From assembly GCA_036630325.1 (NCBI GenBank), contig CP142731.1, positions 868,001-932,000 on the forward strand: a stretch of DNA of 64,000 nt. Direction: 5' to 3'. The stretch comes from Vairimorpha necatrix. Lineage: Eukaryota. The notes beneath the pieces are model-generated. The model worked only from the letters and a program-made list of their open reading frames with translations, did no database searches and was not told where the DNA came from. This document shows, in pieces, positions 1 through 64,000 of the stretch; positions within the stretch are counted from its first letter, which is position 1; each line of letters opens with the position of its first letter. A program made the translations under genes and the position numbers.

Positions 1-719
1 CTTTAATGTTGCTAGGACTTTAATAAGATGCCATGCTTCGTAGCGCCTTTTAGTAAACTACTTTTAAATTTTATATTAAATTTAGCAGTGTTTGCAAAAA
101 TTACAAACATTGGTGTGCCTCCAAATAAAATATCAACAATACAACTTATGTTTGTTTATATGACCCGATTGACAGACTTTAGGATGAGTCTGACAGACAT
201 TTAAAAAAAATGAAAGATAATACTTACGAAATATGGCAGTGTGCAAAAGCACTACCATTACAGTAAGAATTTTTATTATTGTATGCTTTTTTTGTAACTT
301 CATAAGAATCAATTTTAAAGCAAAATTTTTTTTAATGACTATGGAAAAGTATATGTACTCTCCAGCCAAAAAATTATTAAATTTAACTTTTAGCATGAAT
401 GTCAAGTTTTAACAATTTTATAGAAAGCTGCTTTTTGTTATTTTGTGAAAAATTTTTACTTGTACATGAAGTTTTTTTGAATTTTACAATAAAGTAGAAA
501 TTGTGCTTTTTTTTTAAAGCTGTCAAAATATGTTATTTTTTATTATTGTTTTAGAATCATTGTATGCCTTTAAGTTTTACAAATGTTTATAGATACATCA
601 TTAATCAACAAATCCATCATTCATTTCTTTACTTTATCATATGACTATATAATTTAACCTTCAAAATTTAATAAAATTAAAAAATAATTATAAATTAAAA
701 AAAAATATTTTTTGACCCT

Positions 720-1340
720 ATGAAAATTATATTATTTTACGTTATTTTTGTTGTAAAGGACTGCAACTAGTATTAAACCAACATTATGATAAAATTTTTA
801 ATGACATACATCAAATAAATTACTGTGTAATTGACAGTGGAAAGCAATACTTGATAGTAAATGTGTCTATTGATATTGAATCGCATATTTAGTTTTATAT
901 GAAATATAGACATGAAACCAACAGAGTATCTTGTAAAAAATTTATACCTTTCACGTTTGAACTGCAATTATATAAAAAGAAGACATAATATATAGTCTGA
1001 TATTTTGAAAACGGTAATTTAGTAGGAACATAAAAGGTAGCAAAACTTTCATAATTTTAATTTATGATCAAAAAATAATATAACTGCAATCCATTATATG
1101 AAATGATATTCAATTCCATGAAAGATTCGAATGAGGAAATAAAAATAATTTGAACGTGCATCGCATTTGTATTATGAAAAATTTATTTAAAAAGGAGAAA
1201 TATGGGGCAGAATTTATTCAGCAATTGCCTTCGATAGTCATGATTGCAATGATGCTAGCATTACCCCAATGTTTCCTATATCATTCGTAAAAAATAACGA
1301 TATAAGAGCTATTATTTTTTCTATAAAATTAGATAACTTA
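720..1340 (+). pseudogene. Possible decayed gene for a secreted protein
   Basis: CCCT precedes an ATG at 720 that reads MKIILFYVIFVV (signal-peptide-like), stops after 16 codons, and is followed by broken coding-like fragments in other frames. No homolog recognised; the end point is approximate. Confidence 0.25.
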
Positions 1341-3847
1341 TATTTTTTCTTTGAAGTAAATATAAATTAACTTGACTTGAGTAATGTTATGTTTTATATC
1401 GAGATAAGGACACTACATGGTGCCGCAGTCGACAGAAAACTTAGTTTACATTACCATAAATTGTTTAAAAACTTTTTATTAATGACCTCAATATAGAATT
1501 TAAACAACCTAATATAAGTTTTTTTAGAATTAATGCTATTACTTTTTTGAAGTTTTCTAATTTAAAATTGAGTTAAAAAATAACAAAATAATTTTTACGT
1601 AACTCATGAAGAATATTTTTATAAATTTGTGACAAATGATAGTACAAATTTCAATGAACCCTTTATTAATAAGTCTTGTTTTCCGAATTTAAAATTTTTG
1701 TGGAAGTTTATCTCATAGGAAAAAGAGAAAGAGTATATATAATATATAAACTGCTTTATATGATATTTGACAGAGAAAAAAATAGATTTTTTATTAGAAA
1801 ACATTATTCTTAATCAAAAAACGCCATTAAACATTTTTGTGCTCACTTTTTATGCAGACAAATAATACATAAATTTGAGTTGAATAAAAATATAGGAAAA
1901 GATGAACTAGACGATCAAGAAAGAAATAACCAAAAAAAATAATGGGACACGTACCGACGTCTTATACACTTAAGTTTTGCATATTATTAAGGCTGAAAAG
2001 TTTATTAATAAAACTATGTTAATAATGGGTTGTTATTCGACACTTTGAAAAAATAGGGATTCTTATTGTGTCAAAAGAGAAGAAAACAATATTAGTAAGA
2101 TGAATAATTATTTGGAACAAAAAAAAGCAAATATATATTTAATAGATATATATATATATATATCAGGAATTTAAAAGTATTATTTTAAAAATGTTTATGA
2201 TTCTAAAAAAGAAGTTGCAGAGTGTATTATGAAATTAATTTTGTTATATATAGGAGCCGAAAATATCATTTTTAATGAATTCGGAAATAAATTTTATGTA
2301 AATCAAAATGAAATTAAAGTGGCGTTAGAATTTACTGAGCACGAAATAAATGATAACAATGAAATTATTGTAGAATAATTATATAATAATTGTCGTATTG
2401 ATCGTATGAAAAAAGCAAAAAATTCTTTGAAATATAGATTAAAACAGATAGAAATGGAAATTAATGTTGCATTCTTAGTTAAGACTGGCTTTGTAGTAAA
2501 TTTTGATGCAAGAGTAAACAATATCTTAAAAAAAAAACCATTGCAATATTTAGTATAAGTTTAAAAAAATTATAAATATGAGGCTTTTCATAAAAATGTT
2601 GATAATCTATATGATATGGAATAGGAACAGAATTTGAAAATAAATTAATGAAAAAAGCTTTTAAAGATCTCAATAATGTGTGGCATTGTGATGTTATTAT
2701 GAAAGAATTATTCAAAGAAATAACAATAATCAAAGAAGATTTAATTTTTGAACATAAGAAAAAACAAGTGAATATTTTCATAAAACATAAAAACCAATAT
2801 AATGAAAAATTTAGCAAATAATAAAGAAAAGCAGTAAATGAATGCTTTTAAGGATCTTTTTATAAGCGATAGTAGGTCTGATATAATTTTTTAAGGTAAG
2901 TGTGAAAATAATCTATTTAAATGCGTTTAATGTTTATAATAAAATTTTGTTCGAAGCTTTTAAAGGAAAATTGGGGGTTTGAATTGCATAATGATTTAGT
3001 AAAATTTATAGATATAAAATATAATCATGACTAAATAAATCATATGATTCCAATGTTTTTTTTTTTTTTTTTGGGGGGGGGGGGTATTTTGGCAAAAGTT
3101 TTCATAAAAAGTATCACTCTAAGATTGATAAAATTAAATGCCTTTATTTTTATGTATTCCTCTGGACTCTCTTATAGCTCTGTAGGGGTTCACATATCCG
3201 AACATTCTTTACGTATTTTTTTCATCATCCTTATATCGCCCTTTTTTTTTAAAAATCTGTTTTTAAAAAATAAATTCCTAAAAATTCATTTTTTGGCAAA
3301 AAAGGAAAAAGTGAAGTTTTAAAGAATATTATTCTATGACATACTATTATGTCAATCTTGTTAATAATCTGGGCTTTATATTTTACAATTTATAGATCAA
3401 GCATTGACTTGAGTATTATAAATTCATAAATTTCCAAATGGTCACTGAAGTTATTCTACCGTTTTTTTGTTATGTATAAAGAATTGGGAGAAGGTCTTTT
3501 CTGACTTATGACTTTTTTAAATGTATTTTAACTTCTCCTGTATTCCATATATTTGCTCAGAATTCTTATTAAGAATAAATGATAGTATTTACGCCTAATT
3601 CCTTGAACTTATTTTTTTGTTTATTATAAGCAATTTACTTCCATAAAAGTCGTTATAAAAACACATAGACCATTGATTTAGTTTAAATAAATATCCTAAC
3701 GTAGCAGTTAATTGTGCTTTGAAATGTTTTGGCATAATTATATTTACTAAAACGTAAAATTTTATTCTTAATATTTTATTTATTTTGTTTTTTAAAATTG
3801 GAATTTTTTCAAGTTGTTTAAAAAAACAATTTCAGTACTACATTTTC

Positions 3848-4640
3848 GGGGTGCCCTTAGCACAGTGGTAGAATGCAATGCTTCCATTGAGCAATGGCTG
3901 GGTTCGATTCCCGGGGGCACCAAAATTGTTTCTACTTTCTATGATGCAGTTGGAACAACTCAGATGATGAAAATGTCCACGATAATCATTAAGTTGATTC
4001 AATGAAACTTGTGTGTGTCCAGCCACGGGGGGATTAGCATCTAGTGTAGAAACGCACCTCAAAGCCAAAAAAACAGTATCACCCCTGTGGTGACTTAATG
4101 ATACATAAATGAATCTAATGGGTACGGCCCAGTTTGAGCCCATGGCTGGTGCACTCTAGAGTGGGATCCTAGAACTAACTAAGAGACTAGACGAAGTAGG
4201 GCAATAGAAGGTCTCGTGGACCCTATCCTACATGATTCTGTAACACGGTGGCCGAAACTAGTGGGAGACAGTGGTCAACGTAGCCCAATAAAAACGCCGG
4301 GCTGGTGATGTGGTCGTGTAAGGAGCCGTGTGTGCAATGTGGATGCTTGTAGATACCTTTGAGTCAGTACGATGATGTCTCTCCTCGGGTTTAAATAGCC
4401 ATCCCCGTTTAGTATATCCGCTGTGAGGTCACTCTGGACGCGATTTGAGGTATAAATGGAAAGTGTTCTCCTGGAGCCAAAGTCCAATGGATACGGCGGA
4501 GCTTGCTGCAACTGGCAAGTTGTATGGTGGGAGTTTTAGTGAGTATGAATCTCATAGTACCAGTTGGATGAGGATCACATTCAAATCCCTCTGGTCCCTA
4601 TGTAAGGTTTCTCCCTACCTCTTACTTTCAAGAAAAAAAA
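3848..4640 (+). mobile_element. tRNA-derived SINE-like element, copy 1
   Basis: tRNA-like head at 3850-3922 (GGTGCCC/GGGCACC stem, A box TAGCACAGTGG, B box GGTTCGATTCC), ~720-bp body, A-rich tail, 14-bp direct repeat TCAGTACTACATTT at 3832-3845 and 4641-4654. Homologous copies at 23.2 kb and 51 kb. Confidence 0.85.
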
Positions 4641-6004
4641 TCAGTACTACATTTCGAGTAATTAAAACAAGACCAATTTTAGTGCTGATCAACCAAATTA
4701 AACCTTTTACATGCTTAAATGAAAAGTGACTTATGTCGACTATGTCAAGCTTTAAGAAATAAATGTATTATGTAAACATCGAATACAAAAAAATTCTAGC
4801 AGTTAATCAGGATATGGTTTTTCATAGCGTCGCATAAATTTAAAAAAGTCTGAAGTTTAAAAATATATAGAAACTATAGGTCTTATGAAAAATTAATTTA
4901 CATTTTAAGGATTGTATAAAGGTATTAAGTAAATCTCCATACACATTATTAAGTGAAATTTTCATATATCTTTTAACTAGGTAAAAACTCTCCACAATCA
5001 TTTTCTCAACGAAATATTGTATACAAGTAAAAGGCGTTCGGATTGTAAAAATTTACTACTAGCTGTTAATTCTTTGAGGATTTTCATTTACTTAGTTTAA
5101 AAAATTTAATAAAGAAGAATTATTTGGTAATATAGAGCTAATAATGAGCAGAGAGCATGATTACAAAAAGTATTGGTTTAAAATTGAAGTATATTAAAAG
5201 TGCAAGTAAATGATGAGTAACATTTGAGATATATACAGGAATATTTTTATTTTATGGTGTAACAATAATAAATTAAGTGCTCTTATTATATTGACTGATG
5301 TAATTAAATAAAATCTTTATTTTACTTCACTAATTCACAAAATGTTTTATTATTGTTGGCATTTGATATAAATGGTGTTAATTTGTTAATTTCCATATTC
5401 GAATAGTATCTATATTATTGATCGTTATGAGTCAGAATCTTATAGATTTACAATTAGTAATGATGGTTTTTCTTCTGGATTTAATCAATAATCAAAAATT
5501 TATCCATTCCTATCGACAGGCGATCTTCCCTGAAATTAATAATAAATGCAATTCATTTATTAAACACAACATTTATCTACAAAAATATATACGCAAATTG
5601 TTTCAATAAATATTAGTATGTTAGATTAAGCACTTTCAATAGATTAATACTATTTGTGTGATTTAACATTTAAATAAAAACTAATAAATATATTTTGAAA
5701 GTTAATAGTGTTAGTTTTTCTAACACGGATCTTTTTTTTATAAACACAAATGTGTGTTTTTTTGCCTTTTGTCATATAGCCTGAATTAATTATAAACCAG
5801 TATAAAAAGAACACCAAGGTCTAAGCACAAAGCAAATAAACTGTTTAGTGTTAATTTTATGGCCTTTACATTTTTTAAACTATTCATTTTATATTTTTCT
5901 TGTATATTAATTATCCTTTAATAATATATAATATTTTTAAATAATTTATGCGATGGTCGAATTTTAATCATAAAATTGGAAACCACCACTTTATATAATG
6001 ATGG

Positions 6005-6832
6005 TTATGCAACCTCATATGATCCATCAAATGCATTTAGTTTTTCTATTTTTCTGGTTATATTTATTCTAATCAAGAACAATATTACTATTAAAGTATA
6101 ACATGATTCTAATATATACAAAAGAACTAAAACATAGATCTTGAAAAAACATAAAAGTATTATTATATAGGAAAATAAAAAAATCCACAAAGTTATTATT
6201 AATATGTATGAAAAAATGTACACATCTTCTTTATCAATTTTGCTATTGTAAACAATATAGTCTATGACCAAACATACAAAATTTATAGCATGAGATACAT
6301 AAAATAAGTGCCTTTCGTTTGTAAAAAAATCTTGCATTATTAAGAAAGTTTGAAAAATCAAAGTTGCTTTTTTACTCGTACTAATCATTTCTTCGACAAT
6401 ATAAAGTTTAAATTTTAAATAATCAATACCTGCTCGTTTATTGTACATATGATAAACTACCTGATTATCTTCATTCATTGTAAGCACCAAAAAAATTATT
6501 GTTATACAATTTACTACAATAGCGATTACAATTTCTGGAACAAATTCATTTATGATACCTAAAAAAATAACAAATAGAAATGAAAATCCTCTACAAAGCA
6601 AAATTTGTAATCTAAAAGCCATACTTTTTATAAAGTAAAATCCGGAATAAAAAGCCATTTCCATAATAAATAAAAATTTTGTAAATGTTAATAAATATTT
6701 TGATAATAGTGTTTCATAATCCTTTCGTCTATGAGAATGCTGATGGTTTAATGCATATTTACTTATTAACATATCTAAAATTAGACTTGAAAAATAAAGA
6801 GTCAGATAAATCACGTGTTCCAAAAATTTCAT
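6005..6832 (-). CDS. Multi-pass (7-8 TM) membrane protein, family member 1 (subfamily A)
   Basis: 275-aa ORF with repeated hydrophobic segments, CCCC upstream of ATG, and family motifs SKYLL, MExxFYSGFYFIK and YNKRAGxD shared with the other paralogs. Confidence 0.9.
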   Translation of the reverse strand: MKFLEHVIYLTLYFSSLILDMLISKYALNHQHSHRRKDYETLLSKYLLTFTKFLFIMEMAFYSGFYFIKSMAFRLQILLCRGFSFLFVIFLGIINEFVPEIVIAIVVNCITIIFLVLTMNEDNQVVYHMYNKRAGIDYLKFKLYIVEEMISTSKKATLIFQTFLIMQDFFTNERHLFYVSHAINFVCLVIDYIVYNSKIDKEDVYIFSYILIITLWIFLFSYIIILLCFFKIYVLVLLYILESCYTLIVILFLIRINITRKIEKLNAFDGSYEVA

Positions 6833-8622
6833 TGGGGATAATATAAGAAATAAAATTTTTTAAATGTCATAACAAAAATTTAACTTTTTTTTATACTGCA
6901 TATTATGCTGTTATTTCAGTATAAAATGTGATTAATGTGGATTTAAGGATATTTTACTATCGAATACGAAATTCGATTTACATTTTCTATTTTCGTTTAA
7001 TGGATTTAATAAGGCATTTAGTTCTTAGGTTTTTTTAAAAGTTCTTTTTACTTAAATGTTAATAAAATATTCAATAGTATTACATATAGTCTATGACATA
7101 ACGTTGAGTAATTTTATGTGATATAATTGACATTTTAAACAAACATTCGTTTTTTATCCATATAATCAAATTTTCTGGTTTAAAACTAGTATATTATACA
7201 AATTAATACAATTCCTTTCATTTCTTCATATGAAGATAAACGTGCATGATCTTAAGTCTATAAAATTTTATGTGAAGATCATCACTAAACTTTGCTATAA
7301 GTGTTGAGTTTTAAAGATCTCTATCACTGCATTTATCGGGGACCTCAATACATCAAAGTTTTATTAAATGGTATGACTACATGTAAAGATATAAAATGTT
7401 GTAAAATAGGTGTATACATTAATTGTTTTTGTGTAATTTATGAACATATTGCTAAAATAAAGTAAATCATATTTTTTAATTGTAATAATGTATGCAAATT
7501 TTGTTTTTATTTACATTTAGAAACATGTTAATAGGAGTGTTGCAGAATATATAATAAATATTGAATGTGCTATTAAATATTATTTAAATAGTGAATTTGA
7601 AATTTTAGTATCTAGTATTATGTTTGTTAAATCAAATGACAACGATTTATTTGTTATTATATATTAACCAAGTATTTATCTATTTAATTTATAAGAGAAA
7701 AGTATAAATTTTAACATCGTTGTACGAAGTAATCAAAGTGTTGAACATTCAAGGCTTAGTTCAAAATTATAATATTGTACAAATGATAAAAAATTATACA
7801 TAAATTACTATAATAAACCTATTTCATGCCATATTTGATTTATAAATTAGTTTAGGTGTAACCTGAACTATATAAAATAATAAATGTGCAAGATTTAATA
7901 TGGGTACCATGATAATGTTTGTTTTATAACAATAAAATACAGTACAAATAAAAATAAATTCTGAACCAAAAGGCAACAGTGTGTAATTGCATTTATATTT
8001 TTAAGTTAGGTATCGTAGGCTTTTTACTTGTTATAAATTCCATCTTCCTATACAATTTAAATGAAAAATTAATCAACGTCATAAAATTATTCTGCTTATA
8101 AAATGGTCAAGAACAAAAATCAGGGATTCTAATAGATACATTCAACTAGAAATATAATTAAAACATAACATTATTACTTTTGATTATCGCAAAATATTGA
8201 AATTTTCAACGAGGTCACCTATTATTTTTTCCTTTGTGCTTATAAAACTGTCTCGCATCCAATTCCCGGATATTTTCCTAAAAATTGCACCCCGATTTAG
8301 TTTAAGAAATTTGATATTAGTTTTGACAATGTTTAATGCATAACTTTTATTTTATCTTGATTGGCTCATTTCTATACAAGTCTCGTGGCTTGTCGACAAA
8401 AGTATGACAATGATGAATTAGTTTTATTAGACAAAATAAAAAATGAAATGATGATAAAAGTTGGAACACTACTAATAACCTTATACTTGTATAAAAAGTG
8501 AAGCTAATAAGGATGATGTTCTAATCGACAAATTTCCTTGATATATTCAAATTTGAGTTTGTATAAGTATCAATATGGAAGATCATAATTACATATTGTT
8601 GGACGATTTTTCAAATAAACAA

Positions 8623-10424
8623 TGTCGCAGTTAGTAGAGGGAACCAGTTAGTAGAGGGAACCCTAAAAAAGAGCTCTGTGGGGATCGAACCCAGGACCTC
8701 TCGAAGAAAACAAAATTTACTAAAAAAGGAAAAAAAAATATTATTAAGAAAATACAGTAACATTATCCTTCAATTTTTAGTAAATAATTTTTTGTTTTGT
8801 GGGGTTATGAGAATAAAAATGGACAATGATAAAAGACAAGAAGTTTATAATTTTTTTATTATATGGTCAGCTGCCACCAACGTTGTTGGACAAAGTTGAT
8901 CGTAAAAATTTTAAAAGAAAAGCTGAACGTTTCATGTTGTTTGAAGAAAACAACAATGGAAGTTTTGAACTAACTGTGAGGTTTAAAGTAGATCAATATA
9001 GATCATTGAGATTCTTTACAACCAATGAGCAGCGTTTCAAACTGGATTTCATCAAACTGATTCATGTTTCTAATGGACATCCTGGGCGTGACAGATTGTA
9101 TCCATTGTTACAATCAAAAGTATACGACGTTACTCAAAACGAAGTACTGAGAGTTTTGAAAAGTTGTGATATTTGTCAAGCAAGAAGAAACCTAATAACT
9201 AGACCAGTTATTAGACCAATCATTTCAAAATATCCTAGAGAAAGGTATATTGCTGATTTGATTGATCTTCGATTGTATCACGAACTCAATGATGGGTATA
9301 AATGGTTACTTAACGTAGTGGATTCATTTACCAAGTTCTGTTGGACGGTTCCATTGCGTGACAAAACTGGCATTAGTGTGCGTGATGCCTTTGAAACACT
9401 ATTCAATACGTTTGGATCTTGTTTTATACTTCATACCGACAACGGTAGAGAATTTGTTAATCAATATATCGTGAATTTATGTGTAAAGTATGAAATAAGA
9501 CATGTAAGAGGAAGAGCTAGATGTCCTTGGATACAAGGACAGATAGAACGATGCAATCAAACAATAAAATGGATGATTGCATCTACTCTGAGGTCGAAGA
9601 ATATCTTAGGGCAATGGTCCATAGTACGCCAAGAAGTTACCTGGGCATATAACAACTTAAGGCATTCAACAACTAAACAAACTCCATTCAGTTTAATGTT
9701 TGGTAAGCCCATTAAAGACATAATGCAAGAATCTAGAATCACTGATATAATAGATTCGGTTGCAAATAACGACGAAGTTGAAAATGAGGAAGAAGCACGA
9801 AGAGAAGAATTTGTTTTTGAAGAAAATAACGTCGTAAATTACGAAGAACTATATGCTTTAAACAATGAAAATCTTTTTTTAAATGAAATTTACCACGAAT
9901 CTGCACGGTTTAATACTCAAAATGCTGCTAATAGAATGATTGAAAGAAGTATGTGGAGAAATGACTTTTACGAATATAAATTGGGAGATAGGGTTCTTAT
10001 AAGACCATATTTAGACAATAATCAAAGTACTAGAAGGCTTCCTCTATACGAACATTTGGATGTCGATGTATATATTGTAATGGATATACTTCAATTTAAT
10101 AAAGTAAAGTTATCTAAAGAAGCTGATCCATTGGTTATTATAGAAGAAATTTACACTAGAGATCTAAGATTGCTTGATAACGAATAAATTTTTTAAAAAG
10201 TTGTTTATTTTATTTTTTTATTTCTTTTCCCTCCAAATTTATATAAAATTACTCGAAATATACCCCATAATATAATTAGGACAAATTTAGAACCGTCTCA
10301 AAAAAGTCGTTCATTGTGATTGTATTCCTTCGAGAAGTCCCAAGTTCGATTCCCACGGGGGTCTTTTTTAATAAATTTTTTTAGGGTTCCCTCTACTAAC
10401 TGGTTCCACCAACTAACTGTGACA
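8623..10424 (+). mobile_element. Ginger/TDD-like DNA transposon (Gypsy-type integrase, TIRs)
   Basis: TGT...ACA ends; imperfect TIRs of ~85-95 bp containing a tandem CAGTTAGTAGAGGGAAC unit; 5-bp TSD AACAA (8618-8622, 10425-10429); one integrase ORF and no RT. Confidence 0.85.
8826..10187 (+). CDS. Integrase-type (rve) DDE transposase
   Basis: HHCC motif (HVSNGH...CDIC) and catalytic core ADL / HTDNGREF / GQIERCNQTIK. The true start may be ATG 8819 with a frameshift in the T7 run at 8851-8857. Confidence 0.9.
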   Translation: MIKDKKFIIFLLYGQLPPTLLDKVDRKNFKRKAERFMLFEENNNGSFELTVRFKVDQYRSLRFFTTNEQRFKLDFIKLIHVSNGHPGRDRLYPLLQSKVYDVTQNEVLRVLKSCDICQARRNLITRPVIRPIISKYPRERYIADLIDLRLYHELNDGYKWLLNVVDSFTKFCWTVPLRDKTGISVRDAFETLFNTFGSCFILHTDNGREFVNQYIVNLCVKYEIRHVRGRARCPWIQGQIERCNQTIKWMIASTLRSKNILGQWSIVRQEVTWAYNNLRHSTTKQTPFSLMFGKPIKDIMQESRITDIIDSVANNDEVENEEEARREEFVFEENNVVNYEELYALNNENLFLNEIYHESARFNTQNAANRMIERSMWRNDFYEYKLGDRVLIRPYLDNNQSTRRLPLYEHLDVDVYIVMDILQFNKVKLSKEADPLVIIEEIYTRDLRLLDNE

Positions 10425-10831
10425 AACAATAATTACAGACAGTCGTCTAGAAATATATCTAATCCCCTTCCCCTGAGGATAATGTTAAAAGTATTTATTA
10501 AGAAACAGCAGGCCCAGAAACGATAGAAGCGACGAGGAATGAAAAAAGATTGATAATTATATATATAAAATGAATTAGAACTTTATAGAAAAATAAAAAA
10601 GATATCCTATTAATGTGATGCAACAATAAAATAAGCATAATAGAAATACTTATTTGAGAAAAACAATTTTCTTCCTAGATCTTATTTTTATATATTCAAT
10701 TTATATAGAAAATTTGACATCGTATCTATATTGCTAAGTATTTTAACCGAACTGACCTGTAATGTTCAAAACTATGATTTTTGACATGTATAAATTAGAA
10801 TATAATCTAACAATGCATTTATTAAATCTTT

Positions 10832-12011
10832 GGCGCTATTAGGAAAATCGCCCCCTTAAAAAAATAATTATTTTTTATTTAGAAAATTTTATTTGATAAC
10901 TATGCATTTTTGTTATTGTTGAGCAAATGCACGAGGAATTGAATATTTTTTCTATATTGGCAATGTCTCTTACGCCAAAAAAATTCTTCCAAAAATTTAG
11001 CGATACGGTCATGATTTAATCCACTTCTTTTTCTATAATCGTGTTTATAGTGGGACCATAAATTGTCAATCTGATTTATATGTCCTCCCTCGTTGTTTAC
11101 AAACCCAATGCTATGATTTACTATCTCATGCTCAGATCCAAAATTGGCCACTGCTTTGGGGTATGATGGGTATCCATCAGTAACAAGAATAGTTCCAGGA
11201 AGTAAATGTTTTAAAACGCTTCTAGTAAAGTTTCATGCTTTCTGTTAGGAATTAATGAAACAAAAAAATTAGTTCCATAACCTTCTACAACTCCTCCAAG
11301 TATCCACTGTATATTAGGAGTATCGTCGTGTAGAGATGACGGAATATCAATCACCAAGCCATTGCATATTGCAGTTTCATCGACTTGTACCCTTATATTT
11401 TCTCTCCTATCTGTGCTATATCGAAAGGAGTCTCGCTTATAATGTCCATTAGAATGTTTTTAAATTCAATGTATGGGGATTCGGCTATTTTACAAAAATT
11501 GATAGCTTGATAATTTGAGTAAGAAAAGATCCAACAATATAAACACCTCAAATGTTATTTATATTCTATAGTCAATTTTATTAAATTTTGTGCTTTTTTT
11601 CAAACTATATTTTCTTTTGCACCTTTTTATTGTACATCTGTACCCCTTCCCATCAATAAAGGAAGAAACACTAGCAATTGACATGTTTCCATGACATGAT
11701 TTTGAGACACATGGAATGGTAGGCTTTATTATTCCCAATTCTACCAGAAGGGCAATTGCGAGATCATTATCTTGGAATATAGGATTCCAAGGGTCAAGTT
11801 CTCCTACCTTTTCCAGTATTCTTCCTAACATGAAGAGCAAGAAAAATGTGAAAGAAAAGTGAAAAAAGACCATTGCTTTGAAAATCGCACCCCTAGTAAA
11901 AAATTTGCAAGAAAGTACAAAATCGAGAGATTTTTTTTATTTTAAAGAAATAATAATTTTTTTTTCTATGCATGTTTTAGTAAGGGGGGATGCGATTTTC
12001 CTAGTAACGCC
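10832..12011 (-). mobile_element. Decayed Merlin (ISXO2/IS1016-like) DNA transposon, copy 1
   Basis: TIRs GGCGCTATTAGGAAAATCGC / GCGATTTTCCTAGTAACGCC; broken transposase with a Cys-rich N-terminus, VQVDETAI, TDGYPSY and VNHS..FV..EGGHINQIDNLWS motifs. No clean TSD. Confidence 0.85.
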
Positions 12012-12944
12012 AAAAAGTTAAAGTTTTTTATGAAAATTTAATCGTGTTGAATTAGACTTTGACCGAAGATAGACTTTTTGATACGTTCAGAATGTACAAA
12101 TAAATTAAAGTCAATGTTTCATTTTTAATAACGTAAAAAAACCGTAGGTATTTCATGACTAAATTAATCATTGATGTTCATTGAATCAAGCAAAGCAGAG
12201 AGAATTGGGGACCTCGGTATATTTTTAGAGAGATGGAGAACACAAATGTTCTTTTGAATATTTTATCCAATCGTCTACGTGTTTGGGTGGAATATACCTA
12301 GTTTACATTATTAGTTATTGATTTGGAAATATTTATTATATAAAGTAACTTTTCGATATAGATAGAGGCTTCTTTTTATGCTAAATATTTGAATAGAGAT
12401 GTAATTTTTGGATTAAGAAGAATGCTTAAAGTTAATAATTTCTTTTAAGTAAATTATAGTACAGATATGATCCGATCCATTCTATATATTGCATAGTTTA
12501 TTGTACTGTATTTATCAAAACAAAAACGTTGATCAAATTAGATACTTTTATTTATAAAATAAGACCCAAATTTGAAACGATTTATAAATTGCGCAGATTT
12601 TAAATAAAGAACCAAAATTTTATTCTTTTTTTTTATGGGGGGCTTAAAAATATTTTTATATTTATTAGTTTGCATCATTTACTTTTCGTTGTCTGTCTAT
12701 GTATATGAGGCTTAATATATCTACTCGTGAATATTCACGAATTAATAAAATTGATGTTAATTCTCGTTAAAGCAAACTTATCACAAAATTAAAGTATATA
12801 TTTATACGAGTTAAAAATAAATATTTACTGAATGTGTAGACCTTTAGCTGAGCATTTCAAAAAAGAATAAAATCTGATGATTTATATTTACAAGATGATC
12901 GAAAGTATAAATATAGATTATAAGCCACCGTATATTATAAATGC

Positions 12945-13766
12945 TTATACAACTGCGGATGTTCCATGAGTATTTCTGCGTTTGTTTATTTTTCTAATTA
13001 TATTTGTTCTTATTAAGAAAAATATAACTATAAAAGTATAACTAACTTCTAATAGAAATATCAGAATCAATTGATATACCTTATAAAAGCACACCAATAC
13101 GATTAACATGGACAATCCAAAGATCCACATAGATACTATCACAACATAAGAAAAAATATAAATATTTTCTCTTTTAAAATGGCTCTTAGAAACAAAATAA
13201 TTAATTGTTAAACATGTCAAATTTATGATGTGATATGTATAATATTCGAGCTCTTCTTTTGTAAAAATATCTTGCAATGCATAGAAAAATTCCCAAATTA
13301 ACGTTACTTTTACACTTGTATCAATCAGTTCCTCGACAATATATAGCTTAAATTCTAAATAATCGATACTGGCCCGTTTATTGTACAAATGGAAGACTTC
13401 ATCATTATCTTCATTCATTGTAAGTGCTAAAAAAATCATTGTTATACAATCAATCACAATTCCAATTATAACCTCTGCGTTCCATTCATTTATTATACCC
13501 AAACAAATAACAAATAACAAAGAAATCCCTCTACAAAGCAAAACTTGCAATCTAAAAGCAATACTTTTTATAAAGTAAAATCCGGAATAAAATGCCATTT
13601 CCAAAATAAATAAAATTTTTGTGAATATTAATAGGTATTTTGACAATAATATCTCAGAATTGTTATGTAATTGAGTATGATTTAGAATGTAATTGCTGAT
13701 AAACATGTCTAAAATTATGCTCGCAAAATATAGAGTCAGATAAATCATATGCTCTAAAAATTTCAT
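12945..13766 (-). CDS. Multi-pass membrane protein, family member 2 (subfamily A)
   Basis: 273-aa intact ORF, CCCCAAAA before ATG, closely similar to 40094-40915. Confidence 0.9.
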   Translation of the reverse strand: MKFLEHMIYLTLYFASIILDMFISNYILNHTQLHNNSEILLSKYLLIFTKILFILEMAFYSGFYFIKSIAFRLQVLLCRGISLLFVICLGIINEWNAEVIIGIVIDCITMIFLALTMNEDNDEVFHLYNKRASIDYLEFKLYIVEELIDTSVKVTLIWEFFYALQDIFTKEELEYYTYHIINLTCLTINYFVSKSHFKRENIYIFSYVVIVSMWIFGLSMLIVLVCFYKVYQLILIFLLEVSYTFIVIFFLIRTNIIRKINKRRNTHGTSAVV

Positions 13767-14882
13767 TTTTGGGGATATTCCAAGTGAAATTATTTGTTAG
13801 TAATATAAACAAAAAAAGCAGACCATTATGCATTTAATTCAATTAATTTAATGATTATTTTATAAAATACGATTCGTTTATATTATACGCCTACTACAGA
13901 ATCAACTCAGCTAAATGTTATTTTGGGTCATATTGATATTAAAAGTTTAGAAAACGTGAGATAATTTTTACAAATGGTCTATGACGCAACGCCGATACAT
14001 TTACGTTGAAAGAAGTGACATTTCTCGCGTAAATTATAGGATAAGCGTTTGTAACATTAAATGATTTTTAGTGAATTTTTTTTTATGCAAACTGAACTTC
14101 ATTTTCACATGGGCGAATATTAGTTGCAAATCTAAAATAATTAATATCTTTTTCATAAAATTTTACTTTATAATTTACACATGCTGTTGACCCTATTTTT
14201 TCAAGACTTAGTTCTAAGATATTTCAATGCTTAAAATTCGTCTAATTGATTCTTGTGCGTATCATGTCAATTATGTAAGCATGAACTATTTAATATTAAG
14301 AAACATTGACAAAAATTATAAGTTTTAATTTACTACAACTTATAGAATCTTATTATAGATATCTGTTGATTATTTGTACATAATTTTTTAATGTAAAAAT
14401 AAAGTTGTTGAAAACTCCTTTCTCAATTAATGTTATATTTTACACCATTGTTTATGTATCTTTAACTATAGTCTGTCCATAAAAGTGATTTTTATTTCTA
14501 TTTCTAAGTATTTTGAAATTTTATTTTTTTTTATTATCATTGCGTAAATGTAAGGTGATGAGTTCTTGGTATGAATATATATATGCCACAAATTAATAAG
14601 CGTTAGTTTGTTTGAAATTTTACGATGCTTATTTTCAAATCTTATAACGATTAGTATTTTAGTGTATTATGTGTACAAAATTATCATAATTTTCATTGTG
14701 ATTGGTTAATTTTAAATCTTAAATTAGCATCATTATTTTCATTTATCGAAGTAGAAAATAAGAATTATAAGGTGAGAGAAGAGTTTCAAAAGAGCACAAA
14801 TAGCTAATACAAAAAAGATAAACACCGCGTTGTAAAAATAACAACCTACTAAAAATTCTTAAATATTGTTTATAATCATAAT

Positions 14883-15628
14883 TGTTAAAGGCAATTGTAA
14901 GTTAAGGGGTAAATTTATTAAATCTATATTCTCAACACTCCCGCGCTAAATTTAGAATTAAGCGATAAAATTATCTACTACTTCCTACGCCTACTACTTG
15001 GCTCTCAAAATAAAAGTGCAAAATTATGTAAACTGACCATGGGCTGCGCTTTACTTTACCGCGTCTTACAATACCTTCTAGTACTGGTCTGCGAGGTACT
15101 TTCATTCCCTGTTTTAAAACATAAAGTCCATGGGCATGTGATTATTCTTTACACATGTCTTTCCAACAATGAAATCGGTTTTTTCCGTCTATCTCATTCT
15201 TCGACTATAACACAGTTTCTTTTTTATTTTCTTCTCTTTTTATATCTCTCTGTATTTTTGAACACTATTTGTTCAGCTATCTTGCCACGATAGCCTATAT
15301 GTGAATAGTGGAATTACCACTATACTCAATCTCGACAAACCTTATGCCAGATCTTATTACAGTCAATACTGTTTCTCCATAGCTCTTCATAGCTACTTAA
15401 GTCTTCACCTATCCGAATCCATAGACTGATGCAAGCCATCAACTTCTTTTCTGTTAAACAACCAACCATTTCCTTTCTAACCTAGACTGCATTTTTTACG
15501 TCTTATGCCTCGACAGAACTTACGACCTCTTCTTTTGTTTTTATTTGGGTTCAATAATTTTTTTTCTCCACCATGTTAAAGACAATTGTAAGTTAAGGGT
15601 TAAATTTATTAAATATATATTCTCAACA
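14883..15628 (-). mobile_element. Non-coding TRIM-like LTR element with 55-bp LTRs, copy 1
   Basis: TG...CA direct repeats at 14883-14937 and 15574-15628; 5-bp TSD ATAAT; on the minus strand PBS-like TGGTGGAG follows the 5' LTR and GCGGGAG precedes the 3' LTR; empty site with a single ATAAT at 42039-42043. Confidence 0.85.
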
Positions 15629-15796
15629 ATAATAATGAACTTAATTGATAAAATATAAATAAATTGGATAGTGTGATTTTTTTTAACTTTAAATAATATC
15701 ATATTTTGTCTAAAACTATTATTTATATAACAGAAAAAAATTAGAATAATTAATTGACAACACAACTATATATAAATTAGAAATCTATATTTAAAA

Positions 15797-16618
15797 CTAA
15801 CATTCACTTGGCATTTGAAGAGAACTATTAATCTCATTACGTTCTTTTATTTGAGTAGTTATGTTTAATCTGATTAAAAAAATACTGCTATCAATGTGAA
15901 ACAAAATTCCAATAAAAACACAATGATCAAACTTATTACATTAAAAAAAATAAAAATAATATCAATGCTGACACCCTAGTAATCCATATGACACAAAAAT
16001 AATATAAGAAAAGTAAAAAATGTTTTTTCTATCAATTCTGCTATTACAAAGAAAATAATCTTGTCAAGACCTATAAAATTAAAAATATGAAATAATTGTA
16101 GTTCGTTTTGTTCATGTAAACAAATATCACGCATTATTAAAAATGTTGCACATATCAAGCTTGCTTTTTTGCCTGTGTCTATCATTTTGTCAATAATGTA
16201 TAGCTTAAATTTTTTTAATCTACACCTGCTCTATTGTTATAAAAAGCACGTCATTGGCTTGATTCATTGAAAGCATCAAAAAAATCAAAGTAACACAATG
16301 TAATATTATGGAAATTACGATTTTCGAAAAGGCTTTGATTAAGATACCAATAAAAATTACAACTATCAATGAAAACACCTACAGACCATAATTTGAAGTC
16401 TGTATGTAATTTTTCTTATAAATAAAATTTCGAACAAAGGCAATCTCCAAAGTAAATAAAATTTTTGTTAATGACAATAGATACTTAGACATTAAAAATC
16501 TACATTCTTTGTTTTTACATAGCAGAAATTGAGTAAGTGCGGAAGTTGTTATTGACATATCCAAAAATAAATTCGCAAAATGCAAGCCAATATAAATAAT
16601 ATGTTTTGAATACTTCAT
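15797..16618 (-). pseudogene. Frameshifted pseudogene of membrane family (subfamily B)
   Basis: ORF fragments 16379-16618 and 15976-16185 match the intact paralog at 42202-43038; several small deletions break the frame. Confidence 0.9.
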
Positions 16619-19139
16619 TTATGGGTATTAAAAAATCGGTTTTATATTTGTTTTGTTGATATTAAATGTATGTTTGTATTGATAAAATATTTTTAAAAAC
16701 AATTATTAATTTAAAAATAATAAGAATAAATTTTACATATAAACAAAAAGTTTTAGGGTATATATATAATTTTTTCTCAAAACAAAAGTTTAAGGAGTTT
16801 GTTCAGTATTTTTTTTAGTATTGATCTATAAATATTATGAAAATATATTATTTTCCTGTAAAAACTGTTATAATTTGATCATGCATGATTGACAGGTAAT
16901 AGAAGTAACATTAAGAACAAACAATTAAACATTGAAATATTTTTTTGACAGAAAAATTTATAGCCTTAGAGTATGAGGTGTAAAAGATTATTAAGAAATA
17001 TGTAAATAGTTAGTACAAACCGATTAATAATTATTTAAAGGCTTTACACATAATTTGCATCTATATGTTTCGAAATGCAGACGCTTTATGAATAGGAAGA
17101 AGTATGTTTCGAAAAAAACAAAACTTATAAAACTTATAGTCTGTGTGTAGTTTGTGATTGGAGAATAAAAATTAGTTAAACATTAAATTGTGACATAGTT
17201 TATAATATTAAACAAGAAAGAGACTTTCATAAGCAACATGTATACAATAAATAATGACTTATGAGGTTGGAGAGAATTATTTAACACATATCAAAATAAA
17301 TTCGTCTTACTAAATTTTAAAAAAATTAGGAAAACAATTAATATGTGTATTTAGGGGACCAAGAAAAATCTTTTCTTTTTTTATGGCATAAATGCTCGAA
17401 TTTAACAAAAAAACAAAATTATTATGAATATAGCTAAAGGATAGCAAAGTAAAATTCTAAGAATTTTTTATAAGAATAATTAAAAAACCCGACAAAATCA
17501 CATACTTTAATTTCGTTAGTATGAATATAGTTTGTATTGTTACTGTTTATTGGTTTTTTCATCTTCACATCCTTCGGGGCATGTTTCCACATGTGTATGT
17601 AATTTGGGGAGTCGCGTATATTTCTTTAAAACATAGCAGGCAAAAATGGAGAATACATATTTACAGTGTTTTCTAGTCTCCAGTGCAATCTTAATACCGT
17701 TAGAGATATTTTTCTTAACAATATATATTTGAAAAATTTATTTCTAAAAGTGATAATTCTTACAACATTTATTTTTTCTTTTTTTATTCAGACGAGTTTA
17801 AACTAAAATTGGCCATAATTTATAATTGAAATTGATTTAAATATTTAAGTAATTGATTGAATAAAAACAAAAAAAAATTTAAGCATAAACTTAAACAAAA
17901 TATTAGTTTAACATTAAAAACTAAATACAATAATAATAATGCGATGCATTTTCAATTGTCAACTAAGTAATTCACTTTTTTTATAAATATTATATATCCA
18001 TTCACTTCAAGACAATATAAATAGCAGAAAATTATCATAAAAACATAAAAACACCATAATAAATTATCTTTTCATTAATTCGTTTAACATAAATTTCATT
18101 AGTCAATTTTTCGATTAAATGTTTAAAAATAACGTTATATTTTTTTTGTAGAATTTTTGTAATATATCATTTTGCTGGTTTTTATAAAGTAATCTCCAAG
18201 TTTATCATTTCTGTTTAATATATTCTATACTTTGACAATTAATTAATAAATTTTCACCTCTTCATAAATTCGTTGATTTATAAAGTGAACTGTTTCGTAA
18301 GTACAATAATTTTGTAATATTCAATTTTAACTGTTTTTTAAAATTTTTTTTTATTTTTGTGGTACTTTGATTCTATGCAATCACATGTAAGTATATATCG
18401 AATAATCTCAGTATTGCAATCAAGGCTTAAACTGAGGTGATATATAAATACTTTTTGTCTGTAAATTTTTTAAATATTAATTGTATGTTTTTGTATCTAC
18501 AATTATATCTATAAAATTCTTATGTCTTTTTGCTAGTTTTATTTTCACTATAGCATTTTTGTGGTGCACAGATTTAATCAAAGCACATCTTGGCTTTTAT
18601 AAAAACCAATACAAAATATAATTTTTTATACCAATCTAAAACGTTCACAAAGTCTATAGCTACCAAAACTACATTTATGCAAATTAAAGACTATTAAAGT
18701 ATAGATACCTTAAGGATATCAATGTAAAGAGTACTATAGACAAAATTTCGTACCGTTGGAAAAAGAACTAAAATACGGAAAAAAGCTACGAAAAAGTTTG
18801 CAGGTCTAACTTGTTTTTCATAGTTTAAACTTGTGTTATCCATTAATAAACTGAAAAAGACAGTAAAATTCGAAAAAATATTAAATTCACTTAAGATGAT
18901 TGAAAATATATTTTTTAATTTTCTTAATAAATGTTTATAAAAAAGTACTCAAAATTATTAAAAAAACAAAACAAGTTTACTTAAAATTACTAGAATGATT
19001 AGATTCTTTAGGTACTATTAATACGCCATCAATCTTGTTTACACATTTTTCTTCCATTTGAATGGATCCTCTATTATTACAACATGCATCAAAAAATAAT
19101 AAGCCAAGTTTTAACGTTAGAATTACTGTAAATATAAAT

Positions 19140-20757
19140 GGTGACCGGAATTTTCGTCCCGGTGGTAGGGGTTAAAAAAATAAAAAAATAAAAAATCTCG
19201 GTTTTTTTATTTTTTTATTTTTTTAACCCCTACCACCGGGACGAAAATTCCGAAAAAAATTTAAAAATAAAACTTTAATATTTCAATAATTTCAAAGACA
19301 AAATCTAAACCAAACCCTTCATCCACAGTTTTATTCAAAAAATCAGCTAGCCGAATCTCTTTTTCAATGTATTTTTGTTTACGTTCAAAAACATGATTTA
19401 AAATTGTTTGTTGGATTATCTTGATTCGCACTATATCTTCTTCATCCTTTAATTTGCTCACTAATAGATAAAAACTGTATCTACTTGTACCAAATGTGTT
19501 TTTAAAGGTATTATGCCAACCTTCAATCGCATTATTAGTTCTTGGAAAATCTATATCCATATTATTTCTCGTATGCCACAAATTCGGCGGAAAACGACAT
19601 CCTAAATCAATATAATTTGTAAAGAAATAGGCATATAACTCAGTCAAGCATTCAGGGAAATTTCTGTCTTGTTTTAATTCCAAAAAAGTAGACAATATTT
19701 CGTCATATTCAACATATGCAAGTGCCGTAAGAGACAAAACAAATTTTTTCACCATAGGTGAACATGTGTAAACAGAAGAAAGTCCTGAACTTTTAACACG
19801 TCTATCAATAGCCTTGGCCAAGTGAAAAAGACAACCCGAAATTTGACAATCCGGGAAAATTATTGAAAATGCTCTTATCGCAGCATACTCAAAATCGGTT
19901 TTTATCAACCTTGGGTTGAGCTCTGGAAACCTTCTCTTTAACATTTGAAACAAAAAAAAATAGGTTTCGAAACTTTTATCTTTTAAAATTGCAAATATAA
20001 TCGGAAATACATGCGCTTCACGGATAAAACTAATTGTGTAAAGTTGATAATATGGAATTGGAACCACCGTAAAGGTCCCATCCATCGCCCACATGTCATA
20101 TAGAGCCAGTTTTTCCATGGCCGAATCTGTATAAAAAACTATTATACTGTCATTGGGTTTATCACTCCCGTAATTTTCAGGCCCATATCGATACCATTGT
20201 TCGCCTGTATGACTGATTAATAAATCAGCACATAAACCCAATGTTTGGTTGGCGTATGGTTTTGGATTAAAGAAATTTAGCCTAGCTTTCCTTAATATTC
20301 TCGTAATAGGCTCAATAGGGCCTATTGCGGCGATTGTTTCTTCACCAGCTCCTCTTAAGGAAGAAAAAAAAATGTTTCTAGGAGAATCTTTGCCAGAGAT
20401 AATTTCCCGTTTCATTTTATCTATTTTATTCTTCCTACAGACCTGTTCAGGATTTGGTTCATGATTATGAGGCGAAGAAATAATAAAGGATTCGAGATTA
20501 TTGACGTAAACAATACTACTAATGGCCTTGGCATTACAGCTTCGTACAATGCAGCGCCACTTTATAGTAGTATTGTTGATTCTTTTTTTCTCGTAAATAT
20601 ATAGATTTTCATCTATTATTTGGTCCATATTTCTTTTGCTTTTGATTATCCTTTTTGTCCCGGTCATAGGGGTAAAAAATTAAAAAATAAAAAAGTTCGT
20701 TTTTTTTATTTTTTAATTTTTTTAACCCCTATGACCGGGACGAAAAGACCGGGTACC
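19140..20757 (-). mobile_element. Mutator-like (MULE) DNA transposon, copy 1
   Basis: 1618 bp, near-identical inverted copy of 51933-53550; each end is a long palindrome; the flanks show no TSD. Confidence 0.92.
19261..20667 (-). CDS. MULE transposase with FLYWCH-type zinc finger
   Basis: 468 aa with WRC..C..HNH, MDGTF, TDFE, CLFH and RTNNAIEGWH motifs. Confidence 0.92.
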   Translation of the reverse strand: MTGTKRIIKSKRNMDQIIDENLYIYEKKRINNTTIKWRCIVRSCNAKAISSIVYVNNLESFIISSPHNHEPNPEQVCRKNKIDKMKREIISGKDSPRNIFFSSLRGAGEETIAAIGPIEPITRILRKARLNFFNPKPYANQTLGLCADLLISHTGEQWYRYGPENYGSDKPNDSIIVFYTDSAMEKLALYDMWAMDGTFTVVPIPYYQLYTISFIREAHVFPIIFAILKDKSFETYFFLFQMLKRRFPELNPRLIKTDFEYAAIRAFSIIFPDCQISGCLFHLAKAIDRRVKSSGLSSVYTCSPMVKKFVLSLTALAYVEYDEILSTFLELKQDRNFPECLTELYAYFFTNYIDLGCRFPPNLWHTRNNMDIDFPRTNNAIEGWHNTFKNTFGTSRYSFYLLVSKLKDEEDIVRIKIIQQTILNHVFERKQKYIEKEIRLADFLNKTVDEGFGLDFVFEIIEILKFYF

Positions 20758-20912
20758 GTGCTAGCACAAATAATTTGTATAAAGGACGATATAATGCATG
20801 ATTTATATATACTCCACGATATATTACTTTTCAATATAGTAAATATTTTGATATGATGTCTAATATAAATATAAGTTGATATTTATCCTTATTAAAACAA
20901 AAAAATAAATCT

Positions 20913-21649
20913 TGTTCTCAATAATTATAAAATAAGATTTAATTTATTAAAATATTAAAATTTCCGCGTTAATTCAGACTTGAGTATTGTAATTGTCTTT
21001 TTATTTTCTACACCTACTTATTGGCTCATAAAATAAAAGTGCAACTCTTATGTTACTGACCATGAGCTGCGCTTTATTCTTTCGCGACTATATATCCCTT
21101 CTTGTATTAGTCTGCGGTGCATTCAGACCCAGTTCTAATACAAAAAGTCTATGAGAATGGGAATTTCTTTACACATGTCTTCCCAACAATTAAACCGGAT
21201 TTTATAGGTCTATCTTATTTAAAAACTACAACACAATTTCTTTTTGATTGTATCTCTTTTTAAATCTCTCTGAATTTTGTATACTTGTGGTTAAGATATA
21301 TTGCCACGATAGCATAGATGTAAATAGTGGATTCTACCCCCAAACTCTATCTGCACATCTCTTGTGCCAGATCTTATTATATTGAATACTGTTTCTTTGC
21401 TACTCTCCATAGCTCCTAAACGTCTTCACCTATCCGTGATTTTGACCGATGCAATCCTTACCATCTCTTCTATAAGAGTATTAACCATCCCAATTCTAAC
21501 CTATACTGGATTTTTTTTCCATCTCATGTCTCAACAGAACTTACAACTCTTCTTTTGTTTATGTTTAAGTTCGATCATTTTTTACTTTCAACCATGTATA
21601 AGATAATGGTAAGTTATGAGTTAAATTCATAAAATGTATATTCTCAACA
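20913..21649 (-). mobile_element. Non-coding TRIM-like element, copy 2 (diverged)
   Basis: Internal region colinear with 14938-15573; 55-bp TG...CA LTR at 21595-21649; left LTR degenerate; absent from the paralogous site near 46380. Confidence 0.75.
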
Positions 21650-21756
21650 ACAGTAATTTGTAATCTATCATATTATTGACATAAAAATGGAGCAATTTTT
21701 TAAACGTACACTAAGTCTTTGATTTACATAAAAATTTTACAATTTTTTTATATTCA

Positions 21757-22572
21757 TTAGTCAAAAAATATATTCAGATCCTCTGTATCAACTTCAGACA
21801 ATCTAAATTCGTCACGATTTTTTATTTTGTTAATATTTTTGATTTTACTATATAAAATAATACTATTAAAGAATAACAAGCTTTCAAAACAAATAACAGA
21901 CTCTTACAAATGAAATCATAGAAGAAGGAAATGACGACTATTGCAGACAATCCTTAACACCACATAAATATGAATATTTTAAAGGAATAGAAGTTATAAT
22001 TTTTCTTTATTGATTTTCATATTATAAAAAATATAATCCAAAGACAACACTAGAAAATTTAAAAGATACAAAATAAAACTCTTGCTTATTTTGTGCGCAT
22101 ATATCGTTGACAGCTAAAAAACATAACCATATCAATGTTGTTTTTGCTCGTACTTATCATTTCATCAAAAATAAAACGATTAATTTTTAAAAATATAAGT
22201 TATGTTCTTTTATTATATGCATAATGCAATATATCTTTATGCTGATTTGTAGTTATCGATATAAAAACTAATTTTATACAATGTAATATAATAGATTATA
22301 CAATTTTTATAATAGATTAACACATCAATCCCATAAAAACTATAAATATAAGAGAAAAAGGCTAAAAATTCTATAATTGGAACGATGTTATTTCTTTTTA
22401 TAAAATAAAATTACATTTTCATGATGTAAAATTTTTTGTGAATGTCAATAAATATTTTGACATTTCCAATTTGCTTTCAGCTCTTTCACATGGGTATAAT
22501 TTGCCTATTAAGATTTTGTAATCAATATACTTAAAATTAAACTTAAGGTATAAAATGAAATATATGTTTATT
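21757..22572 (-). pseudogene. Decayed pseudogene of membrane family (subfamily C)
   Basis: Nucleotide-level match to 47071-47922 with many stops and indels; the 5' end is interrupted by an insert at 22573-22911. Confidence 0.85.
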
Positions 22573-22911
22573 TGTAAATTTTTCTGCCGTGTTTACCGGA
22601 GATCTTGCCAGTTTCAAGAAAGCATTCAGTTTGCTACGGTTTGGGGTGCCGTGTTTACCGAAGTTTAGATAGATAGAAGGAATAAATTGTTCTTGTTATA
22701 AATAAAATTTGGTTTATTTGAATCATAGAAGGAAATGTTTGTTAGTGTTCGGATGCTGTACCATATCGTTGATGTATTTTCTTTATTTATATTACATAGT
22801 AACTAATAGAAGGAAATTAGATGGTCAACCACAACCGATCGTTCCGAAGAACAACAGCATTTTGTTTTTATGGTTATTTATAGATCACGTGGGATGATCC
22901 ATTATACCGCA
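22573..22911. mobile_element. Solo-LTR-like insertion
   Basis: 339 bp absent from the paralog, TG...CA ends, flanks TTATT/ATATT (4 of 5 match), internal repeats TGCCGTGTTTACCG x2 and ATAGAAGGA x3. Confidence 0.5.
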
Positions 22912-23240
22912 ATATTATTTTTGGGATAATAAAAAAAAGTTTATCAGTGTAAATTGAAATCATTAATAGTAAAGAAAATCATAATTGATTTAAAATATAT
23001 TATTCACAATCAGAGTGATATGCCCCTATATTAAACAAAGACGATATATAAACAAAGAAAATCATATTTATTATAAACACAGAATGATAAAATAAATAAA
23101 TCATAACAAATTGATAAATTTCAAGTTATTAAAAGTTTTAAATATCGGTCTAATATTAAATGAGCACAGTTTCACATTAAAGTCACGATTTTCAAAGCTT
23201 TTGCATATCTCGTATTTGATTATCACCCTTAATGCCGTAA

Positions 23241-24030
23241 GAGGTGCCCTTAGATCAGTGGTAGAAGGCAATGCTTCCATTTAGCAATGGCTGGGTTCGA
23301 TTCTCAGGGGCACCAAAATTGTTTCTACTTTCTATGGTGCAGTTGGAACAACTCAGATGATAAAAATGTCCACGATAATCATTAAGTTAATTCAATGAAC
23401 CTCATGTGTGTACAGCCACAAAGGGATTAGCATCTAATGTAGAAACGCACCTCAAAGTTAAAAAGCAGTATAACCCTTGTGGGTTACTTAATGATACATA
23501 AAAGTATCTAATGGGTACTGCCTAGTTGGAACCCATGGCTGGTGCTCTCTGGGGTGGAATCTCAGAGCTAACTATGAGCCTAGACGAAGCAGGGCAATGG
23601 AAGGTCAAGTGGTCCCTATCCTATAAGATTCTGTAAAGCGCTGGCCGAAACTAGTGGGAGACTGTGGTCAACGCAACCCAACAAAAACGCCGGGCTGATG
23701 ATGTGGTCGTGTAAGGTATCGTGTGTGCAATAAAGATGATTGTAGGGACCTTTGAGACAGTACGATGATGTCTCTCCTCGGGTTTTTTATAACCATGCCC
23801 GTTAAGTATATCCGCTGTGAGTTCACCCTGGACGCGATTTGAGGTATAAATGGGAAGTGTTCTCCTGGAGCCAAAGTCTAATTAAAACGGCGGAGCTTGG
23901 TGCGCCGGTAAGTTGTATGGAGGGAGTTAAAGTGAGTAAGAATCTCACAGTGCCAGTTGGATGAGGCTCACACAAATCCCTCTGGTCCCTATGTAAGGTT
24001 TCTCCCTACCTCTTACTTGCAAGAAAAAAA
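23241..24030 (+). mobile_element. tRNA-derived SINE-like element, copy 2
   Basis: Full-length similarity to copy 1, A-tail, degenerate TSD (CACCCTTAATGCCGT / CACTTTATGCCGT), empty paralogous site near 48240-48252. Confidence 0.85.
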
Positions 24031-27000
24031 CACTTTATGCCGTGGGCTTCTATATGTTTTTTTTGCTTCAACTATTTTTTATTTCAAAATTTACATTTTT
24101 TAAGCATCAGTGTTAGTAGTTATATAATTTCCAGTTTTTATATAATATTTTGATACAAGCATCTAACAGGCTATGTCTTCAGAATTTATAAAAATAAAAC
24201 TAGAATTGTTCTAAAATATACATAGATTACCTTATATGACAAAAAAATCTTCTAATTTTTATTATTTATATACTAATTAATTATTTTTAATGAATTTCAT
24301 ATTTAATTGTTTTAATATAAATTTACAAAAAATCAATTTCTATGTAAAATTGGTCATGACCTATTAAACCGCTTTGAAAATTTGAAAGGACTCCTAAAAA
24401 ATGACAATGTTGGTAAGAAAAAAATTTGTCCCAAATAAAAAACTTTTTTATAAACAAATTTAAGTTCATTTTAGAAAAAAAAAATAAATAATGCATAACA
24501 ATTGTGTGCCTTACTTGTTCTGTGTTTAGTAGAAATGCGGCAATTCTCCTTGAGGAATTACAATATGTATCACTAGTTCTAAGGTAATCATTATCATTGG
24601 TTGCATATGATGCTGCACTAGACAAGTCACCGGTAAGAGTACAGGATTGTAAGTCACGTCATCAACGTAGTGACTATCACGATCCTAGATAACAATACCA
24701 TACAAATTATAAGAATTAGGGTTCTTTCCAAGAAAATTATCGGCCCAGACATGAAACAAGCCAGGACAACACAATGAGTACCCTTTAATGTTCCTCTTGT
24801 CTTTTTAAATTTATGAAAATCGACCCATATATCATCATCTTTATTTATCTAAAATAAAATACCAAGTTTTTTTTTACAATTTTTTATAAGATTGATGATT
24901 ATCTAAACCCGTTCCAAACGGTCATGTATCGTAAAATTCTATATTTGCTTAAGATAATTGATTCGAAGCATTGTTATTCACCAAAAACCTTTTAAAGTTA
25001 ACTAGAAAGGGGCCATTGGTACGACGTATTTGGAGCTATTATTACTTAAAAAACTAATGTGATCAGATTAAACAATGTTTGAACCTTGAGTCTTTTATTT
25101 ATTATAATTATAAAAATAATTACATATAAACTTTACAAAAATCTAAATTTAAAAAATCTACATTTCTAATATATAAATTTCAAAAAATTTGTTAAAACCA
25201 TAATTTATTTTTAAAGGTTTAATATTAGTAATTGTAACGGACTAGCGTTGACCCCCTATGATTTCGTCCCCCCAAGCAGGATTGATACTCTAGGAATTTT
25301 ATTCACTTGCAACATTGATACTTTAAGTATTTCAAGACCATGCAAGCACGACCCCTAGGAATTTTCATTCCAGTGCAGGCATTGAACTTCAAGTTTTAAT
25401 TAAAAAGAACCAACTGCATCAAAATATAATAAAATATGAAAATCATACAAACTGAATTAGAACTAACGAGCTAAGCGCAGGGAACTCATGGGCACACCAC
25501 TTCAATATGCATACTAAAAAGATTAATCTATATCTAAAGAAATATTTGCATGCTGAATTAAATAGATAAAATGATTTTACCTTTCAAAAATCTATTTGAT
25601 CACAATAATTTAGCATTAATTAAAAACCTTGGGCTTACGTAATTATTTAAGAAAAGCAACAAAAAAAGTTAAAAATTCTAGCAATTATCTTCGTATGTAG
25701 ATTACAATATATTAAATAATTAACCCAATGTAAAAAACAAAGGGTTTTCATAGTGAACAGCTTACGTCAACGGAGGTTGAATGTGGAGCTTTATCAACCT
25801 CATAATAGAGTATTAACAGCTTTGAATAATCAGGCAATAGTCCTCCTTAAAATCTTTGGACACTTAAGAAATGTCGTCTCCGAATGAATCACATATTATA
25901 ATCGCAACCTTTTAAAAATGTACACAGTCAGTATTTCGGTTTTTAAAGTTGGAGCAAATTTTAAATGGTTAAATTATTATACGCGTATAAAAGTTTAAAA
26001 TTGAGTTTAAAGGATTTTAACAATCATAAATGTGCATTCTAATTTCGTTTGAGCCTTTTTATAAAAAATTAAAACAGGAGAGAGGCTACAAAAAACCTAA
26101 AATTTTTATTTACAATATAAAAGGTCCCCATACATCTTCAAATGTTTGATAAATAACATTTAATCCAAGTATAAATATTCATGTGTATAATTTGTTGTTG
26201 TTAAACATAGTAGACCGCGTCATCCTCGGTATACAGACAAATATTAAGATTTTAAGAAACTTTAACCTGAACAATACAAAAACTTTTCTCTAAAGAAATT
26301 AAATATTAGCCTTTAAATTTTTGAACCGAATTTGAAAATGAACAGCATTTTACTTCTTTATACAAATTTTTAAACTGTAATTGTTCCAAACATTATGCGA
26401 CAAAGAGGTAATATTTAACTTATTTTTTAAAATATAATGATCATATTTTGTTTTTACAGTATATAAGGATAATTCTTAATTGAATATATGAAAAAATTAA
26501 AATTATACTTGAAAAAAAAATTTGTTGCGTCGATTAGTGTTTTTAAGAAAAAACTTTTTCTGATATTGTTGATTATAATTACCTTGCAAGAATAGATTGC
26601 CATTCTTTAGTCAATGTTTCATGTTTTACTTTTAAAATTGGTGACGGTTTCATTAAGCTACAGATTTTATTAATAATATTAAAAGAATTAAACTAAATCT
26701 TCTATTTTAGTATATCTGTTCGATCACAGAAATTCTCTCAATATAGTGAAATGTAAAACTGAAAAAACAAAACATAATTTCTCTATGTCTAGGCTAAATA
26801 ACCTTTAAGATTTAAGAGCAAATTATAAAAATTAGGTTGTATTCCTTTATTTTGCATTTTTTACGATAAAGAAATTGGATGCAACGTTTTCGCGCCACAA
26901 TTATTACTTACATTATTTCTAAGCATAATTTAGAGATTTTTTTATTTAAATTACAAAATTTAGATCGTAATTATATTTTTTTTGTTATTTTGAAGATAAA

Positions 27001-29227
27001 TGCACAGAAATCATCATTGTATAAGTTTAAAAAGAGCATATTTTAAAATATGTTAACTTCGCAATAAAATTTAACCTATATATTGACGAACAGATTATCA
27101 AATTTGTTTTGTATAACAACCAAACAACTTTATAACTTTGTACAATTGTTTTAAGACTTAATCTCTGTTCTAGTGAATGTCTCACTTGTTTTATTCAAAA
27201 AAAAAATTTGAAATTGTTTTTTATGCCTCAATAATTCTATCGACAAAATACATACTAGTAATAAAACAATCAAACTTAAAAAAATAAACAGACAAATATT
27301 TTTTGATTGTATCATCTAAAATTCAATTGTCCAAAATTATGAGCATACAAATTTAAAGTCTAACAACTAATTTAAAAATCTATTTTTATTATAAGAATTA
27401 ATAACATTTTATTTAGTTAAAGATGATTAGAAAAGAATTACACTATTATATTCTCTAAATATCTGGGATTTACTATTTATATTCAGGTTAATATCTCTCC
27501 TTTGAAAGATCTCGATCACTTAATTGCAACATCTGAGCATTAACCGCGGAGAATGCTATAACATTGCTAAGTAAACTTCTATTGGATAAGCCACATCTAT
27601 TATAATCTATTTTTGGCAACCATATAAAAGTTTATTATCTTCAATTTACCTCAACTGCCGTGCACTATTAGAGGTCACTTACGATCTAGCTAACTCTACT
27701 ATGTTCTTAGTTCCAAGCCTTCCTCGGCGAGTCCCTGTCATTGTCCAAAGAAGATGCTCTCTTGTGTCTTCTTTATAATTCATATTTGTATGTAATCTTT
27801 GGCAATAGTCGATAGGCCGATAGCATTTATATAATTGTTATGGTAATGTCTTAATTGGATAAGCCACAAATATATATATAACACTTGTGAATACTAGCTA
27901 CCCCCCTTATGACGATTTTTGTTCGTAGGATTATGAAGCTTTTTATTTTGTGGTTTTTAACACTAACAGCCCACTTAAAATGTTAAACCAAATACAATTT
28001 GTCAAAATCAAAAATCGGCCTGTAGATGTAATTTTAATAAAAGTCAGTAATAAACATTGTAATACTTCAAGTAATAGACATTTTGTATTTAATCTTGAGC
28101 TACAATTTTAAATCGCAACTCTTAGTCAAAAAATCATCGATAGGTGTCATATAACTGTATAGTCAGTTAAAAATCGTTCTTTATCTAACGATACAGCATC
28201 TATTTAATAACCATGCATCTTTGTTGGGATTGATCATAGTATAAACGACAAATTTTGAACCTCTTACGTATTTTAAAACAAATATTTCTTTTCGTAGACA
28301 GAATGGAAATCTTTTTATTTCGTCGTTCTTAAATCTTTCAATTTCTATTTTTTTCATTCAAAGTAAACATGAAAGAAACAGCTTACACTTATAAAGACTT
28401 TATCTATGTAATGATGAATATTGTCTATACGTGTTTTGTTCTTACAGTAAAAAATATTCAAAGCATAATTTAGACGTATATGTAGAAAAATACACTCAAA
28501 AATCATATTTGACATATCAAAGTTAAGGATTATTTTTTTATTTATCATTTTTATGAGTTAAATAATCAAATAGATGTTCTGATGCATTGTGAGTATATTA
28601 TAGCAAGTTGTTCTAAAACACTCTGTAGAACAATTTTTACGTTTTCCTGGAGCTTATGATGCCGATTTGAAGTGATTAAACTATTTTTAAGACATAAAAC
28701 ATAATAAATAAAAATAATTATCTGGTTATTCACTAAAATATAATATTGACGATACCAGGAAAAAAATGAAGATTCTTTAAAATATATACGTCCCTGTTCC
28801 CGTGACTAAGTAAAAAATTTTGACACATTCTGCTCTGTGGATACTCAATTACTTTTCGGTCCTCAAAAATTGCTTATAATTGCTAATTTACATATTTAAT
28901 TTTCAAAATATTGTTTTTTTTTGATTTTTCAATAAAAAAATTCTTAAGAGCTTAAAGGGGGTTTAATTTCCAAAGCGCCCTTTATAAAATATTACATTTG
29001 AGTCCAATTATATTTTTTGTTATATGTTCTAAAAAGTTTTTTACGTATTGTATCATATTATCTACTACACATCATTGGTTGTTTGCTGGTTAAATTTTAT
29101 TGCAACAAATTCGATAATTTAACAAGATAATAAATTTCTTTTTCAAAAATTTGAATATTATAAATCTTAAAACACACCTTATATAACTTTATATCAAGAT
29201 GAATTAATTTTAAAGAAAAAAAGACTT

Positions 29228-30079
29228 TTAATCAAAAAATACATTAAGTCTTTCTGTATTTACGCGCGATATATCAAATTTATCGCGATTTTTGATTTTA
29301 TGTGTTATTATAACTCTAACTACATAAAACAGTATTAATAATGAGTAGCAAGCTTCGAGTATTAACAACAGACTAGCAAGAAGAAAACTATAAATGAATG
29401 TAAATACTATTATGGCAGCTAATCCTAAGCACCACAAAACCAACAATAAAATAAAAGAGATATTATCATATTTACCTTTAAAGTGTGTCATACTAGAAAA
29501 GATATGGTCTAAAAATAAGGCTAAAAAATTTATAAAATTATAAATGCTAAAATATTTCTTATTTTTTGCAAATAAATCTTCTATAACTAGAAAGCCTAAC
29601 CATACCAAAGTGCCCTTTTTACCCGAACTTATCATTTCGTCAAATACATAACGATTAATAAATAAAAAATCAAGACCAACTCTTCTATTGTACAAATGAT
29701 ACAATACATCGTTATTTTGATTAGTTGTAATCAACAAAAACACTAAAGTTATACAATGTATTATAATAGAGATTATTACTTTAGTATTAAACTCATCTAT
29801 AATACCTATGTAGATTATGAAAACTAACGAAAAAATTTTAACGATTCTGAGAGTAGTTCTGTAGCCCAAGCCTTTTATAAAGTAAAATCCAGTGTAAAAT
29901 ACGATTTCCATAATAAGTAAAATTTTTGAAAATGTTAACAAATATTTTGCAATTAATAATTTATGGTCTGTTTTTTCAAGTGCTTTAAAACGACTCAGTA
30001 CGGATCTCGTAACCAGAATGTCTATGATCAAACTTGAGAAATACAGTAGCATAAAAATAAGATGTTGTAAATTTTTCAT
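29228..30079 (-). CDS. Multi-pass membrane protein, family member (subfamily C)
   Basis: 283-aa intact ORF, CCCTAAA before ATG, YNRRVGLD motif, C-terminus like that of 47071-47922. Confidence 0.9.
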   Translation of the reverse strand: MKNLQHLIFMLLYFSSLIIDILVTRSVLSRFKALEKTDHKLLIAKYLLTFSKILLIMEIVFYTGFYFIKGLGYRTTLRIVKIFSLVFIIYIGIIDEFNTKVIISIIIHCITLVFLLITTNQNNDVLYHLYNRRVGLDFLFINRYVFDEMISSGKKGTLVWLGFLVIEDLFAKNKKYFSIYNFINFLALFLDHIFSSMTHFKGKYDNISFILLLVLWCLGLAAIIVFTFIYSFLLASLLLILEACYSLLILFYVVRVIITHKIKNRDKFDISRVNTERLNVFFD

Positions 30080-31928
30080 TTTAGGGACCTAAAAAATAAA
30101 GTTTATCTTGAAATTATTGATTCATATAACCATTATATGAGTCAAACATAAGATTTATTATATTTTACTCAAGAGAAGCTTATATTTTTTGATACATTTT
30201 TAATATGACGAAAATAATTCACTTTTGAATACACAATACTACTTACTATTTAATTGTTTTTCCAATAATTTTGAAGATAAAAGGTAAAAAAGAAGTAGAT
30301 AAAGATCTTATATTTTATTTAACTTTATGTACAACCAATAATTCCAAAAAATTTCTCTATGTAAAATCTATGACATATATTTTGACAGAAATGACTCAAT
30401 TTTTTTTAAAAAAATATTAAGTCAAGAAGGTATGCAAAAAATATAAATAAGAAATAAACAAATATAATAATTAAATATACAAAACTTACAAAATATTTAT
30501 TTTTGGATAAAAAGTAATATAGTACGTAATAAAAATGGTGCGTATAACCCCCCAGAAAATTTTGATAAATCCCACATTTTATTACTATCATTGTTCATGT
30601 TATTGTTTTTCAGTAGTGTAAAGATTACTGCGACTAAATACAACACTATATTTTTTCTCATTCCTAAATGATGTTTTAACGGAAGTATATTATTTTTTCG
30701 ACCAAAAACTTAAAAGTATTAATTTAAATTTGTATAAAGAAGATAGATAAATATATGGTTAGCGAAAACTATTCATAGGTAGTTAGACACTCATCAGTCT
30801 ACAGCAATGATAGATATGTAAAGATTGAAAGTTATTCGCACAAATGTATCAAAAAGATGAAGTATCATGACGGAAAATTATGTCTTAAAGCAAGAATAGA
30901 TTAAGCTCCCCTATATTCTTAAAAGAGTAATACATGCATAGAAATTTTTATCATCGTAGTAAGTTTCAAATAAGCTATTTTCGTTTATTTTGCATAAAGT
31001 TGTAAAAAAACAAATTAGCATCAAAAACATTATTATCTAATCGACTTTTAACTTATATAAAGCGTATTTTTTAGTAATTAGGTTTGTCTTACTCTTGTAT
31101 CAATTTTTCTTCAAAATGTCTAAACTTGCACTAAATCATAGTCAATGTAAACATTTGAGTTTGAGAAAACTTATTTTACAGCAATTAATGTTCATGAAAA
31201 TAATTTTTTTCCATTTTTTTAATCTCAGCTGTAAATCTGAAATAAAAATAAGATTTTAAATCGATTTTGCAAAATCTAACAACAAAAAATGCTTTTATTA
31301 TGCATTATTTTTAATAAATGAAATAATTCTGCTAAAAATGTTACTTTAATTTGTGCATATATAAATATAAATTTTACGTTCTATAGTCTGAGAACGGAAT
31401 TCTAGGATTACGAAAAATGCAAACGTTGTTTGTTATTTCTAATATAGTCTGTTCATTACACTGATACACAAAAATTATAATTTGTACCTGAAAATTTGAT
31501 TTTACAATAAATATATTTGTTTTTCTTATTTTGTAAGTATAAAATTATAAGTTAAACAAATTGAATTCTTACGAACGAACGAGGCTTAATATATTGCATC
31601 TTACCCGAAAAATTTTATAGTAATCACTAGGGAGGTATGATGAAAAGTTTCACAAATCATATACCACAAGACATGAAATCATTATAAAGTCAGAAGAGTA
31701 CATCTAGATTATCTCGCTGAAGAAGAGTAAAAAACATATCTCTTGATTGCCGAAGGCTAGAAGACGAAGACAATCTGTAAAGAACTATGGAGCGTAGAAG
31801 CTACCTACAAGCAAGAGTCGCTAAGCAGAATCTAACCTTGTTAAGCTAGAAATATAAACTACATTAGGCATGCACCAATTAAATTAATTTTTATTGATAC
31901 ATATACAACAATCATGTAATTCTTTCGT

Positions 31929-33335
31929 GGCGCTAGCGGGAAAATCGCCTCCCTCTCAAAAGCGTATAAAAATAAAATATTACATCTTTAAAATCAAAAA
32001 ATCTCTCGATGTTCGTCTACCTTGTATGTTTTTTTTAGGGGGGAGGGTTTTCCAAGCCAAAGACCTTTTGTCTTTTCTTCCATATTTGTCTTACCTTTCA
32101 TGCTAGGAATTATGGAAAAGGTAGGAGAACTTATCCATGGAATCCTTATTTCAAGACGATGATCTCGCAATTACACTTTTGGCAGAACTAGGTGTAATAA
32201 AGCCTACTATTCCATGTGTCCAAAGTCAAGCCATGGGAACATGTATATCGCTAGAGTTTCTCCCTTATTGATGGGAAAGTGTACAGTTGTGCCGTAAAAA
32301 AATGCGAAAAAAAATGTAGTATATAAAACAATAAAAATATTATAAAATGACCATCGAATTAAAAAAGATTTGAGGTGTTATTATTGTTAGATCTTTTTTT
32401 ATTCAAATTATCAAGCTATCAATTTTTGCAGAATGGCTGAATCCACATACATTGAATTTAAAAATATTTAATGGACATTGCAAGCGAGAAACCTTCGGCT
32501 ATAGAAAAGATATGGGGAGGAAATTTAAGGGGTCAAGTCGACGAAACTGCCATATTCAATGTCTAAGTAATTAATATTCCGTCATCTTTACACGACGATA
32601 CTCCTAATATACAATAAATACTTGGAGGAGTTGTAAAAAGTGGTGGAACGAATTTTTTTTGTTTATTTAATTTTTAATAGAAAACATGAAGCTTTGAAGA
32701 AGAATTTAAAAAACATTTAATCCCTTATAACAATTATTATTACCGATGGATAAATATCTTACACTAAAGCTGTGACTAATTTTGGATCTGAGCATGAGAT
32801 AGTAAATCATATAAAAGGATTTGTAAACATCGAGGGTGGACACACAATACAGATTATAATCTTTGGTCTTACCTAAAACACGATTATAGAAAAATAAGTG
32901 TATTAAGCCATGACCGCATTGCTAAATTTTTAGAATAATTTTCTTGGCGTAAAAATCATTGCCAATATAGAAAAAAAAACTCCATTTCTCATGCTTTGTG
33001 TGGTATCTTTGTGCAGCACAGATCCACAAGAAGAATTGTTTGTTTGTTTACACAACAAACATATAAAACTATAAATATAATTTCAGCCCTTACCCATACA
33101 TAAACAACAACAACGATGAACACCAGACGAACTAAACAGAAAACAATCACAGGGAAGAACCCTATATCTAACAACATAAATAAAAAAATTGTAAATAAAA
33201 ATATTTTAGAGACATACTTCGAATTAGGATATGTCACTTTGCTTTACTTTTACGAAAATACGAGGTTATTTAATAAATATTTCAAAAATTTTAGTAATTT
33301 TTTTTTCGAGGGGGTGCGATTTTTATAGTAGCGCC
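31929..33335 (+). mobile_element. Decayed Merlin (ISXO2-like) DNA transposon, copy 2
   Basis: TIRs GGCGCTAGCGGGAAAATCGC / GCGATTTTTATAGTAGCGCC; internal sequence homologous to copy 1 (QVDETA near 32533); many stops and frameshifts. Confidence 0.85.
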
Positions 33336-36300
33336 TAATTCATTGGAAATATTATCAAACGATGTGTTTTGTAGCGTTTCTGCATTTTTTTGTAGAAATA
33401 ATTTTAATAAGTACTCTGATGTTTCTTATAAATGATAAAACTTTTTATTTTGCAATCAAAACAATGAATTTATAGTATTTATTTTAAATTTTGCAAAAAC
33501 AAAGGTCTGCTTTGTGATAATTATTTCATATTTTTCATTGCATAATAAATAATAAAAGAATGTGACTTATAACAACTTTTAGGAATTAAAGAATTAGAAA
33601 AAATGAATAGAAGCGTACTTATAAATACGATAAAATATATTAACAACTTTTGAACATATTGTAAATTACTATCATCTGACATTTTGCTTGATTTTGATAC
33701 TGAATGTTACATGAATAAAATTGACCTCAATAATGAGACAATGTATGCTATTAACAATATATAATAAATCTTATTTAAAAAAAGTTTTTTAAATGCTTTA
33801 ATTTTAATTAGGTAAAAAAAATTTATTATATTTATTTACCAAGAAATAATTAACCATCATATCGATATCTTGTAAATTATATAATGATATATACTGAAAA
33901 TACTAAGAAAATAATATCAATGTATACAGGACAGAATTAAATAAAGTCGATGATATTTTCATTAATAAAAATCAAATGATTTAATGTTAGAAAACAATGA
34001 TAATAAATTAGAAAGGGTTAATAAAATCATCAAAATGTAATTAGCGTTAATTGTTGTAAAAATAACGTAAAAAAATAACAACTAGATTGTTTAAATGATA
34101 AATACAAAGATAAAAAAATAAATTACATTAATTACTTAAAAAATATTTTAAGGCAAAAATTTTAGAAAACTCCAGAAAATAAACAGCATCTTTTTTATAA
34201 AAGCTTTGAAAAAATTTACAGTGGAAACACATAATAAACATTTAAGAATTTGTAATAAAAAAATGCTAACTAAATTCTTAAATAAGAAGATGGATTGAGG
34301 AATAAATTAGGCAAATTATTTTTGACTATTACATTGAGCTGAAAGAGTTAGAATATATGGTGAATATTATAGACGAAAATTTAATGGCAAGTACAAAAGT
34401 AGAGAGATAATACATTTCGCTATTTTAAAAAAATGAATGCGAAGGAAAATGTTATGAATAATAAAAAATGATATTGAACATATGCTGTAGAGTATATACC
34501 CAAAAGTGAGTTTCGAATTAGTGTAATCATTAAAAATAAATGAAAAATATTCCTTAATATTCAAATTATGTTTGACTGTATTGAATTTAGTGAAGTTTTA
34601 AACAAAGAACTAAGAGTAAATATTCATGACGAAAACATACAAAATTTATGAAACTAAATATATTAAAAAATAAATAAATAACAACTTTAATTTACATAAT
34701 ATATCATATTATCAGCATCTTCTAATTTAGAATATTTTTATTTGCTTTATCATAATAACAATCTGATATTACTTCAATATAAATTATAAGCTAGGACGAA
34801 TTTCAATTATTTGCAAAATAAAAACAATAATGTTTGATTAAGGTAAAGTATGCTTGTCTTAATTTAAAGTATAATTCTAAAATTTTTTATACCTTTATAG
34901 ATAAACTTTAAAATCTTGTAGAATAAAAATTGCAACTTAAAATATATAAAAGACAAGTTTATTTTCACAATAAAGATACTTATGCATTGTTTTAATTTTT
35001 TTAATGATTCGGATATACAAATCTTCAACCGTCAATTCTAAACAAACTGAAAGCATCAACAGATATTTTACTGTAAAAAAAAACATTATGTTTTTGATTA
35101 TTATACATTCGCCATGAAATAGATAAAACATGTCTGTTGATGACTTAATGAAGATTGCAGCGATGCCGAAAGGCTTATAAAGTTAGAGATAGAACGCAGT
35201 GTCTTTTGATTTGTCCTAACAAAAAGCCTTAATTTAGCTGTGTTAAGTGATTTTTTACTTATAATTTCTTTCCGAAGGTATGAATTACGTATTACTTATA
35301 AATATATATATTACGTTATAAATGTAATAAACATAAAATGAAACGTTTTATACTGATTAATATCCAATTATAAAATTTTTTTGCAGGATTTTATTTAATT
35401 GTTAATTACTATCATGCATGAAAAATATTTTTTTTTCATTAATTTTGCATTAAAAAAAATTTACTTATACAATATGTGGTATCAGTAGCTTAAAATACTG
35501 AAACAACATTGTTTATGTTGGTGTTGAAAAAAATTAAAGAAAAAAAATTTCTAATAATACGAGGTAATAATAAAAATGTATTTATAAGGGAGCTTTATTA
35601 ATATATTATGTTGAAGGAGTTTACAAGCATATGGGGGTTTTTTATTAAATATTATAAAGATACCAACAAATTATAATATATAAAGATCCGAAAATTTTGA
35701 CAAAATTGTTTTAGTTACATAGCTTTTGAAAAAAAATTTAAAATATCAATGAAGATAGGAATTAGCAAACTTAACTAAGTATAATAATGATAGCAAATAA
35801 AGCTTAAACTGTACACCATGTAAATTAAGATAATCTCTTTGAGCAAAAACCTACTAAAAAGTAATTCTATGCATAAAACGTTTATGTTTAAACAAAACAA
35901 TGTTTTAATAAGAAGTTTTAGCGAAAGAATATGGGCCAAATGTACAATGTATTTGAAAACCTTAAGAAAATAATAAGAAACAAAAAAATACTGTCATTAA
36001 AGTATTTTAACCCTTGTTAGTCTGATGTAATTGTTATTGCTCTAATTATAAATTTTTACCTAAAATCGACCATAAGGAACATGGAAATTTCAAAATTTTT
36101 TTCATATAATTTTTAACGTAGTTATTTAAGATTTAAACCGAAGATAAAATTTCTATAGTATGAAATTTTTAAAACAAATATAAGTCAACCTTAATTTTTA
36201 TTAGCTTGAAATCTTTGTAGGTATTATATGACTAAATTAATAATTGATGCATATAGAACCGAGCAAAGAAGGGGTAAAATGAGGTCTCGGTTTATTTTTA

Positions 36301-36519
36301 AAGAATCAAAATACATAAATCAATTTTAAAGTTTATTAATACAATCGTCGTCGTGTTTGTGAAAAGTATGGCTAATGTTACATTACAAGTTTTCACTTTC
36401 GGAATACAAATTTATATAGTGATTTTCAAAATTTTAAACTTCTATAATACAATAATTTAGTATAGAAAAACTTTTAGAATAAAAAAAGAACGTTCGCGTA
36501 AATTTACAATTTTATAGAA

Positions 36520-36557
36520 TGTAGGGTTTAGAACCCTTAATAAATAAATGGTTAACA
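36520..36557 (+). repeat. 5' LTR (38 bp)
   Basis: TGTAGGGTTTAGAACCCTTAATAAATAAATGGTTAACA, identical to 39548-39585. Confidence 0.92.
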
Positions 36558-39473
36558 TGGCGAACACAAGGATGAACAGGGAAACAAGAGAGTCCCGTAG
36601 TCAAGAGACTAGAACATTAGAGAAAGAAACAATTAGGATAGATAAGAGACTAAAGTTAATATTGAAAGTTGAGTGGAAAGATGTTATGGATTTGGCATCT
36701 GCGAACTTGCAGGATTATATTTTTGAAAATTTTTGTGACGGAAGGAGCAGTTGGGAGGAAATTTATAAAGGCTTACAAAAATGAGCAGAATTTGAGAGAG
36801 AGTCAGAAGAAAGACAAGAAATGATTAAAGAGATTATGGATAAAGTGTTGAAAGAGTTTAGGGAAGAAAGAAAAGAAAATCTTAGGATGTATAGGAAAAG
36901 AAGAGAAATCAGAGAAACTACAAAATGTTTTATATGTAAGAAAGAAGGGCATTACGCTAGAGAATGTCATGAAAGTGTAGCTGGTAGGGAAAAATATAAA
37001 ATTAAAAAGGAACAAGTTTTACAGAAAGAACCAATTATCAACAATGAAGGGAAAAGATGTAAAACAGTAAATAAGTTAGAAAATTTAATTGAAAAGTATC
37101 CGGAAGTTTTTAAAGAATCAGAAGAAAAGATAAAATATCTCACAGGAGAGAAGTGTCCAATAAATACTAAGCAAGGTGAAAAGGTTGTGAAAAGAGGGCA
37201 GAATGTGCCATACTACCTTAGGGTGAAATTTGAGGAGTACTTGAATAAGTTGGAAAATAGAGGGGTTATAAGACGTTCCAAAAGTGAGTGGAGGAGTCCA
37301 ATAAGAGCACTTGAAAAACCAAATGGGGACGTAAGATTGGTAAGCAATTTGATGGCGTTAAACGATTTGGTTGACAAGGACCCGTACTCACTACCGTTAA
37401 TTAAGGATATTATGAGAGCCACACAGGGGTCAAAAGTATTTACGGTTATCGACTTAAAAGAAGGGTTTTATCATATTGAGATTGAGGAGCACCATAAGCA
37501 CAAAACAGCATTGGAAGTGAATGGTCGAGTATACGAATGGAATAGTATGGTTATGGGGTTTAAGAATTCGCCTCATATAATGCAGAGAGTAATGAACAGA
37601 GTTTTAGATGAATTCAGAGGTAAAGGCGTGGAAGTATATATGGATGATATAGTTATTCATGGTAAAGACGTAAGAGTGCATGACGAGTTACTAGAGAGGG
37701 TAATTAAAAAGTTTAAAGAGTGTGGGTTGAGAATAAACCAAACAAAGATACAATACAAAAAAGATGAGGTGATGTTGCTGGGAGTAACAATTAATGGGGA
37801 GGTCATGGGACCGAATGAGATTAAAAAGCAGGAGACATTGGAATATAGAAAACCTGAGAATGTTAGAGAGTTAAGAAGATTTTTAGGACTAACTGGTTGG
37901 TTTAGAGACTTTATTCCCAACTATGCGTATAGAACAGTAAGGCTTACTGAGGCTTTAAAGAAAGATGTTAAGTGGAATTGGACGGAGGATATGGAAAGAG
38001 CTTTTGAGGATATGAAGCAAGGCTTGAGAGATATGAAAAAGTTGAAGATTCCGGACGGAAAAAAGCTATTTAGAGTAAGAACTGATGCGTGTGATACGGG
38101 GATCGGAGCAATTCTATTACAAGAAAATAAAGAGGGTGAGTGGATTCCGATACAATGGGCATCGAAAATGTTGACTCCTACCGAGCGAAGATATACGATA
38201 AGTGAGAAGGAGATGTTGGCGGTGTTTTTTTGGAATAAAGAAGTTTGAAAGTGATTTGAGAGGAAGGAAATTTCATTTGATGACGGATCATAAAGCATTA
38301 GCAGAGATCAGAAATAAGCCATACTTCAATAATAACAGAATAAACAGATGGGTAGAACAGATACAAGAGTTTGACTTTACAATAGAGTATGTGAAAGGGG
38401 AGTTGATGACAGATGCAGATGCGTTAAGTAGGCAGTATGATCAGGTAGAAGTTTCGGATGAACAAAAAGAAAAGGACAACAAGAGAAAAGAAGTGATCGA
38501 AAAACAAATTTTGGGAAAAAAGCAGAAACATATTAAAGAAAAGGACGGTAAACAGTATTGGGAATTTTCCACAGGTGAGGTGAAAGAGATATTGAGCCTA
38601 GATAGTAGAGAACATGAAATAACAAGAGTACATGAGGAGTTAAACCATAGAGGTGTCAAAGGCACTTATTATAACATTAAACAAAGATGGTATTGGCCTG
38701 GTATGAAAGATCATATTAATAAGGTAATTAAGAATTGTGAAATATGTGGGATTAACAATAGGAAAAACACAGGAGGATGTGATTTCGTAGTAACTAGAAA
38801 GAAATTGGAGAAAGTGGCGTTGGATTTAATGGACATAGGTGGAGAGAATAGGTATGTGTTACTGGGTATTGATTACTTTACTAGAAGGTTATGGGGTTCG
38901 AATTTGAGATGTAAAGAGAGTAGTGAAGTTATAGAGGTATTACAAAAGTGGATAAGGGAAGATGGATTTCCAGAGGAATATGTGACAGACAACGGAAAAG
39001 AGTTTGTAAGTAATAGATTTAAAGAATGGTGTAGTATTAATGATATTAAACATAGGAAAGTGGGCTTAGAAGCTCATAGGAGTAATGGTAGAATCGAGAG
39101 ATGCATCAGAACTATAAGAGAGACATTGATAAAGCAAAATGATGGGAATATTTCTGAAAAGATAGAAAGAGCAATCAAAGGATATAATAATACACTACAT
39201 ACAGCAATAAAATGTACGCCGATGGAAGCGTGGAGAGATCAAACTGCTGAAGTTATAATTGAAAATGATGAAAATGGAAAATATGCTGGTCGGTTCAAGA
39301 GAAGACACAGAGAGACATTTACAGTAGGCCAAGAGGTAAGAATCGCTAGGAGAGAAAATTTAGGTACACGTGCGAAAACAGACAAGGGAAGATTCACGGG
39401 TCGCGGAAGGATCGTAGCTATAAGTGAAAATGATTCATATATTGTGAGACTACTGGATGGTAAAATTGTATAA
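36557..39473 (+). pseudogene. Interrupted gag-pol polyprotein (CCHC knuckle, RT, RNase H, integrase)
   Basis: CFICKKEGHYAREC knuckle; RT IDLKEGFYH and YMDD; RNase H TDAC and EKEMLAV; integrase HHCC and TDNGKEF...NGRIER. In-frame TGA at 36782-36784 and a frame break at the T7 run 38225-38231. Confidence 0.88.
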
Positions 39474-39547
39474 AGAGGCATTATGATTTGAAAGAGATAA
39501 GGAAGAGTTGTTTAGAAGATGGAGAGACTACCCGTCTGGAGGGGGAA

Positions 39548-39585
39548 TGTAGGGTTTAGAACCCTTAATAAATAAATGGTTAACA
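39548..39585 (+). repeat. 3' LTR (38 bp)
   Basis: Identical to the 5' LTR, preceded by the PPT and followed by TSD TAGAA (39586-39590). Confidence 0.92.
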
Positions 39586-40093
39586 TAGAATAAGATATAG
39601 TAAAAAATTTAATCTGAACCATTTAATATATTGTAAATGTTCCCAGCGGACTATATTTTTTAATACAAAAACGTATCAAATTAGATACTATATACGTTGC
39701 AAAATAAGCCTCAAATCCCGAAACTATAGATAAATTGTGCAGATTTTAATAAAGAAACCAAGTTTGTGTTAAATAAATATGGCGTAAAAAAAATGTTTCT
39801 ATTTACTAGTTTATACCTTTCATTTTTCGTTGCCAGTCTATGTATAAAGACTAAAATATTCTTTTAGTGAAGATATACAACATTACAAAAATCGTGAAAT
39901 TTAATTCTTTTTATGAACAAACCAATAACGAATAATACAGTATAAGTATATAGAATCAATTTATAAAAATGTACTTAATGTAAAGATCTTTAATTTTTTC
40001 GTTTCAAAAAAAAAAATAAAATCTAATGATTTTTATTTACAAAATGATCGAAAGTATAAATATAAATTTTAAGCCACCGTATATTCTGAATGC

Positions 40094-40915
40094 TTATACA
40101 ACTTCGGATGTTCCATTAATTATTCTGCGTTTTTTTATTTTTCTGATAATATTTGTTCTAATTAAGAAAAATATTACTATTAAAGTATAACTAACTTCTA
40201 ATAGATAAATTAGAATCAATCGGTATACCTTATAAAAGCATAATAATACGATAATCGTAGACAATCCAAAGATCCACACAGATGCTATCACAATATAGGA
40301 AAAAATAAAAGAATTTTCTCTTTTGATATGGCTCTTTGAAACAAAATAATCAATTGTTAAGAATGCCAAATTTATAATATGAAATGTATAAAATTCTAGC
40401 TCTTCTTTTGTAAAAAAATCTTGCATCGCATAGAAAAATTCCCAAATTAACGTTACTTTCTTGCTTGTATTAATCAACTCTTCGACAATATATAGTTTAA
40501 ATTCTAAATAATCAGTACTAGCTCGTTTATTATACAAATGAAAAACTACATCATTATCTTCATTCATTGTAAGTGCCAAAAAAACAATTGTTATACAATC
40601 AACCACGATTCCTAATATAATTTCTGCGTTCCATTCATTTATTATACCTAAACAAATAACAAATAACAGGGAAAATCCTCTACAAAGCAAAATTTGCAAT
40701 CTAAAAGCAATACTTTTTATAAAGTAAAATCCCGAATAAAATGCCATTTCAAAAATAAATAAAATTTTCGTGAAAATTAATAAGTATTTTGACAATAATA
40801 TCTCAGAACCGTTTTGTTGTTGAGTATGATTTAACGAATAATTGGTGATAAACATGTCTAAAATAATGCTCGTAAAATACAGTGTCAGATAAATCATATG
40901 CTCTATAAATTTCAT
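40094..40915 (-). CDS. Multi-pass membrane protein (subfamily A), 273 aa
   Basis: Start moved from 40975 to 40915 because of the CCCAAAA-ATG context and alignment with paralogs (MKFIEH). Confidence 0.9.
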   Translation of the reverse strand: MKFIEHMIYLTLYFTSIILDMFITNYSLNHTQQQNGSEILLSKYLLIFTKILFIFEMAFYSGFYFIKSIAFRLQILLCRGFSLLFVICLGIINEWNAEIILGIVVDCITIVFLALTMNEDNDVVFHLYNKRASTDYLEFKLYIVEELINTSKKVTLIWEFFYAMQDFFTKEELEFYTFHIINLAFLTIDYFVSKSHIKRENSFIFSYIVIASVWIFGLSTIIVLLCFYKVYRLILIYLLEVSYTLIVIFFLIRTNIIRKIKKRRIINGTSEVV

Positions 40916-42201
40916 TTTTGGGGATATTTTAAAATAAATCGTTTGTAAGTAATATAAACAAAATAAAATGGCCATTATGCTTTCAATTCTATTTATTCAA
41001 CGATTTTTTCATAATATACAATTCGTTTATAATATTTAATTTCTACACAATCATACCAGCGTAATATTAATTTGGGCCAAGTTTACAAATAAAAAATTTA
41101 AAAAGTGAGATGATCTTTACAAATGGTCCATGACGACACGCCGACGTGTTGCGCGTTGAAATAAGTGACATTTCCGAACAAAATTTAGAATCAGCCTTGA
41201 AAACATTCTATGGATTCAGGAGTCTTATTTTGAATTTATATGAACATGTATTACTATTGGGAAATTTTCAGGTGTTTACTTTCTCAAAATGTTTTCTCTT
41301 TCAGAAATTGTACTTTATAATTTACACATAACGTTTACCCCATATTTTTTCAAAACTTATATCGAATGTGATTCCAATGCATTAAATTCGTCTAATTGAT
41401 TCTTGTGCATATTATTTCAATTTCTAAAAATTAACTATAAAATATTCGGAAGCATTGATAAAAATTTAGTCGTATAAATTTACTTGAGCGTATAGAATTT
41501 CAAATAACTATATTTGTTTATTATTTGTATATAATTTTTTGTAAACAGAAAAAAATCATAATTAAAAAATTTTTTCTATAAAATATTTAAATTTTATATT
41601 ATTGTTTATCAATCTCAACTTTTGCCTGTACATGAAAAATAATCTACATTGCTTTTCGCTAGGAGTGTTAAGTTTATTTATATTATTGATTGTAGTTCGC
41701 GTGAAAATGTAAGAGAATAAGTTTTTTATGTGGTATATTAATGCCACAAATTAATAGGCATTGATTTATCTGTAATATTACAAGCAGTTATATTTTAATA
41801 TAATAATATTAGTAATTTGATATAATGCAGTGTACAAAATTTCCATAATTTATTTTTAGATTTAAAAATTTCAAATCTCATTTGAGTTTCTTTAAATAAA
41901 AAATTAGAATTTCAATAATAATTAGAAGATAAAATAGAAGAGTTTTAAAAAGGCACAAATAGCTAATACGAAAAAAAATAAGCACATACATGTAAAAATA
42001 AAAACTTACTAAAAATCCCTAGAATATTGTTCAAAATCATAATATTGTTCTTGACAAGTATAATATAACTAAATTTAATTAGTTATATTTTTTTACGTTT
42101 TTAATGTCATATATTGTCTAAAACTTTTATTTACGTATAAAAAAATTTATAAAGATGAGTTGACAACACAATTATATATCTATTATAATATGTATTTAAT
42201 A

Positions 42202-43038
42202 TTAACATTCACTCGGCATTTGAAGAGAATTGTTAATCTCATTACGTTCTTTTATTTGAGTAGTTATATTTAATCTGATTAAAAAAAATACCATTATCAA
42301 TGTAAAACAAAATTCCATTAAAAACACAATTATCAAACTTATTACATTAAAAAAAAATAAAAATAATATCAATGCTGACACCCCAGTAATCCATATGACA
42401 CCTAAAATAATATAAGAAAAGTAATAAATGTTTTTTCTATCTATTCTACTATTACAAAGAAAATAATCTACAACTAGACCTATAAAATTAAAAATATGAA
42501 ATAATTGTAGTTCGTTTTGTTCATGTAAACAAATATCACGCATAATTAAAAATGTTGCACATATCAAGCTTGTTTTTTTGCCTGTGTTTATCATTTCGTC
42601 AATAATGTATAGCTTGAATTCTAGAAAATCTACTCCTGCTCTTTTGTTATATAAATGATAAAGCACGTCATTGGCTTGATTCATTGAAAGCATCAAAAAA
42701 ATCAAAGTAACACAATGTAATATTATTGAAATTACGATTTTCGTAACGTCTTTGATTAAGATACCAATAAAAATTACAAATATCAATGAAAAACACCTAC
42801 AGACCATAATTTGAAGTCTGTATGTAATTTTTCTTATAAAATAAAATCCCGAATAAAAGCCAATCTCCATAATTAATAAAATTTTTGTTAATGACAATAG
42901 ATACTTAGACATTAAAAATCTACATTCTTTGTTTTTACATGGCCGAAATTGAGTAAGTGCGGATTTTGTTATTGACATATCCAAAAATAAATTCGCAAAA
43001 TACAAGCCAATATAAATAATATGCTTTGAATACTTCAT
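42202..43038 (-). CDS. Multi-pass membrane protein (subfamily B), 278 aa
   Basis: Intact ORF, CCCATAA before ATG, family motifs, CKNKEC in the first loop. Confidence 0.9.
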   Translation of the reverse strand: MKYSKHIIYIGLYFANLFLDMSITKSALTQFRPCKNKECRFLMSKYLLSLTKILLIMEIGFYSGFYFIRKITYRLQIMVCRCFSLIFVIFIGILIKDVTKIVISIILHCVTLIFLMLSMNQANDVLYHLYNKRAGVDFLEFKLYIIDEMINTGKKTSLICATFLIMRDICLHEQNELQLFHIFNFIGLVVDYFLCNSRIDRKNIYYFSYIILGVIWITGVSALILFLFFFNVISLIIVFLMEFCFTLIMVFFLIRLNITTQIKERNEINNSLQMPSEC

Positions 43039-46000
43039 TTATGGGTATTGAAAAATCGGTTTTTATAAATGTTTGTGTTTATATTGAATGTATGTTTGAT
43101 TGAAAAAATATTTTTTAAAACAATTATTATTAATTTAAAAATAATAAGAATAAATTTTACAGATAAACAAAAAGTATTAGAATTAATATATAATTTTTTC
43201 TCAAAGCAAAAGCTTAAGGAGTTTGTTTAGAATATATATTAGTATTAATCAATAAATATTGTGAAAATATATTATTTTCCTGTAAAAACTTTTATAATTT
43301 GATCATGCATGATTGACAGGTGATAGAAGTAACATATACAACAAACAATTAAATATTGAACTATTTTTTTGACAGAAAAATTTATAGCTTGTGAGTATGA
43401 CGCATAAAAGACTATTAAGAAATTTGTAAATAATTAGTACAAACCGATTGATAATTATTTTAAGGCTTTACACATAATTTGCATCTATATGTTTTCAAAA
43501 TGCAAACGCTTTATGCAATAGGAAGAAGTATGTTTACAAAATACAATAGCTCTTAAAACTTATAGTCTGTGTGAGTTTGTGATTGGAGAATAAAAATTAG
43601 TTAAACATTAAATTGCGACAAAGTTTATAATATTAAACAAGAAAGAGACTTTTTTAAGCAATATGTTCATATTAAATAAAGACTTGTGGGTTGGCGAGAA
43701 TTTAAAAACATATATCAAAATGAATTTTGTCATACAAAAATTATAAAAAGTTTATGAAACAATTAATAAGAGTATTTAGAAGATAAAGGGAAATCTTTTC
43801 TTTTTTATGGCATAAATGCTTGAATTCAACTTAAAAACTAGGGCATTATGAAAATAGCTACAGGTCAGCAAAGTGAAATGTCAAGAATTTTTATATAAGA
43901 AATAATTAGAAAAATTTGTTATATCGTGGAATTTGGTTTCATTAGTCTGAAAAGAGTCTGAGATATACATAGCATTTAAATTTCTTCATCTTCATATCCT
44001 TAGTGGCATATTATCTCATGTGTATGTAATTGAGAAAGTCCAGTATATTTCCCTAAAACATAGCAGGCAAAAGAGGAGAATATTTATTTACAGTGTTTTC
44101 TAGTCTCCGGGGCAATCTTAATACCGTTAGAGATCTTTTCTTCAACAATATATATTTGAAAGCTTTATTTTAAAAAGTGATAAATCTTACAACATTTATT
44201 TTTTTTAATTCAAACGAGTTTTAACTATAATTGGCCATAATTCGAAATTGATATTGAATAAAATATTTAATTAATTGATTGAATAAAAACACAAAATATT
44301 TAAGCATAAACTTAAACAAAATATTAGTTTAACATTAAAAACTAAATACAATAATAATAATGCGATTCATTTCCGGTTGTTAATTATGTAATTCACTTTT
44401 TGTATGAATATTATATATCTCTATCACTTCTTGACAGTGATAAATATTAGAATACTATCATAAAAAACAAAAACACCATTAAAAGATTATCTTTTCGTTG
44501 ATTCCTTAAACATAAACTTATTTAATCAATTTTTTTATGAATGCATAAAAACAATGCTAAACTTTTTTTGTAGAACTTTTGTTTATAATAATTTTTCTGG
44601 TTTTTTTAAAGTTATCTATAAGTTTATCATTTTTCTTTATAATATTCTCTACTTTAGCGATATGCATTTATAAAAGTTCACCTCTTCATAAATTCATTTT
44701 TTTATAAAGTGAACAGTTTTGTAAGTAAACAAATTTTTGTAAGATTAAATTTTAACTGTTGTTTGAGAAGTTTTTTTTATTTTTGTGGTCTTTTGATTCT
44801 ATGAAATCACATGTAATATATATTGAATACTCTCAGTCTTGCAACCATGGCTTAAACAGAGGTAATACTCAAAACTATTTTTTCTATTTTAAAATATTTA
44901 TTGTAATATAAAGAAGATCTACTATTATAACTATAATTGTTTAATGACTTCAGATCTATAAAAAATATATCTTTTGCAAAGTCTATCTAATTAAAGTCTT
45001 ATTGTGGTACACAGACGTACATCAAAGTACATATTGCCTATTATAAAAAGCAAGTTAAATTTATAATTTTGTTATACCAATCTAAAACGTTTCAGAGTCT
45101 ATAGTTACATTGATCAGTTATGTATTTCTCTTTAGATCAAAGAAAAGGATAAGACCTTGAAATATAATTTGAAGAAAGCAATATTAAAAATAAACTGTTT
45201 TGTCATTAAATAAAAGTAAAAGACGAAAAATAAAGAAGAAAGCTTGTTTTTTACTGGTCTATTACGTGATTCGAAGTTTAAAACTAGTGATGGCCCACTG
45301 AGATTTAAAAGAAGTAAACTCAAAAAAAAAAATATGAAATGCACTTTCTGTTTGATTACATACATTTTTATTGTCTTTTAAATGTTTATAAATAGTACTC
45401 AAAAATATCAAAAAAACAAAACAAGTTTACTTAAAATTAATTGATTCATTAGTTTCTTTAGGTACTATTAATAACACGTCAATCTTGGTGTCACATTTTT
45501 CTTCCATTTAAATGGATTCTCTCTCATTGTAATATTCATCAAAAAATAATAGGCCAAGTTTGAATGTAAAAAATGTTAAGATTATAAACACTAAAATGTT
45601 TAAAATAAGAAAGACAGAATCTAAAAACTCATTATAATTTTGAATAGGCTGTAGGTATGTATAATTTTTCGGATCACTCATACCCCTGAAAACTTATTTT
45701 TTTTATATAGCATAAATTTTAATTAAAAGTAAAACTAGTCTGTAAAGCATTTAGTATAACTTTATTCGTCTCTGATAAAATTAAGATGTCCTGTATTTTA
45801 TTTCAATTTTGACATGCATCACAAAATATTTTTTAAAAAACTTTGAAAAAAAATTTACAATAAAAAATGCTTTTCCTCTAAAGTGATAAAAACAAGACTT
45901 CTTATCGCCTGAATAATAAGTATTACGTTCTTTGGCCGTCCATGAGACAACATGCTAGCTTTTTCTTGATTAGCAAGTATTATAGTTTTTGTAATAGTAC

Positions 46001-47070
46001 ACAAAGTTTTGAATTTTATAATATTAGTAAAATCGAAGTAATTTAAAAAGCTTCTTTATTTGAATACCTAGTCTACATAACATTTTTATAGATTCATAAA
46101 CTCCTAAAAAAATATCTATTCTAGTCTTTATTGACACAAAAATGCGGACATAAAACAAAAACATATATTAAAGATCGCATAATGACATATAGGTGGATGC
46201 TGAAGCATTAGAAAGAACCTTGTTACCACTTGCATATGCACAATTAATTTGTATATAAGGAGATATAACGCATTATTAATACATACTTCGTAAAAAATCT
46301 TGATTAATCAAGTAAATGTATTAATTTTATACTCAATATAAGTATAAGCTAGTATTTATACTTTTTAGAAAAAAATTACATTAATTTGTAATTTATCATA
46401 TTATTGAAAAAATAGCAATTTTTTTAAAACGTACACTAACCTTTGATTTTACATAAAAATTTGGCTAAAGTAAACATTAGCTACAAAAATCGATATAAGG
46501 GGTTTTTTGTTATTTTTTTGATCCTTTTTTCGAAAATGGAGGAAAGAAAATGTTAAGGAAAAATTAAAAATAAAAAAAATTAAATAAATATGTATCAATA
46601 CAACATACGGTAAAAAAGAATTTTTATAAACATCTTATACTCCATAAACATTCTGTTTTATATTTTCTAAATGACAATAGTAGTACTTAGTTCAATATTT
46701 TCGAACGTTTAGTAAAATATCTTATTTGATTAGAGAAGAAAATAAATATAAATCATTTGAATATTATTAAAATTCTATTTAATTCACAACTATACCAAAA
46801 GTGATAAACCAGTCAAAATTTAAGGTGTTTGTTAATTCTGTATAAATAATCATAACCCTTAAAAAAGTGCAATTATCAAATTAAATATTGTACACTTTGT
46901 TACGTTTTAGACTAAAGAATTATTTAATTGGAGTTTTCTAATTCTTCTCTTTTCCAAATTTTTTCCTCCGTTTTTATTAAAAGCGGCAAAAAAGAACAAC
47001 TAAACCCATATATCGATTTTTTATAGCTTATGTTTACTTTAGCCAAAAATTTAAATAAAATTTTTATTCA

Positions 47071-47922
47071 TTAGTCAAAAAATATGTTCAGTCCCTCTGT
47101 ATCAACTTGAGACAATTTAAATTCGTCACGATTTTTAATTTTGTTGGTTATTTTGATTTTTACTATATAAAATAATACTATTAATGAATAACAAGCTTCC
47201 AAAATAAACAACAAACTCGTACAAATGAAATCATAGAAGAAGGAAAAGACGATTATAGCAGACAATCCTAAACACCACATGAATATGAATATTATAAAAG
47301 AATAAAAGTTATATTTTTCTTTGTTGATTTTCATATTACAAAAAATATAATCCAAAGACAATACTATAAAATTTAAAAGATGAAAAATATAAAATTCTTG
47401 CTTGTTTTGTGCAAATATATCTTTGACAACTAAAAAACTTAACCATATCAATGTTGCCTTTTTGCCTGTACTTATCATTTCATCAAAAATAAAACGATTA
47501 ATTTCTAAAAAATCAAGACCGGCTCTTTTATTATATGCATGATACAATATATCGTTATTCTGATTTGTAGTTATCGATATAAAAACTAAAGTTACACAAT
47601 GTAATATAATAGATAAATTAATTTTTATGGTGAATTTACAAATTAATCCCATAAAAACTATAAAAACAAGAGAAAATGTTTTACAAATTCTAAGATTGGA
47701 ACGATATCCTATTCTTTTTATGAAATGAAATCCTGAATAAAATCCCATTTCCATGATATAAAAAATTTTTGTGAATGTTAATAAATATTTTGACATTAAC
47801 AACTTGCATTCAGCTCTCCCACATGGATGTAATTTGCCTATTGAGGATTTTGTGATTAACATATCTAAAATTAAACTAAATGTATATAATGAAATATAAA
47901 TTAAATGTTGTATATATTTCAT
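47071..47922 (-). CDS. Multi-pass membrane protein (subfamily C), 283 aa
   Basis: Intact ORF, CCCTAAA before ATG, family motifs, CGRAEC in the first loop. Confidence 0.9.
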   Translation of the reverse strand: MKYIQHLIYISLYTFSLILDMLITKSSIGKLHPCGRAECKLLMSKYLLTFTKIFYIMEMGFYSGFHFIKRIGYRSNLRICKTFSLVFIVFMGLICKFTIKINLSIILHCVTLVFISITTNQNNDILYHAYNKRAGLDFLEINRFIFDEMISTGKKATLIWLSFLVVKDIFAQNKQEFYIFHLLNFIVLSLDYIFCNMKINKEKYNFYSFIIFIFMWCLGLSAIIVFSFFYDFICTSLLFILEACYSLIVLFYIVKIKITNKIKNRDEFKLSQVDTEGLNIFFD

Positions 47923-49448
47923 TTTAGGGATACGTAAAAATCTATTTTATTAATATAAATTAAAATTAATTTTAATATTGATAAATTTGTGTTAATTTCT
48001 AAATATATTATATCTATAATCAGAGTGATATGGACATATCAAAAACAAAAACGTCATATGTAAACAAAGATAGTCATATTTATTATATACGCGATATGAT
48101 TAAACAAAAAAATAATATCAAATTGATAAATATTCATTTAATAAATCGTAAAAAATATTGTTCTAACGTAAATTAAAGTGCAAATAAACATTAAAGGAAC
48201 TGTCTACAAAGCTTTTAGACTATTTGTATCTGATTGTTACCATTTATGCTGTGATCTGCGTAGTTGTCCTATATTTTTTGTTTCAAATAGGTTTTTGTTC
48301 CAGATCTATAATCAATAACTATTCCTATTTTAAATTAGATTTTCTAATGTGTTTTATTAACATCATTGTATTCAAGCATTCTACCAGACAATGTTCCTGC
48401 ATTTTTGATTAATAAAATCAAAATTGTATAAAATATGTAAAAATTGCTTATATGAAAAAAATAATTTTATTTATATTTTAGTCGTTTTAAAATGATTATA
48501 TATTTTTTAGAATTTTTATATCTAATCGTAGATAAATTTCTTAAAAGACGGAAATTTTTTATGAAAAAGTCTAGATATTCGCTTAAGCAAAGTTTATTGA
48601 AAGTATAATAATGCATCAAAAAAAATTTCTAAAGAGTTACAAGAAAGCACCATCAGTATAACGTATTTAAAAAGCTTATATTTACTTGAAAAAATATGGA
48701 ATTAGATAAAGCACTGGTTTAGACCTTGGGTCTAACCATTTTATGAATTTACTTGTAAATAACCACATAAAGACTTTAAATATCTCAATTCTAAAAAAAT
48801 AAATCTAAAAAATCAAAAAACATTCTATAACTCTTATAAAAACTAAAGTTTATACTTTTGAAATTTGAAATGCAAAAATATGATGAAAAAGTTTAGTTTA
48901 TAAATATTGGTGAAAACTTCAGCATTTTTTAAAGTATCGTTCAAACTATAATCATTTTTTTAATAAAAACTCAGCAAATATATTTTTTTTCCTTAGAATA
49001 GATATGATACAACGAATTCGAGTGTTCATTAATTTTTTTCGTTAAAAATTCATTGCTTACGTCGGACATCGTTAAATAATAGTCTAAAAATATGTTACAA
49101 CAAAATAAAAAAACATTTAAGTTTTTCAAAATGATATTTGACTTCATTTCTTTTTTTTTAATATTAAATGATTATTTTGGTGTTTTTTTGTATGTAATCA
49201 TTTAATATTTTCATATATCGGTGAAAAAATTGCTACATCTATTGCCTTTTAATTATAAATCTATAAGAGTTTTGTTGTAATGGAGTATTATGATTTAAGC
49301 TCTAGTGGCCCATCTAAGGCTTTTTTTATAGCGCTATTCTTAAACATTCATTTTTTTAGAAACATAGCTTATATTAATCATTAATTTTATTTATAAAATT
49401 TTTTTAAGTATTTTTCTAATATTAAATATGTTATTTATTTGTCTAACC

Positions 49449-49859
49449 TCACATTCCATATTTATCGCATCCATCTAAATACTTCTCCCAAGTTTTTTTT
49501 ATATCTTTTTTAATTTCAATTATCTTTTTTATATAAACATCACTTCTCAATTTTTCACCAGCATTCTTCATTTTATTCATAAAATATTCAATACTTTTTT
49601 TATGTGGTAGTTTTAACTCTTTAGCCAATTTCTTCACATTAGATTTATTAAATTTCAATCCTCTTAAGATAAATTCTCTTTCTAATAGTTCGACTTCATC
49701 TTTAGCTAAGGTTGAATATTTTGGTTTTTTTTGTACATGTGGCACGGGTTTGTGCATTGTGTTATTATAAGTTTCTAGTAAAAAATCTAGATTTTGTTCG
49801 TTTTGGATGTCATCATCTGAGTCATATAGAGCATTTTTGTAGAAAGGGAAAGTGTCCAT
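49449..49859 (-). CDS. Divergent homeodomain-like protein
   Basis: CCC-ATG context; KKPKY..L...EVELLEREF...KKLAKELKLP...IEYFMNK follows the homeodomain helix pattern, with WFxNR replaced by YFMNK. Confidence 0.7.
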   Translation of the reverse strand: MDTFPFYKNALYDSDDDIQNEQNLDFLLETYNNTMHKPVPHVQKKPKYSTLAKDEVELLEREFILRGLKFNKSNVKKLAKELKLPHKKSIEYFMNKMKNAGEKLRSDVYIKKIIEIKKDIKKTWEKYLDGCDKYGM

Positions 49860-50960
49860 GGGATTATCAAAACAATGTTATGATTTATTTATGTTTCATG
49901 AGTCATAGATAAGAAAATAAAATAAAGTATATTAATTAAATTGTAAAGTTTATAATACAAATATGTTAATGAGTAATTTATATTTACTTAAATTATTTAT
50001 TAGATGTTTAATATAATTAAGATGCTTATTATTAATATTATAAATTAAAAAATGAAAATAAGGTAAGCTTAAAACTAAAAAAAGATTGTTTTATAAAATC
50101 TTTGATTAAAATCAGAATGTTTTAAGAAATAATTGGGGATTGTTTTTAACATGATTAAATTTCAAATTATAAAAAATTCAATCTATCTAAAATGATTTAA
50201 TCAATAAACGAATTAGTTATTAATAAACTTAAAAAATGGGTTTATATAAGGGAAACGCACAAATTACTCGTCTAACAAGCATTAAAAAGTGTTATAAGAT
50301 TATGATAAACCTTATAATTTCTTTTAATTAACAAATCATTTGAAAACTTAAGAAAGATGCTGCATATTAATTTAGCCCCTTAAAAAGAGAAGATAATTTT
50401 TCAATTTTTGCCCCGATTTGTAGTAGTCAAAATGGAAAAAAGTGAAGCAAAAAAAACTTTTTTAGGTTATATGACAGAGTAATCGAAAACAGATGTTTTA
50501 TTTTTTTTTCGATTTTTAATTATTTCCTTCGTCTTATTGCTTGATTTTATCATTATACTTCATAGAAAAGCTAATAAAGATATATCTCTGTATAATGAGT
50601 CCATTTTAAGATTATAAAGATATTTTGTAAGAAATAAAAAAGAACTTTTAACTTTAAAGGTAAAAATGCCATAGATTATGAGATTGATGTCTTATATGAT
50701 TTAAGAATGTTATATAAAACTTTTGTATTATGACATTTGTCTTTGAAGACTAATGCAATTCTAAAAAAGACAAATTTATTTAGAGATTGTAAAGTATAAT
50801 TTGTAAAGCAAAAAAAGTATGAAAAAATGTTAAAAATAGCAAAATTAATTTTTTTACGAAACAAAAAAAAATATTGCGTTTTTCGTAATATGGTCTAATT
50901 AGATAATAATGCAACTGTTTCAAACTATTAAGATCTTTGTCTTTATTCTACATTTTTTAC

Positions 50961-51702
50961 GAGGCTTTAGGCCAGTGGTCGAAAACAGAGCTTGCGATTG
51001 AGCATGACTGGGTTCTCATGCAGGGCCGCCAAGTTTTGTATTTTCTAATTTCCAGTTTAAGAGTTCAGATGATGAAAATGTTCACGATAATCATTAAATT
51101 GTTTAATAAACTTGTGTGGATTCAACCATAAGGGTTGATTAGTATCTAGTATAAAACGCATATATATTTAAAATAATATATCCTCCGTGGAGAATTTTCG
51201 GTGCATTAAACTTAATCATAGTCGAAAAATACTTTGGGCGAGATCCCTGCGTTTATAAAGAGACAGAAACAATATTTATGATATAAGATCTCGTGGACCA
51301 TATCCTATAGGATTCTGCGCCATGATGGCAGAAATAAGTTGGAGACATAGTGATCGACGCAGTTCATTTGCCGATGGTTTGGCGGTATAAGGAGCCGTGT
51401 GTGCGACACAGATGATTGTAGGGACCTTTGGACTAGCACAAGTATGTCTTTTCTTAGGACATTTAAACCTTGTTTGTTGTTTTTATCTCTTATGTGATTA
51501 TTCTAGGTTTTATTTGAGAAATAGATGTCAAAATGTTATCCCTTAGCCAAAGTCCAATGGTAAATAGGAACTTGCTGCACGGCGAGTTCCATAGAGGGAG
51601 TTTATAAATGTGTTAATCTCATTAACCAGTTGAACAAGTATCACACCCAAATCCACGCGGTTTCAATGTAAGGTTTCTCCTTAACTCTTCCTTACAAAGA
51701 AA
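50961..51702 (+). mobile_element. tRNA-derived SINE-like element, copy 3 (strongly diverged)
   Basis: Shares blocks such as CAGATGATGAAAATG, TAAGGAGCCGTGTGTGC, AGCCAAAGTCCAATGG and ATGTAAGGTTTCTCC with copy 1; direct repeat TTCTACATTTT at 50946-50956 and 51706-51716. Confidence 0.8.
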
Positions 51703-51932
51703 CCTTTCTACATTTTAAATTTTTGGTTATAAATTGGATATATAAAATTCTGTTATTATATTTTCTGGGTATGTAAAGTGAAATTTTTAGAAATCAAAAA
51801 CTGAATTTTAGATTCAAGTAATCCACCTTGTATTATTATGTTTAAATTTTTTAGTAAATTGTTTTCTTGGGCTTTATAAAACTCAAAGTGCTAACATGTA
51901 TTAATTTCTGCTGTGGATGATATATACTGGAT

Positions 51933-53550
51933 GGTACCCGGTCTTTTCGTCCCGGTCATAGGGGTTAAAAAAATTAAAAAATAAAAAAAACGAACTTTTT
52001 TATTTTTTAATTTTTTACCCCTATGACCGGGACAAAAAGGATAATCAAAAGCAAAAGAAATATGGACCAAATAATAGATGAAAATCTATATATTTACGAG
52101 AAAAAAAGAATCAACAATACTACTATAAAGTGGCGCTGCATTGTACGAAGCTGTAATGCCAAGGCCATTAGTAGTATTGTTTACGTCAATAATCTCGAAT
52201 CCTTTATTATTTCTTCGCCTCATAATCATGAACCAAATCCTGAACAGGTCTGTAGGAAGAATAAAATAGATAAAATGAAACGGGAAATTATCTCTGGCAA
52301 AGATTCTCCTAGAAACATTTTTTTTTCTTCCTTAAGAGGAGCTGGTGAAGAAACAATCGCCGCAATAGGCCCTATTGAGCCTATTACGAGAATATTAAGG
52401 AAAGCTAGGCTAAATTTCTTTAATCCAAAACCATACGCCAACCAAACATTGGGTTTATGTGCTGATTTATTAATCAGTCATACAGGCGAACAATGGTATC
52501 GATATGGGCCTGAAAATTACGGGAGTGATAAACCCAATGACAGTATAATAGTTTTTTATACAGATTCGGCCATGGAAAAACTGGCTCTATATGACATGTG
52601 GGCGATGGATGGGACCTTTACGGTGGTTCCAATTCCATATTATCAACTTTACACAATTAGTTTTATCCGTGAAGCGCATGTATTTCCGATTATATTTGCA
52701 ATTTTAAAAGATAAAAGTTTCGAAACCTATTTTTTTTTGTTTCAAATGTTAAAGAGAAGGTTTCCAGAGCTCAACCCAAGGTTGATAAAAACCGATTTTG
52801 AGTATGCTGCGATAAGAGCATTTTCAATAATTTTCCCGGATTGTCAAATTTCGGGTTGTCTTTTTCACTTGGCCCAGGCTATTGATAGACGTGTTAAAAG
52901 TTCAGGACTTTCTTCTGTTTACACATGTTCACCTATGGTGAAAAAATTTGTTTTGTCTCTTACGGCACTTGCATATGTTGAATATGACGAAATATTGTCT
53001 ACTTTTTTGGAATTAAAACAAGACAGAAATTTCCCTGAATGCTTGACTGAGTTATATGCCTATTTCTTTACAAATTATATTGATTTAGGATGTCGTTTTC
53101 CGCCGAATTTGTGGCATACGAGAAATAATATGGATATAGATTTTCCAAGAACTAATAATGCGATTGAAGGTTGGCATAATACCTTTAAAAACACATTTGG
53201 TACAAGTAGATACAGTTTTTATCTATTAGTGAGCAAATTAAAGGATGAAGAAGATATAGTGCGAATCAAGATAATCCAACAAACAATTTTAAATCATGTT
53301 TTTGAACGTAAACAAAAATACATTGAAAAAGAGATTCGGCTAGCTGATTTTTTGAATAAAACTGTGGATGAAGGGTTTGGTTTAGATTTTGTCTTTGAAA
53401 TTATTGAAATATTAAAGTTTTATTTTTAAATTTTTTTCGGAATTTTCGTCCCGGTGGTAGGGGTTAAAAAAATAAAAAAATAAAAAAACCGAGATTTTTT
53501 ATTTTTTTATTTTTTTAACCCCTACCACCGGGACGAAAATTCCGGTCACC
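51933..53550 (+). mobile_element. Mutator-like (MULE) DNA transposon, copy 2
   Basis: Perfect 9-bp TSD ATACTGGAT (51924-51932, 53551-53559), palindromic ends, intact transposase. Confidence 0.95.
52023..53429 (+). CDS. MULE transposase with FLYWCH-type zinc finger
   Basis: 468 aa; differs from copy 1 at one residue I could see (HLAQA vs HLAKA). Confidence 0.93.
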   Translation: MTGTKRIIKSKRNMDQIIDENLYIYEKKRINNTTIKWRCIVRSCNAKAISSIVYVNNLESFIISSPHNHEPNPEQVCRKNKIDKMKREIISGKDSPRNIFFSSLRGAGEETIAAIGPIEPITRILRKARLNFFNPKPYANQTLGLCADLLISHTGEQWYRYGPENYGSDKPNDSIIVFYTDSAMEKLALYDMWAMDGTFTVVPIPYYQLYTISFIREAHVFPIIFAILKDKSFETYFFLFQMLKRRFPELNPRLIKTDFEYAAIRAFSIIFPDCQISGCLFHLAQAIDRRVKSSGLSSVYTCSPMVKKFVLSLTALAYVEYDEILSTFLELKQDRNFPECLTELYAYFFTNYIDLGCRFPPNLWHTRNNMDIDFPRTNNAIEGWHNTFKNTFGTSRYSFYLLVSKLKDEEDIVRIKIIQQTILNHVFERKQKYIEKEIRLADFLNKTVDEGFGLDFVFEIIEILKFYF

Positions 53551-53874
53551 ATACTGGATTATACGAGTATAACTTAATAATGTACATTTTAAACTAAAAG
53601 TAATTGCACAAAAAAATATACAATTTTATAAAATGATAATTCATATCGCTATGAGTTTTTTTGCTTATTTTCTTGTATACTTATATATAATTTGATAATT
53701 TCGTCTCTAGGTTTCCTTTTTATAATAATGTCAAAATCTGTATACTTCTGGCTTTGCTCCAGTCAAATTTCTTGTAATTCTTGCTATTCCGCTCATGCAT
53801 TTTGTTAAATAAGCACTTTCTCCTTGCCTGCATGCCATTTCAATGAGAACAAATATCTCGATTTTCATAAAAAT

Positions 53875-53946
53875 AGGGCCCAGCAGGGATTGAACCTGCG
53901 ACCTACCGCTTTGCAGGCGACTGTTCTACCACTGAACTATGGACCC
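53875..53946 (-). tRNA. tRNA-Cys (GCA)
   Basis: 72-nt cloverleaf GGGTCCA...TGGGCCC-T, anticodon loop CTGCAAA, T loop TTCAATC, and the U discriminator typical of tRNA-Cys. Confidence 0.93.
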
Positions 53947-54231
53947 TTAAAAGATGAAATTTATTTGTTCTATTATGTTTATCTAAAATATTTATGGCTC
54001 ATTTATGTCTATTTCCTTGAAAGTGGATTTTTATTTCACAGAATGCAATTTCTATTTACAGAGTTAATTGCTGTGTGATATAAATTTGTAAGATAAAAAT
54101 AAAGACAGTGTATGTCAATAATTACTTAATATCAAAATTTATTTCTATAAGTAATAAAAATATATCTTAAATTCTGACAAATTATAAAAACAATTCCCTT
54201 TTCATTTCTCCTTATAAAATATTTTAAATCT

Positions 54232-54236
54232 CCCCC
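54232..54236 (+). promoter_or_regulatory. CCC motif immediately upstream of the start codon (microsporidian-type)
   Basis: CCCCC-T-ATG for eIF2-gamma; a CCC within a few bases of the ATG recurs at essentially every host gene in this window. Confidence 0.7.
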
Positions 54237-54237
54237 T

Positions 54238-55539
54238 ATGAAAAATGATCTTGAAATTATTAAAAATCAAGCTACTATAAATATTGGCACTATTGGTCAT
54301 GTGGCCCATGGTAAATCCACTATAGTAAGAGCTATTAGTGGTATTAGTACTATAAAATTCAAGGCCGAATTAGAAAGGAATATTACTATAAAACTGGGCT
54401 ACGCTAATGCCAAGATTTATAAATGTCAAGGCACTTGTAAAAGGCCTGACTGTTATCAAGCTTTTAATTCTAGTACTCCTCCTGAATTAAAATGTACTAT
54501 TTGTCATGGCAATTTGCTTTTAATTCGTCATGTGTCATTTGTAGATTGTCCTGGACATGATGTCCTCATGGCCACTATGCTAAGTGGTACTGCCATTATG
54601 GACGCGGCTCTGCTTCTCATTGCTGCTAATGAGCCCTGTCCCCAGCCCCAGACTACTGAGCACTTGTGCGCAGTGGAAGTTATGAATCTTAAGAAAATTA
54701 TAGTTGTACAGAATAAAATAGACTTGATTTCTAGAGAACAAGCTTTAGAACAATATGACCAGATACAAGACTTCTTAAAGAAATCTAATGCTTCTGGGCC
54801 TATCATCCCGACTGCCGCCCAATTAGGGGTAAATATAAATGCAATATTAGATTATATAGTAAATTACATACCAGTACCAGAAAGAGAAGAAGATATAAAA
54901 CCGAAAATGATAATAATAAGGAGTTTTGATATAAACAGGCCTGGTGCGACTTTGGATAGTCTTAGTGGTGGGGTTATAGGAGGAAGTTTAATACAAGGCA
55001 ATATTAAAAATGGAGATGAAGTAGAAGTCAGGCCTGGTTTGATAATAAAAAAAGGAAATAAGTTCGTCTGTCGTCCATTTGTGACTAAAGTGAAATCTCT
55101 TAAGGCCGAAAATAACATCTTAGAAAAAGCTTACCCTGGGGGATTAATAGGAGTAGGCACAGAAATAGACCCAAGTTTCTGTAAATCTGATCGACTAGTC
55201 GGCCAAGTCATGGGCCTAAAAGGCTCTTTGCCTCCAATTCGTCTAAATATTTCTATAAATTACGAGTTATTTCAGAAGACGATCGCCCACGATAAACAAG
55301 ACTTGAAAATTAAAGAACATGTCCAATTGAATATTGGCAGTACAATAACAGGAGGACAAATTAAGAATGTAGTACGAGATCAAGTATTTATAGAATTAAT
55401 TAAGCCTACATGCTGTGATATAAATGAGAGAATAGCTATAAGTAGAAAAATTAATAATCATTGGAGATTAATAGGGCATGGGTTAATAATAGAAGGGGAT
55501 GAGATTGAGCCGACATATTTTAAAAATTTTTTATTTTAA
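54238..55539 (+). CDS. GCD11: Eukaryotic translation initiation factor 2 subunit gamma
   Basis: QATINIGTIGHVAHGKST, ELERNITIKLGYAN, DCPGHDVLMATML, NKID and the C-terminal SR..WRLIG motif. Confidence 0.97.
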   Translation: MKNDLEIIKNQATINIGTIGHVAHGKSTIVRAISGISTIKFKAELERNITIKLGYANAKIYKCQGTCKRPDCYQAFNSSTPPELKCTICHGNLLLIRHVSFVDCPGHDVLMATMLSGTAIMDAALLLIAANEPCPQPQTTEHLCAVEVMNLKKIIVVQNKIDLISREQALEQYDQIQDFLKKSNASGPIIPTAAQLGVNINAILDYIVNYIPVPEREEDIKPKMIIIRSFDINRPGATLDSLSGGVIGGSLIQGNIKNGDEVEVRPGLIIKKGNKFVCRPFVTKVKSLKAENNILEKAYPGGLIGVGTEIDPSFCKSDRLVGQVMGLKGSLPPIRLNISINYELFQKTIAHDKQDLKIKEHVQLNIGSTITGGQIKNVVRDQVFIELIKPTCCDINERIAISRKINNHWRLIGHGLIIEGDEIEPTYFKNFLF

Positions 55540-55629
55540 TAAATATAAAACTCTTTTAGCTTTGCTTTTTTACTCTTTTATATATGATAATACATACATT
55601 TGTAATATTCTTTTTTGTTGATCGCCCTT

Positions 55630-56364
55630 ATGTTTGATCATAAAAAAATCCAAGCTGTAATTTTTCCTGATACAAAAGGCCTAGAAGATCCAATTTCTTC
55701 TTCAAATATAAATACATTTTTAGACTATTTAAATCTACCAAATCTCAACTTAGAAGGCGACGAGACGGAAATACTCAAAAAAATCAAAGAAATAATGAAA
55801 GACGAGTCACTTTCCTTACCAAATAGTCAAATTACAGAAATAGATGAATTAATAGAAGAAAATAAAAATATAAAAAAATTTAAAGATCTAGAAAAAGAAT
55901 CCGACATTTTAGAAATCTCCCTTACAAATTACAAAGTCGAATTATCAGAAATCCAAGATTTAAAATCCAGGAATTTAGAAGAAGATCTCAATCTTCTAAA
56001 TATTGATTTTAATGATAAACAGTTTGAAATACAAAATGAATATTTGTTAAATCAAGCTTATGATTTTTTAGACCAAAAACCGGTCAGTAAAAATTTTTTA
56101 AATATTTTTCAATATTTGAAAAAAATGAAAAATTTTGATTTATTTTTGGAGAAAGAGAAATTAGTAGAAGAAATAAGTAAGAATGAGAATATATTAGGTA
56201 AGATATTTATAGATTTGATGGAGAATAATCAAATTAATGTACAGGAGTTAGAAAAGAAATATGGACTTGAGAGGGTTTTAGTATTGAAGATTGTGTATGG
56301 GATGATTAATAATGGGATAGTAACATTTGATAAAGAACGAGGAAACATAAGCATGAGGAAATAA
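55630..56364 (+). CDS. Hypothetical protein (coiled-coil-like, possible C-terminal winged helix)
   Basis: Long ORF; the ATG at 55630 has CCCTT context; charged helical body. No family recognised. Confidence 0.75.
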   Translation: MFDHKKIQAVIFPDTKGLEDPISSSNINTFLDYLNLPNLNLEGDETEILKKIKEIMKDESLSLPNSQITEIDELIEENKNIKKFKDLEKESDILEISLTNYKVELSEIQDLKSRNLEEDLNLLNIDFNDKQFEIQNEYLLNQAYDFLDQKPVSKNFLNIFQYLKKMKNFDLFLEKEKLVEEISKNENILGKIFIDLMENNQINVQELEKKYGLERVLVLKIVYGMINNGIVTFDKERGNISMRK

Positions 56365-56646
56365 AAAATAGATAAATAATATTTTTATATAAACTTAGTT
56401 AAAAGTTTATATAAAAACTTAGTAGTTATTTGATTTTAAACTTATAAAAATAAATAATTTTAGTTATTTGATTTTATTTTATTGCTTATTATTGCATTAT
56501 TAAGAAACATATGACTTTTTATTATAAATGTACATTTTCGCTTTTTTTATTTATAAATGTATATTTTTGCTCTTTTTTTATAAATATTATGATTTTTATT
56601 AAATATTTTTTTTTTGTTAAGTTTGTTTATTTTTTTCTACCCTAAA

Positions 56647-57171
56647 ATGGGAAATATTTGTTCGTGTTGTTCTTCTGACATGCCTAAATTTATAATCTCT
56701 GTGGTCGGCTTAGAAGAAGACATAAAAAATGTCTTAAAATACATCGTCCCAGACTTCAATGATACCCAGAAACTTATGAATTTCACTGAATACATCTTCT
56801 CTTACTATAATGCTGAACTTATCATCCATGCACACATTATTACTGAGCTTAATAAAAATCTAATAAGTTTACATTCTACTGTGGAATCAGCAGTCATTTA
56901 TTCTGTAGAAGCAGACAGGCCGGAATCAATCAAATTTGTAAAAGAATTAGTAGAAGAAAGTAATGTAAAAAATAATATTGATATAGTGACAGTATTGTGT
57001 AGAGGGAAATATTTAGACCACCCTGAACTTGATGAACTAAAGATCTTGTTAAATGAAAATATTCATAATCATTTCGAGTTTGTAAAGTTTAATCCTGAGG
57101 AATCAGAAAATCAAGCGAGGAAAGCAATTGAGAAGATTTATAAAATATTACTAGGAAGAATAAATAACTGA
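56647..57171 (+). CDS. Putative lipidated, degenerate Arf/small-GTPase-like protein
   Basis: CCCTAAA-ATG at 56647 gives MGNICSCC (myristoylation/palmitoylation pattern); 174 aa with Arf-like strand order but no GKT. The fold assignment is tentative. Confidence 0.65.
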   Translation: MGNICSCCSSDMPKFIISVVGLEEDIKNVLKYIVPDFNDTQKLMNFTEYIFSYYNAELIIHAHIITELNKNLISLHSTVESAVIYSVEADRPESIKFVKELVEESNVKNNIDIVTVLCRGKYLDHPELDELKILLNENIHNHFEFVKFNPEESENQARKAIEKIYKILLGRINN

Positions 57172-58442
57172 TTAGTAATTTGAAATAAAAAAAAATAAGT
57201 AAAAAAAAATATAAAAAATTTTATATGTTATTACATTTTATTTGTGCAACTCTAAGCAATTTACTAATTATTTAATTTAAAAAATATATTAATTTGTACT
57301 AATAGTGCAAGTTTGGGCTAAAAACAGTGTGTATGAAATATTTACTGCCTATTAGTATATATTGAAGCTATAATAATTGGTACTATTATTTTAGTATATA
57401 GAAATTTGATACATACTAAAAAAACCTTTTTCAAGACTTAATGAACATTTTTATAGGCCAGGAATGTAAACTTGCCTAATTACACGATGATATAAAAAAC
57501 AATGAAGATATTATGAAATCTGAATCTAAAAAAAATTTATTGAAATTTTTATTACAAGATATTAGAATTTGTCCTATGTAATCACATAATATTTTGAACT
57601 TTATATTTAAAACACAGCAGAAATGTCTTATAAATATTTTAAATTAGTAATAAAAATCTAGAGGAATATCATTAAGATTGAGAATATTCATATTATATAT
57701 GGAAGGGATAAGTTAAAACATTCATGTCTTACGAATATATAAAATTTGCATCAAGAAATTACACTATTTATTTGGTCTTTATCTTTTACATAAATGACCA
57801 TTCGTCGCGCAAAGCGATTTTGACTCAATAAATATTTTTAAAAATATTAAAAAAATGTCGAAAACATAATGTATGAGCAGCGTATTAATTAAATTTTTTT
57901 CTGTATAAGTTCAAAATATGAATTATATCTTCAGCTGAAACATGATCTCGAAAGATACATTATATTTTAATAAGACAATAAAAAAATATTTCAACCTATA
58001 ACTCATAATCACATAAATCCTAGAAATGTTATATTTTTAAGATTGATATTTGTTTATCGAAGATATACAGAAAATAAATCTAATTCATTCTACAAATATC
58101 AAGAAAGAACTAGAAAATATATATCTTCTTATAAAAAAATGTAAACCTCAAAATTGTTCAATAAAAAGTCATTGTATGAAATTCACTATTAGAAAACTTG
58201 CTATCGTTTAGTGTACATATAAATAATATCTGAAACTATGCATTTATATATTTGTAAGTCGCATCATTATTTTTGGTTATTTAGGGCACTATTAAAAGTT
58301 ATATCAAGCATTAATTTTGAAAAAAATTTAAAATTGTTAATAAGTGTATAGTACAAAATATTAAAAAAACAAAACTATCCGCCTAAAATTTTTGTTATAT
58401 AAAAAACATAATAATTTACAAATATTAATTATGAAAGCTTTA

Positions 58443-58766
58443 TTAATTCGAACCACGAAATACGTCGTTTGGTGTAGTCCCTCTCTTAAATAACTTGTAA
58501 ATATTTCCTTTCTTAGCATGAAAATTGAATTCAAGTCGACGGATATCTTTTTGGAATGCTTCAGTCTTTTTTTCTCTTACATCGAGAGGAAGTATGTATT
58601 CCGGCTCATAAAACGGGTAGTATAATAAAAAGAATATAAACAATAGAACAAAGAATAAGAAAACAAAAAGGAAAGAATAACTAATGAGAATACTGTCTGA
58701 AAATAAGTAGTGTATAAATTGTAAAAATATGTTGGGCTTGGGATAAAAATTTGCAACTTCGTTCAT
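58443..58766 (-). CDS. Small membrane protein, paralog of 62434-62751
   Basis: CCCC before ATG, one long hydrophobic segment, shared YILP...TExF...LE..H.K.N...K.G.T..D..RG pattern. Confidence 0.8.
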   Translation of the reverse strand: MNEVANFYPKPNIFLQFIHYLFSDSILISYSFLFVFLFFVLLFIFFLLYYPFYEPEYILPLDVREKKTEAFQKDIRRLEFNFHAKKGNIYKLFKRGTTPNDVFRGSN

Positions 58767-61700
58767 ATTGGGGTGATAGTTATTAAAAAAAAATTATTAA
58801 AAGCAGCATTAAAAACAATGTAGTGTAAATTATGTCATTATATCAAGTTAATTTTCAAAAAAAAATATAGATTAATATATTTGGAGGCGTCAAAAATCTC
58901 AATGAAACCATAATAACGAATATTTACTGGTATGATTTATAGATAATTTATTTTTTATAATGTCAAATTTTAATAACTAAATCTGCTAAGTGACTTTTGC
59001 ATAAGAGAAAAAACGAAATAAGATACCTTCAAATTCGCCAAAGCCAAAATAAGATACATAAGAGTGTAAAATTATCATTGGAGGTGGTTATTATCTGACA
59101 CCTTCTAAGTGTGTACGTTCAAAAAATTTTAGCCCAAAAATTTCTCGATCACTTATTATGGAAAAAACCGCAATAAAAATATATTTGAATATTTTGAATT
59201 GTAAATTCTATTATTGCCATCATTCTGTCCAATAAGACAATAGTTTATCCAATGAGTTTGTTTATAATTTGATGTGTTTTACTTATTTATAACAAGATTG
59301 ATGCTGTAAAACTTTTTCTAAAATAAGTAAATGTTAAAAGGATCAGATAATATAAAACAAATGTTACACACTCTATAATTATTTATAACTATAAGAAAAA
59401 TTCATATAGTTGTTTTTAAGATAAGAATAATAATCATAGGTGTAGTTTAAAATAAAATTATATTCAAATATATTTAATATTTTAATGTTTTAATTATTCA
59501 TTAATAATTTCTCTCTGCTTAACCATCTTTTTTTTTGTAAATATTTTCAAAGATAAAAAATTTTTAACATCACTTAATGGCGGTCGAATAATGCCCTTTC
59601 ACATTTTTACTGCATTCTTGATTGAAAATTGAGCAGTTTTCTAATAATAAAAATGAATATTTTTGCAAAAAAAATTTATAAAAAATTCAGAATCAAAAAA
59701 AGAGAATCATAAAAAAAAATACATGAATTATAAAGGTTTTATTCAAAACGACATTTGGAAAATCTTATGAGTATTTGGATGAGAAGAAAAATTCAAATAG
59801 CAAAAGATACATGCTTGAATGTAATTTGTGCAAAGTAAATTATTCATGAAACAGGATCATAGAATTATGCTAAGACTATCTACAGGATCTTTTTATATAG
59901 ATAAATTATATGATTGTGCTGTCGTTTTAAAAAAAAATTTAAGGGATTATAACGAATATTTGATATTAGAAAACTAAAGATATTAAAATAATGGAAAAAA
60001 AACATCATATTATAAGTATATCAAAGAAACAAAACATATTTTATATTTTATGATAGAAACTCTTGTTTTAAACAAAGATTTTATATAAATAAAAAAAATA
60101 CCGAATGAATATTAGAAACTAAACAAACATATTCAGTCTAGATCTACCGATGGGTAATAATTGTAATAAAGAATAAGAAAAAATGTACGGTCAAAAGCAT
60201 TTTTGAGAATTTATACAGGTAAATAATTATATAGTTATATTGATGACTTATAATGTATGCGTTTATAAATTCAAAGACACTGATAAGAAAAATTAAGACT
60301 AGAACTTACTGTGGATGATACATCAAAGAAAAAGATGCATAATATTTTTGTACTAAAAAAAAATTTCAATTAATATAAATCACTTTTGCAAAAAATTACG
60401 TAAATTTAGCTAATCAATCGATACTAATAAAGATAAAAGTGAATGTGTAGTGAAAATTTTTTGACATATTGAAAATAAAAGCAACAAAAAGGCAATAGAT
60501 AAATTAGTAATACCACCCAACATCGAAATGTCGTGGTAAAATACAAAGAAGCCTGCAAGAAAACTAAATGTATATATAGGATATCATGTATTATAGTTGT
60601 TGGGATAAAAACATGGGTTTAATTATTATAAAATATTTAAAGAAACAACATGTCAAATATGTCAAAACAATGACACCATATATTTGACATGTGTAGCACT
60701 TCCTACAATAGTTTTTTAATAAATAGCAAAAAAAACTTTAATTACGCTAAAAAATTCTAAATATGCGGGACAAAGTCGGAACTAGCTTACATAAAGAATT
60801 TAAAAAATCAAATTCTGTTTTTTATAATCTAAGACGACATTTTTAATGAAATAACTTATATTGATACACAAAAGTATCATGAGGATCATAATCGAAAGAA
60901 AAATTTTGACGACATTGAAAAATTTCTTTTTAGTTTAATCAGATCAAGATGCATGGTAGTTATTTTAAAATGTAACCTTTGGAGACAGAAAAAAAACATG
61001 ATGGTAATAAGATGAAGTTTTTAAGTAATCCAGAAAACAATTTTTTGAGTTTTTATAGATACAATACAACAATGAACATAAATTAACTGATATTTTGATC
61101 TACATAGTAAAACACTAAAAAATAACATAACATTCGTATAAAATTAATAGAAGTTTGAAGGCTTACCACAACGAATAATACAAATTGTTTCTTTGTTTTA
61201 TATTACTACTATAAAAAAGCAGCCATTTTATTACAACATTTTATTAGTTTTATGAAGTATGAAAAATAAGATATGCACGCAAAAGTTCTTTTTTCAAATG
61301 AAAGAAAAATAAACTCAAACATAAAAATAAATTCACTGTACTTTAAAGTATTTTTTTATAACAAAAATATACATTCCATGTCAAAGTAAGATCTTTTCTT
61401 AAGCAAAAAAACCGAAAAGAAAATTAAGTCATAGATTAGCACCTAAGAAAACTATCGATGCAATGTAAAATATAGACGTATACCACATAAACTTAAGGCG
61501 GGGGGGGCTTGGTCTAGAATGAAAATTGTAGAATCTTAAGTTAATCAGATTTAAAATCTTTAATGATCATTCGTAAATATAAATATGATCAATTTTTATT
61601 GGGAAATTTCAACTTGAAATAATGTGAAGATCTTAAACAATAAAGCTTACAATGGGATGCAAAAAATACTCTACAAATTGTATAAAATTTACGGCAACAC

Positions 61701-62433
61701 ACAATATTTATATAATTTAATTCAAATTGGTATAAATATGCATGTATTAAGTTTAACCACGAAGTAAAGGGACCTAATCCTCCAAAAATCTTTGTTCTAA
61801 TATTTTCCCCTCTTTATTCATCTGCTTCCGTGTTGCCGTCTAGCAACTAATTATAGTAAGACTTTAAAGTTTTTTAAGTATTTAGCATTAAATATTTACT
61901 TCATTTTTATTTTTATTGTTTTAAAACGTTTCTACAGTGTCAATTAAATTAGTAAATACTACTCTAAAGAAATTATGTACGAATCAGCTAAAAGTGTATT
62001 TATATATAGAATATGTACGGTTTACTAAGAGATTGACAATAGTTTGCATCTATTTACATAGTTCTAAGTTGATACGGCGGTTAAATTAATTTCCTACAAT
62101 TATTTTCTTTTCATTAATATTTTCTACGTGCATATATCAGGATTTTTAGGCATTAATTTACTGTAATCTGTGTCCTAGTGTCTTTCTTAATTTCTACATT
62201 TTAATAACAATAAATAAGCATCAATAAATTTATCTTTCGGCCGTAAATGCATCATTTAATTTTGTAATAGGGACAATCAACTAATAAAAAATATGTATAT
62301 GGTATTAGTAACCAATAATTTTGGATTCTGTACTAAAAAATCGTCAAAATTACGAATTAAAACCAAGGTGGTATTTAAATATAAAGAACAAAAAAATATT
62401 TATAATAAAACAATTTTTAACAGGATAGCTTTA

Positions 62434-62751
62434 TTAACCTCTAAGCGCGTCTTTTATTGTTGATCCTTTTTTGTAGAACCTAAAGGAATTGCATTTATGC
62501 AAGTGGTATGACATTTCAAGGTCGTAAAGTTCTTTTTTAAATTCTTCAGTTTGTTTTATTTTTTCGCCTATAGGAAGAATGTACTTTTTTTTTGATGCGA
62601 CAAATCTCAATGGAATTGCTATTAAACATAGAAAAAGTGTTATTAATACAAAAAAGGGAAAGTAACGCACGACAAAACTATTATTAAGGAAATTTTTAAA
62701 TATTTCATAAATTAAATCTGATGGTAAATAATCAGTTGAAATATTGCTCAT
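62434..62751 (-). CDS. Small membrane protein, paralog of 58443-58766
   Basis: CCCC before ATG, hydrophobic segment, same C-terminal pattern. Confidence 0.8.
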   Translation of the reverse strand: MSNISTDYLPSDLIYEIFKNFLNNSFVVRYFPFFVLITLFLCLIAIPLRFVASKKKYILPIGEKIKQTEEFKKELYDLEMSYHLHKCNSFRFYKKGSTIKDALRG

Positions 62752-63129
62752 ATAAAGGGGATCAATTATAAAAATATATATAATAGTTGTATACTAGATT
62801 AACAACTTTAAAAGATCACAGACATCTATATAATCGTAAAATATAATCTTTTTGAAATTGATTTTCTTAATTTATTTAATTTCGTACATCTTTAGAAATG
62901 TAAAAAATGATAAAATTTCAAAACTTCGATGACGTCACGAACCTGGAAATATATATTGAATATAAAAATGCAAATAGTTTAACTTTCACATTATGAGGAA
63001 TTTATAGGGCAGATGAAAAACAAAATTATTGCATTATATAAAACTAAGTGGAAAGATTTTTATAAACACTGTTCTCGGAAAAAAATATTTTCGATGTTCA
63101 TTTAATACATTCTAAATCAACAATATATA

Positions 63130-64000
63130 ATTTTTTTGGGTATAATATTCGGCTTATTAATTACTTTTCACAAGATACGCTTACAGTCTCATCTGGCAGT
63201 TCCAGGACTTCCTTCTGAGATTCACTCATTGGGCTCTCGAAGACCCCTTCCTGATCTGTATCAAGCCCATGTCTGGCTGACATAGTTAGGCTTTCTAAAG
63301 TCATTTTAAAGACTCTTGACTGTATATATGCTTCCGTTCTGGGTTCTAATCTGAGCACTTTGATATGCGTACGGTGAAAATTAGTTACTATTCAATCCCA
63401 CGTCATCACATAAAAAATAATTTTCGGCTTGTATTTGTAGAGAGAAGCCACATGATTTGCGAGCAAGTCGTATTTATTGTTCTTTTCTGTTTCTACTGCA
63501 TGGAGGTTGTTAAAACTAAGTGAATCCAACTTATACAACGATCACTTCTTTCCTCAACTTGTCTATAATTAGTATATCAGGCTTGTTATACTTTATTTTA
63601 ATACTTGAATGTATCCTACTGTCGACTCGTATCTCAACATACTCATTAGCTACACGTTCCTGGACTGAATGATTTCTAATTCTTTTGGCATGGGATAGAC
63701 CATACGTCTTACACAACTGCAGGCGGATGCATCGCAGTGCCTCAATGTGCCGTCTCATGTAATCATGTGAAAGCATACGATCACATTGGGTGGCCATATG
63801 ATCTACTGTCTTTGCATATTCATGGCAGTGTGGGCATTTTATCTGTTTCTCTAAGAAAATATTTCGGTCCTGTAATGCACATAAATTGCCTTTCTCTCTC
63901 GGGCTTATATTTCCTTTTGTAGCCACGTGGCAGCCTGTTTTATATCAATAAGTGGATCGTCTCTTGGTCTAAATAGCTTTGAATGGTTTGTTTATAACAC
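63130..64000 (-). mobile_element. 3' part of a decayed non-LTR retrotransposon with restriction-like endonuclease (R2/R4-like group)
   Basis: CPHC..H....C zinc knuckle, YMRRH and KPDILIID (PD..D) motifs, then stops and frameshifts. A-rich 3' end near 63130; runs off the window edge. Confidence 0.85.

Follow-up and report, generated by a model that had tools for sequence, protein, structure and literature searches.

What is the GC-rich, non-coding unit that occurs three times in a 64,000-nt stretch of Vairimorpha necatrix DNA (hereafter the window), and which protein has moved it? The element is a tRNA-derived SINE family. With a probability of about 0.72 we read it as a stringent-type SINE, with a tail that stems from an ancestor of a LINE here termed LINE-2, and moved by a LINE-2-type protein. 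Three non-LTR families were found in the genome, namely LINE-2, an APE-RT element termed LINE-1 and an RLE-type LINE, and the argument below concerns the relation of the SINE to each of them.

Structure of the element in the window

The first copy occupies positions 3850-4640 on the forward strand of the window, as a tRNA-headed, A-tailed and non-coding retroposon located between exact 14-nt target-site duplications (3832-3845 and 4641-4654). The initial annotation had placed the element at 3848 to 4640; the end was recovered, while the element proper begins at 3850. From 5' to 3' it is composed of a tRNA-like head (3850-3922), a non-coding body (3923-4466), a LINE-derived tail (4467-4632) and a run of eight A residues (4633-4640), and the SINE has a total length of 783 nt. 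The GC content of this copy is 47% versus 24% in the flanks, the longest Met-initiated frames are 51 aa on the forward and 98 aa on the reverse strand, and stops interrupt all six frames of the SINE consensus, congruent with the previously claimed GC-richer body free of a credible open reading frame.

The body contains no Rfam family at gathering score, and 100-nt windows outside the head and tail fold no better than shuffles (z about -1.6 to +1.2). Neither does it (consensus 76 to 610) match the LINE-2 sequence, scoring 36 versus 31.7 +/- 3.2 in a comparison that covers LINE-2 without its 5' part. No source is apparent for 3923-4466, whereas the last 165 nt are LINE-derived by homology. It may be argued that the unit is a functional host structured RNA with the copies as processed pseudogenes, as the GC content is high for an AT-rich genome and some islands remain conserved even in copies that have fallen to 66% identity. 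The missing Rfam match and the unremarkable folding of the body speak against this, as do the successive subfamilies, the nested and recombinant copies and the LINE-derived tail described below, and we regard a host RNA as extremely unlikely.

Two further copies are present on the forward strand, as the initial annotation had stated. Copy 2 (23243-24030) is 88% identical to copy 1 and is framed by 10-nt target duplications with one mismatch (23229-23238 and 24034-24043). Its empty site was also verified, the target being present once at ~48243-48252 (forward strand) of a paralogous block. Copy 3 (~50959-51702) is old, with 66% identity to copy 1 (E 4e-34), and retains exact 11-nt duplications (50946-50956 and 51706-51716). 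The A tail and target duplications ascribed to the copies are thus real. The targets of copies 1 and 3 (3837-3846 and 50948-50956) have nine bases in common while the wider flanks do not align, a likeness that is probably due to chance.

The family across the genome

The genome searched is AT-rich and comprises 15.0 Mb in 12 contigs. The genome-wide count that had been put forward as a check returned 134 matches to a 23-nt tail pattern and 114 to a 24-nt head pattern, with zero for the reversed controls, and both patterns undercount old copies. The family amounts to over 100 copies, corresponding to about 0.6-0.7% of the genome. For further analysis we used 80 full-length copies, defined by distinct upstream flanks, a set that was collected by similarity and hence is skewed towards young copies.

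Exact duplications of 9-16 nt (mode 14) surround 46 of these 80 deduplicated copies, compared to a mean of 0.24 and a maximum of 3 by chance (100 flank shuffles of the same 80 copies), and hence the duplications noted in the window extend to other members of the family. Among the 46 copies with a duplication, 34 have 1-4 additional bases where the 5' end joins the flank, usually a single A, and no target-site consensus was seen across the 46 sites. Most copies are full length, with few being 5'-truncated, nested or interrupted. Phage records gave no match to the SINE, and metagenome contigs no exact match to the head pattern. In one further run (X1), which may not be independent, contigs cover the element alone.

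The identity of the 80 copies to the consensus ranges from 66% to over 98%, in agreement with the long-lived activity suggested from the three copies of the window. At the young end stands a subfamily, A2, that occupies 17 of the 80 sites with a mean pairwise identity of 98.7%, 29 of 136 pairs being at least 99.5% identical. Exact duplications are found in 15 of the 17 copies, and the median tail has 19 A residues versus 9. A2 and the main subfamily disagree at 13 of 73 positions in the head and at only ~11 of 710 in the rest of the element, and the A and B boxes of A2 are nearer to the box consensus than those of the main subfamily. Thus, A2 is very young and has a remodelled promoter head. 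Such young, duplication-marked insertions might help to tell strains or chromosome sets apart.

Several individual loci illustrate how the copies have been combined. A young SINE, flanked by a 12-nt duplication, interrupts another SINE in its T arm (L171:939-2548), two extra heads stand in tandem ahead of a full copy (L015:2290-2452), and L183:750-1530 represents a recombinant between the A and B lineages of the SINE. Copies at L144, L158 and L185 are interrupted by 0.9-1.2-kb insertions with 8-9-nt duplications, which are probably DNA transposons.

The tRNA-like head and transcription

In the head of copy 1 the 7-bp acceptor stem and the T arm are intact, while the D and anticodon arms are irregular. 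It contains an A-box-like (3858-3868) and a B-box-like (3901-3911) Pol III promoter motif on the forward strand, assigned by the box consensus. ARAGORN calls tRNA-Met(CAT) at 3850-3922 as well as at the head of copy 2 (23243-23315), and the Rfam tRNA model gives 27 bits (E 0.003). This falls short of the gathering score of 29 bits, and so the head is not recovered as a canonical cloverleaf with a regular anticodon loop at that level, whereas host tRNAs score 55-75 bits among the 63 matches listed. A tRNA-like head with A and B boxes, as first proposed, is nevertheless borne out by these data.

The parent tRNA had been considered ambiguous, and it is. Among the 50 host tRNA calls compared, Ala(TGC) comes nearest to the main head and Leu(TAA) to the youngest one, and since either leads by small margins only, sequence likeness singles out no parent. 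A Met identity was rejected, with host Met(CAT) genes scoring 29.5-34.5 versus 66.5 for Ala(TGC). SINE heads of this type therefore constitute an annotation trap, ARAGORN labelling them tRNA-Met.

Fungal Pol III termination needs T5 or longer. T5 runs are nearly absent in young copies (0.075 per copy), and a T4 run is present within 90 nt downstream in 60 of the 80 copies; together with the preserved boxes, this indirectly suggests transcription by Pol III. An alternative is that the element is a SIDE-like, internally deleted or read-through derivative of a LINE, in which the tRNA-like head would serve 5' processing rather than promotion. The acceptor stem and T arm, the parts of the head read by processing enzymes, indeed remain paired whereas the D and anticodon arms are variable, with 13 of 73 head positions separating the two young subfamilies; the 5' ends of the copies fall sharply at the first stem base, and the head weakly matches the mascRNA model (25 bits, gathering 42.5). 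A head that serves processing is nonetheless difficult to reconcile with A and B boxes that are kept, and are nearest to consensus in the youngest subfamily, or with the avoidance of T5 runs, and a LINE origin with a body unmatched in LINE-2 (its 5' part being outside the comparison). We consider such a derivative very unlikely.

The tail derives from a LINE-2 ancestor

LINE-2 was first seen as a 39% match in a search of the genome for reverse transcriptases. Its match to the SINE begins at consensus position 619 (window 4467) and extends to the 3' end, with a local score of 108 versus 24.0 +/- 3.6 for 300 dinucleotide shuffles (z 23), and 107 of 151 aligned bases are identical over the last 165 nt. 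The tail of copy 1 (4467-4632, forward strand) is homologous to the last codons of the LINE-2 ORF and its 3' UTR (G000:C6:721036-724440), and a match to LINE-2 is likewise seen for the diverged B lineage of the SINE (z 9). As tail donors, LINE-1 (z -0.6) and the RLE LINE (z -0.1) were rejected for want of homology. A match between the tail and a LINE 3' UTR had been proposed beforehand, and LINE-2 supplies it.

One frame of the SINE reads FSWSQSPMDTAELAAP, to be compared with the protein ends VSWSQSSMSTAELVAP of LINE-2 and FSWSQSPMGMAELDAP of its V. ceranae homolog, the latter being 79% identical to LINE-2 in the region searched. The protein end in the SINE frame is closer to that of V. ceranae than to LINE-2, and the capture of the tail thus appears to be old, predating the present LINE-2 sequence. 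LINE-2 moreover ends in poly(A), as opposed to the T-rich ends of LINE-1 and the RLE LINE, and a solo LINE-2 fragment (L241) is SINE-like in having A8 and a 12-13-nt duplication with one mismatch. Judged from this homology, a LINE-2 ancestor contributed the last 165 nt of the SINE, which represent the end of its ORF and its 3' UTR.

We also considered whether tails without a listed head, 33 of the 100 tails listed (of 134 matches), might be hidden LINE ends. This was rejected, as the 32 headless tails and window copy 3 all have SINE sequence upstream, and none LINE coding sequence.

A folded module in the tail

In the SINE (z -3.0) as well as in LINE-2 (z -2.7), the terminal 100 nt have a fold that is more stable than that of shuffles. 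In copy 1 the predicted module spans 4526-4619 on the forward strand, with a closing stem (4526-4533 with 4611-4619), a U-rich linker, a predicted 5-bp hairpin with a 7-nt, T-loop-like loop (4539-4555) and further hairpins. For the four-stem fold, covariation across 12 SINE and LINE-2 rows is not above shuffles (50-183 of 500 being as high), and RNAalifold on SINE/LINE-2 rows keeps the closing stem alone.

We then turned to relatives of LINE-2, a scan for which yielded 19 metagenome loci, with the ORF end placeable in 10. A descriptor of the linker and hairpin, written after the tails were seen, matches 4 of the 19 loci (4 of the 10 with an ORF end), each time 16-77 nt past the stop, and was found nowhere else in 149 kb or in 20 shuffles. 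Each of the four loci has its own, different closing stem, whose partner strand immediately precedes the A tail, and in a fifth locus the motif recurs with an enlarged loop. In eight rows (SINE, LINE-2 and four distant LINEs), picked for the motif after it was seen and hence not blind, four of the five hairpin pairs display double changes and none of 500 shuffles reaches the score. The covariation in these distant LINE relatives thereby supports the predicted hairpin. Young SINEs retain the LINE-2 tail motif intact, and the module represents a compact candidate for the feature by which this little-studied lineage of LINEs chooses its RNA.

The tail of copy 1 furthermore matches the model of the Drosophila R2 3' UTR (RF00524) at 19.7 bits (E 0.13), the gathering score being 38 bits. 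The other tails scanned, namely those of LINE-2, of a second and an old SINE copy and of three distant LINEs, gave no match to this model, and so the resemblance to R2 is weak, a lead rather than a sign of membership.

LINE-2 and its rivals as candidate motors

Four copies of LINE-2 were found in the assembly: one 5'-truncated, one broken and two 350-nt end fragments. The truncated copy has an open frame of 1092 aa, lacking the ~380 N-terminal residues of the V. ceranae protein. Neither a full-length LINE-2 nor the N-terminal 380 aa were found in searches of this one assembly that scored 77 of 97 and 35 of 116 candidates, such that a copy could be missed, and the LINE-2 5' part does not occur in 243 loci (933 kb). 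Full-length homologs are present in the V. ceranae cluster. The two end fragments (L241:1312-1658, 92%, and L242:398-738, 80%) are independent and begin at the same LINE-2 position, which may reflect a short derivative family or a favored stop point.

Regarding its affiliation, Pfam detects an RT in LINE-2 and, with weak scores, an APE and a zinc finger. As L1 and R2 proteins of solved structure match LINE-2 about equally, we give it no clade name. A quick tree of 32 rows places LINE-2 and the V. ceranae protein with elements of Smittium, Nematocida and metagenomes (SH-aLRT 99), with LINE-1 apart.

The truncated copy retains an open frame, which suggests that LINE-2 was recently active from another source, for example on a different chromosome set. 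According to the account in PMC10759460, V. necatrix is a tetraploid whose four sets each comprise 12 chromosomes and ~15 Mb, and the 15.0-Mb assembly can consequently hold only about one set. An active LINE-2 source thus probably resides on another chromosome set of the tetraploid host, or has been lost lately. We infer the present motor of the young SINE burst, with no intact one visible in the assembly.

LINE-1 exists in ~20 copies with at least 95% RT identity, many with intact frames, a 1242-aa ORF2 and an arrangement in tandem arrays. It is accordingly conceivable that the recent SINE copies were moved in trans by LINE-1 via the A tail, a partner switch that would leave the SINE and the ancestry of its tail unchanged. 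LINE-1 is plentiful and intact while LINE-2 is neither, and LINE-1 duplications (14-15 nt, two cases) overlap the range of the SINE. Moreover, both long LINE-2 copies are located inside LINE-1-type arrays and joined without duplication, which fits an RT that jumps to foreign RNAs, and an old SINE fragment is likewise found without duplication within one array (L119). The longer A tails of the youngest SINE subfamily point in the same direction, albeit that young SINE copies carry longer tails in general and these would be expected anyway. On the other hand, the SINE has no sequence in common with the LINE-1 tail, LINE-1 ends in T runs, and the LINE-2 tail motif is intact in young SINEs. The sole apparent co-insertion of the two, arranged as target-SINE-target-LINE-target (L115), was rejected as one event; it represents two insertions with the SINE first, because the empty site exists in three paralogs and the LINE duplication includes three A's of the SINE tail. 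On balance, mobilization by LINE-1 is unlikely. We hold still more doubtful the combined proposal that the tail is a deeply conserved RT-recognition module common to fungal and microsporidian APE LINEs and insect R2, and that the SINE has survived the loss of its cognate LINE from this genome and now depends on the unrelated, T-tailed LINE-1 for copying.

The RLE-type LINE was weighed in the same manner. With at least 150 matches in the genome, an intact 1199-aa frame and 10-15-nt duplications in 8 of the 15 copies with both ends, it would be a candidate motor, and duplication length fails to separate the three LINEs. Its T-rich end however shows no homology to the SINE tail, and its duplications begin in AT-rich sequence that overlaps its own tail, a pattern absent from the SINE targets. 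A role of this LINE is highly improbable.

Returning to a LINE-2-type protein as the motor, the following sequence of events is proposed. Pol III would read the SINE from the A and B boxes of the head, pass the body, which has no T5 run, and stop at the next T run of the flank. The tail, which by homology goes back to a LINE-2 ancestor (a single-ORF APE-endonuclease/RT element with poly(A)), would in its partly supported fold form the handle that the LINE-2 protein grips. The protein would nick DNA without clear sequence preference and reverse-transcribe the SINE RNA at the nick, presumably by target-primed chemistry. An 11-15-nt duplication would remain, often with one or two untemplated bases added to the 5' junction, and such products are indeed observed among the copies. 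In this manner successive subfamilies would have spread over a long time, the latest very recently with its remodelled promoter head.

The two T-tailed LINEs display additional peculiarities. LINE-1 and the RLE LINE, though unrelated, both end on the sense strand in AATAAA and subsequent T-rich runs in place of poly(A). The head-to-tail arrays of LINE-1 are long, and the T tail joins a truncated next copy (loci L111-L130; L051-L070 for the RLE family). A second non-autonomous unit of ~500 nt has the LINE-1 3' UTR and repeats inside arrays (L112:4860-5900, L114, L119, L122 and L030:100-620), and its GC-rich 5' end might be a ribozyme. A mobile family consisting of SINE-B plus a LINE-1 tail was also considered and rejected, as the copies have common flanks; the composite goes back to a single old locus that segmental duplication has multiplied.

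Other features of the window

The window holds several further repeats. A hydrophobic protein family of ~285 aa is locally expanded on the reverse strand (6005-6859, 12945-13796, 29228-30088, 40094-40996, 42202-43038 and 47071-47946), with related repeats near 15800-16650 and 21730-22580, and Pfam gave no match for the one member scanned. Two MULE/FLYWCH transposons (19138-20757 and 51933-53552) are 99.9% identical in opposite orientation, marking a very recent move, and their terminal repeats are themselves palindromic. At 8623-10424 an integrase frame (rve, H2C2) is situated between 48-nt inverted repeats with TG...CA ends, which by its look we take to be a Ginger-type DNA transposon. There is also a gypsy-like pol region (36785-39473), the 3' part of an RLE-type LINE (63531-63944, reverse strand), a 1.1-kb repeat in two inverted copies (10926-12012 and 31928-32997) and a 615-nt element with inverted ends (46446-47061). 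Among host genes are a true tRNA-Cys gene (53875-53946, reverse strand) and the eIF2-gamma gene (54178-55539, forward strand).

Comparison with known systems

Microsporidia are a standard example of genome reduction, and the transposon surveys searched do not mention SINEs in the portions covered. The term is absent from the main text of PMC10759460, PMC12449221, PMC7313128, PMC4202319 and PMC13174016, where repeat libraries in the supplements may contain the family without a label. In the relevant passages, PMC11585130 states that its genome has no SINEs, PMC13702014 gives SINE as an automatic repeat class in a figure, and PMC6190962 has the word only in a reference. In the papers covered, no description of a microsporidian SINE-LINE pair was found. 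The design is that of an ordinary SINE with tRNA head, body and LINE tail, and the pair seems undescribed in microsporidia. With over 100 copies and an identified donor LINE, the family indicates that a full SINE/LINE system, recent bursts included, runs in microsporidia.

The closest parallel is offered by stringent SINE/LINE pairs, for which recognition through a common 3' end is presented as an established rule in PMC3414825; PxSE5/PxLINE1.1, a lepidopteran 5S-headed SINE with a tail shared with a LINE, is an example outlined in PMC8010984. As far as these accounts go, the shared traits are a Pol III-type head, a non-coding body, the 3' end of one LINE, an A tail and short duplications. What sets the present pair apart is the microsporidian host, a common stretch of 165 nt that includes the last ORF codons, the total length of 783 nt and an assembly in which no intact partner LINE was found.

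Fungal SINEs are similar by description, being long, tRNA-headed or SINE-like and present in tens to ~160 copies per genome, as listed in PMC5063351: MgSINE (472 bp), mgsr1 (800 bp), Egr1 (700 bp) and EGH24 (900 bp), and also Foxy and AfuSINE2. The initial annotation had deemed the element long and SINEs uncommon in fungi and their relatives. At 790 nt it is long, but judged by that list it lies within the fungal range (700-900 bp examples) and SINEs are known in several fungi. The difference, again by description, is in the partner, which here belongs to an APE-RT lineage common to elements of V. ceranae, Nematocida and Smittium.

Finally, in the model alignment the tail of copy 1 has the same order of parts as the Drosophila R2 3' UTR (RF00524), with a closing stem, a UUUUA linker, a 5-bp hairpin followed by A, more hairpins and the closing strand, and a small core of the R2 3' UTR is what the R2 protein binds, as outlined in PMC10499050. 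R2 is nevertheless an RLE element, whereas LINE-2 is an APE element. The SIDEs of R2, in the description available in PMC3414825, resemble the SINE in being non-autonomous and in carrying the folded 3' end of their partner. They differ in their 5' end, a LINE-derived ribozyme, and in that SIDEs are not made by Pol III, as opposed to the tRNA head and unrelated body seen here.

Follow-up and report, generated by a model that had tools for sequence, protein, structure and literature searches.

Anatomy and Recent Mobility of the Element

The window, by which we mean the whole 64,000-nt stretch of DNA analyzed here, carries at positions 8623-10424 a Ginger-type integrase DNA transposon of 1802 bp (hereafter family 1). 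Target-site duplications (TSDs) of 5 bp, AACAA on both sides, flank the element at 8618-8622 and 10425-10429 on the plus strand, and self-comparison delimits terminal inverted repeats (TIRs) of 48 bp at 8623-8670 and 10377-10424, which are 92% identical and extend imperfectly through the tRNA-derived pieces described below. The left TIR begins with TGTCG and contains a 17-bp tandem repeat, while the final bases of the right TIR are TGACA. Comparison of the element with itself revealed no long direct repeat and no LTR. The transposase gene, delimited by domain search and family copies, occupies 8807-10187 on the plus strand and encodes an H2C2 zinc finger and an rve DDE core without a reverse transcriptase (RT).

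The genome to which the window belongs (15.0 Mb in 12 contigs) holds 12 family 1 insertions with 95-100% identity, one of them split by an insert. All 10 copies with resolved ends have 5-bp, AT-rich TSDs that differ between copies. In public run X1, one contig runs directly from one flank of the window copy to the other and skips 1807 bases, equal to the element plus one TSD (1802 + 5), indicating that the insertion site is polymorphic; run X1 could be related to the source of the window, and shows the empty allele all the same. The anatomy, TSDs, and empty site demonstrate that family 1 has been recently mobile by a cut-and-paste route and, with the H2C2 and rve domains, uphold the initial identification of an integrase DNA transposon. 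A terminal-pattern search found no MITEs of family 1, 24 of its 25 matches being ends of the 12 copies. On either side of the element, at 6005-6832 and 12945-13766 (minus strand), are similar-looking hydrophobic ORFs of 275 and 273 aa, probably members of a tandem membrane-protein family.

The Transposase and Its Classification

The family 1 start codon is at 8807. Relative to copies L002 and L003, which encode 459 aa, the window copy is frameshifted in the T-run at 8851-8857, and its longest open frame spans 8826-10187 (453 aa). Public runs X1 and X2 likewise lack that T-run base, suggesting that the frameshift is either specific to this copy or an assembly slip. Domains PF17921 (H2C2) and PF00665 (rve) scored above cut-off and no others did, with RT/RNase H, OTU, and Ulp1 domains all absent. 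Among 26 protein matches, the named ones come from Dictyocoela, Nosema, Vairimorpha, and Enteropsectra, along with three labelled Octopus; two of the named homologues may share an organism with the window and would thus not be independent. The host is probably microsporidian. The names are mostly KRBA2/SCAND3-like or Pol, a likeness to the KRBA2/SCAND3 clade, which the main text of PMC3575427 derives from Ginger2. No literal GPY/F motif is present, but inspection by eye shows a G-D..V module close to the C terminus and, ahead of the zinc finger, a weak F/Y-P-F pattern.

Family 1 is a Ginger-type element that is nearest to Ginger2/Tdd and a candidate member of that group. Similar to Ginger2/Tdd elements as the main text of PMC2836005 describes them, it has TGTNR termini (TGTCG and TGTCA), a TIR within the range of 45-297 bp, one H2C2 plus DDE integrase without RT, and an AT-rich target, and its 5-bp TSD is that of TDD-4/TDD-5, whereas animal Ginger2 elements have 4 bp (PMC2836005). 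In contrast, family 1 is shorter (1.8 kb versus 2.7-6.7 kb), has by-eye traces of the YPYY-like and GPY/F-like segments that Ginger2 is said to lack, and carries tRNA-derived boxes; tRNA is mentioned nowhere in that main text. Family 1 also falls in a different clade from the Ginger2 family with a 4-bp TSD in its own genome (47-row tree). Ginger1, as described in the same main text (PMC2836005), shares the TGTNR termini, H2C2 plus DDE, and traces of integrase modules at both the N and the C terminus, but it duplicates 4-bp CCGG/CCGT targets rather than 5 AT-rich bases, and family 1 has neither the OTU or Ulp1 domain found in most Ginger1 elements nor a literal GPY/F.

tRNA-Derived Pieces at Both Ends

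Adjoining each TIR on its inner side is a tRNA-derived piece that points outward. The left piece (8665-8703, minus strand) consists of a variable loop that starts with CGA from 8703, a T arm containing a consensus-matching B box at 8691-8681, an acceptor-like strand that runs to 8671, and a T6 run at 8670-8665. The right piece (10331-10369, plus strand) is more decayed, with CGA from 10331, a B box at 10343-10353 that has A at position 52, and a T6 run at 10364-10369. The sequence-only reading had placed these pieces at 8671-8706 and 10328-10369, and both strings are present there, but with small offsets in where CGA begins. To score them, we used a weight matrix derived from 38 distinct 21-nt T-arm segments of the genome's own tRNAs, which themselves range from 12.7 to 42.2 bits. 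The left piece scores 34.5 bits and the right 25.3 bits, and for neither piece did any of 300 dinucleotide shuffles score as high, in agreement with the earlier observation of outward B-box pieces and T6 runs inside both ends. Thirty gypsy loci (98,055 bases) from the same genome contained no T-arm match of at least 12.7 bits.

The two pieces are 80% complementary over 46 nt, which suggests that they are two versions of one piece within an extended imperfect TIR; when the two ends are aligned outward, their main difference is a 13-bp indel. In one family 1 copy (L012) the left piece has right-type bases. Neither piece is an intact tRNA. ARAGORN and Rfam found no tRNA on the family 1 element and no cloverleaf with paired stems is present, while ARAGORN with lowered thresholds returned mostly junk calls. 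The T stem keeps four of five pairs on the left and one of five on the right, against a tRNA average of 4.98. No exact match to either piece occurs among the host tRNAs gathered, a set that lacks at least His. The best match to the left piece is an intron-bearing tRNA, which we read as Ile(TAT) and ARAGORN as Leu, with 21 of 22 positions shared over the variable loop and T arm and a different acceptor strand; Ala(AGC) is second best. Since no exact match exists and the acceptor strand differs, no tRNA identity can be fixed for the pieces, including the "Pro/Ala-like" one assigned at first.

It had also been claimed that the 5' half of the tRNA is missing. This holds for family 1, whose A-box scores of -0.9 and 2.1 fall far below the 11.5-20.8 of tRNAs, but not for its relatives, which carry that half. 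Family 1 therefore has B boxes only, rather than a type-2 Pol III promoter with A and B boxes at tRNA spacing. Its left B box is 108 nt upstream of the start codon (107-109 nt across copies). Retention of the boxes among family 1 copies is uninformative, given that these copies are so alike.

Full A-Box and B-Box Units in Sister Families

Related families were retrieved by protein search of the same genome. Family 2, with about 70% identity to family 1, has a different TIR and no 5' unit. Its 3' end has a B box and T-run that align with the right piece of family 1, which thus positionally matches the 3' box of family 2. In 5 of the 18 family 2 copies in which a box was found (29 loci examined), the box reads GGTTCGCCCCT and lacks the invariant A; one copy with this type of box (L016) has an intact frame. 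Families 3, 5, and 6 are more distant, with about 29-37% identity, TIRs of their own, and 5-bp TSDs, and each has a whole outward tRNA-like A-box plus B-box unit upstream of the transposase. When this was tested as a prediction on further loci, the unit was found in 15 of 24, adding families 7, 8, and 9 and bringing the total to six sister families with a full A+B unit. The transposases of families 7, 8, and 9 are 31-57% identical to that of family 3 in their best segments; TIR and TSD were resolved for family 7 but not for families 8 and 9.

The nine loci without a unit comprise four family 7 copies whose likeness to the family 5' end stops shortly before the start codon, a fifth family 7 copy with none of that 5' end in its stretch, two family 6 copies that are full but 87-88% decayed, one copy interrupted by the locus edge, and L287, which represents a lineage without the unit. 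Three family 7 copies (L286, L289, and L290) lose their likeness to the family 5' end at one common point near the start codon, indicating either a subfamily with another 5' end or a shared insertion. Family 4, a classical Ginger2 family of the same genome with a 4-bp TSD and a long TIR, has no unit, nor does its relative L142. Loci L121-L127 form a young classical Ginger2-like family of about 2750 bp with a TIR of about 150 bp, a 4-bp TSD, and a 574-aa protein with a cysteine-rich tail that groups with metagenome locus L142; this family may have been acquired from an animal host.

In the sister families, 93-128 nt separate the B element from the estimated start codon, and the gap between the A box and the start codon is about 50-85 nt in the families of this genome. 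A and B boxes at tRNA spacing are evident by sequence in families 3, 5, and 7 and in the outside loci L143, L166, and L177, and are weaker in families 6, 8, and 9 (B boxes of 0.1-7.5 bits in these three families) and in L169. The boxes of families 3, 5, and 7 are near consensus, and a T5 run stands directly behind the family 3 unit. In an alignment of nine families, the cores of the A and B boxes are the best-kept columns. The spacing between boxes is 41-46 nt in most families and 52 nt in family 3, while the stems and inter-box spacers cannot be aligned. Scored in a fixed register, the nine families keep 1-4 of 5 T-stem pairs and 1-5 of 7 acceptor pairs, against 4.98 and 6.95 in 57 tRNAs. The strand and place of the unit relative to the transposase are constant in every case. 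Boxes that are kept while stems decay, at a constant strand and place, fit a DNA promoter element under selection rather than a folded RNA. The tRNA halves of family 1 are a reduced state of this wider feature; its left piece would be the positional equivalent of the sister A+B unit with the A-box half lost, and its right piece probably a second copy.

Distribution Beyond the Genome and Phylogeny

Outside this genome, 93 loci were retrieved. L141 and L225, which gave the two highest scores with the family profile, have TGT ends and no unit. The outward A+B unit is present in all five loci of one clade (L143, L166, L169, L174, and L177), whose named relatives are Nematostella, Porites, Montipora, and Acropora. 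This cnidarian-type clade has support of 100/100 for four of its five loci in the 47-row tree; its box spacing is 44-45 nt, and 158-232 nt separate the unit from the start codon in the four loci measured. The other 27 stand-alone-integrase loci screened, many of them incomplete, showed no upstream outward unit. Viral contigs yielded four distant loci, and later scans of them none. Loci L225, L226, and L227 are eukaryote-type integrase elements inside bacterial genome bins, most likely through contamination.

When 17 upstream regions were scored for A plus B boxes, 10 exceeded all of their 200 shuffles, seven of which had been spotted by eye beforehand, and family 1 passed by its B box alone. 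The seven regions that did not exceed their shuffles and have no unit are those of family 2a, family 4 (4-bp TSD), L287, L142, L144, L141, and L225; one subfamily without the unit has an intact ORF. The unit is also not general among transposons of this genome. The 30 gypsy loci lack it, and 33 Merlin and Tc1 loci (111,597 bases) contained no unit of their own and four strong B matches, which by our reading belong to neighbors (two copies of another repeat, one family 1 end, and one family 7 TIR). At L319, positions 486 and 3168, identical direct copies of a B-box-bearing repeat stand 2.7 kb apart around a Merlin-like gene.

A quick tree, which left out 25 candidate loci or proteins that were short, near-duplicate, or without a core match, recovered a 66-row stand-alone-integrase group that includes the family with a 4-bp TSD (SH-aLRT 91). 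A more careful tree of 47 hand-picked rows was built without Repbase references and with L117 labelled as unit-bearing by family, its own 5' end being interrupted. In this tree each of the three unit-bearing groups has good support, but they do not form one clade; three changes are needed and the backbone is open, so that one gain followed by losses and repeated gains are both possible.

A Possible Role for the Pol III Promoter Boxes

TFIIIC binds the B box and, together with an A box, sets TFIIIB just upstream of the tRNA start. In fission yeast B boxes act at the boundaries IR-L and IR-R, and budding yeast has ETC sites. At the level of sequence pattern, a type-2 Pol III promoter stands back-to-back with the transposase gene in these elements. 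We infer that a tRNA gene was captured by the lineage and has since been retained as an outward type-2 Pol III internal promoter rather than as a tRNA. Host TFIIIC would bind the B box and, where an A box is present, would also bring TFIIIB to the AT-rich spacer in which the transposase promoter lies. Such a portable module would most likely serve to open chromatin or set a boundary, keeping the transposase promoter usable at any landing site. In family 1, with the A box gone and a B box at each end, TFIIIC-only sites would bracket the element, and hardly any Pol III RNA, if any, would arise from the pieces.

That the boxes may recruit TFIIIC, as the sequence-only reading had supposed, is plausible and is strengthened by the sister families, in which the stems decay but the A and B boxes stay at tRNA spacing. 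We hold with middling confidence that the unit acts as an outward TFIIIC/Pol III promoter module, helpful but not essential, by which the transposase promoter is held open or insulated. The module appears dispensable, since 5 of 18 family 2 boxes lack the invariant A (one of these belongs to a copy whose frame is intact) and a 5' unit is missing from family 2. More tentatively, Ginger-type lineages from microsporidia to sea anemones and corals may carry, as their own chromatin boundary, a selected TFIIIC/TFIIIB landing pad that adjoins the transposase promoter in back-to-back orientation, of which family 1 would have a B-only version at both ends.

Searches of the genome found a Tau95 (TFIIIC) domain, an Argonaute/Piwi domain, and a single SET-domain match (L304:1459-2922, minus strand; G000:C11), which across its cysteine-rich and SET region most resembles EZH1/EZH2 (E 5.5e-30). 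Together these make both a TFIIIC reader and a silencing system plausible. The B-block-binding Pfam family (PF04182) and SUZ12 (PF09733) were not found in what was an insensitive search. The EZH1/2-like SET protein hints that this microsporidian-like genome may support H3K27 methylation of the Polycomb type.

To our knowledge, how DNA transposons stay expressed at random and often repressed sites is poorly understood, and a conserved Pol III promoter beside the transposase would be a concrete and testable answer. The families offer natural contrasts within one genome (full A+B, B only, and none) as well as a relative in the model anemone Nematostella. If the proposal is true, these elements would spread TFIIIC sites across compact parasite genomes. 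The A/B unit could also serve as a sequence mark for sorting Ginger-type lineages.

Other explanations fit parts of this evidence. The boxes could descend from tRNA-derived SINE heads or tRNA genes that, in two or three ancestors, inserted upstream of the transposase and have since decayed slowly and neutrally, the second copy having been copied from one end onto the other. Such a history would suit the sight of every stage of decay (full, B only, and none), the abundance of tRNA-derived SINE-like repeats in the genome, the separation of the three unit-bearing clades, the 80% likeness of the left and right pieces, and the mixed bases of L012. We nevertheless consider it rather unlikely, because neutral relics do not account for boxes that persist at tRNA spacing while stems and spacers have become unalignable, or for a strand and place that never vary. 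An alternative product of the A+B units would be a short Pol III RNA, ending at the T-run before the TIR and acting as a decoy, guide, or regulator. Families 3, 5, and 7, with their near-consensus boxes, and the T5 run behind the family 3 unit are what it would predict. Yet the units have no fold or sequence in common beyond the boxes, several lack a clean terminator, and family 1 has no A box and has T-runs upstream of its B box, all of which make a functional RNA improbable.

The same TFIIIC/Pol III module could instead damp transcription of the transposase and so limit harm to the host, for which yeast provides a precedent in the tRNA-gene-mediated silencing of adjacent transcription. A brake would be consistent with the back-to-back geometry, in which about 50-85 nt separate the A box from the start codon in this genome's families, and with the continued spread of subfamilies that have lost the box. 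It would be harder to keep by element-level selection over 30-50% protein divergence, however, and leaves the 3' B box of families 1 and 2 unexplained; we regard it as unlikely. What makes it a rival at all is that TFIIIC on SINE boxes can raise or lower Pol II output: parts of PMC9148063 describe such effects on nearby Pol II transcription for TFIIIC at Alu boxes without Pol III, and describe TFIIIC as a brake at murine SINEs. Least probable, in our view, are the two remaining proposals of the sequence-only reading, that the pieces aid targeting to Pol III sites or are relics of tRNA priming from the primer-binding site (PBS) of an LTR retrotransposon. The left piece does occupy a PBS-like place, just inside the 5' repeat and antisense to a tRNA 3' half, and gypsy elements of this genome have Ala PBS-like stretches of about 24 nt. 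But the pieces have no CCA, their acceptor strand is unlike that of any host tRNA examined, and the element has neither RT nor LTR, while the T-run and the A box (5' half) in relatives point to a copy of a gene rather than of a mature tRNA. As for targeting, the median distance of copies to the nearest of 63 tRNA genes, an incomplete list, was not below random in any of five families (p 0.35-0.92).

Comparison With Known Systems

Cassandra TRIMs, which carry 5S RNA in their LTRs, likewise have a Pol III promoter within the ends of a mobile element. Cassandra is a retroelement that uses a type-1 promoter for its own transcription, however, whereas the elements described here are DNA transposons with a type-2 promoter that points away from the gene. 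TFIIIC-bound SINE boxes, as described in parts of PMC9148063, are similar in being A/B or B-only DNA elements beside Pol II promoters; unlike the present units, these and B-only sites are retroposon heads or host loci rather than part of an autonomous DNA transposon. Dada elements, too, are DNA transposons with a link to the A box and to tRNA genes (parts of PMC8869645 and PMC3706591), but they target tRNA genes (PMC8869645), whereas here the tRNA pieces are inside the element and the insertions are in unrelated AT-rich DNA. Identity with Dada was rejected on this ground, as no insertion into tRNA or snRNA genes was seen and the nearest tRNA gene on our incomplete list is 44 kb from any family 1 copy.

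Within the main texts consulted, PMC5751038 lists Ginger-like sequences in the microsporidian Anncaliia, and PMC4202319 has none. The term "tRNA" is absent from the main texts of PMC2836005, PMC10045372, PMC4202319, PMC5751038, PMC3575427, PMC6839031, PMC3424704, PMC12863088, and bioRxiv 2021.09.26.461848, and the tRNA-related passages in the available part of PMC3845634 concern data sources rather than elements. In this literature, which does not extend to Repbase, Repbase Reports, supplements, or subscription journals, Ginger elements with tRNA pieces are not described, nor are the tRNA-half termini that the sequence-only reading mentioned for some animal Ginger elements. Provisionally, then, tRNA promoter boxes in Ginger-type elements appear to be unreported and novel.

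Other tRNA-Related Sequences in the Genome

B boxes number 279 in the genome, against 133 for the reversed pattern. At 3850-4050 and 23243-23443 of the window (plus strand), ARAGORN calls of "tRNA-Met" are heads of a tRNA-derived SINE-like repeat, whose body of about 130 nt is common to both; among 13 sampled B-box loci, the repeat turned up at another five positions. Much of the B-box excess is probably due to repeats of this kind. At L095-L097 (G000 C2), about 24 nt match the 3' end of tRNA-Ala(AGC) with CCA, and these stretches are probably the unusually long PBS of gypsy elements.

Follow-up and report, generated by a model that had tools for sequence, protein, structure and literature searches.

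A defective Ty3/gypsy-type retroelement copy in the microsporidian Vairimorpha necatrix with probably genuine LTRs of only 38 bp

The long terminal repeats (LTRs) of retroelements are usually given as about 100 bp to several kb long, and standard LTR finders use a default minimum of 100 bp. We analyzed a 64,000-nucleotide stretch of Vairimorpha necatrix (CP142731.1, positions 868,001 to 932,000; the window), in which a Ty3/gypsy-type element of 3066 bp (window positions 36520-39585), encoding a zinc knuckle, reverse transcriptase (RT), RNase H and integrase, is bounded by repeats of 38 bp. The host was checked to be a microsporidian. The question is whether repeats so short are genuine LTRs and, if they are, how they might serve the element. 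We consider it very probable that the element inserted recently, is now defective, and belongs to a multi-copy, protease-less microsporidian family of Ty3/gypsy type whose genuine LTRs are only 38 bp long. Its features are listed in Table 1.

Table 1. Features of the element and its target site (window positions)
Feature	Positions	Strand	Basis
Target-site duplication TAGAA, left copy	36515..36519	+	sequence; one TAGAA in X1 empty-site contig; paralogous segment
5' LTR, 38 bp, TGT...ACA	36520..36557	+	repeat search; breakpoints of X2 contigs
16-nt LTR core AACCCTTAATAAATAA, LTR nt 13-28, putative function	36532..36547	+	sequence and reading frames
Polyprotein frame start, gag-like N-terminal part	36548..36781	+	ORFs; homologue N-termini
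Candidate primer-binding site TGGCGAACACAAGG, 3' extent uncertain, translated M-A-N-T-R	36558..36571	+	sequence; TGGCG junction also in A. algerae retro L
Lesion 1, in-frame TGA stop	36782..36784	+	ORFs; X1 and X2 contigs differ at 36782, full depth
Polyprotein, middle part	36785..38248	+	profile matches RVT_1 6.6e-31, RT_RNaseH_2 1.2e-23, zf-CCHC 8e-4
Polyprotein, last frame	38202..39473	+	profile matches Integrase_H2C2 1.1e-14, rve 1.2e-10
Lesion 2, 7-T run, frame shift	38225..38231	+	sequence, ORFs, homologues, run contigs
Lesion 3, local change of reading frame with premature TAA	39468..39473	+	run contigs (differences at 39468, 39471); homologues
C-terminal tail KRHYDLKEIRKSCLEDGETTRLEGECRV, frame used by other copies	39473..39559	+	translation; homologue tails
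Conserved block GAGACTACCCGTCT, just 5' of purine tract	39524..39537	+	alignment of window, L037, L004, L003; also retro L
Polypurine tract GGAGGGGGAA, flush with 3' LTR	39538..39547	+	sequence; alignment of relatives
3' LTR, 38 bp, same letters as 5' LTR	39548..39585	+	repeat search
Target-site duplication TAGAA, right copy	39586..39590	+	sequence; X1 empty site

The 38-mer TGTAGGGTTTAGAACCCTTAATAAATAAATGGTTAACA is present in two exact copies, without a mismatch, when the whole window is searched, and none of 100 shuffles contained any match with up to 3 mismatches. Neither a solo LTR (at 3 or fewer mismatches to the 38-mer) nor a further copy of the element is found in the window. The exact direct repeat is really 42 nt long (36517-36558 and 39545-39586), because GAA ends both the target-site duplication and the purine tract and T begins both TGG and TAGAA. 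An earlier note on this DNA had described the identical TG...CA repeats, together with a 5-bp duplication, a TGG primer-binding site and a polypurine tract at their boundaries. All of these were confirmed by direct reading and agree with an empty site in sequencing run X1, which comes from a related organism: a 259-nt contig joins 36324-36520 to 39603 onward with a single TAGAA. This contig has 51 nt on its shorter side, and its depth of 3.7 is similar to that of the flanking contig (4.41). At about 12300-12520 the window also contains a diverged paralogous segment, which crosses the site uninterrupted, without the element. The boundaries are thus fixed independently by an orthologous and a paralogous empty site, and the element has been inserted with duplication of 5 bp; it has TGT..ACA repeats and an adjoining TGG primer site and purine tract.

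Short repeats are abundant in AT-rich DNA (15 families in the window), and the pair might in principle be a chance repeat or a long target duplication from a non-LTR insertion. The shuffles, the X1 empty site and the homology of the repeat with the LTRs of relatives refute this explanation, to which we assign a negligible probability; TG..CA ends, a primer site, a purine tract and a 5-bp duplication outside the repeat also speak against it. Repeats are also often mis-assembled, and long LTRs could have collapsed to 38 bp or sequences been mis-joined. We found no specific support for such an artefact and hold it to be very improbable. The same architecture recurs in independent assemblies (the metagenome elements L004 and L037, and the retro L element of Anncaliia algerae). 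Contigs of X1 and X2 break inside the repeat, as expected because 38 bp just exceeds the assembler word length, which is 31 in the Logan assembly. Among X2 contigs with other upstream sequence, two stop matching at 36519 (agreement 0.7) and one further at 36511, so that the match ends at the edge of the LTR or slightly ahead of it.

The TGG of the candidate primer site is flush with the 5' LTR, and the letters to which a tRNA 3' end would be matched are TGGCGAACAC. Compared by eye, none of the three tRNA genes in the window fits this site, and no complement of it, as in self-priming of the Tf1 kind, was seen inside the LTR. The purine tract adjoining the 3' LTR is conserved in L037, L004 and a third relative, L003; run contigs of other copies carry a different letter at 39546.

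Profile searches gave RVT_1, RT_RNaseH_2/RT_RNaseH, Integrase_H2C2 and rve in this order on the plus strand, which is the Ty3/gypsy arrangement, and the closest proteins were Nosema/Vairimorpha polyproteins named after gypsy-type elements. Together with a CCHC knuckle, this bears out the gypsy-type assignment made before. The knuckle (20.8 bits) is at the Pfam cut-off; all 25 homologues have it. The middle part of the polyprotein comprises the knuckle (~36923-36970), RT (~37313-37792) and the first part of RNase H (~37979-38233); the end of RNase H (38214-38372), the integrase zinc domain (~38607-38762), the integrase core (~38832-39056) and a C-terminal part lie in the last frame. The only other related ORF in the window is an integrase ORF at 9051-9692 (25.6% identical). 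Relatives in viral contigs were just 25-31% identical.

No Pfam gag or capsid family matched the ~125 residues ahead of the zinc knuckle, and no retropepsin-type protease family matched the element even at E up to 10. A protease is listed in none of 34 close full-length relatives, compared with at least 25 of 86 distant ones, and a D[ST]G motif upstream of RT is absent in 24 of the 25 homologues. These gaps, namely a missing protease and a short region without a Pfam gag match, would suit a non-autonomous family that has neither a protease nor a full capsid domain and is mobilized in trans by a different gypsy family in these genomes; the second integrase ORF in the window might hint at such a partner. 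We think this quite unlikely. The 34 relatives keep RT, RNase H and integrase ORFs, as passively mobilized elements would not be expected to do. We saw no partner element with these LTRs or this primer site, and recognition of 38-bp ends across families would have to be assumed.

The window copy itself is dead and cannot be autonomous, as it is broken at three places that are read through in other copies. At the second lesion the homologue consensus continues uninterrupted (EKEMxAVxxGxKKFE) and contigs of X1-X4 have one letter fewer; in X2 this form accounts for 61 of a depth of 161.9. At the third lesion the homologues go on with KKRHYDLK. The first ATG of the frame lies within the 5' LTR (LTR nt 29-31), and a second in-frame ATG spans the junction of LTR and primer site (36557-36559). 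The tail used by other copies stops at a TAG (39557-39559) that is nt 10-12 of the 3' LTR, and the homologue tails match it (..ETTRLEEGMLGY and ..GGDV..). Judged from the frames of the window copy and from how other copies read at its three break sites, the predicted polyprotein frame runs from nt 29 of the 5' LTR to nt 10-12 of the 3' LTR, through primer site and purine tract. What is new here is this predicted coding frame, which begins in one LTR and ends in the other and leaves over a 16-nt core, the sole LTR portion that is noncoding in both LTR copies.

Other copies and relatives were checked for short LTRs and different target sites, as the earlier note had proposed. L004 (54% identical) has 39-bp LTRs that differ at 1 of 39 positions and are flanked by its own TTATA duplication, and L037 (67% identical) has a homologous 3' LTR of 38 nt. 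A 49-nt 3' LTR was recognized in L003; its 5' side has no recognizable LTR and carries an unrelated 37-nt palindromic TG..CA stretch. No LTR pair was found in L001/L002, whose 3' side is cut by the contig end and whose 5' side is fused to another RNase H fragment, or in the truncated L038/L039. The 34 close relatives, from many sources, have ORFs of 865-1188 residues, and 22 of them, with ORFs of ~3.0 kb, lie on contigs 2.7-3.3 kb long. At the N-terminus, 12 of 25 homologues read N/H/Y/D-M-A/V, which corresponds to NAC ATG G, as formed by the LTR end ACA followed by TGG, and 8 more begin with M-A/G/V; the junction variants among relatives are of MANT, MAT, MAPS and MAS types. By sequence comparison, the short LTR belongs to the lineage and is not peculiar to this element; relatives with LTRs of 38, 39 and 49 nt have the same architecture. 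The lineage is recognized by an element of ~3.0-3.2 kb with a single polyprotein of ~1000 residues, an LTR of 50 bp or less with the start codon inside, a translated ..ACA/TGG junction, and a GAGACTA.CCGTCT block with a G-rich tract ahead of the 3' LTR. All of these are found in the window element.

Canonical Ty3/gypsy elements (Metaviridae, e.g. yeast Ty3) are ~5 kb or more in length, have LTRs of hundreds of bp, and encode a capsid domain and an aspartic protease, usually with separate gag and pol frames. The window element shares with them the RT-RNase H-integrase order, the CCHC nucleocapsid knuckle, TG..CA LTRs, a candidate tRNA-type primer site, the purine tract and the 5-bp duplication, but it has one frame without a protease, LTRs of 38 bp and coding sequence that overlaps both LTRs. 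Our literature search (Nosema bombycis Nbr elements, short LTRs, microsporidian LTR elements) returned no text describing LTRs below 50 bp; Xu et al. reportedly dealt with the Nbr elements in 2006. Plant SMART/TRIM elements, in the accessible part of one account, are non-coding and non-autonomous, with a length of 292 bp and 85-bp LTRs called 'very short' (Gao et al. 2012, PMC3281118). As far as that part goes, they are similar in their very short terminal direct repeats, TGT..ACA ends and 5-bp duplication, but their LTRs are more than twice as long as 38 bp, and the window element encodes its own RT and integrase. Membership in this class was ruled out because the element codes for RT, RNase H and integrase.

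The closest counterpart is the Anncaliia algerae 'Aalg retro L' consensus of 3127 bp, listed with a 50-bp LTR and an ORF at 32-3049 (Parisot et al. 2014, supplement Table S1); on re-reading, its LTR is 49 bp. It is likewise a Ty3/gypsy polyprotein element of ~3.1 kb with a tiny TG..CA LTR, the LTR-end/primer junction GTTAACA/TGGCG, a 3' LTR preceded by the GAGACTA.CCGTCT block and a G-rich tract, an ORF start inside the LTR, and AATAAA and CCC in the LTR. It differs in that its LTR is 11 nt longer, its CCC directly abuts the ATG, its listed ORF ends 5' of the purine tract and not within the 3' LTR, and its host genus is a distant microsporidian. The other A. algerae gypsy consensuses are also single-polyprotein elements with short LTRs, 3.6-4.3 kb long; 46 of all 50 complete consensuses have LTRs of 105-272 bp, and four are below 100 bp (45, 50, 73 and 90 bp; Parisot et al., Table S1). 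The main text of that paper contains no mention of short LTRs, LTR length or protease. The reading as a miniature LTR is supported, but microsporidian gypsy LTRs of 45-50 bp were already in a published supplementary table, and the window element is a new member of a lineage catalogued but undiscussed.

The family is multi-copy in run X1, where element contigs have word depths of 60.6 and 65.3 compared with ~4 for the flanks, a ratio that is an uncalibrated copy number. Recent insertion had been argued from the identity of the LTRs; such identity has almost no dating power at 38 bp. The recency itself is upheld by the empty site in X1 and by the 8 substitutions in ~3040 nt that separate the window copy from the high-depth X1 contigs. 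Over ~440 nt of flanking sequence, X1 and the window show 20 differences.

Besides AATAAATAAA, the LTR includes the inverted repeat AGGGTT-TAG-AACCCT, to which the earlier note had drawn attention as a hairpin. Its presence was confirmed, but its folding is not significant (z -0.24; an equal or better fold in 78 of 200 shuffles), and we rejected it as a functional element on z-scores of -0.24 and -0.09. A 5-bp version is retained in L037 and absent from L004, L003 and retro L. The core of the LTR contains a CCC (36534-36536) and two AATAAA hexamers that overlap each other (36539-36548), and in all four LTRs read AATAAA lies 13-29 nt ahead of the LTR end. CCC, AATAAA and ATG are retained in LTRs that are otherwise divergent. 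Microsporidia are described, in the accessible part of one source, as having 5' UTRs below 7 nt, a CCC upstream of the start, and AAUAAA in use (PMC2803860). CCC occurs within 10 nt upstream of the ATG in 10 of 12 ORFs of the window, compared with 4.8% of 20-nt windows. This frequency, the microsporidian host and the CCC, AATAAA and ATG of the LTR lend indirect support to the suggestion that very short host promoters and UTRs may have enabled the miniature LTR.

On balance we favor the following mechanism, in which the partition into U3, R and U5 is read from sequence features. In the 5' LTR the untranslated core AACCCTTAATAAATAA would act as a microsporidian-style gene start with a CCC motif and a very short leader, and in the 3' LTR the same core would supply the AAUAAA polyadenylation signal. 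Transcription would start between about nt 18 and 28 of the LTR and cleavage would take place at or just beyond the LTR end, giving a U3 of ~17-27 nt and an R of ~10-20 nt and leaving hardly any U5. A tRNA 3' end would prime at TGG, the very short strong-stop DNA would be transferred via the short R, and the plus strand would be primed by the purine tract. Integrase would join the TGT/ACA ends with a 5-bp stagger, and an unprocessed Gag(NC)-RT-RNase H-integrase protein of ~1000 residues would be active without a protease. Several points stand against this mechanism: CCC and ATG are 11 nt apart in the LTR but 1-4 nt apart in the window's host ORFs; if transcription started right after the CCC, AAUAAA would be at the 5' end of the RNA too; the window's three tRNA genes do not fit the primer site by eye; and the missing protease could mean dependence on another element.

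The same structure might also operate with an LTR that has no promoter of its own, the RNA coming from neighboring read-through and the whole 38-bp LTR acting as the strand-transfer repeat. The wider CCC-to-ATG spacing in the LTR than in host ORFs lends some weight to this, as do the transcription overrun and overlapping transcripts reported in microsporidia in the accessible part of the same source (PMC2803860). However, strong-stop DNA copied from the flank would mismatch the 3' LTR, CCC, AATAAA and ATG are kept while the rest of the LTR diverges, and the depth of copies in X1 and X2 is high, which favors efficient expression driven by the element itself. We consider transcription by read-through unlikely and retain the LTR-driven mechanism.

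A protein-coding gypsy family thus works, or very recently worked, with a 38-bp LTR, which indicates how far U3-R-U5 can shrink in a host whose promoters and leaders span only a few bases, and a concrete, testable partition of the LTR is provided. At default length thresholds such elements would be annotated as LTR-less RT/integrase genes. Because these thresholds would miss such LTRs, counts of microsporidian LTR elements and the dating of their insertions are probably biased. With the protease missing, one may ask whether an LTR element can replicate by an unprocessed Gag-Pol protein. Tentatively, and with somewhat less than even confidence, we suggest that the lineage may be a minimal self-sufficient LTR retroelement, in which all bases would be coding except a 16-nt promoter/poly(A) core, the LTR would consist of an ORF end, the core and an ORF start, R would be ~10-20 nt and U5 near nil, and replication would proceed without a protease or proteolytic maturation. 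If this is true, the lineage would set a lower bound for necessary LTR content, and in compact genomes an entire class of active elements would escape standard LTR finders.

The gypsy copy is bounded by two identical LTRs, TGTAGGGTTTAGAACCCTTAATAAATAAATGGTTAACA (see table), outside which TAGAA stands on either side. TGGCGAACACAAGG lies directly 3' of the 5' LTR on the primer-site side, and the purine tract GGAGGGGGAA directly 5' of the 3' LTR. All four landmarks named in the earlier note (repeats, target duplication, primer site and purine tract) are present in the sequence. The exact direct repeat is 42 nt, longer than the 38-bp LTR, because three bases before the LTR and one after it coincide by chance (GAA of the duplication with GAA of the purine tract, T of TGG with T of TAGAA). 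A third LTR copy was not found in the window at up to 3 mismatches, nor was any in 100 shuffles.

Contigs from four public sequencing runs (X1-X4) were aligned to window 36000-40100. A 259-nt X1 contig matches 36324-36520, continues with the ten letters after the right-hand TAGAA and then matches 39603 onward. It has a single TAGAA, no element and 51 nt on its shorter side, and is an exact empty site except that an A-run is one base shorter. Its word depth is 3.7, and that of the neighbouring flank contig is 4.41. Over about 440 aligned bases the X1 flanks show 20 differences from the window, which makes X1 a relative of the source organism and not the source itself. Within the window, a diverged paralogous segment crosses the site without interruption (12020-12352 resembles 36093-36426, and 12455-14930 resembles 39596-42089). 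The empty site and this segment confirm the boundaries, and the element is a genuine, correctly bounded insertion. In X2 contigs with other upstream sequence, the match ends at 36519 in two and at 36511 in one more, so in at least some other copies the element starts at that base or close beside it.

The miniature LTR is borne out and is common to the lineage. The earlier note had proposed looking in other copies for short LTRs with a different duplication. The metagenomic locus L004, 54% identical at the protein level, carries two 39-bp TG..CA repeats (540-578 and 3664-3702) that are one base different. Its own TTATA flanks both ends, TGGCACCCAGTC follows the 5' repeat and AAGGCGGGGA precedes the 3' one. 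In locus L037 (67% identity), whose contig does not reach the element's 5' end, a 38-nt TGT..ACA stretch behind GAGACTACCCGTCTGGAGGAGGGGA aligns base for base with the window LTR. The 3' LTR of locus L003 is 49 nt. Among the 50 complete gypsy consensuses of Anncaliia algerae tabulated by Parisot et al. 2014 (Supplementary Table S1), LTR length ranges from 45 to 272 bp. One of them is retro L (LTR 50 bp, ORF 32-3049, total 3127 bp), whose printed ends form a 49-bp TG..CA repeat. Retro L and the element have in common the GTTAACA/TGGCG junction and the block before the 3' LTR, and belong to the same lineage. Indirect support comes from 22 of 34 close relatives, in which contigs of 2.7-3.3 kb carry ORFs of about 3.0 kb, which leaves space for tiny LTRs only. 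L003 also has, at 73-109, the expected place of its 5' LTR, a 37-nt perfect-arm palindrome starting with TG and ending with CA, unrelated to its 3' LTR. The L037, L038 and L039 contigs, which were binned into MAGs of Clostridium and Turicibacter, encode microsporidian-type gypsy polyproteins at 34-37% G+C and are probably mis-binned eukaryotic DNA.

In the frames of the window copy, and at the three break sites in other copies, the polyprotein frame runs from LTR to LTR. The first in-frame ATG lies within the 5' LTR (nt 29-31), and in other copies the frame passes the premature stop of the window copy, reading KRHYDLKEIRKSCLEDGETTRLEGECRV to a TAG at nt 10-12 of the 3' LTR; the LTR thus falls into three parts. 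Homologue C-termini likewise translate the purine tract and LTR start (..ETTRLEEGMLGY, ..GGDV..). At the N-terminus, 12 of 25 homologues carry [N/H/Y/D]-M-[A/V] 3-7 residues past the first M, the translation of NAC ATG G (LTR end ACA plus TGG); 8 start with M-[A/G/V] and 5 are truncated or different.

The untranslated core contains CCC and two overlapping AATAAA hexamers. CCC lies at most 10 nt upstream of the ATG in 10 of the 12 other window ORFs of at least 150 residues (9 of 11 counting the two MULE copies once), and occurs in 4.8% of all 20-nt windows. In host ORFs it stands 1-4 nt before the ATG, as the microsporidian gene-start signal; the ORFs at 8826 and 40094 lack it, and their starts may be mis-set. 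The LTRs of the window element, L004, L003 and retro L, the four that were read, all have an AATAAA 13-29 nt before their end, the usual distance from polyadenylation signal to cleavage. According to published RACE data, microsporidian 5' UTRs are <7 nt, a CCC-like motif stands shortly before the start, and AAUAAA is the polyadenylation signal (PMC2803860). From these observations we propose that transcription would start a few bases past CCC in the 5' LTR and that the RNA would be cleaved at or just past the 3' LTR end; R would then be about 10-20 nt long and U5 nearly absent. Similarly short R occurs in some retroviruses. The CCC-to-ATG gap, 11 nt in the element versus 1-4 nt in host ORFs, counts against this start. 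How 38 bp may suffice for start, cleavage, U3/R/U5 division and tRNA priming is reasoned here from motif positions.

The AGGGTT-TAG-AACCCT hairpin pointed out earlier exists as an inverted repeat, but its folding (-5.9 kcal/mol) is no better than that of shuffles (equalled in 78 of 200). L037 retains a 5-bp version, and the LTRs of L004, L003 and retro L have none. It may simply be a by-product of the GGG and CCC motifs.

Pfam matches comprise a CCHC knuckle, RVT_1, RT-RNase H, integrase zinc domain and integrase core, ordered as in gypsy; homology, domain order and ends agree on this identity. Polyproteins annotated in Nosema granulosis (76% identity), in Vairimorpha necatrix and V. apis (about 50-59%) and in Enteropsectra breve are the closest protein matches. 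The window has 26.7% G+C. The host is a microsporidian, as shown by the eIF2-gamma gene, which shares 74% identity with the N. granulosis gene, 72% with the N. bombycis gene and 70% with the Encephalitozoon cuniculi gene. The first 261 residues matched no retropepsin family even at E up to 10. A protease is listed in none of 34 full-length relatives at ≥43% identity and in at least 25 of 86 more distant ones, and D[ST]G upstream of RT is missing in 24 of 25 fetched relatives. The element has no protease.

Positions of features in the window and within the LTR
Feature	Position	Strand	Remark
5' LTR	36520-36557		
3' LTR	39548-39585		
LTR part, ORF end	LTR nt 1-12		
LTR part, untranslated core	LTR nt 13-28		16 nt, AACCCTTAATAAATAA
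LTR part, ORF start	LTR nt 29-38		
Lesion 1, in-frame TGA	36782-36784	+	other letter at 36782 in other runs' contigs
Lesion 2, 7-T run, frame shifted	38225-38231	+	homologue consensus unbroken; run length differs elsewhere
Lesion 3, local frame change, premature TAA	39468-39473	+	other runs differ at 39468 (run length) and 39471 (letter)
Mutator-like copy 1	19138-20757	-	transposase 19261-20667
Mutator-like copy 2	51933-53552	+	transposase 52023-53429
Met (CAT) tRNA 1	3850-3922		in duplicate 3850-4639
Met (CAT) tRNA 2	23243-23315		in duplicate 23243-24030
eIF2-gamma gene	54238-55539		
Integrase-only ORF	8826-10187	+	453 residues

The window copy is defective, broken at three sites; the T-run variant at 38225 has full depth in X1, X3 and X4, and 61 of 161.9 in X2. 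The LTRs are identical, as the earlier note said, but as evidence of recent insertion 38 bp adds almost nothing, because several per cent divergence over this length often leaves no difference. Two long X1 element contigs differ from the window copy by 8 letters in about 3040 nt, aside from the break sites. Their word depths, 60.6 and 65.3, are roughly 15-fold those of the flanks. This points to a recently active multi-copy family, contig depth being uncalibrated as copy number. X1-X4, runs labelled as two different organisms, a bat gut metagenome and a freshwater metagenome, contain sequence of the element (36520-39585) ≥99% identical to the window copy, with flanks mostly missing or about 4.6% divergent; the hosts may be close relatives, or the element may have spread horizontally not long ago.

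Other repeats occur in the window. Two inverted copies of a Mutator-like DNA transposon are 99.94% identical over 1620 bp, each with a 468-residue FLYWCH and MULE transposase; the terminal inverted repeats are about 100 nt (19151-19247 vs 20652-20746, 87.6%). A lone ORF has the integrase zinc domain and rve core without RT, shares 25.6% identity with the integrase of the element and resembles A. algerae 'rve only' consensuses. Large, diverged segmental duplications join 12020-19117 and 36093-45567 (76.9% and 82.5% identity), and just one duplicate carries the retrotransposon. An ORF family of 273-293 residues without Pfam match occurs at least six times (6005, 12945, 29228, 40094, 42202, 47071). 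Two similar tRNA genes, Met (CAT) according to ARAGORN, lie within a duplication of about 790 bp, 88% identical.

Ty3/gypsy elements are usually described as having a protease and LTRs of at least 100 bp; the present element fits the group by its RT and integrase homology and ends and lacks these two features. The retro L lineage is in print just as a supplementary-table row and consensus sequence, and a text search of the Parisot et al. 2014 main text found no mention of short LTRs, LTR length or protease. Text searches of openly accessible articles found no discussion of LTRs <50 bp. The shortest LTR that we found called remarkable belongs to the non-coding SMART elements and measures 85 bp (PMC3281118). 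The earlier reading is supported and is corrected in four respects: the dating, the weight of the hairpin, the defects of this copy and the precedent. The element is of a known but undiscussed kind; what is new is the reading frame from LTR to LTR, together with the 16-nt core.
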